Shown piece by piece: positions 1 through 64,000 of a stretch of 64,000 bases of DNA; position 1 is the stretch's first letter; each line of letters opens with the position of its first letter. The stretch comes from an uncultured Desulfobacter sp. (lineage in GTDB: Bacteria; Desulfobacterota; Desulfobacteria; Desulfobacterales; Desulfobacteraceae). Under the pieces are notes generated by a model. The model made no database searches. It was not told the origin of the DNA and saw nothing but the letters and a program-made list of their open reading frames with translations. Both the position numbers and the translations under genes were made by a program. The stretch is taken from NCBI GenBank assembly GCA_963665095.1, contig OY762069.1, positions 3,520,001 through 3,584,000 of the forward strand. The letters run 5' to 3'.

Positions 1-294
1 GCCACCAGAGGGCTTGCCACACGCTGCATCCCCGGCATCAAAGCCAACACGGTGCAATGCCTTTCCCATGTGATGCAGAGCACAGCCCTTGCAACGGTGC
101 TGGTGCCGGTGCTGGGTTATGACCGGGTGGAAGAGATTGTCCGGGCGGCAAAGGCATCTGGCCGCTCCATCCGGGAAGAGATTATCCATCAGGATATTGC
201 TTCCGAAGAGATTGTTGACACACTGCTGTCACCCAAACGGCTCTGCAAGTTAGGCTTTATTCCCGATGAGTTCGATGGGGTAAACAGAAAATGA
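1..294 (+). CDS. aspA: Aspartate ammonia-lyase (fumarase/aspartase superfamily), 3' fragment
   Basis: Frame open from base 1: ...RCIPGIKANTVQC...STALATVLVPVLGYDRVEEIVRAAKASGRSIRE...LLSP, a typical aspartase/FumC C-terminus; aspA is a known neighbour of hydEFG genes. Confidence 0.75.
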   Translation, partial: ATRGLATRCIPGIKANTVQCLSHVMQSTALATVLVPVLGYDRVEEIVRAAKASGRSIREEIIHQDIASEEIVDTLLSPKRLCKLGFIPDEFDGVNRK

Positions 295-341
295 AGTTCA
301 TGACAGGATTGAAAAAGGATTTCCCCTAAGGAGAATTGCTT

Positions 342-1547
342 ATGTCCAGTAAGGCCCCCCGCGGTGTTCGTCTCGTTATTGCGCTGGTTGGCAGGCGCAA
401 TGCGGGAAAATCGTCTCTTATCAATGCCATTTCCGGACAACAGATTGCCATTGTTTCCGACCACCCGGGTACCACCACGGACCCTGTGGCCAAGCAGTAC
501 GAGCTTCTGCCTCTGGGGCCGGTCACCTTTTATGATACAGCCGGGCTGGATGACGAGGGAGAACTTGGCGACCTGCGTGTCAAAGCCACCCGCAGGATTC
601 TGTGGCGGTCGGATGTGGCTGTGGTGGTGGTTTCAGAGCACGGCATCACCGATTATGAAAAAAAGATCATTGATGAAATCCGCGAACTGGAAATCCCCTT
701 TATCATGGTGTTCAACAAGAGTGATTTAAAAACACCTTCTGGCGAAGAGCTTGCCTTTTGCAAGGATAATTCACTGCCGTATATTGTCACTTCCGCCCTG
801 GACGGGGTGAATGTCACGGCGGTGAAAGAGGCGATCATCGACATTGCCCCGCCCGAAATCAAGCGTGAGCCGGTCCTGGCCGGCGATTTGATCAGTGAGG
901 GCGACTGGGTGGTCTGCGTGGTACCCATTGACCTGGCCGCCCCCAAGGGACGGCTGATCCTGCCCCAGGTCCAGGTGCTGCGTGAAATCCTGGACTGCGA
1001 TGCCCTGGGGATCATGGTTAAGGAGAGGGAGATTGACGAGGCCCTTTCGGGTCTGAGCCGGAAGCCCGCACTGGTGATCACCGATTCCCAGGTGGTGATG
1101 AGCGTGGCAGGAGACGTGCCTGAAGATATCCCGCTCACCACCTTTTCCATCCTGTTTGCCCGGTACAAGGGGGATATCGGCCAGCTCATCGCCGGGGCCG
1201 CCGCCATTGATGATCTTAAGGACGGGGACCGGGTCCTCATTGCCGAAGCCTGCTCCCACCATCCGGTGGCTGACGACATCGGCCGGGTTAAAATCCCGCG
1301 CTGGATCAACCAGTACACAGGCAAGGATTTGCATTTTGATGTCTATTCCGGCCACGATTTCCCCGACGACCTGGAGAGGTACAGGCTGGCGATCCATTGC
1401 GGGGGGTGTATGATCAACCGCGTGGAAATGCTGCGCCGGATCAAGGAGTGCCGCCGCCGGGGGGTGGCCATTACCAATTTCGGCCTGGCCATCTCCAAGG
1501 TCCAGGGGGTGTTTGACAGGGTGATAAAACCGTTTGGGAGGATGTGA
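342..1547 (+). CDS. hydF: [FeFe]-hydrogenase H-cluster maturation GTPase HydF
   Basis: GRRNAGKSS P-loop, PGTTTD, DTAG, NKSD, PKGRLILPQ, and Fe-S ligand motifs EACSHH and HCGGC; RBS AAGGAG 8 nt before ATG 342. Confidence 0.95.
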   Translation: MSSKAPRGVRLVIALVGRRNAGKSSLINAISGQQIAIVSDHPGTTTDPVAKQYELLPLGPVTFYDTAGLDDEGELGDLRVKATRRILWRSDVAVVVVSEHGITDYEKKIIDEIRELEIPFIMVFNKSDLKTPSGEELAFCKDNSLPYIVTSALDGVNVTAVKEAIIDIAPPEIKREPVLAGDLISEGDWVVCVVPIDLAAPKGRLILPQVQVLREILDCDALGIMVKEREIDEALSGLSRKPALVITDSQVVMSVAGDVPEDIPLTTFSILFARYKGDIGQLIAGAAAIDDLKDGDRVLIAEACSHHPVADDIGRVKIPRWINQYTGKDLHFDVYSGHDFPDDLERYRLAIHCGGCMINRVEMLRRIKECRRRGVAITNFGLAISKVQGVFDRVIKPFGRM

Positions 1548-3214
1548 TGCCTCCTGGAAAAAGCGGTACTGTTTTTGCCGGCAAGATTTTAGACCCGCCA
1601 CCTTCGGCCCGCCGAAAAATTTTCTGCCCGGGCAATACCCTGATTGTCTGCGCAAGACTGGCCTGCGGGCATGTGGAGGAGGCCTGGAGTTCCGGCCGGA
1701 TGATGCGCAACATGGATCTGCTGCTCCAGGGGGAGCTGGATGAACAGAGTCGTCCCTGTTTTGCCCTTCGGGCCAACGGTCTGTGCAATGCCGGGCATAA
1801 GCTGGCTGCAGTGCGGGCACTGGAAAACCTGGCCGGGATAACGCCGCCCAGAAATGCCTGTCTGGCCCGCAGCCTGGTCCAGGCCCTTCGATGTATTCAG
1901 GAGCATCTGCTCCATTTCTATCAGTTTCACCTCTCCAACTGGACCTGTCTGGCACCGGCCCTGCGGGCGGATCCCTGTAAAACAGCCCGGCTGGCCGAGA
2001 ATTCTGGCCGGGCAACCGGATATTTCAGGCAGTGCCAGCAGCGACTGCAGCCCCTGGTCCAAGGCAAAGGGATCAACGGGTTGGGTCTGCGGGATCATGA
2101 GGATTACTGCGGATCAAATGAGTTCCATCTTCTGGTCTTCAGCCACAGCCTGGAATCCCTCCAGACACAGGCGCTGCTCAACAGGGCGTTAGGGTTGATG
2201 GGCTATGAAAACGGGCGGTGTAAAGCCTATCATATGGGTGGCCTTCCGGAAGATCTGAACCTGGGCGGAAAGGTTCTGCAGCACCTGCGCGATCTTCTTT
2301 TGCAATGCCGGGATTTTGTCTGTTCCGTTTTCCTTAAAGACCTTGAACAGGTGGCCCGAACCTATGGCCATTGGAAAGATCTGGCCAAAGGAAATACCTT
2401 TCTGGCCCTGGGCGATTTTGGCCGCCCCCGTGACAGCGAAGGTCAGCTCTTTCCGGCCGGTATTATCTGTCTGGAAGGGGTGACCCCAAAAATTGATCCG
2501 GTGCAGACCGGCCGGATCCGGGAAGATAAGAACCCGCAATGGAACCGCCTGGACCAGGGACACTACCGTCTGGATTTTGGGGATCATGGCCCTGGATTTC
2601 ACTGGGGTAAAGGTGATTTTCACTGGCTTACAGCCCCCCGCCACGGCAGCCACCCTTGCGAGGCCGGGCCCCTGGCCCGGGTGGCCGGCGCCTTTGCCCA
2701 TGGCCAGAAGGCGGTACACCAGGCGGTCAATGACTCTCTTGCCGCCAGCGGGCTTGAACCCGAAGATCTGAACTCCGCTTTGGGCCGCCTGCTGGCCCGG
2801 GGCATTGAATCTTCGGTGCTGGCCCAGACCACCCTGGCATGGCTTGAGGAGTTGGAGACCTCTCTATCCCCGGGAGAGAGCAGGATGGGCGAAGAGGTCC
2901 GCCTGCCTGCCGCAGGTATTGGCATCGGTCATGTGGAGGTGCCAAGGGGGGCTCTGACCCACACCATCCAGGTGGAAAAAAACAGAATCATCCGCCATGA
3001 CTATCTTATTCCCTCGTTGTGGAATTTTTCCCCGCGGGATTCAAACCAGGTGCGCGGCCCTCTGGAACAGGCGCTTTTGGGAACGCCGGTGACTGATCCG
3101 GATCACCCCCTGGAAATTTTACGCATTGTACATGCATTTGATCCCTGCAACCCCTGTCATGTGGTGGTGGAGGACATGGATTCCGGGAAGACGACTGTGG
3201 TGGATGGGGAATAG
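1544..3214 (+). CDS. Divergent [NiFe]-hydrogenase large-subunit homolog (L1 motif RANGLC, L2 motif DPCNPCH)
   Basis: AWSSGRMMR, EHLLHFYQFH, APRH...EAGPLAR, EVPRGALTH, IPSLWNFSPRD...GPLEQAL, HAFDPCxxC align with group-1 large subunits; start overlaps the hydF stop (GTGA). Confidence 0.85.
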   Translation: MMPPGKSGTVFAGKILDPPPSARRKIFCPGNTLIVCARLACGHVEEAWSSGRMMRNMDLLLQGELDEQSRPCFALRANGLCNAGHKLAAVRALENLAGITPPRNACLARSLVQALRCIQEHLLHFYQFHLSNWTCLAPALRADPCKTARLAENSGRATGYFRQCQQRLQPLVQGKGINGLGLRDHEDYCGSNEFHLLVFSHSLESLQTQALLNRALGLMGYENGRCKAYHMGGLPEDLNLGGKVLQHLRDLLLQCRDFVCSVFLKDLEQVARTYGHWKDLAKGNTFLALGDFGRPRDSEGQLFPAGIICLEGVTPKIDPVQTGRIREDKNPQWNRLDQGHYRLDFGDHGPGFHWGKGDFHWLTAPRHGSHPCEAGPLARVAGAFAHGQKAVHQAVNDSLAASGLEPEDLNSALGRLLARGIESSVLAQTTLAWLEELETSLSPGESRMGEEVRLPAAGIGIGHVEVPRGALTHTIQVEKNRIIRHDYLIPSLWNFSPRDSNQVRGPLEQALLGTPVTDPDHPLEILRIVHAFDPCNPCHVVVEDMDSGKTTVVDGE

Positions 3215-3241
3215 GGCCGGATAAAAAACTGGAAATAACAC

Positions 3242-4255
3242 ATGATGAAACGAAAAAACATATTAGACGCACTGAAAGATAAAGCCGGGCAGGAGGATCT
3301 CTTTGCAGCGGCAGACCAGGTGCGTAAAACCAACCTGGGCGACACAGCCCAGCTGCGCGGCGTGGTCCATTTTTCAAATTACTGCCGGTGCAACGACCTT
3401 TACTGTGGTCTGCTCAAGGATAATCCCGGGTGCAAACGGTTCCGCATGGGTGAAGATGACATTGTGGACACAGCCCTGGCCATTGCCGGCGCCGGCCTGA
3501 AAACCGTGGTCCTGCAGTCGGGTGAGGACCTTTATTACACAAGGGAAATGCTTTGTTCGGTTATTGAGCGGATACTTTCAAAGGCGGATGTGGCCATTAC
3601 CCTGAGTCTTGGGCAGCGGCCCAGAAAGGATTTTCAGGCGTTCCGGGCCGCCGGTGCCCAGCGCTATCTCATGAAGCATGAGACCATGAACCCGGACCTT
3701 TATTCAAGGATGCGTTCGGGCCTGACACTGTCTGACCGGCTGAAGACCATTGATGACCTGCGGGAACTTGGGTTCCAGGTGGGCGTGGGCAATATTGTGG
3801 GCCTGCCCGGCCAGACGATTGCGGACCTGTGCGAGGATATCCTGTTTTTCCAGGATTTCCAGCCGGATATGATCAATATCGGCCCTTTCATCCCCCATGC
3901 CCAGACCCCGCTCAAAGATGAACCGGCCGGGGATATAGAGCTGATGCTCCGGGTGTTTGCCCTGACACGAATTGTCACCGGCAACACCCACATGGCTGCG
4001 GCCAACACTGTGGCCACCCTGGACCCTGAACAGGGCCAGTACCGGGCACTGACCCAGGGCGGCGCCAATGTTATCATGCCCAACTGCAATCCGTTTCAAA
4101 AAAGTAAAACAGACAAAATAGAATATGAGTTTCAGATTACCACCCATAAACGGTATGTGTCCGTGGATGAGGCAAGAAATGTGCTTAAACGGGCAAAGCG
4201 AACTATAGACAAGGGGAAAGGACACTCCCTTAAAATAAAAGGAGACGCGTTTTGA
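3242..4255 (+). CDS. HydE-like radical SAM protein (BioB/HydE family) with atypical cluster motif
   Basis: LRGVVHFSNYCRCNDLYCGL, TVVLQSGED, LSLG, RYLMKHET, VGLPGQT, IGPFIPHAQTPL, GANVIMPN; C-terminus diverges from canonical HydE. Confidence 0.8.
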   Translation: MMKRKNILDALKDKAGQEDLFAAADQVRKTNLGDTAQLRGVVHFSNYCRCNDLYCGLLKDNPGCKRFRMGEDDIVDTALAIAGAGLKTVVLQSGEDLYYTREMLCSVIERILSKADVAITLSLGQRPRKDFQAFRAAGAQRYLMKHETMNPDLYSRMRSGLTLSDRLKTIDDLRELGFQVGVGNIVGLPGQTIADLCEDILFFQDFQPDMINIGPFIPHAQTPLKDEPAGDIELMLRVFALTRIVTGNTHMAAANTVATLDPEQGQYRALTQGGANVIMPNCNPFQKSKTDKIEYEFQITTHKRYVSVDEARNVLKRAKRTIDKGKGHSLKIKGDAF

Positions 4256-5007
4256 TTAAAGTCGCCATATACGGCAAGGGAGGCATTGGTAAATCCACAG
4301 TGACATCAAGCATTTCTGCTGCCTTAGGCGTTCAGGGATACAATGTCATGCAGATCGGCTGCGATCCCAAGACCGATTCCACCATCAATCTTCTGGGCGG
4401 TAAGGCCCTGACTCCCATCCTTCAGTATCTCCAGGAACAGGGACGTCCTGATACCCTGGACGATATTTCCAGGCGCGGGTTTGCCAATACTGTCTGCATG
4501 GAGGTGGGCGGTCCCACCCCGGGGGTGGGCTGCTTTGGCCGGGGCATGCTGACAGCCTTTGAACTCCTGGACGAGATGGGGGCCTATGATACCTGCCGGC
4601 CGGATGTTGTGTTTTACGATATCATGGCTGATGTGGTGTGTGGCGGCATTGCCGTGCCCATGCGCGAGGGGTTTGCCGACAAGGTCTGCATTGTCACTTC
4701 CGGCGAAAAGATGGCGCTTTTGGCAGCAAAAAACATTATAACGGCCCTGCGCAATTTTGCCGACCGCAACTACGCCGAACTTGGCGGGCTGATCCTCAAC
4801 TGCCGGGACATGCCTGACGAAGTGGCGCGGGTGGACGCCTTTGCAAAGGAGATGCAGACCGAAGTGATCGGGGTGATCCCCCGGGACAGGGCCATCCATG
4901 CGTTTGAGGAGGATGGCAAAACCATTGTGGAGGGGGATCAGACCCTGCCCACCTCGGTCTGTTTTTTTGATTTGGCTAAAACCATTATCGGGTTTAAAAG
5001 TGAATAA
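4252..5007 (+). CDS. Nitrogenase iron-protein-like ATPase (NifH/CfbC/BchL family)
   Basis: YGKGGIGKST, IGCDPKTDST, EVGGPTPGVGCFGRG, DVVCGG (both [4Fe-4S] Cys retained); TTG start overlaps the upstream stop. Confidence 0.9.
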   Translation: MIKVAIYGKGGIGKSTVTSSISAALGVQGYNVMQIGCDPKTDSTINLLGGKALTPILQYLQEQGRPDTLDDISRRGFANTVCMEVGGPTPGVGCFGRGMLTAFELLDEMGAYDTCRPDVVFYDIMADVVCGGIAVPMREGFADKVCIVTSGEKMALLAAKNIITALRNFADRNYAELGGLILNCRDMPDEVARVDAFAKEMQTEVIGVIPRDRAIHAFEEDGKTIVEGDQTLPTSVCFFDLAKTIIGFKSE

Positions 5008-5017
5008 GGATATTTGT

Positions 5018-6316
5018 ATGGATCTGGATCAAGCCCGCATCAGGGTTGAACATTTACGCAAGAAGCCGGATTTTCCCTTTGCGCCTCTGGAAGGGGTTGG
5101 CCCGAACCTGGCCGGCTGGGGGGTGATCGAGACCTCCCTGATTCTGCCCGAGTCTGTGGCAGTGATGGTGGGGCCCTCGGCCTGCCTGCGCCATTCAGCC
5201 TTTATGGCCCATGCCAGGGGTTTTACCGAACGCTTTTATATGCTGTGCGTGCCGGAACTGGACATGTCCATGGGTAATCATCTGTCCCGGGTGGAGGCCG
5301 CCATCAAGGATATTGCGGACCGGCGCAGTGAAAAGGTCCTTTTCCTGATTGTGGGGTGTCCGGACTATATCCTGGGCACGGATTTCACAGGCGTGATCAA
5401 ACGCCTGGAGGCATCCACGGGCAAAAAAATAATTCTGGGGGCCATGGCGCCCATTACCATCGGGATGAAAGAGTCACCCTTTACCTCGGCCTATACCTCG
5501 TTTTTTGAGTTTTTAAAGGATGAGCCCCGGGTGCCGGATGACGGGGTGGTCAACCTTTTAGGAACTTTTATGCCGCTGTCGGATGACGGGGAGTTTTATC
5601 AGGTGCTGTCGGCCGCCGGCATGGATACGGTGCTGCAGATTCCCTTGTGCCGGGATCTGAAGCAGTTTTCAGGCATGGCCCATGGCCGGGCCTCGGTGGT
5701 CCTGCACCCCCTGGCCAATGGCCTGAGCGGCAAAATGGAGAAGGAGATGGGCATTCCCGCCTGTTTTGCCCCCACCTCCTACGGGTTTTCCGTGATCCGG
5801 GACCTTTACGGAAAAATCAGCGAGGCTGTGGGAAAACCTTTGGATATTGAATCCCATGAACAGTCGGCACGCAAGGCGGCGGAACCGTTGCTTGAAAATT
5901 TACGCGGCAAATCTGCGGCCGTGGGCTGCAGCATTAACGGAAGCCCCTTTGAACTGGCCCTGTTCCTGGTTCAACATGGTGTGAATGTGGAGACCATTTT
6001 TGCCCGGGGCGCCATCAAACCTTACGAATGGGACCTCATCGAACAGTTGCGCGGGGCAAAACCGGATATCCAGGTATACAATGCCTCCCATCCGGCCTTG
6101 TGCGGGCAGACAACCCCTTTTAACCAGGTGGAGATCGCCTATGGCGTTGACGCGGGCATTTTCTGTGTCAATGCGGCCAATGTGCCGCTGTCACGCTACC
6201 AGGAGCAGAAATACGGGTTTGAAGCCACGGTCTGGATGCTGGAACATAGCTGCGAGGCCCTGGCCAATCCGGTGGACAACTATGACTGGATCTACCGGCA
6301 CAATTTTTTGATATAA
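5018..6316 (+). CDS. Nitrogenase component-1-like oxidoreductase subunit A (NifD/NifE/BchN fold)
   Basis: GPSACLRH, ELDMSMG, VGCPDYILGTD, VNLLG, PTSYG; RBS AAGGA before ATG 5018. Confidence 0.8.
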   Translation: MDLDQARIRVEHLRKKPDFPFAPLEGVGPNLAGWGVIETSLILPESVAVMVGPSACLRHSAFMAHARGFTERFYMLCVPELDMSMGNHLSRVEAAIKDIADRRSEKVLFLIVGCPDYILGTDFTGVIKRLEASTGKKIILGAMAPITIGMKESPFTSAYTSFFEFLKDEPRVPDDGVVNLLGTFMPLSDDGEFYQVLSAAGMDTVLQIPLCRDLKQFSGMAHGRASVVLHPLANGLSGKMEKEMGIPACFAPTSYGFSVIRDLYGKISEAVGKPLDIESHEQSARKAAEPLLENLRGKSAAVGCSINGSPFELALFLVQHGVNVETIFARGAIKPYEWDLIEQLRGAKPDIQVYNASHPALCGQTTPFNQVEIAYGVDAGIFCVNAANVPLSRYQEQKYGFEATVWMLEHSCEALANPVDNYDWIYRHNFLI

Positions 6317-6325
6317 GGATCATTT

Positions 6326-7543
6326 ATGAAAGAATATCATCATCTCCTCCCCCTGGCCACGGGCTATTTCGGGGTCAGTTCGGCGCTCTATGATTTCGGT
6401 GGGTTAGTGGTCATCTACGGGCCTGCGGGCGGTGCATGGCATATCAATATCGAGGATGAACCGCGCTGGTACCGGGGGCCTGCCACGGTTGTCGGGGCAG
6501 GGCTTCTGGAAATGGATGTCATCCTGGGCAATGACGACAAATTCATCAACAATATCGTGAAGACCGCCAAAGGGTTGAACAGCCCGTTTGTGGCCCTGTC
6601 AGGCACCCCGATCTCGGAAATTATCGGGACAGACCTTAAAGGGTTTGCCCGGACCGTGGCAGCCCGGACCGATATCCCGGTGTTCATGGTGCCCACGGCC
6701 GGCTCCGAACCCTATCCCGAGGGCGCATCCAAAGCGCTTCTGGCCCTGGCAGACACCTTTATGGACCCGGATGCCCCTAAACGCCCCAAAGGGGTCAATG
6801 TGCTTGGGGCCATTCATCTTTCCACGGGCAAGGAAGGCCATCTTGATCCTCTGTTCAAAGCGGTTCAGGATGACGGGTTTGAACTGGTAAGTGTCCTTTC
6901 AGCCCCGGTTTCCGGACAGGAAGATCCCCTGGAGGGCGTGCGCATGGCACCGGGAGCCCGGATCAATGCCGTGGTCTCCACCAGCGGGATCGCCCTAGCT
7001 GAAAAAATGTTTGCAGAATATAAAATCCCCTTTGTGGCGGGCATGCCTGTGGGGCTGTCCGGCCGTGACGCCTTTCTGGCCATGCTGCACAGGGAAAGCC
7101 CTGATTTTCAGGTACCAAAGAAAGAAAAAACACCCTATAAACACGCCCTGATCATTGGCGAGCCGGTTCTTGGATATGGGATCCGGCATTGTCTGCGCTA
7201 CGACTTTGGCATCCCAAAGGGGGACGTGGTCTCAGTGACTCCCAGCGATCCACTTTTCAAGGCGTCCCAGGGCCGGGCAGGCCTTTTGGCCGAACGTGGA
7301 CCGGCTGACCTGGACACAGATGACGAACAAGCGATAGCCCAACTCATGAACAACCGGGAAGTGGACCTGGTGGTGGCAGACCCCTGTTACCAGCCCCTGC
7401 TCAAGAATAAGGCCGCTTTCATCCCTGTACCCCATGTGGCCATGAGCGCCCGCATCCATTGGGACATGGACTACGAATACGTTATGGACAACGGTTACGC
7501 CTATCTGGCGTCCTATTTGTCAGGCAATGGCCCCTGTTTATAA
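6326..7543 (+). CDS. Nitrogenase component-1-like oxidoreductase subunit B (NifK/NifN/BchB fold)
   Basis: GVSSALYDFGGLVVI, EDEPRWY, LLEMDVILGNDDK, GTPISEIIGTD, VNVLG, ADP motif; typical partner of the preceding gene in nitrogenase-like clusters. Confidence 0.8.
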   Translation: MKEYHHLLPLATGYFGVSSALYDFGGLVVIYGPAGGAWHINIEDEPRWYRGPATVVGAGLLEMDVILGNDDKFINNIVKTAKGLNSPFVALSGTPISEIIGTDLKGFARTVAARTDIPVFMVPTAGSEPYPEGASKALLALADTFMDPDAPKRPKGVNVLGAIHLSTGKEGHLDPLFKAVQDDGFELVSVLSAPVSGQEDPLEGVRMAPGARINAVVSTSGIALAEKMFAEYKIPFVAGMPVGLSGRDAFLAMLHRESPDFQVPKKEKTPYKHALIIGEPVLGYGIRHCLRYDFGIPKGDVVSVTPSDPLFKASQGRAGLLAERGPADLDTDDEQAIAQLMNNREVDLVVADPCYQPLLKNKAAFIPVPHVAMSARIHWDMDYEYVMDNGYAYLASYLSGNGPCL

Positions 7544-7645
7544 GCAATTCCCCGGGTGCAGCCTGCTGCATAAACTTAAATTTAATTTTCTTATTATGGT
7601 AGACAGGGTTGACTTCAAGGTATAAAAAGCCCCTTCAGCTGCTCA

Positions 7646-9508
7646 TCAACTGCGGCAGACTTTCGGCAAAGGAACGGCCAGGCTTAAATATTTGCCGTTT
7701 TCCTCAAACATCAATTTTTTATCTGTCATCATTTTCAAAAAAGGTGTTACTTTTTCCCGGGTCAATTCCTGAAAATGAAGAAGAATTTTTTCCAGTGACC
7801 GGTGCTGGCCGCAATAGAGATAGACTTCCCTGGAAAGCCCTTCCAGGCGGTGAGTTAAGGGCTCTTTTAAGAGCCGCTTCTGGCGGATAATCATAAACTC
7901 TTTTCCATCCCGATAACTTAGAATCGGCGTATCACCACCGGTTTGATGAATCCGGGTATATGTTTTTTCCCAGTCATGAACTTTTTGTCTCACCGGCCGC
8001 CACAGTTTTTTCTGGTATCCCATGTCACCGCGGTACCTCTGGATCAGAAAGGTCATGCTGCGGTGAATATGTTCCGGAAAAATTTTTGCATAATTGGGAT
8101 GGTTAAAAAGGGCCTTGACCCCAAAGTGCTCTGGATCATTGTATACACAGCTTCCATGGCCCATCCAGAAATGCACCAGTTTGGGAGGACGGAAAACCGC
8201 TGCAAACTCAATGTTTCGGAGGGTTTCATTCATGTCTTCAATATCACTGCCGGGAAAATGAAGTATCAGGTTGGCATTATTGGCAATACCTAAGCCTTCA
8301 CAGTGCTTCATGATTTCCAGATTCTGAATGGCGGTGGTTCCCTTGTTTAATTTTTTCAACAGACGGGAGCTTAAGGATTCGATACCGATCTGTACTTCGC
8401 TGACGCCGGCACAGCTCATTTTTTCCAGTACCCGTTTTGGGGTGGTGGCCCTGAGTTCACAGAAAAGTTTGAGGTCTTTTTTTAATCCGGACAGTTGATC
8501 AAACATCTCCAATGCGGTTTTTACCGGTATGAGGTTGTCCATGAACGTCACGGAAAGTGTGCGATATTTTGAAGTCAGATAATCTATTTCTCTGCTTACC
8601 TGTTCCGGGCCTTTGCACCGGTATCCCTGCCAGTTACGGTTAAGATTGCAAAAAGCACAACCTGAATGTCCTGAGTTGGAAGCCTGCCACCGGCATCCCC
8701 GGGAGGCCTCGGCCGGGAGCGCAGGGAAAAAACTTTTATCCGGCGCTCCTGTTTTCAGTAAATAAAAATAGTCGTCATAATCGGGAGCAGGCAGATTTTT
8801 GAGGTCTGGCATCTGGCCAAAGGTTACCGGGGCTTTACTTCTGCAGGAATGACGCGTAACAAGGCCGGGAATGCGGGAGATAGTATCAGTGTCAGCTGAA
8901 TTGCCAAGATGATGCACAAGGCTGCACAGGGGTCGTTCTCCTTCACCGTTAATGACAAAATCAATTTCCGGGAAAGCCTCAAAAAGGCCCTTAATGGTAT
9001 CTCCGGCAAACATGGAGCCGCCAATGACAATGGGGAGGGTTGGAAAGTTCTTTTTTATGGAACGGATAAAGTACAAAGAGGAGCAGAGCTGGCAAAAGCA
9101 GATTGAAAAGCCTGCCAGGCCCCAGCGATCCCAGTTGATACTGCGGATAAAGTCATCCGCAGTCTCTGCTGCCTGATGTGTGAGGACGTTGAAGTCGGCC
9201 CTGGATGACAGGGGCAGGCCCCTTGCTTCCTTGTGGAACAGCGCCTGGATGCGGTGGAATCGTTCCGGATATAAGAGCGCCGCATAAACGGATTCTGCCA
9301 GCCAGTTTTTTTTAGAAATTTCACGATAAAGGGGATAGCCGATGGCTGTTGCTAATTTCAAATAGAAATGGTGAGCCGCCACCTCAAGATCGGGAATCTC
9401 CCGGTTCAGGTATGCTTTCAGCGCACCAAGCTGAATGGATGGCCGGCTGAAAAGCGGCCAGGGGGCGGATATAAGCGCAATACGTGCTATTTGATTTTTA
9501 GAAATCAT
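7646..9508 (-). CDS. B12-binding radical SAM protein, RiPP-maturation C-methyltransferase type (TIGR03975-like)
   Basis: PWPLFSRPSIQLGALKAYL, GFS...Q, IVIGG, GEGE, PDYDDYF, EASRGC-x11-CAFC, QIGIESLS, KGTTAIQN. Confidence 0.8.
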   Translation of the reverse strand: MISKNQIARIALISAPWPLFSRPSIQLGALKAYLNREIPDLEVAAHHFYLKLATAIGYPLYREISKKNWLAESVYAALLYPERFHRIQALFHKEARGLPLSSRADFNVLTHQAAETADDFIRSINWDRWGLAGFSICFCQLCSSLYFIRSIKKNFPTLPIVIGGSMFAGDTIKGLFEAFPEIDFVINGEGERPLCSLVHHLGNSADTDTISRIPGLVTRHSCRSKAPVTFGQMPDLKNLPAPDYDDYFYLLKTGAPDKSFFPALPAEASRGCRWQASNSGHSGCAFCNLNRNWQGYRCKGPEQVSREIDYLTSKYRTLSVTFMDNLIPVKTALEMFDQLSGLKKDLKLFCELRATTPKRVLEKMSCAGVSEVQIGIESLSSRLLKKLNKGTTAIQNLEIMKHCEGLGIANNANLILHFPGSDIEDMNETLRNIEFAAVFRPPKLVHFWMGHGSCVYNDPEHFGVKALFNHPNYAKIFPEHIHRSMTFLIQRYRGDMGYQKKLWRPVRQKVHDWEKTYTRIHQTGGDTPILSYRDGKEFMIIRQKRLLKEPLTHRLEGLSREVYLYCGQHRSLEKILLHFQELTREKVTPFLKMMTDKKLMFEENGKYLSLAVPLPKVCRS

Positions 9509-9694
9509 CTCAAAAAGGCCTCGAAAGGATTAATTGCACAGAAGGATCATTACCCAAAGGACATTTCCGGCACACCCGCCTGTCGTCAATAGATCTTCAC
9601 GAAGATATCGGACCCCGTAAACCTGATGATTCGGATCCGAAAATATCTACCGTCATAATGATAAACTGACACTTTAAGGAAATTCATACCACCA

Positions 9695-9724
9695 TTGGAA
9701 ATGATTCTCAAAGATTATCATTCA
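9695..9724. promoter_or_regulatory. Possible Fur/PerR-like operator in the divergent intergenic region
   Basis: Imperfect palindrome TTGGAAAT-G-ATTCTCAA followed by AGATTATCATTC. Confidence 0.3.
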
Positions 9725-9923
9725 ATTTAATACATACTCAGGCTGAATCATCATAGTTTAAGTATGCTTGCATCAATCTGAACACCCCGACGCATCTTTC
9801 CTGATGATTTTCAAAAACTGCTTGAAAAAAGCAACCATTCATGAAAGGGAGAAGGTGCAACGCCAAAGCACGGAACATATACAGCAACGTTAACATTTTC
9901 ATGAATCAGAAAGGGAGGAGACG

Positions 9924-11651
9924 ATGTTTACCCTAAGCCTTGACCCGTCATTACTGAACAACTGGAAGCTGCCCCTGATCACTGACTACATCAAAAAATG
10001 GGCACAGATCACCCCTGACAACCCCGCGCTGATTGGTGCAGAAAGCGGCGAATCCTTTTCGTTCCGGGAATTTGATGAAAAGATCACCCTGTATGCCCTG
10101 GGTCTTAAGCAGATGGGAATCGGTAAGGGCGATGTGGTGGCAGTGCAGTGGCTCTCTTTTCCGGAATTTCATTTCCTGACCTATGCCTGTGCAACGGTGG
10201 GCGCGATAATCTCTCCCATGGATATACGGCTCACCGCAAAAGAGATCGTACGGGACATGAACCGGGTTTCCCCCAAAGCATTTTTCTGCCTTGGCAATAC
10301 ACCGCTTAAAGATTTCCGGGAAGTTTCCCGGGCAGCCAGGCAGGGTGTGGCCTCGCTCAACTATATTGTCCAGCATACGCCCGGCACCCCGGTTGAAGCA
10401 TGTGACGAGGAGGTGTACGCCTTCAGGGATCTCTTCTCCCTTGAAAAACTTGAAGCCCTGGCTTTGGACAAAGATCTCACCGGCAGCCTTGAAAAAGAGT
10501 ACCGGGCTTTAGACACCCGCGATCCCCATATCATCATCTTTACCACCGGGACCACAGGGTTGCCTAAACCCGCCTTGATCTGTCATGAAAACACCATTGT
10601 CAACAACGCGGTGTTTGCCCGGGAAGTGGGCCTGTACGGTCCGGCCAACCGGTTCCTCAACTCCATGCCCATCAGTCATGTGGCAGGGACCTGCCAGGGC
10701 CCCATGACCGTGTGGATGACAGGCGGCACCATTGTGACAGTGAACGTGTTTGTGCCCCAGCTGATACTGAAATATTTTGAGACCTATCGTCCCACCTGGT
10801 GGGGCGGGGTGCCCACCATGTTCCAGATGATCTGGAGCCTGCCCGAGTATCAGGAGCAGAAGTATGATCTGTCCAGCCTTCTGTTTGTCCTGTACGGCGG
10901 CAGTGCCGTGGACACTGCCTTTCTAAAAGAGATGCAGAAAATGGCCCCCTCCTTTGGCACAGCCCTTGGCATGACAGAATGTGCCGGCTATTTTACAGCC
11001 ACCCCTAGAAGTATCCCCTTGGAGGAGATGGCAGGACAGGTGGGCCAGATTTTCCCGGAGCTTGCCCCTGTGACCATTCGGAAACCCATGAATGAAGACG
11101 GCACGGCCGGTGAGGCCCTTGATCCCGGCGAAGTGGGCGAAATCTGCGTCCACGGCCCCATCGTATTCCTAGGATATTACGGCGATCCCGAAGCAACCGC
11201 AGCCACGATTTCCAAAGAGGGCATTCTTTACACCGGCGACATGGGCTATTTCCACGATTTCGGTGCCTACCGGGGACTGAAGTTTGCCGGAAGAAGAAAG
11301 TTTGTTATTAAGCCCAAAGGGTATCTGGTGTTTCCCGACGAGGTGACGGACTTTATCACCACCCATCCGGATGTGGCCCAGGCCACAGTGGTGGGCGTGC
11401 CGCATAAAATTAATGTTGACGGGGTATTTGCCTTTGTAAAGGCCAAACCGGGGGCAGCGGTTGACAGCGCAGCCGTACTTGCACACTGCAAGGATCTTGC
11501 AGCGTATAAACGCCCCATCCACGTTGAGATGTGGCCGGAAGACAAGCCCTTTCACGTCAACCGGGTGGGTAAAATTGATGTACCGGGCATGATCAAAGAG
11601 GCTGAAATGGTGGTGGAAACCCTGCGATCCAAAGGCAAGTGGGACGAATAA
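9924..11651 (+). CDS. Acyl-CoA synthetase (AMP-forming, long-chain/aryl type)
   Basis: FTTGTTGLPK, LGMTE, GEICVHGP, YTGDMG, YKRP, GKID; strong RBS GGAGG. Confidence 0.9.
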   Translation: MFTLSLDPSLLNNWKLPLITDYIKKWAQITPDNPALIGAESGESFSFREFDEKITLYALGLKQMGIGKGDVVAVQWLSFPEFHFLTYACATVGAIISPMDIRLTAKEIVRDMNRVSPKAFFCLGNTPLKDFREVSRAARQGVASLNYIVQHTPGTPVEACDEEVYAFRDLFSLEKLEALALDKDLTGSLEKEYRALDTRDPHIIIFTTGTTGLPKPALICHENTIVNNAVFAREVGLYGPANRFLNSMPISHVAGTCQGPMTVWMTGGTIVTVNVFVPQLILKYFETYRPTWWGGVPTMFQMIWSLPEYQEQKYDLSSLLFVLYGGSAVDTAFLKEMQKMAPSFGTALGMTECAGYFTATPRSIPLEEMAGQVGQIFPELAPVTIRKPMNEDGTAGEALDPGEVGEICVHGPIVFLGYYGDPEATAATISKEGILYTGDMGYFHDFGAYRGLKFAGRRKFVIKPKGYLVFPDEVTDFITTHPDVAQATVVGVPHKINVDGVFAFVKAKPGAAVDSAAVLAHCKDLAAYKRPIHVEMWPEDKPFHVNRVGKIDVPGMIKEAEMVVETLRSKGKWDE

Positions 11652-11859
11652 AAACACTCCCTGCGCAGATATAAAAAATATATAACCGGGGCCGATCCTG
11701 CATGCCATGTTTTGGCCCCCGCAAGTTCTGCCCTGCATATGCAGGGAAAAAAGTGATATAATATGGTTCTTTTCAGGGCCAGAACAGGGAACAAGACAGT
11801 TTACCCGTTCTCCTGCCGGTCCTATCCCGGCCATTTTCTTTAATTGACTTCTTTAAAAA

Positions 11860-11889
11860 TTAACACGTGGCCGGATTTTATGCTACAAT
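11860..11889 (+). promoter_or_regulatory. Putative sigma70 promoter of the ercA-like operon
   Basis: TTAACA-N18-TACAAT with extended -10 TG. Confidence 0.4.
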
Positions 11890-11949
11890 TACGAATCCAG
11901 CAGCAAATATATCCTTAAAGATTGTATCACCATATTTTAAAGGAACGGC

Positions 11950-13119
11950 ATGAAAACTGGTTCATTGTTGAATTTAAGAAAATTTCTGGTGCCGGAAATT
12001 GTATACGGCCAGGGAGCAAGACAGTTATGCGGCCGCCATGCATTAAACCTCGGGGCTTCCAGGGTGTGTATCGTCACAGATCCTGGTGTGAAGGCCACCA
12101 GCTGGTATGCGGATGTGGAAATAAGCCTCAGGGATACGGGCCTTCCTTTTGCTGTGTTTGACCAGATCACACCAAACCCCAAGGCATATGAGGTGGCGCA
12201 AGGTGCTCGGTTGTGCAGAGAAGAGCGCTGCGACCTCATTATTGCCATTGGCGGGGGCAGCCCCATGGATTGCGCCAAGGGGATAGGGGTCCTCATGGGC
12301 AATTCAGGGAATATTCTCGATTATGAAGGGGTGGACATGGTACCCAATCCCGGTCCGCCACTGATTTTTATTCCAACAACGGCAGGCAGCTCCGCAGACG
12401 TGTCCCAGTTTGCCATTATCACAGATATGATTCGCAACATTAAAATTGCCATTATCAGTAAAATGGTAATCCCCGATATCGCCCTGATAGATCCTGAAAC
12501 CACTCTGACTATGTCCCCGGAGCTGACCGCAGATACAGGTATGGACACGCTATGCCACGCTTTTGAGGCCTTTGTGTCCACGGCGTCATCGCCTATAACA
12601 GATCTGGCTGCGATATCGGCTGTTGAACTGACCTGGCAATATCTGAAAAAGGCATATGACCAGCCGGATAACCTGGTTTACAGGGAGAAGATGATGACGG
12701 CAAGCCTTATGGCAGGTCTCGCATTTTCCAATGCCAGCCTGGGCCTGGTCCATGCCATGGCCCACAGCCTTGGCGGTGCCATGGATCTGCCCCATGGAGA
12801 GTGCAACGCCATTTTGCTTGAGAAGGTTGTTCGCTTCAATTATGATGCGGTACCGGATCGTTACGACAGGCTGGCTGCCGCCATGGGACTCGATATCTTT
12901 AATATTCTGCCGGGGGAGAGAGGCAATGCCCTTGCCAACCACATTGCCGGACTCAGGACAGGACTGGGCATCACCCAAACGCTTGAGGAACTGGGCGTAA
13001 AACAAACCGACCTCTCCCGGCTGGCCCGGTTTGCGTTCCAGGACCCGTGCCTTTCCACCAATCCCCGCCCGGCAGATGAAACAAATATTGAAAACCTTTA
13101 TGCACAGGCTCTTCATTGA
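11950..13119 (+). CDS. ercA: Iron-containing alcohol dehydrogenase-like regulatory protein (ErcA-type)
   Basis: LRKFLVPEIVYG N-terminus, GGGSPMDCAK, PTTAGSSADVSQF, DTLCHAFE, GLVHAMAH, PHGECN; directly followed by an ErcS-like kinase. Confidence 0.75.
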   Translation: MKTGSLLNLRKFLVPEIVYGQGARQLCGRHALNLGASRVCIVTDPGVKATSWYADVEISLRDTGLPFAVFDQITPNPKAYEVAQGARLCREERCDLIIAIGGGSPMDCAKGIGVLMGNSGNILDYEGVDMVPNPGPPLIFIPTTAGSSADVSQFAIITDMIRNIKIAIISKMVIPDIALIDPETTLTMSPELTADTGMDTLCHAFEAFVSTASSPITDLAAISAVELTWQYLKKAYDQPDNLVYREKMMTASLMAGLAFSNASLGLVHAMAHSLGGAMDLPHGECNAILLEKVVRFNYDAVPDRYDRLAAAMGLDIFNILPGERGNALANHIAGLRTGLGITQTLEELGVKQTDLSRLARFAFQDPCLSTNPRPADETNIENLYAQALH

Positions 13120-13148
13120 GTTGAACAAGGAGGCACCCGGTTCAAAAA

Positions 13149-14801
13149 ATGAACGATTCCCAATCCAGTCAGTTTCATGCATCCGCCAGGGAAAAATTCC
13201 TGGCATTAAGCCTTGAATCCACCCGGAAAAGCTATTATCCCCAGTTACAAAAACAACTTGACAACCTGAAGCGGAACGAAGCCCGGCTGAACCTGCTCAT
13301 TGACAACCTGCCGGCATATATTGCCTATGTAAATGACAAAGAAGAGCTGGTACTGGTCAACCGGAAGTTTGAAAAACTTATGGGCAAAAGCCGGGATGAG
13401 ATGATCGGGCAAAAACTTGCGACCATTACCGGAAAACAAAACTATACCCGGGTCAAGGCCCAAATCACACAGGTTTTATCCGGAGAGACCAGCAGATTTG
13501 AATTTTATCCGGAAACCGGACAAGCCCGGGGACGGTGCCTTGAGGTCAATTTTATACCGGAAATGGAAAATTCCGGGGAAATCAGCGGGTTTTACATTAT
13601 GACCATTGATGTGACTAAAACCAAGGAAGCTGAAAAAGAAAAACTGCGCCTGGAGGCCAGCCTTCACCAGGCCCAGAAAATGGAGGCCATTGGTACGCTT
13701 TCAGGGGGGATTGCCCATGATTTTAACAATATTCTGTCAGGTATATTCGGCTACTCCCAGCTCATTGATCTCCAGATCTCCGATCCGGAGAAAGTGGGCC
13801 GGCATAACCGTAAAATCATTGAAGGTGCCAGGCGGGCCACAGATCTGATCCAGCAGATACTCACCTTCAGCCGGAGAACGGAATTCAATAAACAACCCCT
13901 GCATTTCTCTGTTATTTTAAAAGAGGCATTAAAACTGCTGCGATCCACCATTCCCACCACCATTCAGATTAAGGAGCAGATTGACTCCAGGGCAGTGGTT
14001 ATGGCTGATGCCACCCAGATTCACCAGGTTATCATGAACCTTTGTACCAATGCCTATCATGCCATGACAGATAAAGGCGGGATTTTAACGGTGACACTGA
14101 ATGAAGTGATGCTGACAGAGACACAGACACACAGGCAGGATCAAAGCGGCCCTTTTATCTGCCTTGAAATCCGTGACACCGGTCCCGGCATCGCGCCTGA
14201 AATAAGAAATAAAATATTTGATCCCTATTTCACGACAAAAGACGTAGAAAAGGGGACAGGCCTCGGACTTGCCATTGTTGACGGAATTGTAAAAAAACAT
14301 GAAGGGTTTATTGAACTATTCACGGATCCGGATGAGGGCACCTGTTTCAGTATTTTTTTCCCTGTATACAAGGCCGATGAACAAAAGCGGTACGACTCCG
14401 GAGCACAAGAACTTAAGTCTTTGCCCAAAGGTAAAGGGCGGATTATGCTGGTGGATGATGAGCCCGGGATCAGGGAAACCTTTTCCGGCATTCTTACCTT
14501 TCAGGGATATACGGTCTCAGCATTTGAGGGCGGAGAACCTGCATTTAAGGCGTTTGCCGGAGATCCTGCTGCATATGACCTGGTGATCACGGACATGACC
14601 ATGCCTGAAATGACAGGTCTGCAGCTGGCAAAAGAGCTTCTGGCAATCAGAAAGGAGATTCCCGTTATTATCTGTACAGGATACCACGAAAATTTTTCAA
14701 AGGCTGAGGCATTACAGAACGGCATTGCCCGGTATCTGCAAAAGCCTGTTATTTCATCTGAATTACTGGACAACATCCAGCAGTTGCTGAACAAGGGGTG
14801 A
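13149..14801 (+). CDS. Cytoplasmic hybrid sensor histidine kinase (PAS-HisKA-HATPase-REC), ErcS-like N-terminus
   Basis: LSLESTRKSYYPQL leader, PAS, GGIAHDFNNIL, NLCTNA, DTGPGI, GTGLGL, REC VDDE/TDMTMP; no TM segment seen. Confidence 0.9.
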   Translation: MNDSQSSQFHASAREKFLALSLESTRKSYYPQLQKQLDNLKRNEARLNLLIDNLPAYIAYVNDKEELVLVNRKFEKLMGKSRDEMIGQKLATITGKQNYTRVKAQITQVLSGETSRFEFYPETGQARGRCLEVNFIPEMENSGEISGFYIMTIDVTKTKEAEKEKLRLEASLHQAQKMEAIGTLSGGIAHDFNNILSGIFGYSQLIDLQISDPEKVGRHNRKIIEGARRATDLIQQILTFSRRTEFNKQPLHFSVILKEALKLLRSTIPTTIQIKEQIDSRAVVMADATQIHQVIMNLCTNAYHAMTDKGGILTVTLNEVMLTETQTHRQDQSGPFICLEIRDTGPGIAPEIRNKIFDPYFTTKDVEKGTGLGLAIVDGIVKKHEGFIELFTDPDEGTCFSIFFPVYKADEQKRYDSGAQELKSLPKGKGRIMLVDDEPGIRETFSGILTFQGYTVSAFEGGEPAFKAFAGDPAAYDLVITDMTMPEMTGLQLAKELLAIRKEIPVIICTGYHENFSKAEALQNGIARYLQKPVISSELLDNIQQLLNKG

Positions 14802-14834
14802 CGGCGGAAGAATCGAGAGATTTCAGATTCCCCC

Positions 14835-14993
14835 GTGTTTGGTGTTTGGACGGCTCGACGAGGGGCGTATGCCCACAAAGTTGCCCAGATGCAAGGCGCA
14901 AGCAAAGCTGCAACCGCAAGCGTACTCCAGTACGTGAGGATTGCAGCTTTGTGCAGCAACGCCGCAGGTGGGTGACTTTTCGTTCAAACACTA
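14835..14993 (-). repeat. ~130-160 bp palindromic intergenic repeat (MITE/ERIC-like), copy A
   Basis: Reverse complement reads TAGTGTTTGAACGAAAAGTCACCCACCTGCGGCGTTGC...CGTACTGGAGTACG...GCGCCTTGCATCTGGGCAACTTT...CGTCCAAACAC; homologous to 28598-28726. Confidence 0.85.
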
Positions 14994-16010
14994 GTTCGTC
15001 AAACTTCCCATAAGGCCCAGAGTTCGGATCAGCTGGCTGACATAACTCATTTCATTGTCATACCAGGAGACCACCCTGACCTCATAAATTCGGGTGCCGC
15101 AGCGCTGGGCAAGGGTCTGGGTGGAGTCAAAAAGAGACCCGTAGCTCATGCCGATGGTATCGCTTGAAACCAGCTCTTCGTCGGAATAGCCAAAGGATTC
15201 GTCCGAGGCAGCCTTCATGGCTTCATTGATCCCTTCCACAGATACGGTTTCAGTATCATCCTTCAAGGTGGCATCCAGAATGGTGATGGAGCCGGAAGGA
15301 ACCGGCACGCGCTGCGCAGACCCGATGAGCTTTCCGTCGAGTTCGGGAATAACAAGGCCGATGGCCTTGGCCGCACCGGTTGAATTGGGCACGATGTTAA
15401 CGGCACCGGCCCTTGCACGGCGAAAATCACCCTTACGATGCGGACCGTCAAGGATCATTTGATCCCCGGTATAGGCATGAATGGTGGTCATGAAGCCGGT
15501 TCTTAGCTCACGATACTCATTTAACGCCTTTGCCATGGGCGCAAGGCAGTTGGTGGTGCAGGAGGCTCCGGAGACAATGAGATCGTCGCTGGTCAGGTTC
15601 TGATGATTCACACCGTACACAATGGTGGGAAGATCATTACCGGCCGGCGCTGAAATAAGGACCTTTTTGGCACCCGCATCAATATGCGCCTGGCTTTTGG
15701 CCTTTGAACAGAAAAATCCCGTGCACTCCAGAACAATGTCCACCCCGATGGTTCCCCAGGGAAGATTTTTGGGGTCCGGGTCTTTATAAACCGGAACTTT
15801 TTTGCCATCGATGATCAAAGCATTCTCATCACATTCCACGGTGTGCCCTGAGTAACGCCCCTGCACACTGTCATACTTCAGAAGATGGGCAAGCATTTTG
15901 GGATCTGTCAGATCGTTAATTGCCACAATGTCATAACGATCGTCTCCAAAAATTTTTCGGAATGTAAGCCGTCCTATCCTTCCGAAACCATTAATCGCAA
16001 CTTTAAGCAT
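14991..16010 (-). CDS. gap: Glyceraldehyde-3-phosphate dehydrogenase, type I
   Basis: [45 protein letters not shown] before ATG 16010. Confidence 0.97.
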
Positions 16011-16335
16011 GATACTTCCTCCCAAATTTATAGTTAGGTGAGATGATCAGGGGTGATAGGGACGGATAAGATAATAGAAAAACGCTTTTTCAAAAATGGT
16101 GTGACAGGATAGGTGGCAGATTCGCGAATCCGTTGTCTACCTTCTTTGATCTAAATAACCAGACTAAAGGCAAGCTCACCCCCTTTCCAACGTCCATTGC
16201 CTTATGCCCGGTTACGCGTTATGAAAACCGGTAAGAAAAATGTTGGCACAAACCCCTTGAATAATCAAGAGAAAATGTTTTCCAAACAATCTTTAATTGA
16301 GATCCGTGATCCGTTCTGGTATAGGAAGTTTCATC

Positions 16336-17634
16336 ATGGCATATATTAATAAACAGATGCTCACGGCTGTGGTGGCGGATGAGGACGGAAATATCTTTGA
16401 GCTGGACGGGTATGCGGCAGCCGGCATGTCCGGGGACGATTTATACATTCTGACCAGATCCGGCACCTGCCCCATGCCCCACGGCAGCGAGCTGATGATG
16501 CTGCCCCACCGTACCCCTGTTGTATTCAACCTGATCACCGATAAATTTGAATCCATTGCAACCAACCCGTATCAGCCGGGCCAGCGCATTTTACCGGTGG
16601 GCGTGTTCAACTCCCCGGGGTATGTGAACCAGCACTTCTGCGCTTATGATGATGATGGCATTCATACACCCTTGCCGCTTTTTTCATACGGGGCAGTGGG
16701 GTTCGGAAAAAATGACTTCAGGTCAGCCGCGTTGCAGGTGGATGATGAACCCCGCCAGGATCTGCGGCTGATGCCTATCGCCGGGGTTCAGAAAGGGGTG
16801 GATAAGTTCAGGAAAAAATATCCGGATAACCGTCTCATGCGCCACCTTGAGACCTGCGCCCTGGTATATGGGTGTCCGGCCGGAAAAAATTTTTTCCTGG
16901 GCCGGTTTGAAGCCCCGCTTCCCACCTCTGTGGTGTGCAATGCCCGTTGTCTTGGGTGCATCTCCCTGCAGACAGACAACAATCTTTGTGCCTGCCAGGA
17001 CCGGATCAGTTTCATCCCCTCACCTGAAGAAATTGCAGGCGTTGCTCTGGAACACATTCTAAAAGTAGACAAGGCTGTGGTCAGCTTTGGCCAGGGATGT
17101 GAAGGCGAGCCCTTAACCTCGGGACAGGCCCTTGAGCAGGCCATTATTCTAATCAGGAAAAAAACGGATCAGGGCACCATCAATCTCAACTCCAACGCCA
17201 GCCTGCCGGATTGGGTGGAGCGGCTGTGCAGGGCAGGCCTTGACAGTATGCGGGTCAGCATGAACTCTGTGCGGAAAACCTGTTACACTGCCTATTTCAG
17301 ACCCAAATCCTATAAATTTGAAGATGTGGTGGAAAGCATCAGACGGGCCAAAGACCATGGCCGGTTTGTGGCCGTCAACTACCTGAACTGCCCGGGATTT
17401 ACCGACTCAGTCAGAGAAAAAGAGGCCCTGTTTGAGTTTATCCGGAAAACCGGCACGAACATGATCCAGTGGCGCAACCTCAACTTTGACCCCCGAAGCT
17501 ATTGCCGGATCATGGAAGATGCGGAACCAGGGGGTGGCCCAACAGGCATGGCGACCCTGATTCAGGACCTGAGCAAAGAATTTCCCCGCCTCATCCACGG
17601 CTACTTTAACCCACCCAAAAAAAACCATAAATAA
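16336..17634 (+). CDS. Radical SAM protein of unknown function
   Basis: CNARCLGC (CxxxCxxC), SFGQGCEGEP, MRVSMNS, MIQWRNLNFDP, GYFNP. Confidence 0.85.
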   Translation: MAYINKQMLTAVVADEDGNIFELDGYAAAGMSGDDLYILTRSGTCPMPHGSELMMLPHRTPVVFNLITDKFESIATNPYQPGQRILPVGVFNSPGYVNQHFCAYDDDGIHTPLPLFSYGAVGFGKNDFRSAALQVDDEPRQDLRLMPIAGVQKGVDKFRKKYPDNRLMRHLETCALVYGCPAGKNFFLGRFEAPLPTSVVCNARCLGCISLQTDNNLCACQDRISFIPSPEEIAGVALEHILKVDKAVVSFGQGCEGEPLTSGQALEQAIILIRKKTDQGTINLNSNASLPDWVERLCRAGLDSMRVSMNSVRKTCYTAYFRPKSYKFEDVVESIRRAKDHGRFVAVNYLNCPGFTDSVREKEALFEFIRKTGTNMIQWRNLNFDPRSYCRIMEDAEPGGGPTGMATLIQDLSKEFPRLIHGYFNPPKKNHK

Positions 17635-17692
17635 TTGGGGTCAGAGTAAAATTAAATTTGCAAATTTAATTTTACTCTGACCCCAATTATTT
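17629..17692. repeat. Perfect 64-bp palindrome (GGGGTCAGAGTAAAATT REP-like pair)
   Basis: AAATAATTGGGGTCAGAGTAAAATTAAATTTG followed directly by its exact reverse complement; overlaps the radical SAM stop codon. Confidence 0.9.
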
Positions 17693-17707
17693 TGAAAAAA
17701 AATAACA

Positions 17708-17736
17708 TTGAAAAAGCCGGCCTGATTTGTTTTAAT
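17708..17736 (+). promoter_or_regulatory. Putative sigma70 promoter of the oxidoreductase operon
   Basis: TTGAAA-N17-TTTAAT with extended -10 TG. Confidence 0.5.
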
Positions 17737-17787
17737 CGGTGGTTTGGATATATTTGATGGTATTTTAACCTTTTAGGGGAGACGGGC

Positions 17788-18471
17788 ATGCACCCTGATA
17801 TCAGCGGCACCATTATCATAGCAGGTAATTACGGCAGTGGAAAAAGTGAGACCGCCGTGAATCTGGCTGCTGTATCCCGGCAGGCAGGAAAGTCGGTGAA
17901 GATTACCGATCTTGATCTGGTCAACCCCTACTTCAGGTCCAGGGAAGCCAAAAAACCTCTGGAAGATTTAGGGGTGGAAGTGGTGCTGCCCGATGCCAAG
18001 TACATGCATGCGGATCTGCCTATTCTGACACCGGCTGTGGCCGGAATGATTAAAAATCCGGCAGAACTGACCATCCTGGATGCCGGCGGTGATGATGTGG
18101 GCGTGACGGTTCTGGCAGCCCTGGCCGATGTGTTTGAAAAGCATGTGGTCAGAATGTTCCAGGTCATCAATCCCCTTCGCCCCTTTACCGGCACAGTGGA
18201 TGGCTGTCTGAAAATAAAATCAGAGATTGAGGCGACTTCCAAGCTGCCTGTGGCAGGCCTTATTTCCAATGCCAACCTGCTGGACGACACTACGCCGGAT
18301 ATTATTTATGACGGCTTTGACCTGGTAACCCGGGTGTCTGAAGCCACTGGTATAAAAATTGAGTTTATAACCGCGTCAACCAAGCTTGTGCCCCAACTGG
18401 ACCCTGGACGAATCACCTGTCCCATCCTGCCCATCGACCGGAAACTGGCACCCCCCTGGAAACGCAATTAA
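17788..18471 (+). CDS. P-loop ATP-binding protein (MinD/CobQ-like) associated with VOR operons
   Basis: GNYGSGKSE, DLDLVNPYFRSRE, ADLP, LDAGGDDVG. Confidence 0.8.
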   Translation: MHPDISGTIIIAGNYGSGKSETAVNLAAVSRQAGKSVKITDLDLVNPYFRSREAKKPLEDLGVEVVLPDAKYMHADLPILTPAVAGMIKNPAELTILDAGGDDVGVTVLAALADVFEKHVVRMFQVINPLRPFTGTVDGCLKIKSEIEATSKLPVAGLISNANLLDDTTPDIIYDGFDLVTRVSEATGIKIEFITASTKLVPQLDPGRITCPILPIDRKLAPPWKRN

Positions 18472-18498
18472 CCCAAGGAGTAAGGAGTAAAAGTAACA

Positions 18499-18723
18499 AT
18501 GGCCTTTAAACACATTATTGATGCCGAGCGGTGCAAAGGGTGTGGGCTTTGTGTGCATTTCTGCCCCAAGGACGTGCTTGAGATCACCGACAAGGTCAAT
18601 GCAAAAGGGCATTTTCCCGTTCACCAGGCAAGACCTGATGATTGCATTTACTGCGCCATCTGCTGCACCATGTGCCCGGATGTGGCGATCAGTATAGTGG
18701 AAGTGGAAGAACAGACCAATTAA
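18499..18723 (+). CDS. 2x[4Fe-4S] ferredoxin, 2-oxoacid oxidoreductase delta subunit
   Basis: CKGCGLCVHFCP and CIYCAICCTMCP. Confidence 0.9.
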   Translation: MAFKHIIDAERCKGCGLCVHFCPKDVLEITDKVNAKGHFPVHQARPDDCIYCAICCTMCPDVAISIVEVEEQTN

Positions 18724-18743
18724 ATTTTAAGGACAAAGAGACA

Positions 18744-19814
18744 ATGGCTAAAGTCTTAATGAAAGGCAATGAAGCAATCGGCGAAGCCGCCATCAGGGCC
18801 GGCTGTACAAACTATTTTGCGTATCCCATCACACCCCAGTCGGAAGTCGCCGAATATTTAAGTAAACGCCTGCCTGAAGTGGGCGGCGTTTTCCTCCAGG
18901 GCGAAAGTGAAGTCGCCGTTGGTTATATGCTTTTCGGGGCCTCGGGTGCCGGTGAGCGGGTCATGACCACTTCTTCTTCTCCCGGCATCAGCCTGATGAG
19001 TGAGGCAATCTCCTATATAGCCGCAGCCCAGTGCCCGGTGGTATTTGTAAATATCATGAGAGGCGGGCCGGGCCTGGGCGGTATTCTTCCCTCCCAGGGC
19101 GACTATTTCCAGGCCACCAAGGGCGGCGGCCATGGTGACTACCACCTGCTGGTGCTGGCACCGGACGGGGTGCAGGAGGCCGTGGAGATGACCATGCAGG
19201 CCTTCAGCCTGGCGGAGAAATACAGAAACCCGGTCATGGTAATGGGCGACGGCATGATCGGCCAGATGATGGAGCCGGTGGAGTTCCCTGATGATTTAAA
19301 AACCGAACCCACCAACAAAGATGACTGGGCCACCAACGGCATGTCCACCAGAAAAAGCAAAAAGCAAAACCTGGTGAAATCCCTGTTCCTGGACCCTGCT
19401 GAACTCAATGAGAACAATATGATTCTCAAGGCCAAATACGAACAGATGAAAAAAGAAGAGGTCCAGTATGAACTGTACAACGGGGATGCTGACTACCAGG
19501 TACTCATCGCCAGCTACGGCACCATGAGCCGGGTCTGCCGCACCGCCATTGAGATGCTGAAAGAAGAAGGCATTGAAGTGGCCATGTTCCGGCCGAAAAC
19601 ATTATTCCCCTTCCCGGAAAAAGAGATTCATGATGCAGCAGTCAAAGAGAGCTGCAAGGCGGTCATCAGCATTGAGATGAGCATGGGCCAGATGGTGGAG
19701 GATGTCCAGCGCAGTGTCATGGGCAAAAAGCCGGTGGAATTTTACGGGGAGTGTGGTGGAGAGATCCCTGCCCCTGAAAAAATCATCGAAATCGTTAAAG
19801 AGCTGATCGGGTAA
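18744..19814 (+). CDS. vorB: 2-oxoacid:ferredoxin oxidoreductase alpha subunit (3-methyl-2-oxobutanoate dehydrogenase VorB-type)
   Basis: MKGNEAIGEAA, YPITPQSE, QGESE, TSSSPGISL, RGGPGLG, GGGHGD. Confidence 0.85.
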   Translation: MAKVLMKGNEAIGEAAIRAGCTNYFAYPITPQSEVAEYLSKRLPEVGGVFLQGESEVAVGYMLFGASGAGERVMTTSSSPGISLMSEAISYIAAAQCPVVFVNIMRGGPGLGGILPSQGDYFQATKGGGHGDYHLLVLAPDGVQEAVEMTMQAFSLAEKYRNPVMVMGDGMIGQMMEPVEFPDDLKTEPTNKDDWATNGMSTRKSKKQNLVKSLFLDPAELNENNMILKAKYEQMKKEEVQYELYNGDADYQVLIASYGTMSRVCRTAIEMLKEEGIEVAMFRPKTLFPFPEKEIHDAAVKESCKAVISIEMSMGQMVEDVQRSVMGKKPVEFYGECGGEIPAPEKIIEIVKELIG

Positions 19815-19837
19815 CCTTTCCGGTCAAGGAGAAGATA

Positions 19838-20581
19838 ATGGGAAAAACATTTTCTAAGCCCCAAGCGTTAACAGACAATTATACCCACTATTGTCCCGGC
19901 TGCACCCACGGTATTGTTCACCGCCTGGTGGCCGAGGCCATTGACGAGCTGGGCATCAGGGAAAGAACAGTGGGCATCGCCCCTGTGGGATGCGCTGTCA
20001 TGGCCTATAACTATTTTGACTGCGACTTCCAGGAAGCGGCCCACGGCAGAGCCCCTGCCATGGCAACCGGCATCAAACGGGTTCGCCCGGATCTGATTGT
20101 CTTCACTTACCAGGGAGACGGCGACCTGGCCAGTATCGGCATGGGTGAAATCATCCATGCTGCCAACCGGGGTGAAAAATTCACGGTCATATTTATTAAT
20201 AACGCCATTTACGGCATGACCGGCGGCCAGATGGCACCCACCACCATGCCGGGCCAGCGTGCCACCACAGCCCCTGCCGGCCGTGACACAGCGCTCACCG
20301 GCATGCCCATCCGCATGGCCAATATCATGAAAGAGATTGTGACCCCGGGCTATGTCACCCGCCAGTCCGTACTCAAACCCCAGATGGTGAACAAATGTAA
20401 AAAGGCCATCAAAAAAGCGTTTGAGTACCAGATCAGCAACACCTGTTTCAGCTTTGTGGAGGTGGTCTCCACCTGTCCCACAAACTGGGGCATGACACCG
20501 CTCAATGCCTTGAAATGGGCTGAAGAGACCCTGTTGCCTTACTATGAACTGGGCGATTATAAAACCCCTGAAGACGCCTAA
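19838..20581 (+). CDS. 2-oxoacid:ferredoxin oxidoreductase beta (TPP-binding) subunit
   Basis: YCPGCTHG, PVGC, HGRA, QGDGD...NNAIYGMTGGQ, CPTNW. Confidence 0.9.
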   Translation: MGKTFSKPQALTDNYTHYCPGCTHGIVHRLVAEAIDELGIRERTVGIAPVGCAVMAYNYFDCDFQEAAHGRAPAMATGIKRVRPDLIVFTYQGDGDLASIGMGEIIHAANRGEKFTVIFINNAIYGMTGGQMAPTTMPGQRATTAPAGRDTALTGMPIRMANIMKEIVTPGYVTRQSVLKPQMVNKCKKAIKKAFEYQISNTCFSFVEVVSTCPTNWGMTPLNALKWAEETLLPYYELGDYKTPEDA

Positions 20582-20598
20582 ACTATTGGGAGACACCC

Positions 20599-21135
20599 AT
20601 GCAGACAGAAATTAAATTTGCAGGATTCGGCGGCCAGGGCATTCTTCTGAGTGCCAAGCTGCTGGCCTATGCCGCCATGAAGCAGGGATCCCAGGTCGCC
20701 TGGATTCCCTCTTACGGCCCTGAAATGCGGGGCGGCACCGCCTATTGCACCGTTGTGATCAGTGACAAGCTCATTGGATCACCCATCATAAAAAGCCCCT
20801 CCCACCTTGTGGCCATGAACCGGCCCTCACTGGAAAAATTTGACAGCACCGTCAAACCCGGAGGCATTGTGTTCATTAACTCGTCACTGATCCCTGTCAG
20901 AAGCCAGCGTAAAGATGTTGAGGAACTGGTAATACCGGTCAATGATATTGCCATTGAGGCAGGATCTGTCCGGGCAGCCAACATCGTGGCCCTGGCAGCA
21001 TTTGCAGCCAAAAGCAAGCTGGTGGATCTGGAACTTTTGAAAAAATGTGTCAAGGAAGAGTTTGCCGACAAGGCAAAGATCATTCCGTTGAACATGGATG
21101 CCTTTGACAGAGGCGTGGCTGCGGCTACGGCCTGA
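20599..21135 (+). CDS. 2-oxoacid:ferredoxin oxidoreductase gamma subunit
   Basis: AGFGGQG, PSYGPEMRGG, NxxAF. Confidence 0.9.
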   Translation: MQTEIKFAGFGGQGILLSAKLLAYAAMKQGSQVAWIPSYGPEMRGGTAYCTVVISDKLIGSPIIKSPSHLVAMNRPSLEKFDSTVKPGGIVFINSSLIPVRSQRKDVEELVIPVNDIAIEAGSVRAANIVALAAFAAKSKLVDLELLKKCVKEEFADKAKIIPLNMDAFDRGVAAATA

Positions 21136-21154
21136 TACAAAAAGAGAGAATGTC

Positions 21155-21209
21155 ACAGACAGGCGGGAAAAGGAAATTAACGAGTCCTTTTTCTGCCTGT
21201 ACTGTTTTT
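21155..21209 (+). terminator. Intrinsic terminator after the VOR operon
   Basis: ACAGGCGGGAAAAGGA / TCCTTTTTCTGCCTGT stem followed by ACTGTTTTT. Confidence 0.6.
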
Positions 21210-21265
21210 ATCCTGAGTGTGCAAAAAACCGTTGTAAATTTTATTTTTACAAAACCAAAAATAAT

Positions 21266-22575
21266 CAGTAGTGTCCGGTTAGGTTTTTGCTTGCTCAGTA
21301 ATTTTTTGATCTTTGACAATATTGTCTCTGTTTGAACCGTGAAAAGCATCATTGTTGCTCTCAATCAGATCATTCAAGATGGCTGTTCGTAACTGCCGAA
21401 CCCTTTTAATAGTAACCTTTTCATTAAACTCGTTTCGACAGTAGATTGCAAGCAACAGATACGTGATGAGGCCGCTAAGGATTTGCACCATAAGGCCATA
21501 TTCGCTGCGGGCAATGAGGTGGTAAACTTTCAGGTGTCCTTTCCACCATTTGAAAAAATCTTCAATGGTCCACCGGAGCTTATATATGGTTGCTATTTGC
21601 TCTGCCGTTAAATCATGCCTGTCAGTTGCTACATAGTATTTCACGCCGGCAATTTTATAGCCAACAACCCGGACGGGAGTTTTTGTCTGGTTCAGGTTCG
21701 GAGTGCCAAGGAAGACCAGAGCATCATAGAAAATGTAGCTGCCATAGTTGACCTCGTGAGTCTCAATTACCGTTCTGGTTGTTTTGGCTTTTATACGGCA
21801 AACAAAATGCTTGCCTTGTGCCTGTAGCAAGTCAAAATCGTGATGTGATTGATAGCCACGGTCCATAACACCTGTTTGCCCCTCGGTAAGTATCTTTGGG
21901 ACAAAAGGGCGCTCCCCGCCGTTGCCTTCTGTCAGGAATATTTTGTTTGGAATGCCGTGATTTATGTCAAATCCGCAATGCGCTTTGGCTTTTTTACTTC
22001 CTTTCCTGTAGTTTGCCCAATGCATTGAAAGGACGGCATTTATAAGGCTGCCGTCAATGGAAACCAGATCGCCCAACTCGGCATGCTCCTTTGGCAGGCA
22101 CCCAACAGCCTGTTTATAAAGATCTTCGAAGACAAATTGCAGTTGTTCAAGCCCTCGGTGGTTGACTGCTTCACAAAAGCTGCTGCGGCTGATACCGCCT
22201 TCCGGAGCAATATGTTCTTTGGCAAAAATATTTTCCTTGAGATCTTGGACTAAATGCCGGGCTGATTTGTGTTCCTGCAGATGAAAATAAATCAGGGCAT
22301 TTATCTGGTCTTCGAATGTCATTTTTAAAGGTCGGTCTCCTCGAGATTGCAATTCTGGTGCTTGTGGAAGCGACCTTATCAGAGGGTTACGGAACTTGTC
22401 AAAATTCAGGGACGATATTATGGCTTTGGTAATTGAAATGCGCGTCATTTGGGCTCCTTGATAAAATTTTTCAAGGCGCGCAAAAATTTTTACGCACATT
22501 TGTCAACATAAAAATGACGTTTTTTGAATAATTTTAGATATTTTTTATATGCAACAACCTAACCGGACACTACTG
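21266..22575 (-). mobile_element. IS4-family insertion sequence, 1310 bp, apparently intact
   Basis: Terminal inverted repeats CAGTAGTGTCCGGTTAGGTT(T/G)TTGC (24/25 match); 9-bp direct target duplication AAAAATAAT at 21257-21265 and 22576-22584. Confidence 0.95.
21279..22448 (-). CDS. IS4-family DDE transposase
   Basis: SIDGS, MDRGY, YKLRWTIEDFFK (YREK motif); RBS AAGGAG before ATG 22448; stop lies inside the terminal repeat. Confidence 0.93.
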   Translation of the reverse strand: MTRISITKAIISSLNFDKFRNPLIRSLPQAPELQSRGDRPLKMTFEDQINALIYFHLQEHKSARHLVQDLKENIFAKEHIAPEGGISRSSFCEAVNHRGLEQLQFVFEDLYKQAVGCLPKEHAELGDLVSIDGSLINAVLSMHWANYRKGSKKAKAHCGFDINHGIPNKIFLTEGNGGERPFVPKILTEGQTGVMDRGYQSHHDFDLLQAQGKHFVCRIKAKTTRTVIETHEVNYGSYIFYDALVFLGTPNLNQTKTPVRVVGYKIAGVKYYVATDRHDLTAEQIATIYKLRWTIEDFFKWWKGHLKVYHLIARSEYGLMVQILSGLITYLLLAIYCRNEFNEKVTIKRVRQLRTAILNDLIESNNDAFHGSNRDNIVKDQKITEQAKT

Positions 22576-22643
22576 AAAAATAATGATACTTTAGGGGTCA
22601 GGCAGATATTCAATCCAATTAATTTTCTTTGTGTGATTCAAGC

Positions 22644-22952
22644 ATGATTAAACATAAATTTGCAAAATTAAATGATACACAGATTCAGGACATCAAAGCC
22701 CTGGAGCAAAGCCTGGGAGAGGATATTCAAATCTTTGCCATAGAAAAACAGCCTGTGTTTGTTGTGGAGGCAAAGACAGCACCTAACTGCTGGGAGCGAA
22801 TAAAAGAGATCTATCCCGGGGTGGGCTTTCAGTCTTATTATTCAACCAAAGACGAAGCCCTGGCTGCCAAAGCCACCCTGAAACACCTGCTGCTTGGCAG
22901 ACTGAAAGGGCAGTTTCAGAAATACCCGATCAGAATCCGGGAAACCAGCTGA
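22644..22952 (+). CDS. Hypothetical protein
   Basis: 102-aa ORF with natural-looking composition (FAKLNDTQIQDIKALEQSLG...); no family recognised. Confidence 0.55.
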   Translation: MIKHKFAKLNDTQIQDIKALEQSLGEDIQIFAIEKQPVFVVEAKTAPNCWERIKEIYPGVGFQSYYSTKDEALAAKATLKHLLLGRLKGQFQKYPIRIRETS

Positions 22953-23109
22953 TATCGGCCTTTCCTCAAAACAAATGTCAACAGGATTTCGGATGTCCAG
23001 AACACCCAGGTACCCTGGTCAATGAGATCTGAAAAATTGTTTTGCCATGCATATAAAAAATTACAATTTCCTACCTGATACCTGCATTTAAAATCAGTTT
23101 CTTTTCTCC

Positions 23110-23271
23110 TTGACAATAAAACCAATCCTATGTTTTAAAGGGCACAATGCGTCAGGAAGGCGCACGCAGCGAAGCGTTAAAAAAAGCAGTTAGCAATATA
23201 TAAATTAATTTAAAGCCAAGAAGGTTAAGATATCGAAATTTTCGATACCGGTATCCTTTTTGGCTTTTTTT
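23110..23271 (+). promoter_or_regulatory. Promoter plus structured leader with intrinsic terminator (attenuator candidate) of the TonB/ABC operon
   Basis: TTGACA at 23110; hairpins TGCGTC-AGGAA-GGCGCA, ACGC-AGCGAA-GCGT and AGCC-AAGAA-GGTT; 13-bp stem AAAGCCAAGAAGG/CCTTTTTGGCTTT plus T-tract about 60 nt before the first ATG. Confidence 0.6.
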
Positions 23272-23330
23272 GTTTCTATCAAATTTGATGCTGATGAAAA
23301 TGTTAGCCTCTAAAAATATAGGAGAAGAGA

Positions 23331-24101
23331 ATGAATAAAGGCAGGATAGCAATGATAGCCTGGGTGGTTCTGGTAATAATATGGGCTCCGCAAATCCAGG
23401 CTGCCAATGTAAAAAAAGAGATAGAAGACCCTGTTCATAAGGCAGTGGGAATTGAGCAGAGAACCCAGACAGACGAGGTAAAGTGGCGCAACGAAAAAGA
23501 AAGCAAAATAGCAGAGTTCGAAGCCCTGGAAAAAGAGCTGGCCATGGTGGAAAAGGAGCGGGATCTGGAAGCCGCCCGGAACAAGGCCCTTGTTTCAAAG
23601 GTCAACCACACCAGAAAACAGCTGGCCGACATTGCTGAAATCGAGGGTCAGATATCTCCCTTTCTTTGCGATTTATTGAATAAAATTAAAGAGCTCAACG
23701 CCCATGATCTGCCGTTTTTACAGGCAGAGCGTGAGAAAAGACTTCAGGCACTTGAGGAGCTGAACACCAATCCGGAAGTGCCGATGAGTGAAAAGTTCAG
23801 AAAACTGATGGAGGCCCTTCTTGTGGAAACCGAATACGGCACCACCATTGAAGTCTACCAGCAGACGGTGCCGCTTGCCGGGGAAGATACCCTGGTCAAC
23901 ATCTTCAGACTGGGCCGGCTGCGACTTTTCTACCAGACCCTGGACAAACAGCAGTGCGGGTTCTTCAACCCTGCCGAGAAATCATGGCAACCGTTGGAAG
24001 ATATCTATCTGAAAACCATTCAGGCAGCCATAGATATGGGTTCCAAGCGCAAGCCCGTTGAGATTTTAACCCTGCCCATCGGAAGGATCGTGGTCCAATG
24101 A
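23331..24101 (+). CDS. DUF3450-family exported coiled-coil protein (TonB2-system accessory, TtpB-like)
   Basis: Signal peptide, coiled coil, DLPFLQAER, EKFRKLMEAL..E.EYG, FRLGR; first gene before exbB-like genes. Confidence 0.8.
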   Translation: MNKGRIAMIAWVVLVIIWAPQIQAANVKKEIEDPVHKAVGIEQRTQTDEVKWRNEKESKIAEFEALEKELAMVEKERDLEAARNKALVSKVNHTRKQLADIAEIEGQISPFLCDLLNKIKELNAHDLPFLQAEREKRLQALEELNTNPEVPMSEKFRKLMEALLVETEYGTTIEVYQQTVPLAGEDTLVNIFRLGRLRLFYQTLDKQQCGFFNPAEKSWQPLEDIYLKTIQAAIDMGSKRKPVEILTLPIGRIVVQ

Positions 24102-25537
24102 AATGTAACCTTACATATATTTTGACAGCTCTTTTGCTCACTTTCTCTCTGCTCTTTTGTCAATCATTATGGGCAAAGGACATGCGTGAAATCCGCATTG
24201 AAACCGAAAAGATTGAAGCATCCATGAAACAAAAGGCGGCAGCGGAACTGTCTGCCGCCCAGGAAGCTGCCAGGGAAAGCCGCCGGCAGATTATGTCAGA
24301 CAGATCCCGGCTGGATCAGGCCATTGCCGAATTAAAAAAGAAAATTGTTGCCACTGATACGGAACTTAAAGCCCTTAAAACAGATAATGAAAACCTGACC
24401 GCAGAAGAGAGTCAGCTGTCCAAGGAGCTGGATGAGGCACAGGGCACCGTCAAAGAGCTCTCCGGTGCCATCCGCATGAACGCCAAGGACATCCGCTCTC
24501 TTCTGGACAACAGTTTTCTTACCGGGGTGTATCACCCGGACACCCGGTTTCTGACCACCATTGCAGATAACTCCGTCATTCCCGGCATGGATGAGATAAA
24601 AGCCATGGCTGCCCTGCTTTTTGACCAGATTGACCAGGGCGGGGCTGTCACCCTTGAAACCGGTGAAATCGTGAACCGCGAAGGAAAGGCCCAGGATAGC
24701 CAGATACTGGTCATTGGGGCGTTTACGGCGGCATACCGGCTGGCAGGGGAGACCGGATTCCTGAATTTTTCCCATGGAGAAAGGAAACTCTACGCGCTTT
24801 CCAAGCTGCCCTCCCTGCCCATGCAGGAAAAGCTTACCGGATATATGGATGGGAAAAACGATGCCGTACCCATGGATATCTCCCGGGGGGCTGCTTTAAG
24901 CCAGCTGATCCACGAATTAAGTCTGATGGACCAGGTTCCCAAGGGCGGCCCCATTGTATGGCCCATCCTGGCCATCCTGGCCCTGGGCGCACTGATCACC
25001 CTGGAGCGGGTCTTCTTTCTTCTGCGCCGGAAAATCAGGCTGGAAACCGTGTGCGGTAAAATCGAAAGCCAGGCTGCGGCCCAAAGCTGGGATGAATGCA
25101 CCGCCACCTGCGACAAGTACAAAAGAAACCCGGTGATCCGGGTGATCCGCTCCGGTATTGAGAGCCGGACACTTCCCAGGGAAGACATGGAAAACGCCGT
25201 GCAGGAAGCCATTCTTAGAGAGATCCCCCCCATGGAGCGCTTCCTGTCCACCATGGGGATGCTGGCGGCCATTGCCCCGCTGCTCGGGCTTCTTGGCACC
25301 GTTACCGGCATGATCGACACCTTCCATGTCATCACCATGCATGGCACTGGTGACCCGCGCATGATGTCCGGCGGCATTTCCGAGGCCCTGGTCACCACCA
25401 TGCTGGGTCTTTCCGTAGCCATTCCAATTATGCTCTCCCACACCCTTCTGAGCCGTGCGGTTGAGAACAGTGTGGGCATGATGGAGGAGAAGGCCGTGGC
25501 CCTGATCAATATCGTCCAGAAGTTCAAGGGGGCGTGA
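24098..25537 (+). CDS. Long MotA/TolQ/ExbB proton-channel protein (TtpC-like)
   Basis: Signal peptide and coiled coil, then GGPIVWPIL, APLLGLLGTVTGMI, GISEALVTT. Confidence 0.88.
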   Translation: MKCNLTYILTALLLTFSLLFCQSLWAKDMREIRIETEKIEASMKQKAAAELSAAQEAARESRRQIMSDRSRLDQAIAELKKKIVATDTELKALKTDNENLTAEESQLSKELDEAQGTVKELSGAIRMNAKDIRSLLDNSFLTGVYHPDTRFLTTIADNSVIPGMDEIKAMAALLFDQIDQGGAVTLETGEIVNREGKAQDSQILVIGAFTAAYRLAGETGFLNFSHGERKLYALSKLPSLPMQEKLTGYMDGKNDAVPMDISRGAALSQLIHELSLMDQVPKGGPIVWPILAILALGALITLERVFFLLRRKIRLETVCGKIESQAAAQSWDECTATCDKYKRNPVIRVIRSGIESRTLPREDMENAVQEAILREIPPMERFLSTMGMLAAIAPLLGLLGTVTGMIDTFHVITMHGTGDPRMMSGGISEALVTTMLGLSVAIPIMLSHTLLSRAVENSVGMMEEKAVALINIVQKFKGA

Positions 25538-26148
25538 TGCCGCTTTTCATTCATGAAAACCTGGATCTGATGACCGATCTGATCCGGGCCGGCGGTGTGG
25601 TCATGGTGCCCCTGGTGGTTTTAAGTCTTGTCATGTGGCTGCTGATTATTGAACGTACCTTTTTCTTCAGACGGCTCTACAGAAAAAACATGAACGCCAG
25701 AACTGCGCTGGATCTAATACGGGAAAACACCCTGCCCGACCCCAAAAACTACCGTGGTGCGGTCAGTCTCCTGGTAACGGAATTCATCCAGAACCGGTCC
25801 GGCGAAAACAGGCTGGACCGCCATCTTCTGGATGCAGCCGTGGCCCGGATCAACCGGAGACTCACCCGCTCCCTGGCCGTCATCGGCGTCCTGGCCGCCA
25901 TGGCCCCGCTCATGGGACTTCTGGGCACGGTCACCGGCATGATCACCACCTTTGACGTCCTGGCCATATTCGGCACAGGCAACGCCAAAGCCATGGCCGG
26001 AGGCATTTCCGAGTCTCTTATCACCACCCAGACAGGTCTTATTGTGGCCATTCCCGGACTTTATATGAAAGGATTTCTGGACCGGCGGGCCGAACACTTA
26101 AGCCAGCGGGTCCAGCGGGTGGGCTTATATCTGAAACGGCATATGTAA
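25534..26148 (+). CDS. exbB: ExbB proton-channel protein
   Basis: APLMGLLGTVTGMI, GISESLITTQTGL. Confidence 0.88.
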   Translation: MMPLFIHENLDLMTDLIRAGGVVMVPLVVLSLVMWLLIIERTFFFRRLYRKNMNARTALDLIRENTLPDPKNYRGAVSLLVTEFIQNRSGENRLDRHLLDAAVARINRRLTRSLAVIGVLAAMAPLMGLLGTVTGMITTFDVLAIFGTGNAKAMAGGISESLITTQTGLIVAIPGLYMKGFLDRRAEHLSQRVQRVGLYLKRHM

Positions 26149-26160
26149 GGGAACACAACC

Positions 26161-26580
26161 ATGCTCAACGTTGCTGCAAGCAGAAAAAATAAAAAAGGGG
26201 CGGTTGAACTCAACATTGCCCCCCTCATTGATATGGTATTCATCCTGCTGATCTTTTTTCTGGTTACCACAAGTTTTGTAAAAGAGACCGGCATTGATGT
26301 GACAAGGCCCACGGCATCCACTGCCACCACCAAACCCAAGGCCACCATCCTCATTGCCGTGGACAGCCAGAACCGGGTCTTCATGGACCACCGGGAGATC
26401 GATATCCGGGCGGTCCGGGCCAACACAGAACGGGCCCTGGCGGAAAACCCTGACGGGGCCGTGGTGGTGGTGGCGGACCAGACTTCCGACACCGGCATTG
26501 CCATCCAGGTCATGGACGGCTGCCGCCTGGCCGGTGCCCCCAATGTATCGTTAGCGGCGGCGCTCCCGGAGGGACAATGA
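26161..26580 (+). CDS. exbD: ExbD biopolymer transport protein
   Basis: LNIAPLIDMVFILLIFFLVT, VAD, VMD. Confidence 0.92.
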   Translation: MLNVAASRKNKKGAVELNIAPLIDMVFILLIFFLVTTSFVKETGIDVTRPTASTATTKPKATILIAVDSQNRVFMDHREIDIRAVRANTERALAENPDGAVVVVADQTSDTGIAIQVMDGCRLAGAPNVSLAAALPEGQ

Positions 26581-27260
26581 AAGCCGCGGCAAGGCAGATG
26601 CCTTTGAACAGCGGATGGTGGCCGTGGGCCTGTGCCCTGGTGGGCACCCTGGCCTTAAATCTGCTGCTTTTTGCCGCCATTCCCAACCTGATGAAACCCC
26701 ATGAGGAGCTGCCCCAGCTGGGCCCCATGATCCAGCAGATCCAGCTCACCCGGCTGCGCCGGGCAAAAGTTGAACCGGAAAAGAAAAAAGAGCCGCCCCC
26801 GGCAAAGGCCCAGCCCAAAAAGCAGGTGGTTCAGCCCAAAATGAACCGGCAGATCAGCCGGCCCTTGTCCCTGCCCTTTGAGGTAAATCCCCGCCTGCCC
26901 CAGGGAGACACAACCCTGGCCCTGCCGGAGGTGATGTCCAGCTCCCTGGACAACCTCTCCCTTGCCACGGTGTTTAACCCGGGCGATCTGGACCGTCCTC
27001 TGACGGTAATCTCCCGGATTCCACCGGTCTACCCCTTCCGGGCCAAGGCCCGGGCCATTGAAGGATGGGTCTCTGTGGAGTTCACAGTAAATGAACAGGG
27101 CCGGGTGGAGGACATTAAAATTCTTGATGCCGAACCCAAAGAGATTTTTAACGACAGCGTGATCCAGTGTCTTGCCACCTGGCGCTTCAACCCCGGGCGC
27201 ATTAACGGGGAAGTGGTTAAGACCCGGGCCATGACACGAATCCGTTTCCAATTAAATTGA
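26577..27260 (+). CDS. tonB: Energy transducer TonB
   Basis: N-terminal TM helix, Pro/Lys-rich linker, PVYPFRA..IEGWV.VEF.V...G.V, WRFNP. Confidence 0.9.
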   Translation: MKAAARQMPLNSGWWPWACALVGTLALNLLLFAAIPNLMKPHEELPQLGPMIQQIQLTRLRRAKVEPEKKKEPPPAKAQPKKQVVQPKMNRQISRPLSLPFEVNPRLPQGDTTLALPEVMSSSLDNLSLATVFNPGDLDRPLTVISRIPPVYPFRAKARAIEGWVSVEFTVNEQGRVEDIKILDAEPKEIFNDSVIQCLATWRFNPGRINGEVVKTRAMTRIRFQLN

Positions 27261-27268
27261 GGTGTTTC

Positions 27269-28600
27269 ATGAATACGCATATAAAAATCCTGCTCGTCGC
27301 TCTGGCCGTTGCCCTGGGGACCATCTCCCCCATGAAAATGGCCCGGGCTGGGGATGACCGGAAGATTCCCGTATCTGTCCAGCGTCTGCTCATTGATATC
27401 AGAAACGCTATGGACAAAAAAGAGTATGCCGCTGCGATAACGCTCATCCAGGCGGACCAGGCAAAATCTAAAAGCAGTGCTCCCTGCAGCCACCCCATTG
27501 TCTGTCTGGCCCTGGGCAACTGCTGCCTGATCCAAAAGGATCTGGACCGGGCGGAAGCGGCCTATCTCACCGCCCTGGAACTGGACAGCAATTATCTGGA
27601 GGCCCAGGTCAATCTGGCCAAAGTTTATACAGACAGCAACCGGCATGAACCGGCGGCACAAGCCTTTCTTGCCGCTTACAAACTGTCGGATCCCAAAATC
27701 CCCGACTACCTGTACTACGCCTGTGTCATGGCGCTCTCCTGCGGAAAGACCCAAACAGCCATCAGCCGGTTTGAAACCCTTTTTTCCGCCCATCCGGACT
27801 GTGTTACCCGGCAGTGGCGGGAAAACTATGCCGGCGCCCTTGTGACTGCCCAGCAGTGGAAAAAGGCGGTTCCTGTAGTCCGGGCACTGGCGGATGAGAC
27901 CACCGGAGAAACAAAAATCAGGTGGCAGGAGACCCTGCTGCAAATCTACCTGACCCTTAATGACACAGACAAGGCCCTGGCTCTGGCCACAACCCTGTCC
28001 AGGCAGAACCCGGCCGAAGCCCGGTGGTGGAAGGGGCTGGTCCACATCCGTCTGAACCGGGGTGAGTATACCCAGGCCCTGGAGGATCTGATTATCTACG
28101 GATTTCTATCTCCTTTGACCCAACAGGAAAAAAAGCTGTTTGCAGATTTGAGCCTGCAGCTGAACCTGCCGGCCCGGGCCGCCCGCATGTATGAAACCAT
28201 GCTGGGGGAAACCAATGAAACAGGAGAATCCGTGAACCGGAAAAAGCAGATGGTGGACCGGCTGGTCACTGCCTACCGGCAGATGGGCCAGGGAGACAAG
28301 GCACTGGCCATGCTCAACCGGTTTGACCCCGGGGCCTGCAATCCCGAACTGCTGCTGCTGAAAGGGGATATATTGTACGAAACCAAAAATTATAAGGCAG
28401 CTGACGAGGCATTCAGGGCAGCTGCCAAAAACAACTGTTCTAAAAAGGGACAGGCCTGGCTCATGGCCGGGTATGCGGCCTGGCAGTACAACGATATTGT
28501 TGCCAGCCGTGATGCGTTTGAACAGGCTGCGCAATTTAAGCGGCAGCGTAAAGATGCGCTGGCTGCCATTGCGCAGCTGAAAAGAAACACCCAAATGTAG
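27269..28600 (+). CDS. Exported tetratricopeptide-repeat protein (TtpD-like)
   Basis: Signal peptide, repeated TPR-like helices, AWLMAG near the C-terminus; follows tonB. Confidence 0.8.
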   Translation: MNTHIKILLVALAVALGTISPMKMARAGDDRKIPVSVQRLLIDIRNAMDKKEYAAAITLIQADQAKSKSSAPCSHPIVCLALGNCCLIQKDLDRAEAAYLTALELDSNYLEAQVNLAKVYTDSNRHEPAAQAFLAAYKLSDPKIPDYLYYACVMALSCGKTQTAISRFETLFSAHPDCVTRQWRENYAGALVTAQQWKKAVPVVRALADETTGETKIRWQETLLQIYLTLNDTDKALALATTLSRQNPAEARWWKGLVHIRLNRGEYTQALEDLIIYGFLSPLTQQEKKLFADLSLQLNLPARAARMYETMLGETNETGESVNRKKQMVDRLVTAYRQMGQGDKALAMLNRFDPGACNPELLLLKGDILYETKNYKAADEAFRAAAKNNCSKKGQAWLMAGYAAWQYNDIVASRDAFEQAAQFKRQRKDALAAIAQLKRNTQM

Positions 28601-28726
28601 TGTTTGGGTGGATACTTACCCATCTGCGGCGTTGCTGCACAAATCTGAAAGCCTCACGTACTTAAGTACGCTTAAGGTTTCAGCTTTGCTTGCGCCTTGC
28701 ATATGGGCAAGTCTCCACCCAAACAC
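28598..28726 (+). repeat. ~130-bp palindromic intergenic repeat (MITE/ERIC-like), copy B
   Basis: Terminal inverted repeats GTGTTTGGGTGGA/TCCACCCAAACAC, central CGTACT-TA-AGTACG; homologous to 14835-14993. Confidence 0.85.
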
Positions 28727-28900
28727 AGAGCATGCCTGGATATTTGGTTAAATAGATTTTTCCTATTTTCAGGTGGAAAGCCGTATATCCGGGAGGATGT
28801 TGGGTAAATCGAATTATTAAACCTGCTGCCTGATAGCGGTAGCGATGCCCGGCGGTAGGCCGGAAAAACTAAGAAAAGAGAAAAAGGAAGGAGAATTTAG

Positions 28901-31054
28901 ATGAAGCACTTGCTGAGAGGCTGCACTTTTGCAGCGACCCTGATGTTGTTCCTTTTTTGTATGAGCCCTTTGCAGGCGGATGAAAAAAAGGCCGATACAG
29001 ACGAGAATAATGGAAAAGTTCAGAAAATTGAAGAGATGGTGGTGGAAGACGAGGCCCGGGCTCCCGGCATTAAAACCACCCCGACACAAACCATCATTGA
29101 AATTGAAGACTCCACTTTTATCGGTGATCCCATCAATGTCCTGGACACGATCAAAACCAATGCCATGGTGGATTTCAGGGGCGCGTCAGACCTGGATCCC
29201 GGTGTGGACAGCGTCTACCTGAACGGGTTTGGTTCCACACGGTTTGTCACAGCCATGGACGGGGTTGCCATCCAGAAAACCGGCGGCCGGAAATCAACCA
29301 ACGTTGTGGACTGGGCCCAGCTGCCCTCTTTTATGCTGGAGTCTGTTGAAATTCTTCCCGGCCCGCATTCCGCCCTGTACGATGCCAAAAGTATAGGCGG
29401 TGTGATTAACATGCGGACCAAGGCGCCGGAAGAGAAACAGACAGAAGTACCGGAACTCACCTACACCACCGGATACCGTTCATATAACACCTTTACCAAT
29501 ACGGCTGTCATTCAGGGCGGATCCCAGAAATTCACCTACGACATTGCCTACCAGAATTATATGACAGACGGATATCTGCGCAACAATGAGACTGAGACCA
29601 ATACCGGGTATGGACGCATAGGCCTGATTCTGCCCGGGGACGGGTATGTCACATTTTCCGTATCTGTGTCAAACATTGACAGAAATTCTCCAGTGAACAA
29701 TCCCGGATCCACAAAGACCGGCGGAAACGACTATGACTCCGACTATCCCACGGTAACGGACAGCACCTGGGATGCCTGGCAGGAACCCACATGGAACAGT
29801 GATGCCACAACCCACCGTCTCAACTATGCCCAGACCATAGGAATCAACCGGATCACCTTTGGGGCCTATACCGGCCATGAAACCCGGGACCGGGCCTATT
29901 GGAGCCTGGTGGACAGTTCTGATCCGTCCCAGGGTATTACCCGGACCACCATGGAAACAGACTGGTGGCAGCGGGGCGGCAAACTTATGGACGAAATCAA
30001 GTGGTCCGCTGGAGAAACAACTATCGGGGCTGATTTCACCCAGCTGTTTGACGAAGGCGTGGATGATACCAAAACCGAAAGAATCCGTAAAAGAGGCGCC
30101 TTTGTACAACACAAGCTGGACATTATTCCCCATATTGATATGACCCTGGGGCTGCGGTACGAAGATGTCACCAACCGGACCAGTAACTATTCCAACGGCA
30201 ATTACCACAATTCATATTACGACAAGTATGTGGAACGTAATTTTGACGAAATTATCCCCAAATCACTGACCACCTGGCACATGGAGCATTTAGGCTCCCT
30301 CTTCCGGGATACCAGTCTTTCTGCCGGTATCAGCAAAATCTGGCATGCGCCGGATTATCACGGTGACTACAATCCCCAGGGCCGGCCCGCCGGTATCACC
30401 CTGGAGCCGGAACATGGCGTGGGGTATGACCTGATCCTGAACCGCCGCCTGTGGGGCAACATCAATCTGAAAGCAGGCTATGCATTTTATGATATCAAAG
30501 ACTACATCGCCACCAACAGCAGTTATGCCCAGTATTCGGGTGGCAGCACCGGAGCTCTGAGATACAGTGATTATAAAGTCAACCTGGAAGAGGTCTACCG
30601 CCACGGCACCACTCTGGAACTGGCCGGCAACATGACCACGGATCTTTCCTTTTACCTGAGCTGGGCCTGGCAGAAGTTCGAAAACCAGGGGGATGAACCT
30701 GCCGGTGAGACTGAACTGGACCAGCGGGCAGAGAATCAGATCGGGGCGGGCCTGCGCTATGCCATCAACGAGAAACTCAGCCTGATGCTGGATTACACCT
30801 ACCAGAGTGATGAGACCACCGAGGTCTCCGAAGAGATTGCCGACGATGTCTGGGAATTCCATGAGGTTGAAATACCCGCCCACCACGTGGTGGACTTTGG
30901 TGTTCAGTACAAATGCTTTGAAAAAGCCTGGTATCTGAAAGACGGTACACTGAATGTATATGTAAAAAACCTGCTGGATGAAGACTACTATGACGCTTCC
31001 GGATACCCGGCCACAGACCGGACCTACGGATTTACCTTCAGTGTAAGAATTTAA
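28901..31054 (+). CDS. TonB-dependent outer-membrane receptor
   Basis: Signal peptide, TonB box EEMVV, plug motif VEILPGPHSALY...GGVIN, barrel C-terminus NLLDEDYY...RTYGFTFSVRI. Confidence 0.93.
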   Translation: MKHLLRGCTFAATLMLFLFCMSPLQADEKKADTDENNGKVQKIEEMVVEDEARAPGIKTTPTQTIIEIEDSTFIGDPINVLDTIKTNAMVDFRGASDLDPGVDSVYLNGFGSTRFVTAMDGVAIQKTGGRKSTNVVDWAQLPSFMLESVEILPGPHSALYDAKSIGGVINMRTKAPEEKQTEVPELTYTTGYRSYNTFTNTAVIQGGSQKFTYDIAYQNYMTDGYLRNNETETNTGYGRIGLILPGDGYVTFSVSVSNIDRNSPVNNPGSTKTGGNDYDSDYPTVTDSTWDAWQEPTWNSDATTHRLNYAQTIGINRITFGAYTGHETRDRAYWSLVDSSDPSQGITRTTMETDWWQRGGKLMDEIKWSAGETTIGADFTQLFDEGVDDTKTERIRKRGAFVQHKLDIIPHIDMTLGLRYEDVTNRTSNYSNGNYHNSYYDKYVERNFDEIIPKSLTTWHMEHLGSLFRDTSLSAGISKIWHAPDYHGDYNPQGRPAGITLEPEHGVGYDLILNRRLWGNINLKAGYAFYDIKDYIATNSSYAQYSGGSTGALRYSDYKVNLEEVYRHGTTLELAGNMTTDLSFYLSWAWQKFENQGDEPAGETELDQRAENQIGAGLRYAINEKLSLMLDYTYQSDETTEVSEEIADDVWEFHEVEIPAHHVVDFGVQYKCFEKAWYLKDGTLNVYVKNLLDEDYYDASGYPATDRTYGFTFSVRI

Positions 31055-31070
31055 CTATAGGATATTTTTT

Positions 31071-31985
31071 ATGGAAACGCATACAGCTTCCCCGACCTTC
31101 TGGGAAGACCAGTGGCTGGATATCATTGAACACACCCGGGCGGAACATCCCCACAAGCATGATCCGGCCGGGAAACCCGCCATGGAGAGATGGGACAACA
31201 TGGCCCGGGATTTTGCCCAGAGAACCAGCGGTGAAAAAGCAGCAGCCCGTCGGGATGTCACCCTGAAGCAACTGGTGGACAAAGGGATACTGACCCCTGA
31301 GACCCGAATCCTGGACATTGGGGCAGGCCCGGGTTCCTGGGCCCTGCCCCTGGCCGGCATCTGTGCCCATGTCACGGCCCTTGAACCCTCCGGCGGCATG
31401 ATCGAGATCATGTCCCAGCGGATTGAGAAGGAAAAGGCCGACAACATCACCATTATCCAGAAAACCTGGCAGGAGACGGATCTTTCCGAACAGGGGTGGG
31501 AAAAGGCATTTGACCTGGTCTTTGCCTCCATGACCCCCGGCATTGACGGTCCCGAAGCCATCAGGAAACTGATGGCCGCCTCCTGTCATCACTGCTATAT
31601 GAGCGCATTTTCCGGTCCCGGCATGAATCAGCAGTTTGCACCGCTGTGGGAAAAATTCTTTGACCGGCCCATGCCGCAACGGCACATGGATATTATCTAT
31701 CCGTTCAACCTGGTTTACGCCATGGGGTATCGCCCGGATATCACCTTTTCCTGGTGGAACAAAGAGATCAACTGGGACAGGGATCATACCATCCGCCACA
31801 TCACCCGGTTTTTCCAGCCGCACATGGAGATCACTGAAGCGGCAGAAAAAATCATTGCCGACTATGTGGACACCCGGTGTATTGACGGAGAATATGTGCC
31901 GGCGGCTCCGGTCTGCAGAGGCGCCATGACCTGGTCCATCCTTGAAGACCGCAGGACCATACAGGGAGGCGGGAATGGCATATAG
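31071..31985 (+). CDS. Class I SAM-dependent methyltransferase
   Basis: ILDIGAGPG, ALEPS, FDLVFASMTPGI. Confidence 0.88.
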   Translation: METHTASPTFWEDQWLDIIEHTRAEHPHKHDPAGKPAMERWDNMARDFAQRTSGEKAAARRDVTLKQLVDKGILTPETRILDIGAGPGSWALPLAGICAHVTALEPSGGMIEIMSQRIEKEKADNITIIQKTWQETDLSEQGWEKAFDLVFASMTPGIDGPEAIRKLMAASCHHCYMSAFSGPGMNQQFAPLWEKFFDRPMPQRHMDIIYPFNLVYAMGYRPDITFSWWNKEINWDRDHTIRHITRFFQPHMEITEAAEKIIADYVDTRCIDGEYVPAAPVCRGAMTWSILEDRRTIQGGGNGI

Positions 31986-33627
31986 TCAAACCACATTTAG
32001 ACTGATGACGGGCAGCTTGCCGGCATTCAAACGGATGGTGCTGAAACCGCTCCTTTGTTTGTCCGTTCTGGCATGCTGCCTGTTTTTTATGGCCCCGGCG
32101 CTCACTGCCGGAACGCAGAACGGCTCCCGGGCCGCCCAGGTGGAGGTCCTCCGCCTGGGCGGCGGGGACTGGGGATACCCCACCCCCTACGCCCATTATC
32201 CCAGGGGCCCCGGGGGATTTAAAATGTGTCTGATCTTCGACAGTCTGCTGGAGCGCGGCGACAAGGGGCTTATTCCCTGGCTGGCCACATCCTGGCAGGT
32301 TGAAGACCAGGGAAAGGCCTACATTTTCACCATCCGCCAGGGGGTCAAGTGGCATGACGGAAAACCCATGACCCCTGAAGATGTGGCCTTTTCCCTGGAT
32401 TATGCCACCCGGTTTCCCATGACCTGGTCCTATGTGTTTGACCGCATCGAACAGGTGGAAATCCTTGACGGCAACCGGATCAAAGTGAGCCTGAAAGAGC
32501 CCACTGCATCCATGCTCTCCTGCCTGGGAACCACCCGGATCCTTCCCAAACATATCTGGGAAAAGGTGGACAAGCCCAAAACCTTTACCCCGCCTGAGGC
32601 GGTGATCGGTACCGGCCCCTTCCGGCTCACCAGCTACAGCCGGGAGCACGGCACCTACCAGTTTGAGGCATTTGAAGAGTTCTGGGGACCGGCCGTCCGG
32701 GTCAAACGCCTGGAGTTCATCCCGGTGAGCGAGCCCATTCTGGCCTACCAGAAGCACGAGATTGACATGATCCGCGTCTCACCGGATCTTTTGCCCAGGT
32801 TCCAGAACAAGCCTGAACATAAGATCCTTCAAAGCCCGGGTTTCTGGGGCTACCGGCTGCTGTTCAACCGGAACTATGACGGACCCGCCCAGAAGGTCCA
32901 GGTCCGCCAGGCCTTTGCCTATGCCATTGACCTTGACGAACTGGTTGCCAAGGTGGCCAGGGGAGCGGCCCTGCCCGGAAAGGCCGGGATTCTGCCGCCG
33001 GATCATGTCATGGCCGCGCAAAACGTGAGATCCTATGATTTCAGCACAGAGAAAGCGGCCGAACTTCTGGACCAGGCCGGGTTCACCCTCACCTCCGGGA
33101 GTGTCCGCAAAGGACCGGACGGCAAGCCTCTGGCCTTTGAACTGTTATGCGGCAGCGGTGAGGTCCGGATGGCTGAAATCTTAAAGCAGCGGCTGGCAGC
33201 CGTGGGTGTGGATATCCACATCAAGGCCTGCAACGGAAAAACCCGTGACAGCCAGGTCAGAGAACAAAAATACGATCTGGCCATCATCGGCCACGGCGGC
33301 TGGGGAAATGATCCGGATTACCTGATCGCCCATTGCACCGGTGATATTAAAAAATCCAGCTCGCCATCAGCTTCCGGCGGTTCAGGATTGGCGTCTCCTG
33401 AATTGACGCAACTGCTGGAACAGCAGCGTTCGGAAACCGATCCTGGAAAACGGCGGGAACTGGTGATAAAAATCCAGCAGATGGCGGCAGAAGAAGTGCC
33501 TGAGATCCCGTTGTTTTATACCACAGGATACTCGGTGTTCCGGCCGGCCAAATATGACGGTTGGATGTTTATGTATGACCACCACAGTCTGGAGCATGGC
33601 AAACTGTCTTATCTCGACTGGAAATGA
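31975..33627 (+). CDS. ABC transporter substrate-binding protein, family 5 (nickel/peptide)
   Basis: IFDSLLE, PWLATSW, VKWHDGKPMTPEDVAFS, IGTGPF, VRQAFAYAID; RBS GGAGG. Confidence 0.9.
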   Translation: MAYSQTTFRLMTGSLPAFKRMVLKPLLCLSVLACCLFFMAPALTAGTQNGSRAAQVEVLRLGGGDWGYPTPYAHYPRGPGGFKMCLIFDSLLERGDKGLIPWLATSWQVEDQGKAYIFTIRQGVKWHDGKPMTPEDVAFSLDYATRFPMTWSYVFDRIEQVEILDGNRIKVSLKEPTASMLSCLGTTRILPKHIWEKVDKPKTFTPPEAVIGTGPFRLTSYSREHGTYQFEAFEEFWGPAVRVKRLEFIPVSEPILAYQKHEIDMIRVSPDLLPRFQNKPEHKILQSPGFWGYRLLFNRNYDGPAQKVQVRQAFAYAIDLDELVAKVARGAALPGKAGILPPDHVMAAQNVRSYDFSTEKAAELLDQAGFTLTSGSVRKGPDGKPLAFELLCGSGEVRMAEILKQRLAAVGVDIHIKACNGKTRDSQVREQKYDLAIIGHGGWGNDPDYLIAHCTGDIKKSSSPSASGGSGLASPELTQLLEQQRSETDPGKRRELVIKIQQMAAEEVPEIPLFYTTGYSVFRPAKYDGWMFMYDHHSLEHGKLSYLDWK

Positions 33628-33664
33628 TGTGTTTGATAGAGAGTATAAAAAAAAGGACCTATAT

Positions 33665-34696
33665 TTGAAAGGGAACAAAATATCCGGGAGTACATCCGGA
33701 AGAGTGGTTTCTTACCTGGTGACGGTGTGGGTGATAATTACCCTGAATTTCCTGTTGCCGCGGATGATGCCCGGGGATCCTTTTGTTCATGTATCAGGGG
33801 ATGAAGGGGAAGATCTGCCGGAGTTTACCGAAGCCCAGAAGGCCTACTACATGGAACAATACGGGTTTGACGATCCCCTGCCTGTCCAGTATGCCAGGTA
33901 TATCGTCCGGCTTGCCCACGGGGACCTTGGTGAATCCGTCTATTACAACACGTCTGTGGCAGGCATTCTGGCACGGCGCCTTCCCTGGACCTTAGGGCTT
34001 GTGACGGCGGCTGTGGCCCTGTCCACGGTGATCGGCACATTTTTAGGCGTGGTGTCCGCAGCCTTCCGCCACCAGTGGACTGACCGGCTTTTATTTATCG
34101 GGTTGATTCTTGTCTCGGAAATTCCGGCGTTTCTTCTGGGTCTGGTGATTCTCTTTGTTTTTGCCGCAGCCCTGGATCTGTTTCCGCTTTCCGGTGCCAT
34201 GTCCCATTTTACCGGCCGGATGACCGTCACGGAAAAGATCGTGGATATATCAAAACATGCGGCCCTGCCCGTGGCTACACTCACCCTGGCCCGCCTGGGC
34301 GGCATCTACCTTCTGGCCCGAAACAGCCTTGTCACCGTGCTGGAAAAGGATTTTATGGTCACGGCCAGGGCCAAGGGGCTGACAAGGGTCAGAATTTTCT
34401 GGCGGCATGCGCTTCGCAACGCCATGCTTCCCATTGTCACCCGGGTGTTCATGAGCTTGGGGGCGCTGGTGGGCGGCGCCATCCTGGTGGAAAACGTGTT
34501 CAACTATCCCGGACTTGGCAAGCTCATGCGGGAATCCGTCATGGTCCAGGACTACCCTTTGATCCAGGGGATTTTTCTTCTGGTCACCCTGGCGGTTCTG
34601 TCTGCCAATTTCATGGCAGACCTTGTCTACCGCCGGCTGGATCCCAGGGTAAATGAAAAGAAACCCGTGCAGGGCCAAAGGCTGGTAAAAGCATGA
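33665..34696 (+). CDS. ABC transporter permease (DppB/NikB-like); start uncertain
   Basis: LNFLLPRMMPGDP, GDLGES, TARAKG, HALRNA, ENVFNYPGLG, DYPLIQG. Confidence 0.88.
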   Translation: MKGNKISGSTSGRVVSYLVTVWVIITLNFLLPRMMPGDPFVHVSGDEGEDLPEFTEAQKAYYMEQYGFDDPLPVQYARYIVRLAHGDLGESVYYNTSVAGILARRLPWTLGLVTAAVALSTVIGTFLGVVSAAFRHQWTDRLLFIGLILVSEIPAFLLGLVILFVFAAALDLFPLSGAMSHFTGRMTVTEKIVDISKHAALPVATLTLARLGGIYLLARNSLVTVLEKDFMVTARAKGLTRVRIFWRHALRNAMLPIVTRVFMSLGALVGGAILVENVFNYPGLGKLMRESVMVQDYPLIQGIFLLVTLAVLSANFMADLVYRRLDPRVNEKKPVQGQRLVKA

Positions 34697-35547
34697 GCAT
34701 GGAAACAATGTTAAAGGTTTTTTCCAGGATGACACCTTCGGGAAAGGCCGGTGTGTTTATACTGGCTGCCATCACTTTCCTGGCCGTGGCAGCGCCCCTG
34801 GTCTGCCCCTACTCCCACAAACAGATATCAGGCCCTGCCCTGATCCCTCCGGGGAGTGAACACATCATGGGCACGGACGAGCTGGGCGTGGATCTGTGGG
34901 CACAGATCTGCCACGGCGCCAGAATCAGCCTGATTGTAGGACTTGGCACAGCACTTACCGCAGGAATAGGCGGCGGTATTGCAGGTATTGTGTCAGGATA
35001 TACGGGCGGGTTAACCGATATGATCCTCATGCGCATGGTGGATGTGCTGCTGGTACTGCCCGATCTGCCGGTAATGATTGTTCTGGCGGCTTTTTTCGGG
35101 CCGAGCCTGTTCTCCATTGTCCTGGTACTCTCCTGTTTTTCCTGGGTCCACACGGCGCGCATTGTCCGCTCCAGGGTACTGGCCCTGAAACAGCGGCAGT
35201 ACATCCGGGCCGCAGAGCTGAACGGCGCAGGTGCCGTTTATCTGATCCGCCGCCATTTTCTGCCGGAGGTGTTTCCGCTGGCCGCCGTGAGCATGATCCG
35301 GCTCACGGGCCGGGCCATCGTGGCTGAGGCCGGACTCTCTTTCTTAGGACTAGGGGATCCCACCTCACGGTCCTGGGGGCTGATCCTCCACCATGCCACC
35401 TCGTTTCCCGGGATCTATTACACCAAATTCTGGCAGTGGTGGCTGGTCTTCCCGTGGCTGGCACTGACTCTGATGGTGGTGAGTCTGGCCCTGGTCAGCC
35501 GGGACATGGAGAAAATCGCGGATCCCCGGCTGGGAAAAAGGAGCTGA
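34693..35547 (+). CDS. ABC transporter permease (DppC/NikC-like)
   Basis: HIMGTDELGVD, ARIVRS, EAGLSFLGLG, SWG. Confidence 0.9.
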   Translation: MSMETMLKVFSRMTPSGKAGVFILAAITFLAVAAPLVCPYSHKQISGPALIPPGSEHIMGTDELGVDLWAQICHGARISLIVGLGTALTAGIGGGIAGIVSGYTGGLTDMILMRMVDVLLVLPDLPVMIVLAAFFGPSLFSIVLVLSCFSWVHTARIVRSRVLALKQRQYIRAAELNGAGAVYLIRRHFLPEVFPLAAVSMIRLTGRAIVAEAGLSFLGLGDPTSRSWGLILHHATSFPGIYYTKFWQWWLVFPWLALTLMVVSLALVSRDMEKIADPRLGKRS

Positions 35548-35548
35548 T

Positions 35549-37339
35549 ATGAACACCGAGCCGCTTCTTGAAATAAAAGAATTACGCCTTGAATACAGGC
35601 AGAATGATATAGTAACACCGGTTCTGGACCGGATCAGCCTTTCCCTGGCCCCTGGGGAAACCCTTGGCCTGATTGGAGAGTCCGGATGCGGCAAGACCAC
35701 CCTGGCCATGGCTGTCATGGGCCTTGCCAAATCGGCCCGGGTTACAGGAGAGATCCGTTTCAACGGGACTGATCTGACCGGGCTTAAGGAAAAGGAATAT
35801 ACCCGGTTCCGGTGGAACCGCATTGCCCTGGTCTTCCAGAACAGCCAGGAGGTATTTAACCCGGTAATTACCATTGGGGAACAGGTGGCAGAAACCCTGA
35901 CCCGGCACCTGGGCCTTAGCAGGCATGAAGCCCGGCAAAAGACAGGCCAACTGTTTGAACTGACCGGCCTGGACCCGGTATGGCAACAGGCATACGTTCA
36001 CCAGCTTTCCGGGGGGATGCGCCAGCGGGTGCTTATCGCCATGGCCGTGGCCTGCAGTCCGGATCTGCTCATTGTAGACGAACCCTTTACAGCCCTGGAT
36101 GCAACCGCTGCATCTGCCATGGCCGATCTGCTTATCACGCTTCAGCAGCGCCTGGGGTTTGCCATGATTCTGATCTCCCACTCCATGCCCGCCATTGCCA
36201 GGATGACCGAACATGTTGTCACACTGTACGCCGGTCAGGTCATTGAAACCGGCCCCACCCGGGCGGTGCTGGCGGAACCCTGTCACCCCTACACCCGGGG
36301 GCTGATCAATGCCTGCCCTGAATTTTACGAGTACAAAGATCTCTGGGGCATTGCCGGGACCCCGCCGCCACCGGGCAGTGTCTCCGGCTGCCCCTTTTGT
36401 CCGCGCTGTGTCCAGCACGGACCCAACTGCAGCACCCGGCGGCCGGCCCTTGTGCCGGCAGGCGAAAACAGGCTTGTGGCCTGCCACAAAGGCGGTATTA
36501 CCACAGTGCTGGAAGCGTTAGGCCTTGAAAAGACCTTTGACCTGAACGGAACCGCTGTACGAGCAGTCAGGCAAGCGGATATCACTGTCCGATTTGGTGA
36601 GATCGTGGCCCTTGTGGGACCCTCAGGGTCTGGCAAATCCACCCTGGCCCATCTGCTGGTGGCCCTGGAGGCTCCTGACAAGGGCCGGGTACTCTTCCAG
36701 GGAAAGCCCATAACAGACCAAAGTGCCACCGCATGCATGGGCGGCATGCAGCTGGTGTTTCAGGACCCGGCCCAGGCGGTCAGCCCCAGGCTGACAGTGT
36801 TGGAGGCGGTCCGGGAACCCCTGGATATCATGGGGTGGAAAACCCGGCAGGAGAGGGATGAAAAAGCGCTTTCAACCCTGGCCCTGGTCCACCTCTCCAA
36901 AGATGCCGGTTTTGTGAACCAGCCCTGCCACGGCTTAAGCGGGGGCCAGCGCCAGCGCATCTGTGTGGCCCGGGCCCTGGTCACCGATCCCATGCTGCTC
37001 ATCGCCGATGAGATTACCGCCATGCTGGACCCGTCTGCCCAGGCCCACCTGCTGCGCATGCTTAAAGGCCTTCAGCATCAAAAAGGTTTCTCCATGCTCT
37101 TTATTTCCCATGATATTCACCTGACGCGAAAAATCGCCGACCGGGTCTATGTCCTCGACCAGGGAGCCATTGTGGCCAGCGGCGCCGGATACGAGGTGTT
37201 TGAATCAGACACCTCATCCGAAATTACGTATAAAACCGGGGATCGCCTATCTGATCCCGGATCATCACCTGAAAAAACAGGCCCCGGGATTCCCGGGGCA
37301 ATCACCCCACCATTTACAGAAAAGGAAACATTTGCATGA
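35549..37339 (+). CDS. ABC transporter ATP-binding protein with two fused ATPase domains (DppD-DppF-like)
   Basis: [23 protein letters not shown] and CPFCPRC..C...ACH, second [19 protein letters not shown]. Confidence 0.92.
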
Positions 37340-38340
37340 AACGTTCTTTTGTTATTCTCCAGTGTACAGTCCTGTTCTTCCTTTTTACAGCCGTCCAGGG
37401 CGTTGCAGCCATGCCGTCCATCACCCCTGTGATAAAAAAGGCCATGACCACCCTGAAGGTAACCAAGTCAGATTCCGATATTCTGGTGCTGACCAATGCA
37501 ACGGCTGTGCTGACAGACGGTAAATCAAGCCTGCCCATTCTGGCACAGGTCCAGGAGGCCACCGGTGCCATGGTTGGCAAGGGCAACCTGCTTTTTTTCC
37601 AGAGAACCCAGAATTCTGCCCTGCGCATCATGCTCTTTAAAAAATCAGACAGAAGTACTGTGATCATCAGTGCGGAGAAATCAAAATGGGCCGAAGACAC
37701 CCTTGATCTTGACCCGAAAACGATTTTAGATCCGGAATTCTGGAAAGGCGCCAAAGATAAATACACAGCAGGGAAAGATTTGTCCGCCCTGGTCGCCATA
37801 GCCACAGCCTGGGCCGAAGGCGCACCCTACGATTTTCTGAAAGCGGCCGAGCTTCACAACCACATCTGCCCGGGCCTCACCTCTGGTTATCTCATCGCCC
37901 ATTTTATTCTGAATCACTATCCTTTGGAAAAAGGCCAGCGTTACACCATTATTTCAAGCCCGGTCTGGTGCAAGGAAGACGCCTTCCAGGTGGTTATGGA
38001 CCTGACACCCGGCAAAAGGGGCATGGTGGTAAAACCCTTGCCCAAAGGGGAGAAAGAGAAAATCTCCATACCCAACCCGGCCGGCATGGTGCTGATCTGG
38101 GACCAGAAGCAGAAAAAAGGCAAAGCCGTTGCATTAAGCTTTGATTTTAACAACCTCAAAGGCCTCTACCCTGAAGGAACTCCCAAACCGGCCTCAATCC
38201 TGTACACCGCCAAACACCTGTCATCCCCAGACAAATTTGTCACCGCAGAAAAAGAGTTTGATCTGGATGAAACCCAATTCAATGCTATTTGCGAAGCCGG
38301 CAGCAACCCGTGGGAGGTGGCAGGTTTGACAACGCCATAA
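37336..38340 (+). CDS. FmdE-family metal-binding protein with predicted signal peptide
   Basis: ELHNHICPGLTSG and WCKEDAFQ; N-terminus MKR-hydrophobic-VAA. Confidence 0.8.
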   Translation: MKRSFVILQCTVLFFLFTAVQGVAAMPSITPVIKKAMTTLKVTKSDSDILVLTNATAVLTDGKSSLPILAQVQEATGAMVGKGNLLFFQRTQNSALRIMLFKKSDRSTVIISAEKSKWAEDTLDLDPKTILDPEFWKGAKDKYTAGKDLSALVAIATAWAEGAPYDFLKAAELHNHICPGLTSGYLIAHFILNHYPLEKGQRYTIISSPVWCKEDAFQVVMDLTPGKRGMVVKPLPKGEKEKISIPNPAGMVLIWDQKQKKGKAVALSFDFNNLKGLYPEGTPKPASILYTAKHLSSPDKFVTAEKEFDLDETQFNAICEAGSNPWEVAGLTTP

Positions 38341-38355
38341 ATCGTTTTATTTTTC

Positions 38356-38397
38356 AAAAAAATCCGGCACCATCTTCCCGGATGGGCCGGATTTTTT
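38356..38397 (+). terminator. Intrinsic terminator ending the uptake operon
   Basis: AAAAAATCCGGC-ACCATC-loop-GATGG-GCCGGATTTTTT. Confidence 0.7.
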
Positions 38398-38609
38398 CTT
38401 CGCCATATGCCTGTAATTTTCAGAATTGGGATCACACGTGCGGCCCATCCATTTTCCCCAGAAGAGTTAACATATACATCAGAGATCACCCGCTCTTAGT
38501 TTTAATAAACGCCAATATTGAAAAAATCATCTTGCCATGTACCTGGGAATCAGCATATCATTTGTCTAATTTCACAAGGCAAATTTAACATCTCTATGGG
38601 ACAATAACT

Positions 38610-39005
38610 ATGAACAGAATGCTCATTGTTGATGATGAAGAAATCGGCAGAGCCTTAATGGAGGATATTTTCAGTAAATACGGACAGTTTGTATCGGTCT
38701 CTTCGGGTTCTGACGCACTTAAGGTGTATCAAAAAGGCATTGAAAAAGAGAAACCCTTCAACATTGTTTTGCTGGACATCTCGCTCAAAGATATCAGCGG
38801 GGTGGAGGTCTTAAAAAAAATAAAAAAAATTGACGCAGGACAGGAAAATCACAAGTCAACGGTTATCATGGTTACCGCTCATAGTGAACGTAACCTGGTC
38901 ATAGGTTGCATTAAAGCGGGATGCAGGGCATATTTCATAAAACCGCTGAAGCAGGACGCAGTGGATAAGAAGATGACCGAACTGGGATTTTCCCCCGCAA
39001 AATAA
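38610..39005 (+). CDS. Single-domain response regulator (CheY-like)
   Basis: LIVDDE, LLDISL, MVTA, YFIKP. Confidence 0.9.
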   Translation: MNRMLIVDDEEIGRALMEDIFSKYGQFVSVSSGSDALKVYQKGIEKEKPFNIVLLDISLKDISGVEVLKKIKKIDAGQENHKSTVIMVTAHSERNLVIGCIKAGCRAYFIKPLKQDAVDKKMTELGFSPAK

Positions 39006-39060
39006 AAAAACAGCGTAGTTTTCAGACCGTTTTTTCAGGTTATTGACCAGGGGGGAGAAA

Positions 39061-39951
39061 GTGGAATCATCCGGCTATCACCAGACCGCAAAGCTCTACC
39101 TGGACAAATTTACAGGGCTGAAAACGGTACCACCCGTGGCCGCCCGCCTGGTGAAAATGATTGACGAAGACACCTCCTCTCTTGAAGATTTTGAAACAGT
39201 CATCCGGGTTGACCCCACACTGGTTTTACGGATTTTAAAGCTGATCAACTCTGCCTACTTCTCCTTAAGGACAAAAATTAAGAATATATCCGAAGCGGTT
39301 GCCTACATTGGTATGGACAACCTGAGGAACATGATTGTTCTTGATGCGGTGAAAAATCTATTTTTCAAGGATTCAGACACGATAGAATTTTCCAGAAAAA
39401 AATTGTGGGCCCATTGTGCCGTGACAAGTATCTGCTGCCAGATGGTTGCAGAGCGGGTTTTTGTCCAGAAAGGGGAAGATGCTTTTTTATGCGGGATACT
39501 CCACGATGTAGGCCTCATTATTGAAGATCAGGTGGCCCAGAAAAAATTTAAAGAATTTTGCTGCACATTTGACCCGGCAGGCCAGAATCTGACGGATCAC
39601 GAACGAATGGTCATGGGAACGGATCATACCATCATCGGTTATGAGCTGGCCCAGCAATGGAGGCTGGGATCAGATCTTTGCCAGGGGATGAGGGTTCATC
39701 ACGATGTTCTTAATAATGTAGAACCGGACAGCCATGCCGGCATGCTTCAAATCGCCGAATATCTGGCATCCAGACTCGGGTATGCGGCATTCCCGGAAAC
39801 ACACACAGGGATACATTCGCCGCCACTGCTTTCCCATATCAAGGGCAATATTATGGACTATCGCGCCATTGTGGATGACCTGCCCGGCGAAATTCAACGG
39901 ATCAGGGAAATTTACTCCCTTGAGGATGACAATGCCGATGACATTGTTTGA
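39061..39951 (+). CDS. HDOD-domain protein
   Basis: [44 protein letters not shown]. Confidence 0.9.
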
Positions 39952-42472
39952 TGATATCCTTCAAGAATCAGACGACGAGATGAACGCTGGTTTTCTTTCG
40001 TTGCTGAACAGATTTCTTCCTGCATACAGGTTTGCGATTTTGTTGAACAAAGGCGGTCATATGGGGCCTTTGGCAGAGGATCTTGTGGAGGAAAGCCTTG
40101 CCAATCGGTTACTGCAGGCTGCTGACAGCCAACGGGTCGTATCCGGCTCCAGCGGCGCAATGCTTTCTGTCTCACTAAAAAAAATGAATTCCGTTCTCGT
40201 CTGTGAACTCCCCTTGAACGCAGATCCAGTCATTGCTGCGGTTATGGCCCAGGATATGATCCGCCTGTGCGTGGCACTTTATGAAAAAGAACGCCTTCTG
40301 ACAGAGGAAAAGGCGCTTCTTGCCGCCCACAAAGAGCAGCGTGACCGCAGAATCACAGTTCTGGAAAAAAAATACCAGGATATTCTGACCCGCAATCAGA
40401 CCCAGAGTGCAGAATACTCCAGGCTGCTTCACTCCGAGATTCAGAACCGTACATCTGAACTGGAGCATTCCAACAAAGCACTGGCAAAGGCCAAAGAAAG
40501 GGCAGAGGCCGCAAATATTGCAAAAGATCAGTTTTTGGCAAATATGAGCCATGAGATACGAACCCCCATGAACGGGGTTATCGGCATGGTCGACATTCTA
40601 TTGAGAACGCCCCTTACCCAAGAGCAGCGACACTTTGCCATGCTCATGAAAAACTCATCCGAAGCGCTTCTCAATGTCATCAACGATATTCTGGATTATT
40701 CAAAAATAGAAGCAGGCAAACTGGATATTGAGGAGATTGATTTCAATTTAAGACAGGTTATGGAAGAGATTTCAGATATTATCTCGATCTCTGTATTCGA
40801 AAAAGGGCTCTTTTTTGCCACCATTTTACAGGCAGATGTCCCGGTGCTGTTAACGGGAGATCCAGTGAGGCTGCGCCAGATTATAATGAATTTTTGCGGG
40901 AATGCCGTTAAATTTACCCGGCAGGGGGGCATTGCAATTCAGGTTAGCCTGGAATCAACATCCCAGTCTGAAGTGCAATTAAATTTTTCAGTGACTGACT
41001 CCGGCATAGGTATCCCGGAAGACCGCATAGACGGATTGTTTCGTTCCTTCTCCCAGGTGGATTCAAGCATGACCCGGCAATATGGCGGCACAGGACTTGG
41101 CCTTGCCATTTCCAAGCAGCTGACAGAACTGATGGGCGGAGAGATCGGGGTCATTTCACAAGAGAACAAAGGATCTACCTTCTGGTGCAAACTGGGATTT
41201 AAGCGGCAATCCAGAGAAGAACCAGAAGTCAATGTTGCTCCGGGCCGCACACCCCTTGTGTTGATTGCTCAAGCACAGCCGGCAGCCAGGCAGGCGCTGG
41301 CTGAATATATCAAGCTTGTGGGCGGGGCTTTCCAGGAAGCCGAGGATATACCCGAGGCCTGCAGCAAACTGGTGTCTGCCCGGCGGTCCGGCCAGCCGTT
41401 TGATTATGTTTTTTTTGACCAGGATCTTTCCGGCATACCGGGAACAGACCTGGTTGAAGTCGCAGCCCAGCACTGTGATATCTCAGATATACTATTTGTG
41501 CGTCTGTCTTTCCCCGGAAGGCAGAAACCGCAGCCCGGCCAGTTCATCCATCCCCGCATCATGAATGTGAATAAACCTGTAAAGTATGCGGATTTTATCT
41601 CTTGCATGTCATTGACCAATTATTTACCTGATAATGAATCACCGAATGATTTATCCCCGGAACCGGTTCATTCTGATGAGATCTGGGTAACCTGTCCGTG
41701 CCGTCTGCTCCTTGCTGAAGACGACGAGATGAATCGCATTGTCGCCCAGAATCTTCTGGAAAGAATGAACCTGACCGATATTCTGGTCGCGGAAAACGGC
41801 CAGGAAGCGTATGACTTTTTTAAAGCCGGTCAATTTGATCTGATACTTCTGGACGGGCAGATGCCGGTGATGAGCGGCCTGGATGCTGCGGTTAACATCC
41901 GGGCGTATGAAGAGAAACACAACCTTGACCCCACACCGATTATTGCACTGACGGCCCATGCAATGAAGCATGACCGGGATACCTTTCTGGCCTGCGGGAT
42001 GGATGACTACATCACAAAACCCCTGGCATTGGGGGCCCTGGCCGATGTGATTAAACGAATTCTGCCGGAGGGCTGCTGCACAGGCAGCGCTTCCCCGCAG
42101 GACACGTCGCATCAAAACCTTCAGGGCTGTGTGGACCTGGTCGAACTGCGGCTGATCATGAACGCAAAGAAATCCCTGCTGGAAAAATGTATCCGGACGT
42201 TTAAAAAAAATCATGGTCCGGTCCTGACTCAGATTGAAAACAGTGTTCTGGATAACGACGGTCCCGGGCTGCAGAAAAGTGCACATAAGCTTAAAGGCAT
42301 GTTCAGGTATCTGGCTGCCGGACCTGCAGCTGAACTTGCATCCCGGCTCGAACAGATGGGGGGGGACGGAAAAATTAAAGATGCGCCCCCTTTAATCTTG
42401 CAATTACAAGAAGTCTGCAGAAATATAGTGGCATGCCTTGAAAATATTTCTGATCAGGATGGCTTTTGTTGA
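39932..42472 (+). CDS. Hybrid sensor histidine kinase (HisKA-HATPase-pseudoREC-REC-HPt)
   Basis: [37 protein letters not shown], degenerate first receiver, LAEDD/LDGQMP, AHKLKG HPt. Confidence 0.9.
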
Positions 42473-42526
42473 AGCCTGATGAATTATATTCTTATGGGAT
42501 AAATAAATTAAACTTTGGAGCAACAG

Positions 42527-42928
42527 ATGCCTAAAATTTTATGGGAAGACAAGTACAACATCGGAAATGAGGTCATTGATAATCAGCACCAGGAGTTGAT
42601 AGCATATTACAATGCTGCCCATAAAAACATGCTTTCCAACCAGGATATCAGTTCTTTAGGCCTTGATGCGTTAACCAAAATGGTAGATTACTGCCGATAC
42701 CATTTTGATTCTGAAGAAGCCTATATGGCAGAAATTGGATTCCCGGACCTTAAGGAACATAAAGAAATTCATGAGAGGTTCCATTCAAAACTCAATGGTC
42801 TCTTAATGATGGACCAGGATGAGTGGCTCCTGACCTCTGAGATTCTTAAAATATTTGAAAACTGGATTGTTTATCATATTTTAAATTTGGACAAAAAAAT
42901 TGTTCAACAAGATCAGGACAAAGAGTAA
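42527..42928 (+). CDS. Bacteriohemerythrin
   Basis: W...Y.IG...IDNQH, HFDSEE, HKEIH, W...HILNLD: all di-iron ligands present. Confidence 0.92.
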   Translation: MPKILWEDKYNIGNEVIDNQHQELIAYYNAAHKNMLSNQDISSLGLDALTKMVDYCRYHFDSEEAYMAEIGFPDLKEHKEIHERFHSKLNGLLMMDQDEWLLTSEILKIFENWIVYHILNLDKKIVQQDQDKE

Positions 42929-43427
42929 TATCCGGGACCCAGACCTTAACGCCCTTGTTTCCCTTTTACAGTCTCAGCTTGTCTTCAGGCTGTATCCAAT
43001 TGGTTCACCTCTCTTTTATCCGGATGTGCAACAGCCATTTCATCGATGTTTATCAAACAGGCAACCATTTTTTATATAAAATTTATATTTACTTTTGTTG
43101 AAGTGCGAAAATTGTTATAAGGAACTTGTTACAAAAGGCATAAAAAAAGGTTTTCGATTAACGTCATATCGTACGGATTTTTCTTTGCGTGTTGACGATG
43201 TAATACATTTGAAGTGAACGGCTGAAGTTACCTGTATATCTTTTCTGTGGACCGCCCTTTCTGCCTTTAATTTCAAATGCCGAAAACCGTTGATGGCAGT
43301 GAAAATCTAATTCCCGGGTAAAGTAAACGCAAATCAGCGATGAAAAGCCACATCAATCTCTAAAATCAAAGACCCGGGTAAATGACAAACAATTGGAGAC
43401 TATAGAATATAAAGGAGGGGCTAAAAA

Positions 43428-44489
43428 GTGAACCCAGGCAACCTTATTCCCGTACCGGACACAATTCCCGTACACTGGGCATGGTTTCAGGTGCTGCTGA
43501 TTGTCACCTTTGTTTTGCACCTGCTTTTGATGAACACCATGCTGGGCAGTGCACTCATCGCTTTATTCCGTGAGTTAAAAGGGGACAAAGATGCAGATAA
43601 AATGAATTTGTCGACGGCTGAAAAACTGCCATATACCATCGCGTTCACTGTAAACATGGGGGTTGCCCCTCTGCTGTTCATTCAGGTGCTTTACGGGCAT
43701 TTCATCTACACAAGTTCCATTTTAATGGCGGTGTACTGGCTGTCCATGATCCTTCTTTTAATCCTGGCCTACTACGCCGCCTATATTTATGATTTCAAAT
43801 TTGAAGCCATGGGCAAAAGCCGTGCAATTTTTATCAGCATCAGTGTTGTACTGCTTTTATGGATCGGGTTTGTTTTTACCAACAACATGGTCATGATGAT
43901 TCAGCCTGAGACCTGGACCGCTTATTTCCGCAATCCCTTCGGCACGCTGTTAGCCCTCAAAGACCCCATGCTGATACCGCGGTATCTGCATTTTGTCTTT
44001 GCATCCGTTGCCATCGCGGGCCTTTTTCAGGCTATTGTATGGACCATGAAAAAAGAAAATCCAGTTTCGGAAAAAGCAGTTCGCTCCGGGCTAAACTGGT
44101 TTGCCTGGGCTACCTGCGTTCAGTTCGCCGTTGGTCTCTGGTTTCTGGTCGCTTTGCCCGAGGAAAAAATGATGCTCTTTTTGGGCAGAGCCCCTTTAAA
44201 CACCTTTCTGCTGGCACTGGGTGTGCTGCTGGGCGCCGCAGCCATTTATTCGGCGGCCCGGAACAACGTCCGGGTGACGTCTGCCCTGGCCCTGGCTGCG
44301 GTGGTGGACATGGTACTGGTCCGGGATCTGCTCCGATCCGCCTACTTAAAGCCTTACTTTTCGCCAGGCGAGTTGAAAGTGGTGCCGGAATACTCTTCCA
44401 TGATTCTGTTTTTAGCCGCGTTTGTCGCGGGCATCGTCATTATCATCTACATGGTAAAACTGGCTGTATCGTCGGGAAAGGAGGCGTGA
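43428..44489 (+). CDS. Polytopic membrane protein, cytochrome bd subunit-I superfamily homolog (OR-N-like partner)
   Basis: About 9 hydrophobic segments, FVLHLLLMN, GVAPLLFIQVLY, PRYLHFV; 1 nt upstream of the CydA-like multiheme gene. Confidence 0.65.
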   Translation: MNPGNLIPVPDTIPVHWAWFQVLLIVTFVLHLLLMNTMLGSALIALFRELKGDKDADKMNLSTAEKLPYTIAFTVNMGVAPLLFIQVLYGHFIYTSSILMAVYWLSMILLLILAYYAAYIYDFKFEAMGKSRAIFISISVVLLLWIGFVFTNNMVMMIQPETWTAYFRNPFGTLLALKDPMLIPRYLHFVFASVAIAGLFQAIVWTMKKENPVSEKAVRSGLNWFAWATCVQFAVGLWFLVALPEEKMMLFLGRAPLNTFLLALGVLLGAAAIYSAARNNVRVTSALALAAVVDMVLVRDLLRSAYLKPYFSPGELKVVPEYSSMILFLAAFVAGIVIIIYMVKLAVSSGKEA

Positions 44490-44490
44490 T

Positions 44491-47145
44491 ATGAATTATC
44501 CTGTCTGGGAGCTTTACACTGCCGGCGGTGGTTTCCTGATTGCCCTGATTGCTGTGGTTCATGTTTACATTGCCCATTTTGCAGTGGGTGGCGGACTTTT
44601 CCTGGTATGGGCAGAAAAAAAAGCGTATGCACAAAATTCAGACGTGATTCTGGACTATGTCAAAAAGCATACCAAATTTTTCCTTTTGCTCACCATGGTC
44701 TTTGGAGGACTCACAGGGGTTGGCATCTGGTTTACCATCTCTTTACTCAACCCGTCAGCCACCTCCACGCTGATCCATACCTTTGTCTTTGGATGGGCCA
44801 CTGAATGGGTCTGCTTTGTGGGGGAGATCGTTGCCCTGTTCATCTACTTTTATACCTTTGGGAAAATGTCCCGCAAAGACCATCTGAAAATCGGCTGGCT
44901 CTATTTTATCTTTGCCTGGCTTTCTCTTTTTCTGATCAACGGGATTATTGATTTTATGCTCACCCCGGGCCAGTGGCTTGAAAATCACAGTTTCTGGTCC
45001 GGCTTTTTTAATCCCACCATGTGGCCGGCGCTGTTTTTCAGAACCTTTATCGCCTTTATGTTTGCAGGAATTTTTGGTTTTCTGACAAGCATGTTTATTG
45101 AGGATGAAAAAATAAGGTCCTGGGTAAACAGAAGCTGCGCTGTATGGATTCTGATCCCGCTGGCCGGCATGCTGGCTTCGGGGTACTGGTATTTCTCCGT
45201 GCTGCCGGAACCGGTGAAGATGATGGTGTTTAAAGGGTCCCCCGAGCTTTTACCTTATCTGACAACCTTTTACATTGGCACCGGCATCTTGTTTGCCGGT
45301 GCGCTTGTGCTGGCAATGTCACTGCCTCTACCTTTTAAAAAAGCCGTGGCCTTTTTTATCCTTGCCATGGGTCTGGTTTATATGGGCGGGTTTGAATTTC
45401 TAAGGGAGGGCAGCAGAAGACCCTGGGCCATTTACGATCACACCTACGCCAACGGCATAAAGAAAACCGACATCCCTCAAATAGAACAGGCTGGTTTTTT
45501 AACCGCAGCCAAATGGATATTTAACCGGGATCTGACCCCGGCCAACACCCTTGCTGCCGGAAGGGAACTTTTCCGCAACCAGTGTTCAAGCTGCCATTCC
45601 GTTGGCGGGCCTATGAATGATATCCTGAAACTGACCCGGGGCATATCAGTGTACGGTATTGACTCCCGGCTGAACGGATGCGGAACCATCAGCCACTACA
45701 TGCCGCCGTTTATGGGCACACGCGCCGAACGTATGGCCCTGGCAACGTTCATTGTTGAGGGGCTGAATACTGAAAAGGCGGTTGCTGACACTGTGTTCCC
45801 GGCCGGAAATAAAGCGGCAGAAATTCCACCCTTTGATGCGGATACCAGCGAGTATGTGCTGTTGTCCTGGAATAACCTGGGCATGCACTGTATTTCAGAC
45901 AGTGATCCGTTCTGGGTACTTCTGCCCCCTGCCAATGACCTGTTTGCCCAGTTGATCAAACGCGGGGAGACCCCGGAAGTGGTCACTGAGAATATCGAGA
46001 TCACTTACAAGGTAGATCCCGGATTTGAAAATCCAAGTGCCCATGTCAAGTTCTGGGAGCATGCACAGTCTCTGTTCGGCGCCCAGCCCGCGAAGAATAT
46101 CGGGCTTTCCGGGAACGGGCTTTCCGGAAAAATGCATCTGGCCGAAGCGCTTCACGCGTTTGAGGCCACTCTGATACCGGTGGTGCCATACAATGATGAC
46201 GGCAGTTACAACCCCTATCCGACCTTTACCATTGAGGCCATTGACAAACAGACCGGCCGGATGCTTGCGCAGACCCGTACCGTGGCCCCGACATCAACGG
46301 AGATGGGCTGCCGCAACTGCCATGGCGGCCAATGGCGGGTCAACGGCAAGGCCGGGTTCACCGATGAAACCTCGGCCAATATCCTGGCCATCCATGACAA
46401 GCGGTCCGGGACCAACCTGCTGGAGATGGCCCAAAACGGCAAGCCCCGGTTATGCCAGTCCTGTCATTCCGATCCGGTGCTGGGAACCAAGGGAGAACCA
46501 GGGCTGCTGAATTTTCCGGCGGCCATGCATGGCTGGCATGCCAATTATCTGACCGGGCGCGGCACTGAGGCCTGTTTCAAATGTCATCCATCCCGGCCGG
46601 ACGGGCCCACCCAGTGTTTGAGAAGCGTTCATGCCGAAAAGCTGGACTGCACCTCATGCCACGGTTTTCTGGAAGATCACGCCCTAAGTCTTTTGAAAAA
46701 AGAGGACCAGGACAAAAAACCCGGTGCACGGCGACTGATGATCCATCTTAAGCCGCGCACTGTGGCATCCGTGGCCCATATCAACCCACGGACCCCATGG
46801 ATCAATGAACCGGACTGTCTCAATTGCCATGCCAACTTTGCCCGGGCAGATGCAAAGACCGCAAACGGGTTTAATCAATGGACGTCGGGACCTTCTGCAC
46901 TTTACAGGATGCGGCACGATAATACCGGCCGGATGATGTGTGAAGCCTGCCATGGTGCCACCCATGCCGTTTATCCGGCAAACAACAAGCTTGGCAGAGA
47001 TCTGGACAACATCCAGCCGCTGCAGTATCAGCGGAGCCGGAATCCCATTGGATCCAAACGCTGTTCTGTCTGTCATACCAGGCCGGTAAACAAAATGCCG
47101 GCCCATCATCCCATGCCGCCAACCGCCCGAATGGAAAATTTATAA
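44491..47145 (+). CDS. Cytochrome bd subunit-I-like membrane domain fused to a multiheme cytochrome c (8 CxxCH; OR-C-like)
   Basis: [78 protein letters not shown]. Confidence 0.8.
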
Positions 47146-47164
47146 CAGCCATAGGAGATACAAA

Positions 47165-49501
47165 ATGAAGCTGAATACCAAGATACTTTTTATAAGTCTG
47201 ACAGGACTTGGCGTTATGTTGCTTGTCAGTCTGCTGGCAACATCCATATACTTCAACAGGATTAAAGGAGAGCAGATTGAAAAAAGTGCAAAAGCGGCTC
47301 AAAGACAATTTGAAATGGCCATGGAAGCCAAAAAAAAGGTGTGGTTAACCAATGCGCTTCAGGTGGCAGCCAATGCGTATGTTAAAAAAGCAATTCAGGA
47401 AAATGACCGGCAACTGGCTGACAACGTCCTGAAACGCCTGGGCAAAACATTTAAGGAAAATACCGGATTTAAAAATGTTCAGGTTCACCTGATTGACAGC
47501 AATCTACACTCTTTTTATAAGTCATGGGCACCGGATTCCTATGGAGAGTCTCTTGGATATTCCAAAGGCTATGCCCTGGTGAAAAATACCCTGAAACCGG
47601 ATGCGGCCATGGAGGTTTCCGGCAAAGGTCTTCGCCTTAAGGGGCTGTTCCCCATCCTGGACGGGGACAGATTTCTGGGTATTGCTAATTTTGAGGGGGG
47701 ATTGAACTCTCTCAAGCGCACATTGAAACCCCATGATATAGATTTTATCTGTTTTATGGATGCAGATGACTTAAGCGTTGCCCAAAGCATGAAGGGCAAG
47801 GCCCAGGTCGCCCGGTTTGTTTTAAACCAGAAGGATGTGGATGAAGAGTACTGGGCCTATTTTCAAAAACCCGGAATTATCAATAAGATACTGGATGCGC
47901 CCTTTTTCCTGGACAAGGAGTATCTGAGCATTAAAGGGCAGTTTAAGGGATTTGGGGGCGCCATGTCCGGGCTGTATGTACTCGGTGTAAAAGACAAATT
48001 CGCTCTGGCCAATGTCCACGCCCTGAAAAAATTAATTGTGACCATGTTCAGCCTGCTCTTCGGCATTTTTTTATGTTTCATTTTCGGACTGGTGTTTTTC
48101 ATGAACAGAAGTGTTGTGGCACCCATTAAATCCATTGCATACAATATGAAGGGTATCGCCGAGGGAGAAGGAGATCTGACCAAACGCCTGACAGTTGCAT
48201 CCCGGGATGAAATCGGCCAGCTCAGCCATGAATTTAATATTTTTATCGAAAAGCTGGATAACCTGATCTGGAATGTGAATGATCGGAATCAGAACCTGGG
48301 CCTTGTATCCAATGAACTGTCCGGCGTTGCGGCGTTGATGTCTGCCACAGCAGGAAGCGTCTCTTCCCAGGCCAATACGGTTTCCGGTGCGGCAGAACAG
48401 ATGAGTGAAAATATGAATACCGTGGCGGCTGCCATGGAAGAAGTTACGGTAAATGCCAACCATGTGGCAGCCGCAGCCGAGGAGATGACGGTCTCCATCA
48501 GTGAAATATCTGGCAATACGACCAAAACCAGACAAATCACCCACCAGGCTGTCGAAGATGCAGGAAGTGCTTCAGAAAAAATCGGAGATCTTCGCACCTC
48601 TGCCAAGGACATCGGCAATGTCCTGAATACCATTCAGGAAATTAGTGAACAGACCAATCTTCTAGCCTTGAATGCCACCATTGAAGCGGCCAGAGCCGGA
48701 GATGCCGGCAAGGGGTTTGCCGTGGTGGCAGAGGAGATCAAACAGCTGGCCGGCCAGACCTCCAAGGCCACTGTGGATATCAGAGAGAAGGTTGAAAATA
48801 TTCAGGGTGTCAGCAGCCAGGCAGTGGACGAAATCGGCCGGGTTGCTGCCACCATTTCTGAAGTGGACGAAAAGGTAACCTCTGTTGCCGCATCCATTGA
48901 AGAACAGGCAAAAACCACGGAAGAAATCTCCTCCAACATCCAGCAGGTATCAGCAGGGATCGCCGATATTCAGGAAACCATTCTCCATGCATCCGAGATT
49001 TCAGACCAGATCGCCCAGGAAATACATACGGTAAAAAATGCTTCCACTGAGATGCGTGAATACAGCCATGAGGTTGAAAAGGACGCAGAGAGTCAGAATC
49101 ACATGGCCGACGATGTCATTCAGATGATGAGCCAGTTCCAGATGGGCGATGAGAGCTTTCATGCCGCCCCGGTTAAACGGGCCCACAGCCTGTGGAAAAA
49201 GAAATTGTCAAACATGTTGTCCGGCAAGCAGGAAGACATCCGAATGGATCAGCTGACCGATCATCGGCACTGTGATTTTGGCCGGTGGTACTTTGGGCCT
49301 GGAGTGGAAAAATATGGGACAAACAAAAATTATAAGAAAATTGGGGAAATACATGAACAGGTCCATGAGATCGGAGGAAAGGTGGCAAGGCTTTTCAATG
49401 AGGGCAAAAGAGACGAGGCCCACAATCTATTCAAAACGTACAGCCAGGTTTCCCATGAGTTGTTTGAATTGCTGGATGGACTGGAAACACGCGCATCATA
49501 A
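47165..49501 (+). CDS. Methyl-accepting chemotaxis protein (Cache-HAMP-MA) with C-terminal CZB zinc-binding domain
   Basis: Two TMs, [31 protein letters not shown]...[11 protein letters not shown]...H...H. Confidence 0.93.
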
Positions 49502-49539
49502 AGATATTTTACTGCTGTTTGGAAAATGAAGTTTGGAAA

Positions 49540-50406
49540 TTAAGACCAATGGTCATGAAGCGAATGGCTGTAAAACTGATTGTAGATGATGGTCAGCAAT
49601 AAGGCAAAAACAACCGAAGATAAACCAATGGCAACACTGTAATAAACGGATGCGGTCAAAGATAATCGGATTAGCAATGTGGCCAGCGCATAACCTGAAT
49701 TTCTGAACACCGCATGGAATTGAGGTAAAAAAATCTGTGCCAGAAAAACCATGAGGATGTCGGAAAAAATCAATACCGTATAAAAAGACTGGAAGAAGTT
49801 AAACCCGGTCATACCCTGGATTTTGAGCCAGAGGTCATATATCCCCATGGCGAAAAAAACCCAGAGCATGCAAAATGCCACTGTTTTTTTTGCCAGGATA
49901 AACTGGTTCAGATATGAACCGGGGGGCATTGTTTTATCCAGCCGGGTCAGCATCATTCGGTAGCAACCCAGAAGGCCGAAAATGGCCAGCGAACCGAAAC
50001 CATATGCGAAAATATGGTACACTACGTCGGCATGATGGGCCAGTGACACGGGTTCCGGTAAATCAGAAAGCTGTTTAAACGCATTTCTTAAAAAGATCAG
50101 TGCCAGGATTTCAAATTGCTTGCCTAAGGCCTTGGACATGGAGTCCGGCAGGGTAAATATCATGGTAATAATTTCCAGGAACAGCACAAGAAGAAATGCA
50201 ATATTAATAGCCATAAAATGGCTGTGGGATACATGCGCAGCCAGCATCCCGGGAAGCATGCCATGCCGGTTGAATTCAATCAGAACAAGACTGGCCAGAA
50301 AAATTATAACAAGGAGATAGGACACAGTTTTATGCGTGGTTTCGCTGTGCCAGAAAGCCTCTATTGTATCTAAAGCATGCGTACAAGCCGTGATCAGAGT
50401 TTTCAT
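49540..50406 (-). CDS. Conserved hypothetical membrane protein
   Basis: 288 aa, about 8 hydrophobic segments, KQFEILALIFLRNAFK, FRNSG. Confidence 0.7.
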   Translation of the reverse strand: MKTLITACTHALDTIEAFWHSETTHKTVSYLLVIIFLASLVLIEFNRHGMLPGMLAAHVSHSHFMAINIAFLLVLFLEIITMIFTLPDSMSKALGKQFEILALIFLRNAFKQLSDLPEPVSLAHHADVVYHIFAYGFGSLAIFGLLGCYRMMLTRLDKTMPPGSYLNQFILAKKTVAFCMLWVFFAMGIYDLWLKIQGMTGFNFFQSFYTVLIFSDILMVFLAQIFLPQFHAVFRNSGYALATLLIRLSLTASVYYSVAIGLSSVVFALLLTIIYNQFYSHSLHDHWS

Positions 50407-50871
50407 GGATACTCGGTTTTAATAATTGGCACCAAAAAAATGTATGGTACTGGCAGGCCATCATCTGCCAGAATTTTTATTGTTTTTTTAAATATCATAA
50501 CATATCACAATTTTAACGCATTTTATAAAGAAGAAGCAACGGGAGATGATGATGACAAAAAAAGAAAAATTTCAGATACCCGGATATCTCTTATTTGTAA
50601 TGATCATGGAAATGACATTTCAGAAAAATTGCAAAGATGATACGTTATTCAATACAATATAGGTAAATTATAATTTCAAATTGCTTGTTGTTCAAAAATG
50701 CTCTTCGAAAAGTTTCTCCGAATCTGTACTGTAATTCAGTGAGTACAAGCTCTATCTATCTTTTAGCCACAATATTGTATCCGTAATGCATCTCAGGCGG
50801 GATCAGGCGTAATAAATAAAGCCAGGTAACATTCTTTCACAAGTTTTCGGGTGAAGGAGGAGGCATCAAAG

Positions 50872-52002
50872 ATGATAGACAAGACAATAAACTCAAAAAT
50901 AGTGCTTATCGTGGATGACACCCCGGATAATTTGACAATACTTGGTGAACTGCTGATGCCCGATTATCAGGTCCGTGTTGCCAACTCAGGTCCGAAAGCG
51001 CTTGTCGCAGCCGCGACCACCCCACTTCCGGACCTTATCCTGCTTGACATCATGATGCCGGGAATGGACGGATATGAGGTAATTCGGCATCTGAAAAGCA
51101 ATCCTGACACAAGTGACATTCCCGTCATATTTATAACAGCCCTGGATACCTGCGAAGATGAGGCCAAGGGCCTTCAACTCGGTGCCAGTGACTATATATC
51201 CAAACCCATACGTGCCCCGATTTTACTTGCCCGGGTCAAGGGGCAGCTTGAAATCAAGGCGGCCCGGGACATACTGCGCAATCAGAACAGCTGGCTGGAA
51301 ACCGAAATAAGACGGAGAATCAATCAGTACCAGAAAGTCCAGGATATCAGCATGCGTGCATTGGCCTGCCTGGCTGAGGCCCGGGATAACGAAACGGGAA
51401 ATCATATTCTGCGAACACAAAATTATTTGCAGATTCTGGCCGAAGAACTGGCTGGCAATGACAAGTATACCGGTATTCTAACCGACCAGGTCATTGACGT
51501 CTATACAAAGGCAGCCCCGCTTCACGATATTGGGAAAGTGGGTATTCCGGATCATGTTCTGTATAAGCCGGCAAAACACACACAGCAGGAGTGGGAAATT
51601 ATGAAAACCCATGCCCAGATCGGTGCGGACGCCATCTGGAGAGCCATCGGGAATGAGGAGGACAAGGAGGCTGTCAATTTCCTCTATGTGGCCATGGACA
51701 TTGCCGGCAGCCACCATGAAAAATGGGACGGCAGTGGTTACCCCAGGGGATTGGATTCAACCCGGATTCCATTATCTGCAAGACTGATGGCGTTAGCGGA
51801 TGTGTTCGACGCCCTGGTCAGCCACAGGGTATATAAACCGGCATACCCCATGGATGTGACTGTAAAAATTATAAATGATGGCAGCGGAACTCACTTTGAC
51901 CCGGATATTGTTGCTGCTTTTAACCGGCGAGTGGAAGATTTTCAGGACATTGCCTCACTTTATATAGAACAACAGGACCCCGAAATGGCGTCAAGCAAGT
52001 AA
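50872..52002 (+). CDS. Response regulator with HD-GYP c-di-GMP phosphodiesterase domain (RpfG-like)
   Basis: IVDD, LDIMMPGMDG, ETGNH, LHDIGK, HHEKWDGSGYP, DVFDAL. Confidence 0.93.
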   Translation: MIDKTINSKIVLIVDDTPDNLTILGELLMPDYQVRVANSGPKALVAAATTPLPDLILLDIMMPGMDGYEVIRHLKSNPDTSDIPVIFITALDTCEDEAKGLQLGASDYISKPIRAPILLARVKGQLEIKAARDILRNQNSWLETEIRRRINQYQKVQDISMRALACLAEARDNETGNHILRTQNYLQILAEELAGNDKYTGILTDQVIDVYTKAAPLHDIGKVGIPDHVLYKPAKHTQQEWEIMKTHAQIGADAIWRAIGNEEDKEAVNFLYVAMDIAGSHHEKWDGSGYPRGLDSTRIPLSARLMALADVFDALVSHRVYKPAYPMDVTVKIINDGSGTHFDPDIVAAFNRRVEDFQDIASLYIEQQDPEMASSK

Positions 52003-52040
52003 AGGCCCCCTATTTATCATCTTATGAGGCTACCGATAAC

Positions 52041-55000
52041 ATGTTCAAATATATTTTAACGCTTACATTTTTGCTAATAATGCTGTTACTTGGGGCTGGC
52101 TATGGATTTTTCCAGTCAAAAGCAACCCAGATTGAAAACAGGACCTTTGCAGACCTTCAAGATGTCGTAAGAACCAAATCAGATGTTGTTGTCCACTGGA
52201 TTAAGCAAAGGAAAGGGGATGCAAGAATCTGGGGCGACTCAAAAATTGTCGCGGATGAAATTGACGCATTTCTCAGGCAGCCCGATAATCCACAGTTAAA
52301 AAACATCATGCAGTCACAACTGGATGTGATGCTCCGCGCCCATGGCTATAAATCTGCCATGATTGTATCTTTTGACAAAAAAATTGTGCTGGGGACCGAT
52401 ATCCAGTCCGGCATGGGCTATCCCGTATCAGAAGCATTTGAAAAGGCCATGGCATCCGGAAAAATTCAACACACGGATTTTTATATTCACCCCTCCCAGG
52501 ATGTGTATATGGACTGGGTTGTCCCTCTTATCCCTACCGCCTCTGAAAACAAAAAGCCCCTATCCGCACTGATATTACGAATAGATGAAAGTCAGGTCCT
52601 TCTTCCTTTCATAAAGTCTTCTCCGGGGCACTACAATAGCTTTGAAACTGTTTTACTGACATTTAATAAAGGAAATGCCATCTGTCTGACATTACCGTCC
52701 GATGCATCGTCTAACGTTATAAAAAGAGATCCATCCGATCCGAATTCACTCGCAGCCAAGCTTAAAAATGCCGTATCAGTATCCGGTACCGGAATAAGCA
52801 TGGATTTTAAAAAAAAAGAGGTATTATTCGCTTACAGGGCGATTGCGGGTACGCCCTGGCTGATGATTGCCAAAATTGACAGAAAGGAAATTCTTTTACC
52901 AGTGCTCAGGATCGTATGGGGCTGGGGTTTTGCCGTGTTTGCGGGGATTACCATTATCTATTTTGCCCTGTTTCAAAATTTGTATCAGCAGAAAAAAATC
53001 CGGCAAATGGAAATTGACCAGGCCAAAAGAATTGCAGACCAGCGGTTTGAATCTTTGAGCAATAATATACCCGGCGGGTTTGTCTTTCGCTTTACTTTAA
53101 CATCTAAGGGGGAAAGAGGATTTTCCTTCATCAGTCAGGGGGTGCAGAAACTGTTTAATTATTCACCTGAACAAATCATCACGGATCCTTCCCTTGTGCT
53201 CTCACGCTTGGAAAAGAACTCTGAGGCGCTTTTGCAAACGGTTCTGTCACACAGTGCTAAAAATCTGTCCACCGTCACTGAAGAATTCAGGTTTGATCTG
53301 GATAATGGCAGGATTCTGTGGATGCAGTTTAATGCCCACCCTGTCAGGGAACCGGATGGACTCATGGCCTGGGACGGTGCCGGAATCGACATCTCCGGGC
53401 ATAAAAAAGCGGAATACAATCTGCGGCAGAGTGAGGCGCGGTTTCGCAGGCTTTTCAGCGAATCCAGGTCTCCGGTATTTTTGATGGAGGATGAACAGTT
53501 TATTGATGCCAACCCGGCAGCTCTGGAGCTTTTAGGGTATGAGTCCCTTGAAGAACTGCGCGGCATAAAACCGGAAGAGATATCACCCAAATATCAACCG
53601 GACAGAAAACTATCCAACGAAAAAGTAAAAGAGGTTTATGAAAAGGCCTTTTCCCGTGGAAGTCACCGGTTTGAGTGGGAGCATCTTAAAAAAGACGGTT
53701 CTCATTTCTTTGCCGAAGTGACGCTGACCCCAATTCGTTTTAAATACAGGACATTGATTCATGTTTCCTGGACAGATATCACGGAGCGAAAGCAGATGGA
53801 AAGCCGCTTAAAGGAGTTTGAAGCCATTGTCAATTCATCAGATGATGCCATCATCTCCAAAACCATATACGGTACGGTCCTTAGTTGGAACCAAGGCGCG
53901 GAAAAGGTCTTCGGGTATAAGGCGGATGACATCATCGGGCGGTCCATCAAACAGCTCTTTCCCCACGATCTATGGGAGCAGGAGCAGGAAATTTTTGAAA
54001 AAATAAAACAGGGAATCAACATTGAACACTTTGAAACCCGCCGGCTGCGCAAAGATGGCGCCATTATTGATGTATCTGTTACCATTTCCCCAATATATGA
54101 TAAAGACGGGACTGTCTGGGCAGCTTCAAAAATTGCCAGGGATATTACAGAAAAAAAGCAGATTGCCGCATCTCTGGAAGAACAGCGGCTGCAGCTTAAA
54201 ACCCTTGTGGAAGCCATTCCGGATCTTGTCTGGCTTAAAGACATTGACGGTGTGTTTCTTTTCTGCAATCGGCGCTTTGAAGCGCTGTTTGGGGCAAAAG
54301 CCGGGGATATTGTGGGGAAGACCGATTATGATTTTCTTGACAAAAAACTTGCGGATGCGTTTCGACAAAGAGACATGGAGGCGATGCAGGCAGGGCAGGC
54401 CACCATGAACGAAGAGTGGGTCACCTTTGCCAATGACGGGCACCAGGAACTGCTTGAAACCATCAAAACCCCCTTGAAAAATGAGAAGAATGATACCATC
54501 GGTGTTTTAGGAATTGCCCACGACATTACGGCCAGAACCCGGAATGAAGAGTACTTGCGTAAATTTTCCCTGGCTGTGGAGCAAAGCGCCAATGCCGTTG
54601 TGATCACTGGCCGGGACAGCACGATCGAATACGTTAATCAGCGGTTCACTGAGATGACCGGCTATTCCAGAGATGAAGTGATTGGAAAAAACCCGCGCAT
54701 CCTCAATTCAGGGGAAACGCCCAAGGAAACCTATGTCCAGTTGTGGGCGGCCCTGGTGAAAGGAGAATCATGGAGCGGCGAGTTTACCAACGTACGTAAA
54801 AATGGTCAAAAATACTTTGAATTCGCAGTCATTACCCCCCTGCGTGACAAGGATGGTACGGTAACCCATTTTGTGGCGGTTAAACAGGACGTCACCGAGA
54901 AGAAACAGATCGAACAGGAGCTGAGCAACCATCGCCAGCGTCTTGAAGAGCTGGTAAATTCAAGAACAATGGAGCTTGAGGCTGCCAAATTGCAGGCTGA

Positions 55001-56804
55001 ATCCGCCAACCAGGCAAAGAGTACGTTTCTTGCCAACATGAGCCATGAAATCAGGACCCCGATGAATGCCATCATCGGTTTTGCCCATCTGATAGGCAGG
55101 CATATCAAGGATGAGGATGCCCAGGAAATGATTTTTAAGATCATCCGCTCCGGTAAACATCTGCTGGGTATTATTAATGATATACTTGATCTGTCAAAAA
55201 TTGAACAGGAGGCTTTGATATTGGAAAAGACTGCTTTTTTAACGTCCGCCATTATCGACAATGTCTGCAGCATGATACAGGACCGGATTTCCCATAAAGG
55301 ACTTCAGTTGGTCGTCAACACTGATCCAGAGCTGGATGCGATGCCCGTGGTCGGAGATCCTTTGCGCCTTCGGCAGATACTGGTCAACTATCTTGGCAAT
55401 GCCGTAAAGTTTACCGAGCAGGGCCGGATAACTTTAAATGTGATGGTCTCCCAACAGCGCGGCCATGACGTACTGTTGCGCTTTGAGGTTCAGGATACCG
55501 GTATCGGTATCAGTGAGGAACAAAAAAATACGGTGTTTGACTCATTTGTACAGGCAGATGCCCTGATCACCCGAAAATATGGTGGTACCGGGCTGGGACT
55601 GGCCATTTCACGGCAATTGGCGAGATTGATGGGCGGAGATGCCGGCGTTGAAAGTGAACTTGGAAAGGGCAGCACGTTCTGGTTTACCGCTGTATTGGAA
55701 ATCGGTGATCCCAAAGACCTTAAGGCAGATATTGGTGAATCCCTGGCACAATTACGCAAAAATGCCCGTATCCTTCTGGTGGAGGACAATGAGATCAACC
55801 AGGAGGTGGCCAAAGATATCCTGGAACAGCTTGGGTTGTCTGTGGATACGGCATTTAACGGACGTGTGGCCGTAAGAAAAGTGGATGCGAACCAGTACGA
55901 TCTTATTCTGATGGACATGCAGATGCCGGTCATGGACGGCCTGGAAGCCTCCCGGAAAATCAGAGATATGAAGAACGGGGCACATGTTCCCATTGTGGCA
56001 TTAACGGCCAATGCATTTGAGGAGGACCGCAGACGCTGTCTGAAAGCCGGTATGAATGGCTTTGTGGCAAAGCCCTTTGAGCCGGAGCAGTTGCATGCGG
56101 TTCTGTCCCGCTGGATCCCCGACAGTGATGGAATGCAGGATCATATTTACGGGGTTGATACGCTTGAACAATCAGGCGCGGAAGAGAAAAAGGGGGACCG
56201 CAGCCATATTGATCCCACAACCGGATTGAAATATGTCAAAAAAACAGAAACCTATCAAAAAATGCTGGACAAATTCCTTGAGCAGCAGGCGGATCTCCCG
56301 GCGCGAATTAATAGGGCACACCAGGGAAAGGACATGGATTCGGTGCGGCTTATGGTTCATTCTCTGAAAGGGACAGCAGGAACGCTTGGCATGCATGATT
56401 TACAGGCCAAGGCAGCATCCTGTGAAATCCTTCTGCGCAAGGGCGCGGAAGAAAGGAAACTCAAGGAGGGCCTTGTTGCTTTAACCGGGGAATTAACAGC
56501 AGTTTGCGAGGAGATCCGGAGAACGAACCATCGCCCAGATGTTAACCGCCCCGCCACGGAACCCGATGCCGTGGATCTTACCGAGCTCAAATCAATGGTG
56601 GGTCAACTGGTTGACTTCTTAAATCAAAACGATATGATGGCCTATAAGGTATGGGAAAAAGCATACCCTGCTATGATGACCATCATCAACAGGGAAGATG
56701 CAGCACTGTTAAAGCATCAGATTGAAAATTTTGATTTCTCCGATGCCGTGTTAACGCTGAATGACATTATATCGCGTCATCCGGAACAGCTCATGAATGC
56801 TTAA
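52041..56804 (+). CDS. Membrane multi-PAS hybrid histidine kinase with REC and HPt
   Basis: TM-Cache-like-TM, about five PAS/PAC repeats, [36 protein letters not shown]. Confidence 0.93.
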   Translation: MFKYILTLTFLLIMLLLGAGYGFFQSKATQIENRTFADLQDVVRTKSDVVVHWIKQRKGDARIWGDSKIVADEIDAFLRQPDNPQLKNIMQSQLDVMLRAHGYKSAMIVSFDKKIVLGTDIQSGMGYPVSEAFEKAMASGKIQHTDFYIHPSQDVYMDWVVPLIPTASENKKPLSALILRIDESQVLLPFIKSSPGHYNSFETVLLTFNKGNAICLTLPSDASSNVIKRDPSDPNSLAAKLKNAVSVSGTGISMDFKKKEVLFAYRAIAGTPWLMIAKIDRKEILLPVLRIVWGWGFAVFAGITIIYFALFQNLYQQKKIRQMEIDQAKRIADQRFESLSNNIPGGFVFRFTLTSKGERGFSFISQGVQKLFNYSPEQIITDPSLVLSRLEKNSEALLQTVLSHSAKNLSTVTEEFRFDLDNGRILWMQFNAHPVREPDGLMAWDGAGIDISGHKKAEYNLRQSEARFRRLFSESRSPVFLMEDEQFIDANPAALELLGYESLEELRGIKPEEISPKYQPDRKLSNEKVKEVYEKAFSRGSHRFEWEHLKKDGSHFFAEVTLTPIRFKYRTLIHVSWTDITERKQMESRLKEFEAIVNSSDDAIISKTIYGTVLSWNQGAEKVFGYKADDIIGRSIKQLFPHDLWEQEQEIFEKIKQGINIEHFETRRLRKDGAIIDVSVTISPIYDKDGTVWAASKIARDITEKKQIAASLEEQRLQLKTLVEAIPDLVWLKDIDGVFLFCNRRFEALFGAKAGDIVGKTDYDFLDKKLADAFRQRDMEAMQAGQATMNEEWVTFANDGHQELLETIKTPLKNEKNDTIGVLGIAHDITARTRNEEYLRKFSLAVEQSANAVVITGRDSTIEYVNQRFTEMTGYSRDEVIGKNPRILNSGETPKETYVQLWAALVKGESWSGEFTNVRKNGQKYFEFAVITPLRDKDGTVTHFVAVKQDVTEKKQIEQELSNHRQRLEELVNSRTMELEAAKLQAESANQAKSTFLANMSHEIRTPMNAIIGFAHLIGRHIKDEDAQEMIFKIIRSGKHLLGIINDILDLSKIEQEALILEKTAFLTSAIIDNVCSMIQDRISHKGLQLVVNTDPELDAMPVVGDPLRLRQILVNYLGNAVKFTEQGRITLNVMVSQQRGHDVLLRFEVQDTGIGISEEQKNTVFDSFVQADALITRKYGGTGLGLAISRQLARLMGGDAGVESELGKGSTFWFTAVLEIGDPKDLKADIGESLAQLRKNARILLVEDNEINQEVAKDILEQLGLSVDTAFNGRVAVRKVDANQYDLILMDMQMPVMDGLEASRKIRDMKNGAHVPIVALTANAFEEDRRRCLKAGMNGFVAKPFEPEQLHAVLSRWIPDSDGMQDHIYGVDTLEQSGAEEKKGDRSHIDPTTGLKYVKKTETYQKMLDKFLEQQADLPARINRAHQGKDMDSVRLMVHSLKGTAGTLGMHDLQAKAASCEILLRKGAEERKLKEGLVALTGELTAVCEEIRRTNHRPDVNRPATEPDAVDLTELKSMVGQLVDFLNQNDMMAYKVWEKAYPAMMTIINREDAALLKHQIENFDFSDAVLTLNDIISRHPEQLMNA

Positions 56805-56892
56805 AAAATAACTGCGTGATGGTGCGCACAACCTCCTTCACCCTTTTGACCCAGTGCTGATATGATAAAATCAATTAAAAACCGGTGACATC

Positions 56893-57721
56893 ATGACCTC
56901 CTTTCAAAAGAAACCATTGGATTTCCCTTTTTTTTGGGAAAGGCGTCCGGTGCACAGTTAATATATCGGGCATCACGTTTGGCCTGATCCTGGTTTTCCT
57001 GTGGGCAGCCCCCCCTTTGACAGCTGAAAATTATCTGTTCGTGGGCAGTAATTTCCCCGTTCTCTCAGAAAAACTGCCGGACAATACCCTTGGCGGCGTC
57101 AGCATTGACATTGCCCGTATCATCTGCAGTCGCCTTGGCCATACCCCGACGTTTGAGCTGTATCCCTGGGCCCGTGCCCAGGCACTGGTAAAAGTCGGTA
57201 AAGCCGACGTACTCCTTGTTCCTTTTAAAACCCTGGAAAGAGAAAAGTGGATGGATTACTCGGAAATTCCATTTTTTCAGGATGAATCCTTCTTTTTTAT
57301 CAGGCATGGCAGTGACATCACCTGGGATGGCACTCTTGCCTCCATTGGTAATCTGCATATTGGGAAAGTCCGTGGATGGAGTCTGGGCAAAAAGTTTGAG
57401 GAAAAAATATCTGACATGACCATTGATTATGCCCCAAACATTGATCTTTGTTTTTTTAAGCTGATTGCGGGCCGGGTTGATCTTGTTCCCACCCAGAAAA
57501 GGGAAGCTTATAAGGCCTTTCAGCGTCTTGGCCTTCAAAGGGAAGAGTATCCCGTGGAGATCCTTCCGGCGCTTTCAGTTAACTATTGTTACTATGGATT
57601 CTCCCAAAAGAGACAAGCGGAACTCAAACCGTTCAAATCTGCATTTGATAAGGCGCTTAAACAGATGAAAGCAACCGGCGAAATAGACCAGATTATAAAG
57701 ACATATATCCAGTCCAATTGA
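56893..57721 (+). pseudogene. Family-3 periplasmic solute-binding protein, frameshifted in the leader (T8 tract)
   Basis: Body FP..GVSIDI..YPWARA..G.AD..ER..GRVD is intact from 57017; the signal-peptide-like stretch upstream has no in-frame ATG; ATG 56893 joins it if one T is removed from 56928-56935. Confidence 0.6.
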
Positions 57722-57747
57722 AGCGGTGAAAGGGGGGGCAAGAACCT

Positions 57748-58875
57748 ATGGCAGATCAAACCAGACAATCCTCTGCCTTAAAAGGCACGACCAGACAACG
57801 GCCTCTTTCAGGCACCCTGATGCTGCTCTTGACGGTGATCATTGTTACGCTGGTCATTGCCGGTATCCTGTATTTTGCCATATCAAAACATGAATACCGG
57901 CAACTGGAGGAAAAAGCCGATGACTTTATCTCCTCCATTGATGATGTTCTTGAAATTCCGCTATGGAATATGGATCATGGAAATATAAAAAAAATTGCCC
58001 AGTCCTATGCCAATGATGAGTTGTTTGAATTTCTTGCCATCCGGGATAACCTGGACACGTTGTTTTTCGAGCATTCCCGGAACCGCGGCGCACCTGTTAT
58101 CCGAAAATCAGATGACATATTTCATGACGGCCGGCTGATTGATGTCAATCCTGCCATGGCGCAAATGCTTGGCTATAAATCCCTGCAAGCGCTGACACAG
58201 TCCATCTCAAATATCGGAGAGCAGCTCTATGTGAATTCTGAACGCAGAGAGGAATTCCTTCAGCAAATACAAACACAGAAAGCCGTGACCAATTTTGATG
58301 CCGAACTTCGAACTGCGGACGGGAAAACCACCTGGCTGGCATTGTACTCCAGGCCTGTCTGGGATAATAGCGGCAAGCTTGTGCACATTGAAGGCATGGC
58401 CCTGGATATCTCCCAGCAGAAAAAAGCCGAGGAGGAGCGAAAAAAACTGGAAGCGCAACTGATTCAGTCTTAGAAATTTGAGTCCGTTGACAGGGCGTGT
58501 CGCTTACAGGCAATGAAACCATTCTCTTTGTAGAGGATGAGACCCCACTGCGTCATCTGGGCCGTGAAACCCTTGAACAGATGGGGTACACGGTACTGGC
58601 CACGGATTCGCCCAGTGAGGCCCTGCGCACTGCAGCAGCCCATCCAGGGGAAATCCAGCTGCTTATGACAGATGTCATTATGCCTGAAATGAACGGCCAG
58701 GAGCTTGCCTCCAGGCTGGTTAAAGAATATCCCGGCATCCGGTGCCTCTTTGTGTCAGGGTATACAACAGATGTATTTTTCTCCTGAGAGCCTACTGGAG
58801 CAGGGCGTTCATTTTCTTCAAAAGCCGTTTACAAAAACTGATCTGGAAAAGGTGCTTCGAAAAATTTTGTTCTGA
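57748..58875 (+). pseudogene. Decayed hybrid sensor histidine kinase
   Basis: TM and partial periplasmic domain fused directly to PAS; QS*KFESV (nonsense codon in the QSQKxES motif); HisKA/HATPase absent; receiver ETILFVEDE..TDVIMP frameshifted before HFLQKPF. Confidence 0.85.
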
Positions 58876-58999
58876 TCCTTCTATTTTTTTTAGAAGGATT
58901 TAGAGCATATCCAGGCAGAAACTTTGTTGCAATACTGACGTCACCCTCATGATCTGCCTGGACATGATAATCAAGCGTATCACCGGATTAAACAGCGGA

Positions 59000-60940
59000 C
59001 TATACGCGAAACATATTAATGACTCCTTTTATTTTATGGGAAATTTCCATTACCGTTTTGGCACTGCTGTCAATGACCCCGGTTTCCGTATCCATTTCTG
59101 AAGCAACTGTGTTCAGTTCGGATATATTTTCGGTTATCTGCCTTGAGTTTTCTGTATATTCCAAAATGTCTTCCCTGACTGTCTCTGCGCTGGTTTTGGT
59201 CTCTTTAATAATTGAGGATATGGCGTTGGTTGCTTCCATCTGTTTTTCGACCACAGTTTCAATATTTTTTACGTTTTCGTTTACATCCTTGATCACCCGT
59301 TCAATATCCTTGATCTGCAATATGGTGGAATCATTGGACTGCTTGATGCCGTCCACACTCGCTTGTATTTCAAGCGTGGCGGAAGCTGTCTGGCCGGCAA
59401 GGTCTTTAATCTCATTGGCAACAACGGCAAACCCTTTTCCGGCCTCTCCCGCCCGAGCCGCTTCAATGGTTGCATTAAGGGCCAAAAGGTTTGTCTGATC
59501 TGAAATATCATTAATTGTATCTGTAATTTTTATAATTTGGCTCACTGCATTTTCCAGTTCTTTTACCATTTGTGATGTTTTCATTGATTTCTCAACGGCA
59601 TCGTTACTGATGGTGCTGGTTGTTCTGGTATTCTGTCCGATCTCAGAAATCGTGTTGATCAGTAAATCCACAGAATCGCTCATGGTCTCCATTTCGTTCA
59701 CCGTCTGATCAACAGCTGTTGCGGCTGAACTTACATTGGACTTCATTTTCTGTGTTGCGCTGTCAATTCCATGGGAAACTGTTCTAGATTTTTCCGACAT
59801 AGAGGTTGAAATGGCACTAAGACTGGTGGACGAATCGTCCAATGTCACCACATCGTTGTGAAGGTCGCTCATAAGACTTTGAATCGTTTCCAAAAATTCA
59901 TTAATTATGGCGCCCAGCTCTGATATTTCGTTTTTCTTTCGGGTCTCAATTCGCTGGGTAAGATCTCCTTGTTCCACCTGTTTGAATACACCGGAGATGT
60001 GTTTGATGGGTCTGCCAACAAGCAGTGTGATGAAAAAGTATGAAAAACCGCACCCCAATGCCATGGCACCGATGCCCATGAAGACAAAAAACAGGGTCAG
60101 CTTGTTCACCGAAGCCACCATGTGGCTCAAATTTTGGGGTACAACAATGACGCCCTCGGCTTTCCCGCTGAAATCATTGAGCGGACTGACCAGAAAGAGC
60201 CAATGTTTTCCATCAATGGTAATATCCTTATAAACAAAATCATTCTTTGAAACCACCTGATCAAAGACCTGTGTTAACTGGTCAACAGGAATGGTTACCC
60301 CGCCGGTTGATGCCTGCATTTTATATCCATCATTATTTTTGGCAAAAATGAATGCATCAAACTGATATTTTGCTTTAAGGGATTCAAGAAGCGTATTATT
60401 CAACCCCACACCAAATTCTACTGAGCCAAGATGCCGGCCCTGGTAAAACATGGGGGCCAGTCCCCGGATGCCAAATCCATAAGGGCCTTTATCAAGACCG
60501 ACCACAGGTTTTTGTGTCCTGTTTACTTCGACAATGGTGGGCCTTGCCCGGGACAGGTCATCGCCGAATTTGGATGGCTTATGGACCCTGTAAAAGGAGG
60601 TGGCCGGTGGCAGATGGAACTGAAATTTATCGACATTTACCTGTTTCTTAATAGATTCGTATAACGGCAGGCAAAAATTTTCAATTCCCACCCGATCCTT
60701 TTCCGCCATCATTTTCTGTATTTCCGGCAGGTGGGCGATGAGTTCGGAAAGCGCATACGCCCGGTTAGAAGAGGTTTCCAACAGCTCGATGACCTGAAAC
60801 AGTTTAAGCCTCAAGTCTGTTTGCGCAGAATCATTTAAAGTCGTCATCCTGTCATGGTACCCAACCCAGAGCACAGGGACGATAATCAATAATAAGATCG
60901 TAGTGCTGAATAACATGAGCTTTGATTTAATCGATTTCAT
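59000..60940 (-). CDS. Methyl-accepting chemotaxis protein with dCache_3-type sensor
   Basis: [55 protein letters not shown]. Confidence 0.93.
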
Positions 60941-61050
60941 ACTCCCTCTCTTATAAAATACAAAATAAAAGCGATCGCCCTTCGTTCGGAGACAGCACTA
61001 CAGATAAGAATTATAATCAATAATTTAGTGGGGATTTCGGGCTATTTTTT

Positions 61051-61079
61051 AAAATAGTCAGCGCCTGTAAGGTTGTCAA
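61051..61079 (-). promoter_or_regulatory. Putative sigma70 promoter for the MCP
   Basis: Minus strand TTGACA-N17-TATTTT. Confidence 0.45.
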
Positions 61080-61124
61080 CAATACAGAACCGTTCTGACT
61101 GGTAAATTTTAAACAGGCGCTGAA

Positions 61125-63365
61125 TCAGGTGGGTTTAGGCCGCGACCCGGTTTCTGGACCTGCCGGAAACCGGATGGTCAGCATTGTGCCTGTCTCATCG
61201 TCAGAGGTCATCTCTATTTCTCCGTTATGGATCTGTGTAAATAGTTTGGCAGAATATGTACCTAAACCGGTACCTCCTGATTTGCCAAAGGTGGCATATT
61301 TATCAAAAAAGTGGGGGAATATCTGATCCGGAACTTTTCCCTTATTATGTATCCGGACCTGAATGTGACCTTGGGTCCGGCTTAAAAAAACGGATACGTT
61401 GCCATCTTCGGGACTGGCCTCTATCGCATTTTTTAATAAATTCTGAAACAGGGTGACGCACAGGATCTCTTCGCCGGGGGCTATAAAAGCCTCTTGCCCG
61501 TAATCGGCCCCCTCTTTGATGTCAAAACGGATAGAAATTTCCATTTGAGATGAAAAGCCCTCAAGCTCATCAATCACACGTTGAACCAGTTCTTTAAAAT
61601 TTATATCAATGGGAGCAAACTGATACTGTTCCATCTCCATCTTATACAGGTTCAAGGACATGTTGATCATTTCAATCATCCTGAATCCGGCAACTTTGAT
61701 ATTGTCCAGATATTTTTCCTGGAGAGCTGTCAACCCTTTTTCCCTGCGGATCAGGGCAGGAATATTGATAATGCCGGTCAAAGGCCCTTTAAGATCATGC
61801 CGGGTGATATGCTCCACCTCTTCTTTTAATTTTTCCAGTTTTTTTCGCTCATTTACGTCAATAATAAAACTGTCCACCCATTTTACGTCTGCAATGTTTC
61901 TGTCCTCTCTGATGCAGGCGTTAATGGAGACCCAGATGTCACTTCCGTCTTTTTTTCTGGCTTTGCATTCAAAATTTTCCGTTACCCGGTTCTGTTTTAA
62001 AATATTCTGAAAATGGCGATATTCGGCCGGGTCGGCAAACAGGTTCTCCCCCTTGCGGCCTATCCCATCCATGAGTGCCTCCTGGGAATCATACCCAAGA
62101 ATTTGCGCACAGGCAGGATTCAGTGACAAGGCCTCTCCCCTGGTTGTCTGACTGGCAATGCACACCGGGGCCTCCTGGAGAATATGTCTGAATTTTTCTT
62201 CTGCCTCTGTCCTGAAGCGCATCTCCTTTTGAAGCAAAAGATTGGCCTCTTCAAGGTCCTTGGTTCTTTCCTGGATAACCAGTTCAAGTTTCTGTATGCC
62301 CAGCTTCCAGGAGGCAAAAAGGATGGTTTCCACCAGGGCAAACACCATCAGACCGTATAATATATTGATTAGAAGGCCTTTTTTAAGAGCGTGGAGCTCT
62401 GGTGAAATGTCATGCCAGGCCACAATGTGCCCAGCAGGTTTCCCTTTGGGCAGGGAAGCCTGCCGGTAATCCTTGAATGGAAAGGAGCTGATAGCAAGGG
62501 GCGGGTCTCTTTCTGACAAGATCAGGGGGTGGTTGTTGAAGATCACATCAATGACCTCAGGCATTTTTAAAAGAGGCAGATCTTCTGCCTTTGCCTCCTC
62601 AATCACTAAACTGTCGCCGATAAGGTCTTTTTCCAGGCGGGAGTTTAGATATTCCGGCCAGACATATTTTTCCAGATGGTCCCGGTTCAAAAGAGCTGCA
62701 ATATGATAACCTGTTGCAGAACTAAGATAGTTAACAAGAGACGCCATGGAGGTGCCCGCTTCCAACGCGCCCACATGAACCTGTTTTCCTGTGTGAGGAT
62801 CGGTGGCAAACACCGGAACCACACCACGGATCCCTGAATAGACCCGTCCGGTTTCAAAGCCTTTGGTGGGTGCCTGTGTTCTATTGCAGTCCACAACTGT
62901 ATATCGAACTTCGTCCATTCGGTCCCCGAATTTATGCGGCGCATGGACCCGGAGGAAAGAAAGGGAGCCTGGCCCGAGATGAAAATGCAGCTGCCTGACA
63001 TCGTAATTCTTCTGCATTTTGTCCCATCCGGGTTTCACGTGGGCAAAAAGCGCTGCCCGCATACGGGCCGCTTCCCTGCCGCCAGGGCCGCCGCCTTCTG
63101 CTTCCACTGCCAGCTTCCCTTTGAGAAAAGCTTCGGGGACATGAATGTCATTTGCAATGTAGGTGGCGATCTGCTGCATGTTGGTGGCACTGGACATCAA
63201 CGATATTTGAAATCCGGAGCGCAACGCATCATTGCGTCTTCCAATTTCCTGGTCCAGCATCTGCCAGTTAGATTGGTAATTGATGAATATAAAAAACGAA
63301 TCCGTGAGGACGATTACTGCGGTAACAACCCAGAACGCCTGCCACGGGCGGGAAATCGTTGTCAT
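61125..63365 (-). CDS. Sensor histidine kinase (dCache_3-PAS-HisKA-HATPase)
   Basis: LHFH...SFLRVHAPHKFGD, PAS, RHDLKGPL, NLLKNAIEA, GTGLGTY. Confidence 0.9.
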   Translation of the reverse strand: MTTISRPWQAFWVVTAVIVLTDSFFIFINYQSNWQMLDQEIGRRNDALRSGFQISLMSSATNMQQIATYIANDIHVPEAFLKGKLAVEAEGGGPGGREAARMRAALFAHVKPGWDKMQKNYDVRQLHFHLGPGSLSFLRVHAPHKFGDRMDEVRYTVVDCNRTQAPTKGFETGRVYSGIRGVVPVFATDPHTGKQVHVGALEAGTSMASLVNYLSSATGYHIAALLNRDHLEKYVWPEYLNSRLEKDLIGDSLVIEEAKAEDLPLLKMPEVIDVIFNNHPLILSERDPPLAISSFPFKDYRQASLPKGKPAGHIVAWHDISPELHALKKGLLINILYGLMVFALVETILFASWKLGIQKLELVIQERTKDLEEANLLLQKEMRFRTEAEEKFRHILQEAPVCIASQTTRGEALSLNPACAQILGYDSQEALMDGIGRKGENLFADPAEYRHFQNILKQNRVTENFECKARKKDGSDIWVSINACIREDRNIADVKWVDSFIIDVNERKKLEKLKEEVEHITRHDLKGPLTGIINIPALIRREKGLTALQEKYLDNIKVAGFRMIEMINMSLNLYKMEMEQYQFAPIDINFKELVQRVIDELEGFSSQMEISIRFDIKEGADYGQEAFIAPGEEILCVTLFQNLLKNAIEASPEDGNVSVFLSRTQGHIQVRIHNKGKVPDQIFPHFFDKYATFGKSGGTGLGTYSAKLFTQIHNGEIEMTSDDETGTMLTIRFPAGPETGSRPKPT

Positions 63366-63452
63366 AAGTTACGATACTTTTATAATTATTGATTTATGTA
63401 GCTTACCATATATCTTTAAATGTAAAATTTCAATTATTACGATTTATTGAAA

Positions 63453-64000
63453 TTATTTTTCGGGGAACAAATTGTCTTCAAACAGTTTTATAAATTTATG
63501 TTCCGGCATGGGGCGGCCAAAAAAATAGCCCTGAACAATGTCACACTTTAATTTTCCCAAAAGCGTTGCCTGGCCATCCTCTTCAACTCCCTCAGCAATA
63601 ACCTTGAGGCCTAAATTATGCGCCATGTCAATGATCGTTTTAACCATTATGGCATCGTTGGGGCTGATCAAAATCTGTCGGATAAACGAGATATCTATTT
63701 TAACATAGTCAATGGGCAGCTTTTGAAGATAGGCCAGGGAAGAGTACCCGGTCCCAAAATCATCCAGAGCAATGGTAAAGCCCATCTGTTTGAGCCGTTC
63801 AAGATTCTGCGCCGCTTTTTCCGGGCTGGACATGACAGTTGTCTCTGTAATTTCAAGCTCTATGCTTTCCGGAAGAATTTTGTTCTTTTTAAGGATGTCT
63901 GAAACATTATCGGCCAGGCCGTCCTGGTCCAGCTGCAAGGCTGAAACATTTACCGCAATATGCACATTGCTGTGGCCTGCCTGGTGCAATATTCTGCTGG
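63453..64000 (-). CDS. EAL-domain c-di-GMP phosphodiesterase, 3' part (gene starts beyond the window)
   Basis: AVNVS, LEITE, LDDFGTGYSSL, VKID, AEGVE, QGYFFGRP. Confidence 0.92.
   Translation of the reverse strand, partial: SRILHQAGHSNVHIAVNVSALQLDQDGLADNVSDILKKNKILPESIELEITETTVMSSPEKAAQNLERLKQMGFTIALDDFGTGYSSLAYLQKLPIDYVKIDISFIRQILISPNDAIMVKTIIDMAHNLGLKVIAEGVEEDGQATLLGKLKCDIVQGYFFGRPMPEHKFIKLFEDNLFPEK

Follow-up and report, generated by a model that had tools for sequence, protein, structure and literature searches.

A seven-gene cluster at the start of the window (the 64,000-nt stretch of DNA analyzed here, from an uncultured Desulfobacter sp. whose closed genome is termed G000) probably encodes a way of building the [2Fe] subsite of [FeFe]-hydrogenase that does not depend on HydG. 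In this pathway, to which sequence comparisons lead us to assign a probability of roughly 0.7, Fe(CN)2CO made by Hyp proteins would be carried by a NiFe large-subunit homolog (LSU*), remodeled by nitrogenase-like proteins H, D and K, dimerized on a HydE variant (HydE*), and finished by HydF and AspA. To our knowledge, HydG is regarded as supplying all the CO and cyanide of the H-cluster, and our literature search found no description of such a cluster or route. Gene content, order, motifs, folds, co-occurrence with HydA and hydF, and the near-exclusion of hydG were observed directly and form the basis of this reading. The evidence supports the original prediction of an undescribed metallocofactor pathway: the gene set is conserved, and H/D/K apparently lie outside characterized clades. 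That prediction overlooked the absent hydG, the Hyp link, and the lack of the NiFe-like subunit in deeper-branching versions. Its suggestion that the reductase serves maturation fits, since the module is found with HydA and hydF, stands in for hydG in most carriers, and lies within hydAB operons alongside hyp genes, while its other suggestion, that Hyd chemistry supplies a cofactor to a nitrogenase-like enzyme, is not favored.

All seven ORFs lie on the plus strand at the places previously given. The window opens within aspA (aspartate ammonia-lyase, 478 aa; ORF and family match), whose 3' end occupies positions 1..294 and which begins at G000:3518858, 1,143 nt before the window; its product likely supplies ammonia for the azadithiolate bridge, the role described in PMC11736057. 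The H-cluster scaffold GTPase gene hydF follows at 342..1547 (TIGR03918, 557 bits versus a cut-off of 326), with its ATG at 342 preceded by AAGGAG and an alternative TTG start at 336. Downstream are LSU* (1544..3214, or from 1547; PF00374, E 1e-99), hydE* (3242..4255; TIGR03956, 262 bits versus a cut-off of 255), H, a NifH-like ATP-dependent Fe protein with a P-loop and Fe-protein cysteines (4252..5007), and two PF00148 subunits, the NifD/BchN-like D (5018..6316) and the NifK/BchB-like K (6326..7543). As described, neighboring genes overlap at 1544 (GTGA) and 4252 (TTGA) or are separated by 9-47 nt (47, 27, 10, and 9 nt), and this spacing, together with the kept gene order, suggests that the cluster may be co-transcribed; a promoter and terminator scan of the region gave no interpretable signal. 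A radical-SAM gene further downstream (7646-9508, minus strand) was rejected as a member of the system, being absent from related loci.

Conservation of the gene set had been chosen beforehand as a test, and the order LSU*-hydE*-H-D-K was kept in 23 of 23 related loci, which indicates that this five-gene block is more than a chance arrangement. The module was found in sulfate-reducing and heat-loving bacteria carrying [FeFe]-hydrogenase, and close homologs of its proteins occur in the cultured species Pseudodesulfovibrio nedwellii, Desulfolutivibrio sulfoxidireducens, and Thermodesulfobium narugense. Lebetimonas and Thermodesulfobium are represented by protein homologs alone, not by loci.

HydA was present in all 29 module genomes tested, and hydG was missing from 26 of 30 module-bearing genomes, the other four retaining it. 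G000 itself encodes two [FeFe]-hydrogenases (HydA) with intact H-cluster motifs, and its sole, single-copy hydF and sole hydE both lie within the cluster; no hydG in G000 scored over the cut-off (best match 48 bits versus 312), and a BATS-domain search of the genome was also empty. A hydG disguised as a weak match was rejected, the best matches being PylB, HydE*, and ThiH, as were the BATS matches inspected in closed carriers, which resembled BioB or ThiH (two of the six loci had no readable motif). Among the 251 Desulfovibrionaceae genomes sampled, 20 carried LSU*, all with hydF and HydA, and hydG occurred in 4 of these 20 versus 100 of the 111 other hydF-bearing members of the family (Fisher p = 3e-10, a value that is overstated because related genomes are not independent). 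Five of the hydG-less LSU* carriers are closed, single-chromosome genomes. The same division was seen in a further family (f36), where hydG occurs in the five genomes with canonical HydE (272-281 bits) and is missing from the two with HydE* (493 and 559 bits).

Hitch-hiking with decay would offer another account, in which a mobile cassette traveled with hyd genes, hydG disappeared in separate events, and the [FeFe]-hydrogenases of these organisms either do not work or rely on scavenging for their maturation. GC content is high in the operon (56.4% versus 48.7% for the genome), whose distribution in the window's own family is patchy (3 of 151 genomes), and two closed, 100% complete genomes (G037 and G047) have HydA, canonical hydE, aspA, and hydF and lack both hydG and the module, so that hydG loss does not require the module. 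Against this, HydE*, D, and K of the 23 loci share 62-84% identity with the window's proteins and carry invariant substitutions, the genes keep one order, and more than one lineage recruited hyp genes into the cluster; we hold hitch-hiking with decay to be very improbable. Nine more hydF-bearing Desulfovibrionaceae genomes, all fragmented, were also without hydG, and the module was not found in the seven of them that were searched (four with the D profile and three with the HydE profile).

The link to [FeFe]-hydrogenase and Hyp genes is closest in four genomes from two other families (G472, G503, G564, and G661; 99-100% complete, HydA present), in which hydE*-H-D-K sits within the hydAB operon beside hypF. 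The order in three of them is hydA-hydB-TM1266-like-hypE-hypC-aspA-hydF-hydE*-H-D-K-hypF-hypD; the fourth locus has hypF and is without hypE, hypC, and hypD. Neither hydG nor LSU* was found in the four genomes, not all partial PF00374 matches having been fetched. LSU* was accordingly rejected as an indispensable core component, and its lack in these deeper-branching carriers suggests that it was a later addition. Of the 23 LSU* loci, 13 have hypC directly after K and 9 have a full-length hypD. The module-linked hypD duplicates one elsewhere in the genome in all five Desulfovibrionaceae tested, as does the operon hypD in two of the three other-family genomes that bear one; that of G661 is its sole copy and must then serve NiFe enzymes too. 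A specialized HypD was rejected, module-linked HypD being ordinary and forming no clade of its own. In G000, G012, and G028, the cluster contains no hyp genes and the genome has one hypD. The reported absence of hyp genes thus held for the window and failed for the genome, where a single hypF-C-D-E set begins 8,471 nt upstream of aspA. A NiFeSe-hydrogenase operon lies ~20 kb upstream in G000.

Like the canonical HydG/HydE/HydF and AspA system, the cluster has HydF, AspA, the HydE fold, and linkage to hydAB; unlike it, the cluster is without HydG, its HydE* bears CxxxDxxC, H43, N212, and a new tail, and H/D/K, Hyp genes, and LSU* are added. The HydE* fold gave a TM-score of 0.91 versus T. maritima HydE. 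In the window's protein, the motif reads C48-x3-D52-x2-C55, M210 and M279 (equivalent to T. maritima M224 and M291) are kept, and the C-terminal tail is replaced. All 28 HydE* sequences have CxxxDxxC, and all 14 canonical HydE have Cys instead of the Asp. One HydE*-type protein (P0367) has Cys in place of the motif Asp, which suggests that this Asp may be a working ligand. A change of R159 to K was discarded as diagnostic of HydE*, as K is also found in 10 of the 14 canonical HydE. HydE* conserves E95, E147, and R166, which we take to be the counterparts of HydE SAM-binding motifs. The HydE cavity residues R54, T134, R155, M224, and M291 (T. maritima numbering, from alignment) are likewise kept in 28 of 28, the two methionines being tied to Fe(I) binding and dimerization in parts of PMC10114646 and PMC11826987.

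H, D, and K share with DPOR (BchLNB), COR, CfbCD, Mar, and NifHDK/NifEN the combination of a NifH-type Fe protein and two PF00148 subunits; they differ in falling under all cut-offs scored (those of Nif, Bch, and Cfb families) and in their cluster cysteines. H has the P-loop GKGGIGKS and both Fe-protein cysteines (C94 and C130) and scored below the cut-offs for nifH (274 versus 394), CfbC (268 versus 402), BchL (164 versus 345), and BchX (153 versus 331); the same was true of D/K for nifE (22 and 45 versus 505), BchN (37 versus 420), and CfbD (24 versus 268). D holds two of the three canonical cluster cysteines (C56 and C114) and K holds none, having Gly36 where a sister clade has Cys, followed by a conserved W38-H39. 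With just these two cysteines, the redox competence of D/K is putative. Their nearest relatives are an uncharacterized clade at 22-37% identity, and the D profile matched its nearest solved relative, PDB 9d9u/9fmg (entry name "Nitrogenase"), weakly (E 1e-17). Placement in a characterized clade had been the second test chosen in advance, and with scores below family cut-offs and distant structure matches, H/D/K fall in none of the families scored. A true nitrogenase or NifEN was rejected, since the cut-offs and the six P-cluster cysteines fail and the real nif cluster lies elsewhere: the lack of nifB and nifEN was correct for the window and needs amending for G000, which has a separate nif cluster at 4.84-4.85 Mb.

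The entry 9d9u/9fmg is presumably the C-S-cleaving methylthio-alkane reductase (Mar), and the module could on that ground have the same role by other chemistry, with Hyp giving cyanide alone, or cyanide and CO as free ligands, and H/D/K chiefly cleaving C-S for the bridging sulfur or making CO, in place of the HydE radical step. The altered radical-SAM motif of HydE* would suit such chemistry, but the similarity of D to 9d9u is weak, the residues matching the SAM-binding motifs of HydE are kept, the Cys of P0367 suggests a working Asp, and hypC, hypD, and LSU* suggest that an Fe unit is passed on whole. On the side of free ligands, HydE and HydF alone gave ~1% activation from them, as reported in a section of PMC9431212. 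We consider chemistry of this kind improbable and return to a Hyp-made Fe unit.

LSU* would be the carrier of that unit. HypCDEF assemble Fe(CN)2CO and load it into large subunits, and the cluster resembles this [NiFe] maturation in its linkage to ordinary hypC/D/E/F and in the large-subunit fold and Fe(CN)2CO pocket of LSU*; it differs in that LSU* has no small subunit, first Ni cysteine, RIEG, or C-terminal His and in that the hyp genes lie within an [FeFe]-hydrogenase operon. LSU* scored below every NCBIfam equivalog cut-off despite its PF00374 match, and its AlphaFold2 model (pLDDT 86) matched 2frv in Foldseek (E 5e-32), with a large-subunit fold TM-score of ~0.77. The window's protein retains C81, C535, C538, H85, R468, L471, P490, and S491, with the roles of Fe-bridging cysteines and CN/CO pocket residues being ones we assume from D. 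gigas structures, and it has N78 in place of the first Ni cysteine and neither RIEG nor the CxxCxxH end. The iron pocket is kept in 26-27 of 27 LSU* (C81, R468, L471, P490, and H85 in 27; C538 in 26), while the N-terminal RxCGxC and C-terminal DPCxxCxxH were found in 0 of 27 versus 24 and 23 of 25 comparison subunits, and no small-subunit gene was found beside LSU* in any of the 23 loci. "Crippled" is therefore apt for the lost Ni-enzyme motifs and inapt for the iron side, whose ligands are conserved family-wide. A broken NiFe-hydrogenase pseudogene was rejected, given a full-length ORF and ~54 protein clusters bearing the same substitutions. From these residues, LSU* is predicted to be an Fe(CN)2CO carrier and an accessory part.

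LSU* also has a new cysteine set (C28 in 26 of 27, C79 in 24 of 27), which, with the half-open cluster site in D/K and the presence of the module beside a complete hydG route in four genomes, would agree with a different cofactor, Hyd/Hyp-type chemistry loading a new Fe-carbonyl centre into D/K or LSU* as the working enzyme. Such an enzyme would leave the loss of hydG unexplained, and it sits poorly with HydA in every module genome tested and with modules inside hydAB operons, four of them without LSU*; we rate it unlikely.

The HydG-independent pathway can be laid out in five steps of falling confidence. Most confidently, its product would be an H-cluster precursor. Second, cyanide and at least one CO would come from Hyp. 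Third, HypC would pass Fe(CN)2CO to LSU*, which would hold the unit, a step that deeper-branching versions would skip. Fourth, H/D/K would deliver low-potential electrons and convert Fe(II)(CN)2CO to Fe(I)(CO)2(CN), with one cyanide lost and a CO gained, perhaps from CO2. Fifth, HydE* would add sulfur, and two units would be dimerized on its two methionines. HydF and AspA would then complete the H-cluster precursor; HydF with AspA builds the H-cluster bridge. The fourth and fifth steps as written are the weakest and are offered tentatively. Hyp yields Fe(CN)2CO whereas the H-cluster needs Fe(CO)2CN, which counts against the scheme, and we found no precedent for this ligand swap. Also against it are the four module genomes that kept hydG, G037 and G047, the three clusters (G000, G012, and G028) without hyp genes, the ordinary character of module-linked HypD, and the two-cysteine cluster site of D/K.

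Certain Clostridium acetogens resemble the cluster carriers in having hydE and hydF without a recognizable hydG, and the authors of PMC9431212 raise the question of an unknown mechanism for incorporating the ligands; the section on these acetogens names neither a Hyp-fed nor a nitrogenase-like route. We are inclined to see in the cluster a second natural, HydG-free route to the H-cluster, with Hyp-supplied Fe-CN-CO, a nitrogenase-family enzyme rewriting ligands and oxidation state with ATP, and LSU* as a later carrier. If so, this would be the first rewriting of ligands and oxidation state on organometallic iron for the nitrogenase family, whose members would gain a substrate of a new type, and one pathway would unite the nitrogenase assembly line with those of the two hydrogenase classes. 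A natural HydG bypass would mean that cofactor assembly for [NiFe] and [FeFe] enzymes can be coupled, and would bear on how [FeFe]-hydrogenases could mature ahead of HydG or in its absence. Genomes in which [FeFe]-hydrogenase now counts as unmatured for want of hydG would need re-reading. The module genomes include hydA-hydB-aspA-hydF loci without both hydG and hydE, and one of these stripped loci bears a 160-aa hydG-like stump.

All seven co-oriented genes of the original prediction were found as stated in window 1..7543 (+): aspA, hydF, a NiFe large-subunit homolog without a small subunit (LSU*), a HydE variant with a CxxxDxxC motif (HydE*), and NifH-, NifD- and NifK-like genes (H, D and K). 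In family scans the hydF product exceeded the TIGR03918 cut-off (557 bits versus 326) and the HydE its own (262 versus 255). LSU* belonged to PF00374 and fell under every NCBIfam equivalog cut-off, the NifH-like protein fell under those for nifH, CfbC, BchL and BchX, and D and K were two PF00148 proteins. The opening gene, aspA, starts 1,143 nt ahead of the window. Operon G+C content was 56.4% versus 48.7% genome-wide, a level reached by 0.4% of 795 equal-sized windows. Converging on the operon is a RiPP-type B12/radical-SAM C-methyltransferase gene (window 7646-9508, minus strand; TIGR03975, 372 bits versus a cut-off of 282), for which no counterpart was found in related loci.

The host genome (G000; a single contig, 97% complete) encodes two HydA ([FeFe]-hydrogenase large subunits), both with the three H-cluster motifs intact in the forms that we take to define them. 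The window's hydF and hydE are the sole copies. HydG, the canonical CO/CN-making maturase, was not found in G000: the top TIGR03955 match (48 bits versus a cut-off of 312) was a PylB-like gene, and the BATS domain had no match in the genome. In G000, pylB-, pylC-, pylD- and pylS-like genes form a pyrrolysine set adjoining trimethylamine-methyltransferase-like genes (G000:C1:896257-900303). A likely glycine-cleavage H-protein was located by motif. The single hypF-C-D-E set, for NiFe-hydrogenase maturation (Hyp) proteins, lies on the opposite strand and starts 8,471 nt upstream of aspA. Elsewhere lie a true nif cluster (4.84-4.85 Mb) and other nitrogenase-like sets, including three H/D/K sets that all neighbour ABC or TonB genes for uptake (G000:C1:203560-206844, 254633-258120 and 6139736-6143116).

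Of 151 genomes in the host's family, three carried the D gene. G012 and G028 kept all seven genes in order and encoded two HydA each, and hydG was found in neither; nifU-like and nifS-like genes diverge just upstream of their aspA (L011:3572-5348 and L012:3404-5376, respectively) and are absent there in the host. We also sampled 251 genomes from the family of a Pseudodesulfovibrio MAG (Desulfovibrionaceae), 20 of which carried LSU* (E <= 1e-150). The synteny search proposed in the original prediction found LSU*-hydE*-H-D-K unbroken in 23/23 loci (those 20, the MAG locus, G012 and G028), and four additional metagenome contigs had the same order over their extent. No NiFe small-subunit gene occurred in the 23 loci; hypC directly followed K in 13, full-length hypD was present in 9, hypE in 8, hydF (inside the fetched region) in 10 and hydAB in 2. 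The operon-linked hypD was a second genomic copy in all five Desulfovibrionaceae tested. On this comparative sequence evidence, the system is real and conserved.

Among the 251 genomes, hydF was present in 131, HydA in 150 and a hydG match in 113 (110 above cut-off). All 20 LSU* genomes had hydF and HydA, and hydG occurred in 4 of them versus 100 of the 111 other hydF genomes (Fisher p = 3e-10, which is overstated because kin genomes are not independent). Two of the 11 hydG-less genomes among those 111 (G151 and G294) have the module, (LSU*-)hydE*-H-D-K, split at contig ends. The other nine are multi-contig assemblies of 2.2-3.6 Mb; in seven of these, searched with a D profile (four) or a HydE profile (three), no module was seen. 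In family f36 (38 genomes searched), a canonical-scoring HydE accompanied hydG in five genomes and HydE* occurred without hydG in two. Over all module genomes tested, with G782 (equal to G252) entered once, hydG was absent in 26/30 and HydA present in 29/29; four genomes retained both routes.

The hydF loci of module genomes occur in three states: hydG and hydE both there (G277 and G269), hydG lost with canonical hydE retained (five genomes), and both lost (G250, G212, G252 and G294). These states suggest that the module stands in for HydG and canonical HydE. One of the five, G187, has a hydG-like stump of 160 aa lying between its hydB and aspA (L063:2676-3158). G222 encodes a second HydF paralog that is longer (501 aa), diverges at the N-terminus and has no hyd genes beside it (L155:9445-10950), and similar lower-scoring second hydF matches occur in several Desulfovibrionaceae. 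In the host's family, hydF was present in 7 of 151 genomes: three carried the module but lacked hydG, two showed the reverse, and two had neither. Since these last two (G037 and G047, both closed and 100% complete) have HydA and canonical hydE-aspA-hydF with neither hydG nor module, hydG loss also occurs without the module and the two are not always coupled; a third route or decay are possible readings of this arrangement. Directly upstream of their hydE, where G099 has hydG, lies an ABC importer of binding protein, permease and ATPase (L152:4744-10808 and L153:9379-15443).

A K-profile scan of 401 phylum genomes gave 6 positives, including four from two other families (G472, G503, G564 and G661; 99-100% complete), all with HydA and none with hydG. 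G564, G661 and G472 carry, on a single strand, hydA-hydB-TM1266-like-hypE-hypC-aspA-hydF-hydE*-H-D-K-hypF-hypD, with two small genes preceding hypF in G564; the G661 genes were verified against NCBIfam. The G503 locus has two hydA, hydB, TM1266-like, aspA, hydF, hydE*, H, D, K and hypF. The operon hypD is a second copy in two of these genomes (G472 and G564) and the sole one in G661. LSU* was not found at any of the four loci. Canonical motifs were present in the NiFe large subunits that were fetched from the four genomes, a set that covers partial matches in part. By protein matches alone, Thermodesulfobium narugense has K and HydE* homologs and Lebetimonas a K homolog. In a FastTree K phylogeny rooted on seven sister-clade proteins, the 24 LSU*-bearing loci formed one long-stemmed clade nested within the K proteins of LSU*-less loci, with the K of the window placed among Desulfovibrionaceae. 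This topology suggests that LSU* joined the module later and that the host obtained the cassette by horizontal transfer.

Comparative genomics makes a Hyp-fed, HydG-independent H-cluster maturation pathway the most likely role of the module (probability about 0.72). The system is apparently undescribed: no description of this gene combination was found in full-text literature searches, with subscription papers outside coverage, and the supplementary neighbourhood networks of PMC11736057, beyond that search, might include these genes unremarked. The available portions of PMC4794192 and PMC10556730 held nothing further on the system. PMC9431212 describes Clostridium acetogens in which no hydG is recognisable, and an activation of about 1% with HydE and HydF alone; its section on those acetogens names no such module.

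In published accounts of the canonical route, the product of HydG is Fe(II)(Cys)(CO)2CN; its reduction and dimerisation are the work of HydE, and the bridge is finished by HydF together with ammonia that AspA provides. In the module's pathway, HypEF and HypCD would make Fe(CN)2CO, which LSU*, where present, would receive from HypC; H/D/K would provide ATP-driven low-potential electrons to yield an Fe(I)(CO)2CN unit; addition of sulfur and joining of two such units would fall to HydE*; and HydF would complete the product and hand it over to HydA. This exact chemistry is tentative, and we found no precedent for the ligand swap from Fe(CN)2CO to an Fe(CO)2CN unit.

The AlphaFold2 model of LSU* (pLDDT 86) is folded like a NiFe large subunit, with a TM-score of about 0.77 against Desulfovibrio enzymes. 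In counts over 27 LSU* and 25 comparison subunits, LSU* retained C81 (27/27), C535 (27/27), C538 (26/27) and pocket residues H85, R468, L471 and P490 (27/27), positions that we take, via alignment to D. gigas structures, to be Fe-bridging cysteines and CN/CO contacts. RxCGxC and DPCxxCxxH occurred in 0/27; the first Ni cysteine is His in most and Asn in the window, and C-x-x-N takes the place of RIEG. With the iron pocket kept and the Ni-enzyme motifs lost, LSU* could take Fe(CN)2CO and probably does not mature into a nickel enzyme. HypCDEF put Fe(CN)2CO in ahead of nickel, according to PMC8454700. A different orphan large subunit on a metagenome contig (L118:2999-4714), outside the LSU* clade and with no small subunit nearby, has GGVC for CGVC, ends in DPCQPCALR and keeps RIEG.

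H retains the P-loop and both cluster cysteines, D has two of three canonical cysteines left, and K has Gly where the sister clade has Cys (38/39 proteins). The closest solved structures are remote (D, E 1e-17; K, E 2e-8), and the closest sequence relatives of D and K are an uncharacterised clade, in part D-K fusions. This large sister clade (P0079-P0142) has many such fusions and named members in Spirochaetia and Hydrogenispora, and the first D cysteine is missing throughout. HydE* has the HydE fold (TM-score 0.91), and the 28 sequences form one long-stemmed clade in which the middle radical-SAM cysteine is Asp (28/28) versus Cys in 14/14 canonical HydE. Asp and a new C-terminal tail occur together in 75 of 115 database homologs, and Cys with the new tail in one; this HydE*-type protein, P0367, has a full CxxxCxxC motif. 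HydE* is invariant at the positions matching R54, T134, R155, M224 and M291 of T. maritima HydE, the last two of which are linked to Fe(I)-unit binding and dimerisation in PMC10114646 and PMC11826987.

Follow-up and report, generated by a model that had tools for sequence, protein, structure and literature searches.

The [FeFe]-hydrogenase H-cluster may be built without HydG in an uncultured Desulfobacter sp. and its relatives. A cassette of five genes, headed by a homolog of the group-1 [NiFe]-hydrogenase large subunit (here called X) and encoding a HydE paralog (HydE*) and NifH-, NifD- and NifK-like proteins, very probably replaces HydG, as judged from its occurrence across genomes. The Hyp proteins would probably be the source of CN and CO, and X is, on balance, a likely nickel-free carrier of Hyp-made Fe(CN)2CO to HydE* and the nitrogenase-like proteins. 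The whole scheme, in which imported Fe(CN)2CO, an X carrier, a nitrogenase-like reductase and an Asp-ligated radical-SAM enzyme together build the H-cluster, may be right or wrong with about equal chance.

The CO and CN ligands of the H-cluster are all regarded as coming from HydG. Genomes lacking HydG have been noted without explanation (PMC9431212), and we found no description of a HydG-free cassette route in the literature searched. If true, the route would be a tyrosine-independent maturation of [FeFe]-hydrogenase and a second path to the H-cluster, one that joins the [NiFe], [FeFe] and nitrogenase machineries, all three complex metalloenzyme systems. It would connect, directly and at the level of biosynthesis, two hydrogenase classes considered independent, provide a function for a nitrogenase-like family, and carry the HoxV concept over to a new type of client.

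The locus

The window, by which we mean the whole stretch of 64,000 nucleotides analyzed, begins inside an aspA-like gene that is followed by hydF and the cassette (Table 1). As a sequence-only reading of this DNA had described, X is a stop-free frame of 556 aa between hydF and a hydE-like gene. The hydF gene is present once in the genome, and HydE* is its only HydE. According to one report, the product of an aspA adjoining hydF is the supplier of ammonia for the dithiolate bridge (PMC11736057). The order X-hydE*-nifH-nifD-nifK (the last three nif-like) is found at 22/22 related genome loci, X always being the head gene, directly upstream of hydE*.

Table 1. Features at the start of the window and the evidence for each
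Feature	Positions	Strand	Evidence or remark
3′ end of aspartate ammonia-lyase-like gene (aspA; 478 aa)	1..294	+	gene start 1.14 kb upstream of window
hydF, H-cluster maturation GTPase	336..1547	+	TIGR03918, 556.7 bits (cut-off 325.55)
X, homolog of group-1 [NiFe] large subunits, metal site rebuilt; candidate carrier of Fe(CN)2CO without nickel	1544..3214	+	motifs, fold, Pfam PF00374
CPGN in X, in place of RIEG of TRIEGH	1625..1636	+	alignment
L1 motif RANGLC of X	1769..1786	+	family form (Q/R)AHCLC
EVPRG to IPSLWN of X	2936..3025	+	EVPRG 2936-2950, IPSLWN 3008-3025
L2 motif DPCNPC of X and retained C-terminal extension	3140..3214	+	DPCNPCHVV 3140-3166; terminal His lost
HydE*, HydE paralog with changed substrate pocket	3242..4255	+	TIGR03956, 261.7 bits (cut-off 254.6); CxxxDxxC at 3383-3406
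NifH-like ATP-dependent reductase	4252..5007	+	PF00142, 251 bits
NifD-like subunit	5018..6316	+	PF00148
NifK-like subunit	6326..7543	+	PF00148

The cassette and the loss of hydG

The Desulfobacter genome (one contig, 97% complete) has no HydG, its best match to TIGR03955, a PylB-like gene, being 47.9 bits vs. 312. A hidden HydG was also rejected: the best matches are HydE* and a PylB-like gene in this genome and a thiamine-operon gene in G451. HydF is ordinary, and both HydA copies keep all three H-cluster motifs. HydA is present in 22/22 related X genomes. [FeFe]-hydrogenase and HydF occur in all 23 genomes bearing X, whereas HydG is missing in 19 of them, and in 24/28 of cassette genomes overall. 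In the family sample, HydF is found in 20/20 X carriers as opposed to 131/251 genomes, and HydG in 4/20 X carriers. Among the 131 HydF-bearing genomes, X is present in 16/26 without HydG (17 with G594) vs. 4/105 with it (Fisher p 1e-10, which overstates the case because related genomes are not independent).

The usual operon, hydAB-TM1266-hydG-aspA-hydE-hydF, misses hydG cleanly in G534, G522 and G494, has it internally deleted in G487, and is devoid of both hydG and hydE in G550, G512, G552 and G594. HydG is absent from G000, G311 and G327. HydF without HydG, and without detected X or cassette, occurs in nine family genomes and in G049; in the nine, HydG-like matches are at most ThiH-length (190-216 bits). 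Cassette carriers are mostly bacteria that have [FeFe]-hydrogenase but no HydG, and cultured carriers of the system are named in databases. In the wider phylum, X reaches the family score level in this genome only, among 301.

X and its metal site

PF00374 is the sole match of all 53 X family members (335 bits for X). The family forms one clade on a long branch beside group-1 large subunits. The predicted structure of X is a confident full fold (pLDDT 88, pTM 0.91), with the large-subunit fold over its full length (best fold match 1YQ9, TM 0.78, 32% identity); the best sequence match is 1FRV (E 3e-84). The C-terminal extension after L2 is modeled as two strands.

The motifs RANGLC, EVPRG, IPSLWN and DPCNPCHVV are all present, and TRIEGH is absent, as the sequence-only reading held: in an alignment with the intact group-1 large subunit that this genome also encodes, X reads FCPGNT instead. 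X also lacks the L1 motif RxCGxC. NxxC, in contrast, was rejected as a family signature. Asn occupies the first-Cys position of L1 in 1/53 aligned members, Cys in another 1/53 and His78 in 42/53; the family reads HCLC, and RANGLC is a variant of this genome. None of the differences listed (40 of 44) for the contigs of four public runs falls at 1772-1786, and P0002, 99% identical, likewise reads RANGLC; the Asn-Gly codons are thus not a sequencing error.

Three of the four canonical cysteines are kept in the family: Cys81 in 53/53, Cys535, at the position of the second terminal Ni ligand, in 52/53, and Cys538 in 49/53 (the four exceptions include one gap and the HydG-less G494). The Cys538 position is one of the two iron-bridging cysteines. 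Arg468 of PRG is present in 53/53, and position 491 is always Ser (51) or Thr (2); in canonical enzymes this Arg and Ser/Thr, of EVPRG and IPSLWN, bind the CN ligands. The catalytic Glu is lost, as are the two Mg ligands. Glu14 of TRIEGH is Gly in 47/53 members and Glu in 2, and the position of the Mg-binding Glu42 has Asn, Asp, Gly or Ser. In L2 of X both cysteines are present and the terminal His, a Mg ligand and the cleavage site, is Val; His is not among the common residues at the H530 position in the 53 aligned members. Two cysteines are new, Cys28 (49/53), which replaces the Arg of TRIEGH, and Cys79 (51/53), one residue after the first-Cys position of L1. Asn31 is found in 53/53, and Asn82 and His85 are invariant. 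At the level of sequence, then, the metal site is rebuilt, not merely reduced, as Cys28, Cys79 and Cys535 indicate. His78, Cys79 and Cys221, present in most relatives, are gone from the copy in this genome.

The original proposal was a nickel-free iron carrier or scaffold, or else a novel site, and two findings were named that would count against it: closest homologs with CxxC and near-neutral evolution, or a cognate small subunit upstream giving normal H2 activity. Neither holds. Of the two options, the nickel-free carrier is still the one that we favor; NxxC is not what the family conserves. The closest relatives are without CxxC, and evolution is not neutral (see below). No small subunit is found near X in the 22 related loci and none is spare in this genome, where each of the two group-1 small-subunit genes lies ahead of the gene for its own large subunit. 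Neither is there a protease gene beside X.

HydE* and the nitrogenase-like proteins

HydE* proteins form one clade of 28 in the tree and have ten fixed differences from canonical HydE. The radical-SAM motif CxxxCxxC is altered, the second position being Asp in 28/28 and in 80/84, but Cys in 36/36 canonical proteins. Both tyrosines of the C-terminal motif are lost. (An Arg159-to-Lys change was withdrawn as specific to HydE*, Lys being found in 33/36 canonical proteins.) The Arg54 equivalent is kept, as are those of Thermotoga maritima Met224, Met291 and Lys309: Met210 (84/84), Met279 (83/84) and Lys303 (83/84, a match that lies beyond the printed alignment and was read from the canonical set). 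The three residues take part in iron handling in HydE, according to a published study (PMC11826987).

The NifH-like protein has the cluster cysteines 94 and 130 in 26/26, and scores below the NifH and CfbC cut-offs (nifH, 274 vs. 394). Cys56 and Cys114 are invariant in 35 NifD-like proteins, and in the NifK-like protein residues 1-280 contain no conserved cysteine. Neither subunit matches the nifD or nifK model, and P-cluster cysteines are not found on both subunits, judged by the ligand positions in nitrogenase. The best solved match is 9D9U/9FMG (E 2e-18), of which 9FMG is presumably methylthio-alkane reductase (its record is labeled 'Nitrogenase'). Relatives of the NifD-like protein are also present in Thermodesulfobium narugense and Lebetimonas.

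A possible route to the H-cluster

Hyp genes accompany the cassette. A second, intact hypD lies beside it in 9/20 loci vs. 0/60 in HydG-bearing controls, and hypC follows it in 12/20 family loci; no structural hydrogenase genes were detected near the cassette in these loci. That the cassette-linked HypD is one specialized clade was unsupported (5 changes on the tree). The hypCDEF genes of this genome form a single general set located 10-14 kb upstream, and there is no dedicated copy. In four distant genomes (G071, G102, G163 and G261) the cassette, without X and without hydG, is located inside the hydA-hydF operon. In three of them, G163, G071 and G261, a single operon comprises hydA, hypE, hypC, aspA, hydF, hydE*, nifHDK-like, hypF and hypD; two genomes of G261's genus carry aspA-hydG-hydF-hydE instead.

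From the gene patterns, which are observed, we infer the chemistry as follows. HypE, F, C and D, whose production of Fe(CN)2CO is established for [NiFe] enzymes, would make the same unit for the [FeFe] route. X would take it up like an immature large subunit, but probably would never be nickel-loaded or cleaved, given its motifs and the HoxV precedent. Reduction or remodeling of the unit may fall to the NifH/D/K-like proteins; HydE* may add sulfur and dimerize it on its retained methionines. HydF, with AspA-derived ammonia, would then complete and deliver the 2Fe center, a role that is established for it. It should be noted that the Hyp proteins furnish each iron with two CN ligands and a single CO, whereas in the HydE substrate there are two CO and a single CN; the scheme does not explain this exchange.

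Placing X on this path as a carrier is the choice we favor, somewhat. That X is instead a catalyst, its new metal site (Cys28, His78, Cys79, Cys81, Cys535 and Cys538) providing extra CO, a CN swap or two-iron assembly in the HydG-free route, is unlikely. It would suit the new cysteines, conserved at positions flanking the old site, the invariant Asn31, Asn82 and His85, and the retention of Cys535, which a mere iron carrier would not need. However, neither His78 nor Cys79 is present in this genome, in G464 or in G610, all without HydG. Moreover, the cassette operons of families f44 and f35 lack X in 4/4 cases, and X is thus not universally needed. It is also the least constrained of the three genes measured, evolving about twice as fast (dN/dS 0.24-0.50 vs. 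0.08-0.27 in its partners).

The operons without X and the relaxed constraint would fit an off-path X that raises the yield by storing Fe(CN)2CO or released cyanide or serving as a sink for either, with HypCD directly feeding HydE* and the nitrogenase-like proteins. For HoxV/HupK, a transient storage role has been proposed (PMC12134894). We consider this role improbable: X is intact, free of frameshifts and stops, in 22/22 loci of the two families carrying it, and is directly upstream of hydE* in all.

The cassette as a whole could make another cofactor or metabolite, the hydG pattern reflecting shared ancestry and the [FeFe] enzymes being matured otherwise or inactive. Nitrogenase-like proteins serve many unrelated reductions, HydE* is without one radical-SAM cysteine and the two C-terminal tyrosines, four genomes retain HydG together with the cassette, and aspA-hydF is outside the stretch fetched in 11/22 X loci. 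We nonetheless hold this to be quite improbable, since the cassette sits within the hydA-hydF operon in the four distant genomes, hydG is deleted from the operon in several separate carriers, and no cassette genome is without HydA or HydF. Finally, decay of a hydrogenase gene, for which the residues lost in the present copy might speak, can be rejected with near certainty: dN/dS on its branch is 0.28-0.32, like that of sister branches (0.27-0.40), indicating purifying selection, and the single clade and confident full fold agree.

Comparison with known systems

The cassette resembles NifHDK, NifEN, DPOR and CfbCD in combining a NifH-like reductase with two PF00148 subunits, but these nitrogenase-like proteins are below every NCBIfam cut-off, and conserved N-terminal cysteines are missing from the K-like subunit. 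With HydE/HydF/HydG plus AspA maturation it shares ordinary HydF and AspA, intact HydA motifs and the HydE residues named above; it differs in usually having no HydG, in the CxxxDxxC of HydE*, and in the added nitrogenase-like and Hyp genes.

X itself is like the group 1b periplasmic large subunit (Desulfovibrio HynA type) in Cys81, Cys535, Cys538, Arg468 and Ser491. It is unlike it in being without the catalytic Glu, the first Ni cysteine, the Mg-binding Glu and the terminal His, in the new Cys28 and Cys79, and in having no adjoining small subunit or protease gene. HoxV is shorter and has lost both first cysteines. On the descriptions of HoxV and HupK, X is set apart by its full length (520-578 aa), its own clade near group-1, the retained first L2 cysteine and its [FeFe] maturation context. 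HoxV/HupK serve the [NiFe] large subunit via HoxL/HupF in hydrogenase operons of Pseudomonadota, whereas the neighbors of X are hydF, hydE* and nif-like genes, with no [NiFe]-hydrogenase or HoxL/HupF partner context. These inactive large-subunit homologs, HoxV of Cupriavidus necator and HupK of Rhizobium leguminosarum, are nevertheless the working model that we propose for X: HoxV, as two papers describe it, is a nickel-free large-subunit homolog that carries Fe(CN)2CO and is fed by HypCD (PMC12134894, PMC3534401).

A maintained large-subunit paralog

The [NiFe]-hydrogenase large-subunit homolog called X here lies directly downstream of hydF, whose stop its start overlaps. Its 556-residue frame runs without interruption, and its four motifs are where the sequence-only reading had placed them. 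Within L1, contigs of four public runs from four studies give no alternative letter among the 40 of 44 differences listed. X matches PF00374 with 335 bits, and no NCBIfam model reaches its cut-off with it. A structure predicted from 53 sequences (pLDDT 88) is closest in fold to group 1b large subunits (TM 0.78).

A homolog search returned 64 proteins, 54 at ≥41% identity and ten canonical large subunits at ≤35%. X was aligned with 52 of the 54 (n = 53), omitting P0002, which is nearly identical to it, and P0047, which is partial. The family L1 consensus is (Q/R)AHCLC: His holds the first-Cys position in 42/53, a new Cys comes next in 51/53 and the second Cys is kept in all. The NxxC form considered earlier as a possible family feature does not stand, the Asn-Gly of the source genome being an outlier to this consensus, echoed in G464 and G610. 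Relative to the source genome's own intact large subunit, the catalytic Glu is Gly in 47/53, the Arg preceding it is Cys in 49/53, and the Mg-binding Glu and terminal His of X are both lost; we take these residue roles to be established. Arg468 and Ser/Thr491 (each 53/53), Cys535 (52/53) and Cys538 (49/53; X numbering) are kept.

A quick tree separates 18 family members, as a single clade, from 31 canonical subunits (SH-aLRT 100). Pairwise dN/dS is 0.24-0.50 for X (eight pairs, some including upstream frame extensions) vs. 0.08-0.27 for hydE* and the nifD-like gene. On the source-genome branch a three-taxon estimate gives 0.28-0.32, not the value near 1 of simple decay. A cognate small subunit was found neither near X in 22 loci nor spare in the source genome. 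The motif changes, the clade and dN/dS therefore make X a maintained, non-catalytic-looking paralog, and it does not belong with the active large subunits. X may, less probably, have a catalytic role, for which the family's new Cys28 and Cys79 leave room.

The cassette and its HydE paralog

Downstream of X follow genes for a HydE paralog (HydE*), a NifH-like protein and two PF00148 proteins (NifD-like and NifK-like), together the cassette. The order is identical in all 22 related loci, 20 from the 251 genomes of the family to which a Pseudodesulfovibrio record belongs and two from 150 other genomes in the source genome's family; aspA-hydF adjoins 11 of them. The genus of the source genome yielded no further X in 24 other genomes. 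Given this and its G+C content, the operon with X is possibly a recent acquisition.

All 28 HydE* copies have CxxxDxxC and form one clade, with ten fixed differences from 36 canonical proteins. The residues with which the T. maritima enzyme handles Fe(I) intermediates (Met224, Met291 and Lys309; PMC11826987 and PMC10114646) have their equivalents in aligned HydE*. A cassette gene is broken in only one of 26 loci, the nifH-like gene of G577, which keeps hydG and a canonical hydE. G451 has both HydE* and a diverged canonical hydE. By their names, relatives of the NifD-like protein come from Thermodesulfobium narugense, Lebetimonas and Ca. Desulfofervidaceae, and a relative of HydE* comes from T. 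narugense (P0135, P0242, P0142 and P0145 in all). A radical SAM gene converges on the cassette. Elsewhere the source genome encodes another radical SAM protein, which is PylB-like, and has four or more additional nifH-like loci, one of them accompanied by a D/K-like pair.

Coordinates of the features discussed (window positions unless a locus or contig is named)
Feature	Coordinates	Strand	Remarks
X	1544-3214	+	
Stretch within L1 of X	1772-1786	+	compared across public runs
Operon with X	1-7000 plus 1 kb upstream		G+C 54-60%; genome 48.7%
RiPP-maturation radical SAM C-methyltransferase	7646-9508	-	TIGR03975, 371.8 bits, above cut-off
PylB-like and nifH-like loci, source genome	G000:C1:899155-900303, 206056-206784, 257365-258096, 4852508-4853239, 6139832-6143077		
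G577 nifH-like	L129:11778-12544		frameshifted
G451 canonical hydE	L111:10905-11903		198 bits (below cut-off); strongly diverged, on a long branch
G487 hydG remnant	L205:2715-3149		residues 1-132, then closely 435-465
Operon HypC copies	L143:3858-4112, L144:10807-11094, L145:15062-15316		extra internal Cys, KACPMF/KVCPMF

Absence of HydG

The source genome (one contig, 97% complete) encodes HydF, HydE* and two [FeFe]-hydrogenases, each of which has its cluster motifs intact; HydG was not found in it. HydA and HydF are present in all 22 cassette-bearing relatives, HydG in four. Among the 251 genomes, 131 bear HydF, 26 of them without HydG. Scored by X rather than by X-less cassettes, the association is 16/26 in HydG-less and only 4/105 in HydG-bearing genomes; G594, with its X cut by a contig end, is a 17th HydG-less carrier. 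The usual operon, hydAB-TM1266-hydG-aspA-hydE-hydF (G686, G622), occurs without hydG in G534, G522 and G494; in G550, G512, G552 and G594 hydE is missing as well. In G487 the hydG beside aspA-hydE-hydF is internally deleted.

In a phylum sample of 135 genomes, 15 have HydF and four of these lack HydG. Three of the four carry the cassette, G049 being the non-matching one, and no cassette match was found among the 11 with HydG (genomes searched are not all named individually). Neither HydG nor X or the cassette was detected in ten HydF-bearing genomes: G049 (L234), G466, G505, G513, G523, G570, G587, G588, G605 and G683. These could reflect assembly gaps or yet another route.

Operons with hyp genes

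A NifD-like profile search placed the cassette in four further genomes of 331, from two other families. Each of them encodes HydA and HydF at the cassette locus, where no X was found; HydG was not found in them. The operon of G163, G071 and G261 runs hydA, small subunit, TM1266, hypE, hypC, aspA, hydF, hydE*, nifH, nifD, nifK, hypF, hypD; that of G102 has, of the hyp genes, hypF only. Separate hypC and hypD copies lie elsewhere in G163 and G071, and in two genomes from the genus of G261, aspA-hydG-hydF-hydE takes the place of the cassette operon. The operon HypC copies, read to the stop, also have a cysteine-containing tail. As judged from sequence, the extra cysteines are possible metal ligands, and these copies might stand in for X.

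A second hypD with intact motifs lies directly behind the cassette in 9/20 genomes; a second hypD copy occurs in 0/60 controls (our pick from 101 HydG-bearing, X-less genomes). In the source genome hypCDEF is present once, 10-14 kb upstream.

A proposed route to the H-cluster

Beyond the demonstrated gene patterns, motif changes, purifying selection and fold, a route may be proposed. HypCDEF would supply Fe(CN)2CO to X, which would act as a large subunit that never matures and stays free of nickel; a nickel-free carrier was one option in the sequence-only reading. HydE* and the nitrogenase-like trio would turn the unit into a sulfur-bridged dimer, and HydF and AspA would finish the cofactor. 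PMC12134894 and PMC3534401 provide a precedent for the carrier step in HoxV, and PMC11736057 describes the role of AspA. Against the route stand the four cassette operons without X, the variable Cys538, the HydG retained in four cassette genomes and the ten HydF genomes lacking both systems. The CN:CO ratio of the Hyp unit is also wrong, and these data hold no step for the change. X is a real, conserved part of a probable HydG-independent route to the H-cluster.

Comparison with known systems

In mainly open-access literature (main texts), we found no description of a HydG-independent H-cluster route, or of nitrogenase-like genes with HydE, HydF, NiFe or hypF. Part of PMC9431212 describes five Clostridium acetogens without recognisable hydG and offers there no firm explanation. 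The nearest likeness is to HoxV/HupK: X may work alike, but its gene neighbours differ and set it apart, and we do not class it as a member of that group.

Follow-up and report, generated by a model that had tools for sequence, protein, structure and literature searches.

The window analysed here, a 64,000-nucleotide stretch from an uncultured Desulfobacter sp., opens with seven genes on one strand, in the order aspA, hydF, a large-subunit homolog, a hydE-like gene, nifH-like, nifD-like and nifK-like, with overlapping or short junctions throughout. The first (1..294, + strand) is the 3' end of a gene for an AspA-like aspartate ammonia-lyase of 478 residues that starts upstream of the window, relatives with 50% identity to which pass the NF008909 model. 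The second (336..1547, +) is hydF, the only copy in the genome, the product of which scores 556.7 bits with TIGR03918 (cut-off 325.55) and has an intact P-loop, the GTPase motifs and the CxH...CxxC motif of HydF. This is followed by a homolog of the [NiFe]-hydrogenase large subunit that lacks the Ni site (1544..3214, +; PF00374), and then by a gene for a 337-residue radical SAM protein of the HydE clade (3242..4255, +), referred to here as variant hydE, which passes the TIGR03956 cut-off of 254.6 bits narrowly, with 261.7 (relatives reach 294). Its stop codon is overlapped by the start of a gene for a NifH-like ATP-dependent reductase (4252..5007, +; PF00142) in which both cluster Cys motifs are intact, and genes for NifD-like (5018..6316, +) and NifK-like (6326..7543, +) subunits, both PF00148, complete the run. 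A promoter scan and an Rfam search gave no useful result. Convergent with the operon is a gene (7646-9508, -) for a B12-binding radical SAM protein that scores above the TIGR03975 cut-off for RiPP C-methyltransferases, and a 445-residue radical SAM protein that passes no NCBIfam family cut-off is encoded at 16297-17634 (+).

The cluster motif of variant HydE, C48-x3-D52-x2-C55, occupies positions 3383..3406, where TGC CGG TGC AAC GAC CTT TAC TGT encodes C48-R-C50-N-D52-L-Y-C55; D52 (codon 3395-3397) aligns with Cys67 of Thermotoga maritima HydE (TmHydE). The best 120 of 3558 homologs comprise 84 members of the variant clade and 36 canonical neighbours. Asp is present at this site in 80 of the 81 variant members that cover it, giving CxxxDxxC in place of the CxxxCxxC motif of HydE, whereas all 36 canonical neighbours have Cys; over 30 loci the Asp codon is GAC in 20 and GAT in 10. 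Contigs from four sequencing runs in four studies, one run possibly being the source of the window, span the gene with six differences, none of them in the D52 codon. These contigs and the clade-wide Asp rule out a read error or a strain-specific lesion; the original prediction had considered a single read error unlikely. It had also described the motif as CxCxDxxC with a possibly re-spaced cluster. The Asp of that description is conserved, but the extra Cys at +2 is found in only 55 of 81 members and in seven there is none at +1 or +2, while an extra Cys at +1 occurs in 25 of 36 canonical HydE proteins too. Since the +2 Cys is variable, the conserved motif is CxxxDxxC, and a re-spaced CxC ligand set was rejected as a feature of the family. 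One clade member, P0082, has Cys at position 52 together with the remaining clade signatures. When 1.84 billion representatives were searched with a profile, Asp at this site was confined, among the best 150, to the single cluster of variant HydE, the other 149 having Cys (146) or lacking the region (3). Asp-ligated [4Fe-4S] clusters are known from a ferredoxin and from DPOR, and by its position D52 is a plausible cluster ligand; searches of the open-access PMC and bioRxiv literature turned up no Asp-ligated radical SAM enzyme.

Identities are 59-100% for members of the variant clade and 45-51% for the canonical neighbours, and a quick tree separates the two groups with SH-aLRT support of 100, in keeping with the distinct HydE paralog that had been proposed. 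Scores for other families fall well below their cut-offs (PylB 119 against 348, BioB 78.5 against 225, HmdB 59 against 321), and the 17 NCBIfam matches include no NifB family, so that in this respect the protein is unlike a NifB- or MarB-type maturase. The predicted model (pLDDT 92.3) has the full TIM-barrel fold and superimposes on TmHydE (PDB 3ciw/7o1o) with a TM score of 0.92 and an rmsd of about 2 Å at 38% identity. The equivalents of Y69, Q107, E161 and R180, which we take to be the SAM-binding residues of TmHydE, are invariant, and R54, T134, R155, V105, L157, M224, M291 and probably K309 are retained as well (TmHydE numbering, from alignment). Met224 and Met291 are the residues assigned to Fe(I) binding and dimerisation, and R54, T134, R155 and T269 those that contact CN, in PMC11826987 and PMC10114646. 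The former two correspond to Met210 (3869..3871; invariant in 84/84) and Met279 (4076..4078; 83/83), and of the six residues only T269 has changed, being Asn in 83/83. Conversely, about 30 invariant changes specific to the clade concentrate in the pocket, where E58H, G226N, T269N and W294C are seen, and in the lid. The lid loop (residues 288-305; 4103..4156) carries a six-residue insertion, after which a Tyr invariant in 36/36 canonical neighbours has become Phe in 84/84 variant members; Lys303 within the loop is kept and is probably the equivalent of Lys309. The altered substrate pocket and the C-terminal lid change that had been anticipated are thus borne out, the former as predicted from residue replacements.

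The large-subunit homolog and the NifH/D/K-like proteins each depart from the enzymes they resemble. In 30 members of the large-subunit family, the catalytic Glu persists in 3, the first Ni Cys (Cys1) in 1 and the C-terminal His in 1, so that the two CxxC motifs, Glu and His of a [NiFe] large subunit are not jointly present. Cys2 (30/30), the bridging Cys4 (28/30) and the Arg, Leu, Pro and Ser/Thr positions (30/30 each) are kept; we take Cys2 and Cys4 to be the bridging, Fe-side ligands and the other four to line the Fe(CN)2(CO) site. On this basis, the protein is predicted to be a carrier of Fe(CN)2(CO). The NifH-like protein scores under the nifH and CfbC cut-offs. The NifD-like protein is one of about 82 in a closed family that spans the taxa of variant HydE plus Lebetimonas, and its nearest solved relative by sequence is MarD of methylthio-alkane reductase (E 3e-18, at most 18% identity), which is also the top match among the structures listed (TM 0.73). 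MarHDK (PDB 9fmg, 9d9u), NifEN, DPOR and CfbCD share with the operon the combination of a NifH-like ATPase and a D/K-like pair. However, the D subunit here has two interface-type Cys, along with other invariant Cys and His residues, and the K subunit has no invariant Cys, against the six P-cluster Cys of Mar (PMC13753814) and Mo-nitrogenase, and the operon contains neither marB nor nifB.

The genome is 97.4% complete in one contig and encodes two HydA proteins with intact H-cluster motifs, far from the operon, one variant hydE and one hydF. Neither hydG nor the second canonical hydE that the original prediction had proposed looking for was found in it: the next matches share 28% and 21-24% identity and score well under the cut-offs, which excludes a hidden copy of either and leaves variant hydE as the sole hydE. 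The 28% match (G000:C1:899350-900225, -), the only other HydE-like one, has a normal three-Cys motif and is, we assume, probably PylB. A hypF-C-D-E block located about 10-15 kb upstream of the operon, near a NiFeSe hydrogenase, holds the only hypD of the genome.

Across 41 host genomes, many of them draft MAGs, variant hydE co-occurs with hydA in 39 and with hydF in 38, as is characteristic of HydE, and with a full hydG, the remaining partner of HydE, in only 7, all of which also carry canonical hydE. The same holds in a 31-genome subset, where hydA is present in 29 and hydG above cut-off in three, again with canonical hydE. Variant HydE likely resembles HydE in action but fails, to judge from the sequences, two of its defining features, namely the three-Cys motif and the partnership with HydG, the supplier of its substrate. 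A second hypD is present in 21/41 hosts and in 0/34 hydEG controls, the controls being hand-picked and mostly closed genomes. The remaining 20 hosts, including the present genome, have a single hypD and also have [NiFe]-hydrogenases that need HypD. Two hosts carry a second, more distant hydF-like gene (G148:C1:2335459-2336610 and G168:C3:3350-4504).

An order-wide sample of 251 Desulfovibrionales genomes (the order of host G011) contains variant hydE in 13. Among these genomes, hydG was found in none of the eight with variant hydE as the only match, in four of the five with both types and in 93 of the 98 with canonical hydE alone; at the search threshold G011 falls in the first of these groups, despite a decayed canonical copy. 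The hydG count excludes seven weak matches to TIGR03955 (best E above 1e-100), none of which is in a variant hydE host. Within the 151 genomes that lack hydG, hydA is present in 9/9 variant hydE hosts versus 18/142 others. Fisher tests of these distributions gave p values of 1e-7 to 1e-9, which are overstated because related genomes are not independent. Additionally, 14 of the 123 genomes with hydA have no hydE or hydG match, and 12 of these also lack hydF by the queries used (G047, G099, G108, G118, G123, G155, G156, G161, G184, G209, G211 and G269); since such orphan-hydA genomes exist, hydA alone is no proof of maturation.

The neighbourhood survey covered 32 loci in 31 genomes, many of the loci ending early. 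A nifH-like and a D-like gene lie 3' of variant hydE in 30 loci and a K-like gene in 27, and the nifH-like gene is the next gene in 30 of the 31 genomes, upholding the proposed tie to nitrogenase-like genes. The large-subunit homolog is directly upstream in 24/32 loci, while hydF occurs nearby in 15 loci, as do hypD and hypE in 14 apiece and hydA in six. In three thermophiles (L027, L029 and L031; genomes 99-100% complete, without hydG), hydA-hydB-TM1266-hypE-hypC-aspA-hydF-hydE-H-D-K-hypF-hypD, with hydE of the variant type, lie on one strand. Nearly all scanned genes of this operon pass NCBIfam cut-offs, hydB having no model of its own and hydA of L029 falling just under, and the large-subunit homolog is absent from all three loci. 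HypC, HypD, HypE and HypF of the operon resemble those of [NiFe]-hydrogenase maturation in passing their cut-offs and in the intact motifs of HypD, but here they are extra copies in an [FeFe] operon, with hypB located away from the operon in 5/5 hosts searched, and the large subunit adjacent to variant hydE elsewhere lacks its Ni site. On the tree, the operon copies of HypD call for three or more changes, indicating recruitment on at least three occasions, and a single ancient paralog dedicated to the operon is not supported. The thermophile operon HypD proteins (L027 13974-15059, L029 16543-17622, L031 16505-17575) form a long branch with residues changed after the CGxH motif. A spirochaete variant hydE (L014 3098-4108) has no adjacent H-D-K genes, and its genome carries canonical hydE and hydG.

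Comparison of the loci with the canonical hyd operon, in which hydA, hydB, (TM1266), hydG, aspA, hydE and hydF form one block (PMC4794192), reveals the same hydA/B, TM1266, aspA and hydF genes in the same block, but with hydG truncated or absent, its place being taken by hyp genes, nifH/D/K-like genes and the large subunit that lacks its Ni site. Between TM1266 and aspA/hydE, where hydG belongs, hosts L075 and L076 have an intact gene, L035 and L036 one with an internal deletion, leaving in-frame remnants of 153 and 143 residues, and L012, L037, L039, L042, L045, L078, L079 and L080 none. Canonical hydE remains without hydG in L037, L045 and L080, having decayed in L045, where R54, R155, M224 and T269 are lost; both genes are gone from L012, L039, L042, L078 and L079, and in the first three of these the block adjoins the variant hydE module. 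This series, read from gene content, is the pattern expected of one system replacing another. In the two remnants (L035 2697-3155, L036 4835-5263), the deletions have almost identical end points, fusing hydG residue about 128 to residue about 447, which may reflect an old common deletion, a retained mini-protein or an assembly collapse.

From the motif, clade, operon and co-occurrence pattern, all of which are observed, we infer the chemistry set out below, in which variant HydE probably carries out HydE's part in a route to the H-cluster that does without HydG and is fed by Hyp-made Fe(CN)2(CO). The canonical substrate of HydE is complex B, Fe(II)(Cys)(CO)2(CN), which is made by HydG (PMC10114646), whereas HypCDEF makes Fe(CN)2(CO) (PMC9431212); the Hyp machinery is proposed as the feed because, without HydG, it is the only source of CO/CN-bearing iron in the module. 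First, HypF, HypE, HypC and HypD would make Fe(II)(CN)2(CO), as is their established job. The large-subunit homolog would then receive and carry this unit, with the strongly diverged operon HypD perhaps taking its place in the thermophiles that lack the homolog. Next, the ATP-driven NifH/D/K-like reductase would turn the unit with two CN and one CO into a thiolate complex with one CN and two CO that replaces complex B. Of all the steps this one is the weakest and is doubtful, and no precedent for such chemistry was found in open-access PMC or bioRxiv literature. Variant HydE, with a [4Fe-4S]-SAM cluster held by Cys, Asp and Cys, would use radical chemistry to remove the carbon of the thiolate, keep Fe(I)S(CO)2(CN) on Met210 and Met279 and then dimerise it. 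Finally, HydF would add the bridge with AspA-derived ammonia and load HydA; AspA-like enzyme is likely the ammonia source for the azadithiolate bridge, a link between aspA and hydF being made in PMC11736057. Several findings count against this pathway, namely the hosts with a single hypD, the existence of orphan-hydA genomes, the siting of the hyp genes of the present genome beside a NiFeSe hydrogenase with hydA far off, the thermophile loci without the homolog, the lone spirochaete gene in a genome with hydEG, the Cys of P0082 and the draft state of many host genomes. Taken as a whole, a second H-cluster pathway of sulfate reducers, with a Hyp feed, a nickel-less carrier, nitrogenase-like ligand rewriting and an Asp-ligated radical SAM enzyme fusing two irons, has prospects that fall a little short of even.

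The alternative that survives best retains the same pathway and differs in the fourth step alone, so that it shares part of the probability of the favoured HydG-independent route. Here, the Asp would mark the loss of radical chemistry, and variant HydE would be a SAM-binding scaffold on which Fe(I) units reduced by the ATPase dimerise. It is an unlikely reading, to which the Cys found, among the best 150, in each of the 146 other HydE-like representatives that have the motif region, the replacement of pocket residues E58, G226, T269 and W294 while M224 and M291 stay, and the low-potential reductase encoded next door lend some weight. Yet the invariant SAM-site residues are as expected for SAM bound at a cluster, Asp and no other residue has been held through both of its codons, and P0082 has Cys. 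Variant HydE probably still cleaves SAM.

A different order of events, in which variant HydE serves the nitrogenase-like enzyme rather than being a true HydE, was part of the original prediction. It would have variant HydE, with HydF and the Hyp proteins, build an Fe/CO/CN cofactor for the D/K pair, as NifB and MarB do for theirs, HydA being an orphan or otherwise matured. The near-invariant order of variant hydE-H-D-K, with overlapping start and stop, is like that of marBHDK (PMC13753814), the D subunit keeps invariant Cys and His beyond the interface pair, and orphan-hydA genomes do exist. This reading is nonetheless improbable, leaving unexplained the presence of hydA in nearly all hosts, the way in which hydG and canonical hydE disappear from the hyd operon step by step and the insertion of the module inside hydA operons. 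Variant HydE, moreover, does not resemble NifB and has the Met residues for Fe(I) dimerisation. It is more likely that the nitrogenase-like enzyme feeds variant HydE in hydrogenase maturation than vice versa, because this is the sole hydE beside hydF, aspA and two HydA without hydG, passes the HydE cut-off and retains Met224 and Met291, and because hydA is present in almost all of its hosts, which tend to lose hydG.

Somewhat less credible again is a reading in which the protein is a regular HydE that tolerates the ligand swap and resides on a mobile hydrogenase island, with the hyp genes serving [NiFe] enzymes and CO and CN coming from an unrecognised HydG substitute or as free ligands. The HydE cut-off is passed, [NiFe]-type large subunits were found in 5/5 thermophile hosts tested and hypB in all five searched, the range is patchy (3/121 in the family, 6/401 in the phylum), and HydE with HydF alone gave about 1% activation in vitro (cited in PMC9431212). 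Set against these are the roughly 30 clade-specific invariant changes, an H-D-K family of the same range, extra hypD copies in hosts only and a large-subunit homolog without a Ni site. Finally, it is very improbable that the module matures a new metalloenzyme based on the altered large subunit, such as one with Fe only or a [NiFe]-like one with other ligands: the gene is directly upstream in most loci and has new conserved Cys (N-terminal in 28/30, a CxC in 26/30), but it is missing from the thermophile operons, was seen in the window with no small-subunit gene alongside, is 35-64% identical across loci where variant HydE is 70-84%, and lacks the CxC Cys in the window copy.

Precedent for the HydG-independent route that we favour is sparse. 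A single sentence in PMC3464626 places NifHEN-like genes of some Firmicutes next to genes for hydrogenase maturation and suggests that they may help cluster assembly, and PMC9431212 describes acetogens with hypCDEF and no clear hydG, in which the hydE and hydF locus tags are not adjacent to hyp. Both resemble the present case, in nitrogenase-like proteins as possible helpers and in the missing hydG, but concern another phylum, and their available text describes no Asp-HydE, mechanism or test; none of these Firmicutes NifHEN-like proteins is present by name in the D-like family. Searches of open-access PMC and bioRxiv main texts found no description of the variant hydE operon or of a radical SAM enzyme with the Asp motif; such loci may be listed in the supplements of PMC3464626, PMC11736057 or PMC13753814. 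The module of variant hydE, nitrogenase-like and Hyp genes likely forms a second, hitherto undescribed route to an iron-only active site. If correct, a HydG-free route would overturn the view of HydG as the source of all H-cluster CO and CN ligands (PMC3105041), bring the cofactor assembly systems of [FeFe] and [NiFe] enzymes and a member of the nitrogenase family together in a single pathway, and provide a function for an uncharacterised nitrogenase-like family. It would also offer a test case for the unexplained absence of hydG from some acetogens (PMC9431212). A natural Asp-substituted radical SAM motif under purifying selection is in itself a direct tool for examining the effect of ligand identity on SAM cleavage, and the clade is present in named cultured species (Pseudodesulfovibrio senegalensis, Desulfolutivibrio sulfoxidireducens, Maridesulfovibrio bastinii and Thermodesulfobium narugense) and is therefore testable now.

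Two further features of the genome were noted. A 406-residue ORF in the window (21279-22499, +) encodes what we take to be an IS4-type transposase. Outside the window, three more H-D-K sets of the nitrogenase-like kind, next to transporter-like genes, and an apparent true nif cluster, labels that come from reading the translations, are located at about 203.5-212 kb, 254-258 kb, 6139-6143 kb and 4845-4853 kb of the contig (G000:C1).

Follow-up and report, generated by a model that had tools for sequence, protein, structure and literature searches.

The question raised by this locus from an uncultured Desulfobacter sp. is what function a nitrogenase-like gene trio may have whose catalytic component is poor in cysteine residues. 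Within the window (the whole stretch of 64,000 nucleotides that was analysed), positions 4252–7543 are filled by three co-directional ORFs, coding for a NifH-like protein of 251 aa (NflH), a NifD-like protein of 432 aa (NflD) and a NifK-like protein of 405 aa (NflK). The NifD-like ORF had been listed as 4898–6316, sharing 110 nt with the nifH-like gene; translation from the ATG at 5018 yields 432 aa, and this is taken as the true start because the length matches that of nearly all homologues. The sequence-only reading, whose view ended at the trio, had proposed a reductase of unknown substrate. The gene context allows a narrower prediction, namely a role in H-cluster assembly, because the trio closes an operon for [FeFe]-hydrogenase maturation that also contains aspA, hydF and a gene for a variant of HydE, and the genome lacks HydG. 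The genes, all on the plus strand, are arranged in the order aspA-hydF-NiFeL-hydE'-nflH-nflD-nflK, with the Nfl trio at the 3' end:

1..294, plus strand: aspartate ammonia-lyase-like gene (aspA), 3' end; Pfam Lyase_1, 260.6 bits, and FumaraseC_C
336..1547, plus strand: HydF, [FeFe]-hydrogenase maturation GTPase and scaffold; TIGR03918, 556.7 bits (cut-off 325.55)
1544..3214, plus strand: NiFeL, [NiFe]-hydrogenase large-subunit-like protein; PF00374, 334.9 bits
3242..4255, plus strand: HydE', HydE-like radical-SAM-fold protein; TIGR03956, 261.7 bits (cut-off 254.6)
4252..5007, plus strand: NflH, nitrogenase Fe-protein-like ATPase; PF00142, 251 bits
5018..6316, plus strand: NflD, alpha-type component-1 subunit; PF00148, 87.9 bits
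6326..7543, plus strand: NflK, beta-type component-1 subunit; PF00148, 90.7 bits

The operon is tightly packed, with gaps or overlaps of 4–41 nt from aspA to nflK; the end of hydE' and the start of nflH share 4 nt. The whole aspA gene (G000:C1:3518858–3520294) codes for 478 aa, and its position adjoining hydF is a feature described for hyd operons in the accessible part of PMC11736057. The HydF protein of the window, in which both the dimer and the tetramer domain were detected, is the sole above-cut-off match in a profile search of its own genome, which also codes for two HydA-type proteins and one HydE-type protein. A hypF-hypD-hypE cluster is located 8.6 kb upstream.

The trio belongs to the nitrogenase superfamily, as indicated by PF00142 (NflH) and PF00148 (NflD and NflK) matches over the gathering score and by the component-1 fold; Foldseek retrieved nitrogenase, NifEN, Mar and DPOR chains with E values down to 1e-15. 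The alpha-type subunit had been read as having two of the three N-terminal cluster cysteines, and the alignment bears this out: in the motifs GPNLAGWG (N30), GPSAC (C56) and VGCP (C114), each of the three residues is invariant in 70/70 full-length relatives, and in the alignment with NifD from the same genome N30 occupies the position of the first P-cluster Cys, the other two Cys positions being kept. H59, H230, H358 and C383 are likewise invariant in these 70 relatives, all of which have L, M, I or V in the column of the FeMo-co/L-cluster Cys (NifD Cys275). The NflD monomer model (pLDDT 84.7) shows a nitrogenase component-1 fold, and its best solved sequence relative is MarD (profile E value 2.2e-15 over residues 77–327; Foldseek TMq 0.71). 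The two-Cys pattern of the D-type subunit is common to a wider uncharacterised clade. In a tree of 50 rows, which carried no labelled reference sequences for the Group IV-D/E/F or Group VI NFL clades, NflD fell within a clade of 33 representatives that contained none of the ten component-1 proteins from its own genome; the 12 clade members tested with NCBIfam models were all below every cut-off.

The beta-type subunit was correctly described as free of Cys over roughly its first 290 residues: the first Cys of NflK is residue 289, there is no cluster Cys, and the reported motifs are present (YHH at 4–6, GPAGG at 32–36, WH at 38–39). At the positions of the three P-cluster Cys of NifK from the same genome, the NflK family has G13 (75/76), G36 (75/76) and P95 (76/76), and the alignment of 76 relatives contains no invariant Cys column. 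Among these relatives, the motif GPAGGAWHINIEDEPRWYR shows complete or almost complete conservation, as do H164 and H370. In the monomer model (pLDDT 80.4), the invariant segment 35–66 scores below 50. By profile comparison, NflK is closest among solved structures to the NifE portion of a NifEN fusion (E value 6.7e-16), whose cluster Cys is deleted in NflK (GP---AGG versus GPIACAG). The paucity of Cys in the catalytic component is thus real; calling it unusual was an overstatement for the beta-type subunit, since two other nitrogenase-like pairs of the same genome likewise lack these Cys residues and a Cys-less beta-type subunit is therefore not unique to NflK. With long invariant motifs at 43–83% identity, the Nfl family is under strong constraint, and its Cys pattern, as judged from the alignments, is a conserved family trait, reflecting neither chance nor decay. 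Cluster ligation in NflDK must be non-canonical.

NflH retains the P-loop (GKGGIGKS), the switch regions and both cluster Cys. The odd readings CFGRG and DIMADVVCGGI pointed out before are genuine and are shared by 17 of 18 Desulfovibrionaceae-type loci (the remaining one is frameshifted); NflH is canonical in the five distant loci (GLGCAGRG and DVLGDVVCGGF in 5/5), and the oddities thus belong to one clade and are not family-wide.

A full canonical ligand set was sought by alignment and not found, and all curated Nif, Cfb and Bch models score far below their cut-offs on the trio. For a true NifHDK, VnfHDK or AnfHDK, the D-type subunit reads N30/C56/C114 and the K-type subunit G13/G36/P95 instead of 3+3 P-cluster Cys, the cofactor Cys column is hydrophobic throughout, NflH reaches 274 bits with TIGR01287 (nifH; cut-off 394), and no nifD or nifK model comes near its cut-off. 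The genome also contains a separate true nifHDKEN set, and the view that the trio does not serve N2 fixation holds. CfbCD was rejected with 267.5 bits for CfbC (NF033200; cut-off 402), 23.6 bits for CfbD (TIGR03282; cut-off 268.4) on NflK and no match on NflD, and with two different component-1 subunits. DPOR/COR was rejected with 164 bits for BchL (cut-off 345), 36.7 for BchN (420) and 17.9 for BchB (490), the D-type subunit having two Cys, not three. MarHDK was rejected as well: P-cluster Cys are missing, and the column of MarD Cys270 holds hydrophobic residues, with the invariant His230 of NflD located one residue later.

HydE', the only HydE-type protein of its genome, passes the TIGR03956 cut-off only just, and its cluster motif is C-x3-D-x2-C, with Asp for the middle radical-SAM Cys, in 17/17 module copies versus the canonical C-x3-C-x2-C in 9/9 HydE genes outside the module; HydE' may perhaps not perform radical-SAM chemistry at all. 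NiFeL reaches no NCBIfam equivalog cut-off, and no small-subunit gene is located beside it at the window locus. The family motif is CxC...DPCNxC, replacing CxxC...DPCxxCxxH; in this altered pattern the four metal-site Cys are retained in most copies. Gly in place of the first Cys is confined to the window copy (1/53), 51/53 relatives retaining Cys.

Synteny of the hydE'-nflHDK block extends to all loci examined, including those of relatives at 44–50% identity, and the block often occurs beside hydF, aspA and hydA. NiFeL-hydE'-nflHDK was found in 13/13 related genome loci, with NiFeL directly upstream of hydE'. The genes aspA-hydF adjoin the module in six of the 13; in six others the module is not beside hydF, which counts against the link to maturation, and in the remaining one (L026) the contig ends inside NiFeL and thus short of any adjoining hydF. 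Among distant metagenome loci (44–49% identity), the two that reach upstream both have aspA-hydF-hydE'-nflHDK; in one of the two, a pair of hydA genes and hydB immediately precede this set, and hypF is located two genes downstream. NiFeL is missing from these two loci and from four distant genomes, and is thus a clade-specific addition to the module.

HydG is a normally essential maturase and the normal supplier of the CO/CN-bearing iron unit. In a profile search of the window's genome it was absent, the best TIGR03955 match scoring 47.9 bits (cut-off 312). Module carriers comprise 3/151 genomes of the window's family, 21/201 of a Desulfovibrionaceae sample and four genomes from two other families among 401 of the phylum; many of these 28 are kin, so that counts are not independent. 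HydA is encoded in 28/28 carriers and HydF in 27/28, while HydG exceeds its cut-off in 3/28. The four carriers of the phylum sample, 99–100% complete, have hydF, hydE', nflD and hydA together and no HydG (0/4). Among 90 HydF-positive Desulfovibrionaceae genomes, 58 have HydG only, three both, 17 Nfl only and 12 neither, i.e. HydG occurs in 3/20 carriers versus 58/70 non-carriers (odds ratio 0.037, uncorrected for kinship). Four HydG-less carriers retain a canonical hydE-hydF pair beside the module, which fits a module that replaces HydG specifically; in one of the three HydG-bearing carriers, the nflH gene of the module is frameshifted.

Since the trio is located within a maturation operon and its carriers mostly lack HydG, it likely helps to build the hydrogenase active site. 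From sequence and gene context, we consider it probable that NflHDK takes part in H-cluster formation without HydG, as a reductase driven by ATP or as a scaffold, and likely stands in for HydG; searches of the accessible literature found no paper linking such a nitrogenase-like trio with [FeFe]-hydrogenase maturation. In the proposed mechanism, an NflH dimer, its [4Fe-4S] cluster bound by the two conserved Cys, would couple ATP hydrolysis to the transfer of electrons of low potential to NflDK. There, an unusual interface cluster would be bound by C56 and C114 of NflD plus non-Cys ligands of NflK, for which H39, E43, D44 and E45 are candidates, and a second pocket may be lined by the invariant residues H230, H358 and C383 of NflD and H164 and H370 of NflK. 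The iron unit bearing CO and CN, otherwise supplied by HydG, would be made or reduced by NflDK and HydE' jointly, whereupon HydF would contribute the amine bridge derived from aspartate and load HydA. CO and CN would come from Hyp-type chemistry and, in the clade that has it, NiFeL might be an Fe(CN)2CO carrier. Against this stand the lack of a recognisable CO or CN synthase among the module genes, a Hyp link that amounts to loose gene proximity in two lineages, the loss of a conserved Cys from NiFeL of the window, the Asp of HydE' that may rule out radical-SAM chemistry, and the three of 28 carriers that also have HydG. The farther-reaching proposal, of another naturally occurring pathway for the [2Fe] subcluster without HydG and, in many genomes, without canonical HydE, in which NflHDK and the Asp-variant HydE' would assemble a low-valent Fe-CO/CN unit with Hyp-type, carbamoyl-phosphate-derived CN and CO from a source other than tyrosine and hand it to HydF, is tentative and, in our view, possible rather than probable.

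The same operon context would also suit a trio that serves the [FeFe]-hydrogenase without replacing HydG, for example as an ATP-driven, low-potential reductase for the activation or repair of HydA or of precursors bound to HydF, or as a supplier of iron or sulfide, with CO and CN from another source. Three carriers do keep HydG, and the absence of HydG is not confined to carriers, as 14 HydF-positive genomes have neither HydG nor the trio (12 Desulfovibrionaceae, completeness not given, and two complete genomes of the window's family); therefore, another HydG-free solution, or tolerance of HydG loss, must exist. In one locus read from such a genome, a transposase gene follows hydF. The strong negative association of the trio with HydG and the absence of HydG from all four complete carriers of two further families nevertheless make such a non-replacing role unlikely.

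Even less probable is a role of the module in making or supporting another metal centre, for instance a cofactor of the orphan NiFeL, with the proximity of hyd genes reflecting shared regulation only. The constant position of NiFeL upstream of hydE' in the 13 close loci, its mostly retained metal-site Cys and the relationship of NflK to the cofactor scaffold NifE would agree with such a role, whereas distant members without NiFeL keep aspA-hydF-hydE'-nflHDK beside hydA, NiFeL diverges much faster than NflD within the same clade (41–64% versus 61–83% identity), and the window copy has lost a conserved Cys. Least of all do we expect an ordinary small-molecule or tetrapyrrole reductase unrelated to hydrogenase, of the kind of Mar, Isr, CfbCD, DPOR or the role proposed for Group VI. 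According to the accessible part of a review (PMC13474568), the characterised non-nitrogenase members of the superfamily are all of this kind; MarD is the closest solved sequence relative of NflD, and the genome contains three further nitrogenase-like sets. However, the conserved neighbours are only hydE', hydF, aspA and hydA (plus NiFeL in one clade), with no sulfur-compound, transporter or tetrapyrrole genes among them, the ligand sets of Mar, DPOR and CfbD differ from that of Nfl, and the carrier profile tracks HydA and HydF.

Compared with known systems, a role in H-cluster assembly would place the trio beside canonical HydE/HydF/HydG maturation, with which the module shares HydF, an aspA gene beside hydF and a HydE-family gene (PMC11736057, accessible part), as well as hydA genes in the same genome that directly adjoin the module in some loci. 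It differs in that HydG is missing in 25/28 carriers, the HydE-type protein has the C-x3-D-x2-C motif, and three nitrogenase-like genes, plus NiFeL in one clade, are added. Group VI NflHDK of Elusimicrobia have been described, in the accessible text of 10.1101/765248, as having divergent D/K-like subunits with some P-cluster Cys lost and radical-SAM genes beside them, and a tetrapyrrole role has been proposed; that text contains no occurrence of HydE, Desulfovibrio or hydrogenase large subunit, and the comparison with Nfl is by description only. DPOR and CfbD resemble Nfl in being nitrogenase-like with a single [4Fe-4S] cluster between subunits (predicted for Nfl) and reduced Cys ligation, which is 3 Cys plus 1 Asp in DPOR and symmetric in CfbD (PMC13474568, accessible part). 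The Cys-less NflK recalls BchB, but CfbD is homomeric whereas Nfl has two distinct component-1 subunits, and no tetrapyrrole genes occur in the gene context at the window locus and 13 related loci. MarHDK (PDB 9FMG, 9D9U) is also encoded by three genes, H, D and K, and also has an ATP-driven Fe protein; unlike Mar, which carries a P-cluster and an [Fe8S9C] cluster (10.1101/2024.10.19.619033, accessible part), Nfl has 2/3 P-cluster Cys in NflD and 0/3 in NflK, has L, M, I or V in the MarD Cys270 column, and lacks a NifB/MarB-type gene in the module. NifEN differs from NflDK in sequence (TIGR01283 nifE, 45 bits for NflK and 21 bits for NflD; cut-off 505); working with NifH as a component-1-fold pair for cofactor assembly rather than substrate turnover, it is the functional analogy that we favour for NflDK.

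Three co-directional open reading frames fill positions 4252-7543 of the window and encode a NifH-like (NflH), an alpha-type, NifD-like (NflD) and a beta-type, NifK-like (NflK) protein. They form the 3' end of a packed operon, and it is this genomic context that gives the trio its main interest. The genes of the operon, in order, are:

ending at 294: aspartate ammonia-lyase-like gene (aspA-like)
336-1547: hydF (TIGR03918, 556.7 bits)
1544-3214: NiFeL, [NiFe]-hydrogenase large-subunit-like gene
3242-4255: hydE', HydE-family gene (TIGR03956, 261.7 bits vs. a cut-off of 254.6)
4252-5007: nflH, NifH-family ATPase (PF00142, 251 bits; nifH model TIGR01287, 274 bits vs. a cut-off of 394)
5018 (ATG; listed ORF start 4898): nflD, 432 aa (PF00148, 87.9 bits)
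6326-7543: nflK, 405 aa (PF00148, 90.7 bits)

The start of nflD at 4898 would give a 110-nt overlap with nflH; the 432 residues counted from the ATG at 5018 correspond to the size of almost all homologues. Neither NflD nor NflK matches anything more specific than the nitrogenase component-1 family PF00148, and both score far under all curated Nif, Bch and Cfb cut-offs. Scores and ligands together rule out membership of the trio in nitrogenase proper, CfbCD, DPOR/COR or Mar, and the persistence of long invariant motifs across 43-83% identity led to rejection of pseudogene decay. The hydE' stop and the nflH start overlap by 4 nt, and the remaining junctions read are short; a promoter and terminator scan of window positions 1-8000 returned weak consensus matches only. 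The location of aspA next to hydF in hyd operons is already described in passages of an earlier paper (PMC11736057).

The genome, a single contig of 6.9 Mb that is 97.4% complete, contains two HydA-type genes, and its single HydF and single HydE-type genes are the operon copies. HydG was not found in this genome, the best TIGR03955 match reaching 47.9 bits vs. a cut-off of 312. Besides the trio, the same contig (G000:C1) carries a true nif set and three more nitrogenase-like sets:

G000:C1:203560-206844: nitrogenase-like H/D/K set
G000:C1:254633-258120: nitrogenase-like H/D/K set
G000:C1:4845760-4853470: true nifHDKEN set
G000:C1:6139736-6143116: nitrogenase-like H/D/K set

The beta-type subunits of two of the three further H/D/K sets are devoid of P-cluster Cys. 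At G000:C1:4982808-4983460, a NifH-family reading frame is split into two parts, and one of the matches contains a TGA; this may represent a broken gene, a selenocysteine codon or a readthrough site.

The order NiFeL-hydE'-nflH-nflD-nflK is preserved in all 13 related genome loci, six of which have aspA-hydF adjoining. From 14 metagenome loci fetched, eight (three close, five distant) were examined; the close ones have the same five genes, NiFeL-hydE'-nflHDK, and the distant ones, with 44-49% identity to NflD, share hydE'-nflHDK. Both distant loci that reach upstream read aspA-hydF-hydE'-nflHDK and have no NiFeL gene; what stays constant is therefore hydE' with nflHDK, hydF and aspA being their usual companions, and NiFeL is an addition of one clade. 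In one of these two distant loci, a NikR gene, an MvhD-like ferredoxin gene, two hydA and hydB lie directly upstream, and a PIN gene and hypF downstream.

Beyond the operon, the window contains two radical-SAM genes, one of 620 aa (7646-9508, minus strand) convergent on nflK, and one of 445 aa (16297-17634, plus strand). The 620-aa gene and an AMP-ligase gene (9924-11651) were considered as parts of the module and excluded because neither has a tblastn match in 13 related loci. Elsewhere, the window carries an ORF of 1587 aa (52041-56804), and its GC content is low around 22-24 kb and 42-44 kb.

The distribution of the module relative to HydA, HydF and HydG was analyzed in three samples, comprising 151 genomes of the window's own family, 201 genomes of the Desulfovibrionaceae, and 401 genomes of the phylum that are at least 90% complete. 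In the window's family, NflD occurs in three genomes, true HydG in two, and HydF in seven; among these seven, three have Nfl only, two HydG only, and two neither. The latter two, both 100% complete, belong to the same genus. A locus of one of them (L056:1122-12061) comprises hydA, ferredoxin genes, a sigma-54 activator gene, an ABC importer, a canonical hydE, aspA and hydF, with a Mutator-family transposase gene after hydF; a genome-wide search of this complete genome revealed neither HydG nor the Nfl module.

In the Desulfovibrionaceae, NflD was detected in 21 genomes, HydG above the cut-off in 65, and HydF in 90. HydF accompanies NflD in 20 of the 21 carriers, and HydG in three. The 90 HydF-positive genomes divide into 58 with HydG only, 17 with Nfl only, three with both, and 12 with neither, some of which may reflect assembly gaps, since completeness is not given for this sample. 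Fisher's odds ratio for Nfl vs. HydG among the 90 genomes is 0.037, kinship being ignored.

The phylum sample yielded six NflD-positive genomes, one being the window's own and one sharing contig coordinates with a genome already counted. The four new carriers, 99-100% complete, represent two further families; all possess HydF and HydA, and HydG above the cut-off was found in none of them, the best matches in three (about 45 bits) being located at the module's own hydE'. Their hydF and nflD genes are separated by 1.8-1.9 kb, which leaves space for hydE' and nflH only, and in each case a hydA shares the contig with hydF, 3.5-6.6 kb away. Overall, HydA is present in 28 of 28 carriers, HydF in 27, and HydG in three. 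The Nfl module is a conserved, nitrogenase-like component of [FeFe]-hydrogenase maturation operons in genomes mostly devoid of HydG.

Radical-SAM enzymes bind their cluster by a C-x3-C-x2-C motif. In HydE', this motif reads C-x3-D-x2-C in 17 of 17 module copies, most of which have an additional Cys one or two residues past the first (absent in three of the 17). The nine HydE proteins encoded outside the module all show the canonical motif; they include those of four HydG-less carriers that retain a canonical hydE-hydF pair elsewhere, which agrees with the module replacing HydG specifically. In a relative with canonical hydE-hydF-hydG, one of the three HydG-bearing carriers, the module's nflH changes frame past ...INLLGGQ (L034:8460-9260); this could be a pseudogene or, equally, a sequencing error.

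These genomic patterns suggest that the Nfl module probably substitutes for HydG. Some other role of the trio in hydrogenase biology is considerably less likely, and what likelihood is left falls to an unrelated reductase or a system serving a different metal centre. HydE, HydF and HydG are regarded as universally necessary and sufficient for H-cluster assembly. If the module does replace HydG, a natural HydG-free route would overturn this universal requirement, and the nitrogenase superfamily would gain a new kind of job, hydrogenase cofactor assembly. Replacement would also account for how many [FeFe]-hydrogenase-bearing sulfate reducers and thermophiles cope without HydG, and would offer a new toolkit for heterologous hydrogenase production.

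A sequence-only reading had described the set as Cys-poor, with two of three N-terminal cluster Cys in the alpha-type subunit and none in the corresponding part of the beta-type subunit. This pattern proved to be a family trait. N30, C56 and C114 of NflD, as well as H59, H230, H358 and C383, are invariant in 70 full-length relatives; in an alignment with the NifD of the same genome, N30 takes the position of the first P-cluster Cys, and the column of the NifD/MarD cofactor Cys is occupied by L, M, I or V, with the invariant H230 one residue further on. NflK has no invariant Cys column among 76 relatives, and the three NifK P-cluster positions are G13, G36 and P95; the motif GPAGGAWHINIEDEPRWYR and residues H164 and H370 are invariant or nearly so. 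The description "unusually" Cys-poor is too strong for NflK, since the beta-type subunits of two further nitrogenase-like pairs in the genome likewise lack these Cys, and the two-Cys alpha pattern is common to a wide unnamed clade beyond NflD. In NflH, both cluster Cys are kept, as are the P-loop and the switch regions. The deviations noted in the Fe protein (CFGRG and DI(L/M)AD(I/V)VCGGI) are present in 17 of 18 close loci; they are not family-wide, as five distant loci are canonical. The proposal that the set does not fix nitrogen and uses non-canonical cluster ligation is supported by the separate nifHDKEN set, the Nif scores below cut-off and the absence of canonical ligands.

Single-chain AlphaFold models have overall pLDDT values of 84.7 (NflD) and 80.4 (NflK). 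The sole long low-confidence stretches, NflD 26-33 and NflK 35-66, lie at the expected subunit interface, compatible with, though no proof of, parts ordered only in the complex. Foldseek returned the component-1 fold with no class clearly nearest (TMq 0.57-0.71 to AnfK, NifK, MarD, NifE and ChlN).

By analogy with NifH plus NifEN, NflHDK could deliver electrons at the expense of ATP and serve as a scaffold; together with HydE', it would make or reduce the iron-carbonyl-cyanide unit otherwise provided by HydG. HydF would accept this unit and install the amine bridge, with ammonia coming from AspA. An interface cluster might be held by C56 and C114 of NflD and non-Cys ligands of NflK, and a second site might be lined by invariant His and Cys from both subunits. 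No recognisable CO or CN synthase was seen in the module, and Hyp-type chemistry is the only lead to the source of these ligands. The relevant genes are located upstream of the window:

L025:2-4284 (= G000:C1:3506002-3510284), minus strand: hypF (860 aa), hypD and the beginning of hypE, separated from the aspA-like gene by about 8.6 kb

This hypF is the sole HypF zinc-finger match in the genome, and in one distant locus hypF is found two genes downstream of the module. Four metal-site Cys remain in the NiFeL family, but their pattern is altered (CxC...DPCNxC), the N-terminal CxC motif (xAHCLCNDGH) being present in 51 of 53 members and the C-terminus reading DPCNxC. The window's NiFeL is the only copy (1/53) in which Gly takes the place of the first Cys (RANGLCNAGH), and judged from these residues it may be a weakened copy. 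The Hyp-type lead with the NiFeL family is a weak one.

A 2026 review considers uncharacterised nitrogenase-like clades the main open problem of the field, and a term search of it returned neither HydE, HydF nor "hydrogenase matur" (PMC13474568); the Group VI preprint lacks HydE, Desulfovibrio and "hydrogenase large" (10.1101/765248). Searches of full texts, covering few subscription journals and no supplements, found no literature joining nitrogenase-like proteins to HydE/HydF/HydG maturation. The module offers a clue to the function of one of these numerous uncharacterised clades. In a search of 1.84 billion representatives, family members reached 741 bits, the level then fell to 261 bits (34% identity), and further matches had about 29% identity. 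A 50-row tree computed with FastTree, with SH-like support only, several long branches and no labelled references from Groups IV-D/E/F and VI, placed NflD within a starred clade comprising 33 unnamed representatives, separate from all ten component-1 proteins encoded in the same genome; all 12 clade members tested score under every NCBIfam cut-off. Among solved structures, the closest relative of NflD by sequence is MarD (9FMG/9D9U; profile E-value 2.2e-15), and NflK is closest to the NifE portion of a NifEN fusion (E-value 6.7e-16), both relationships being remote.
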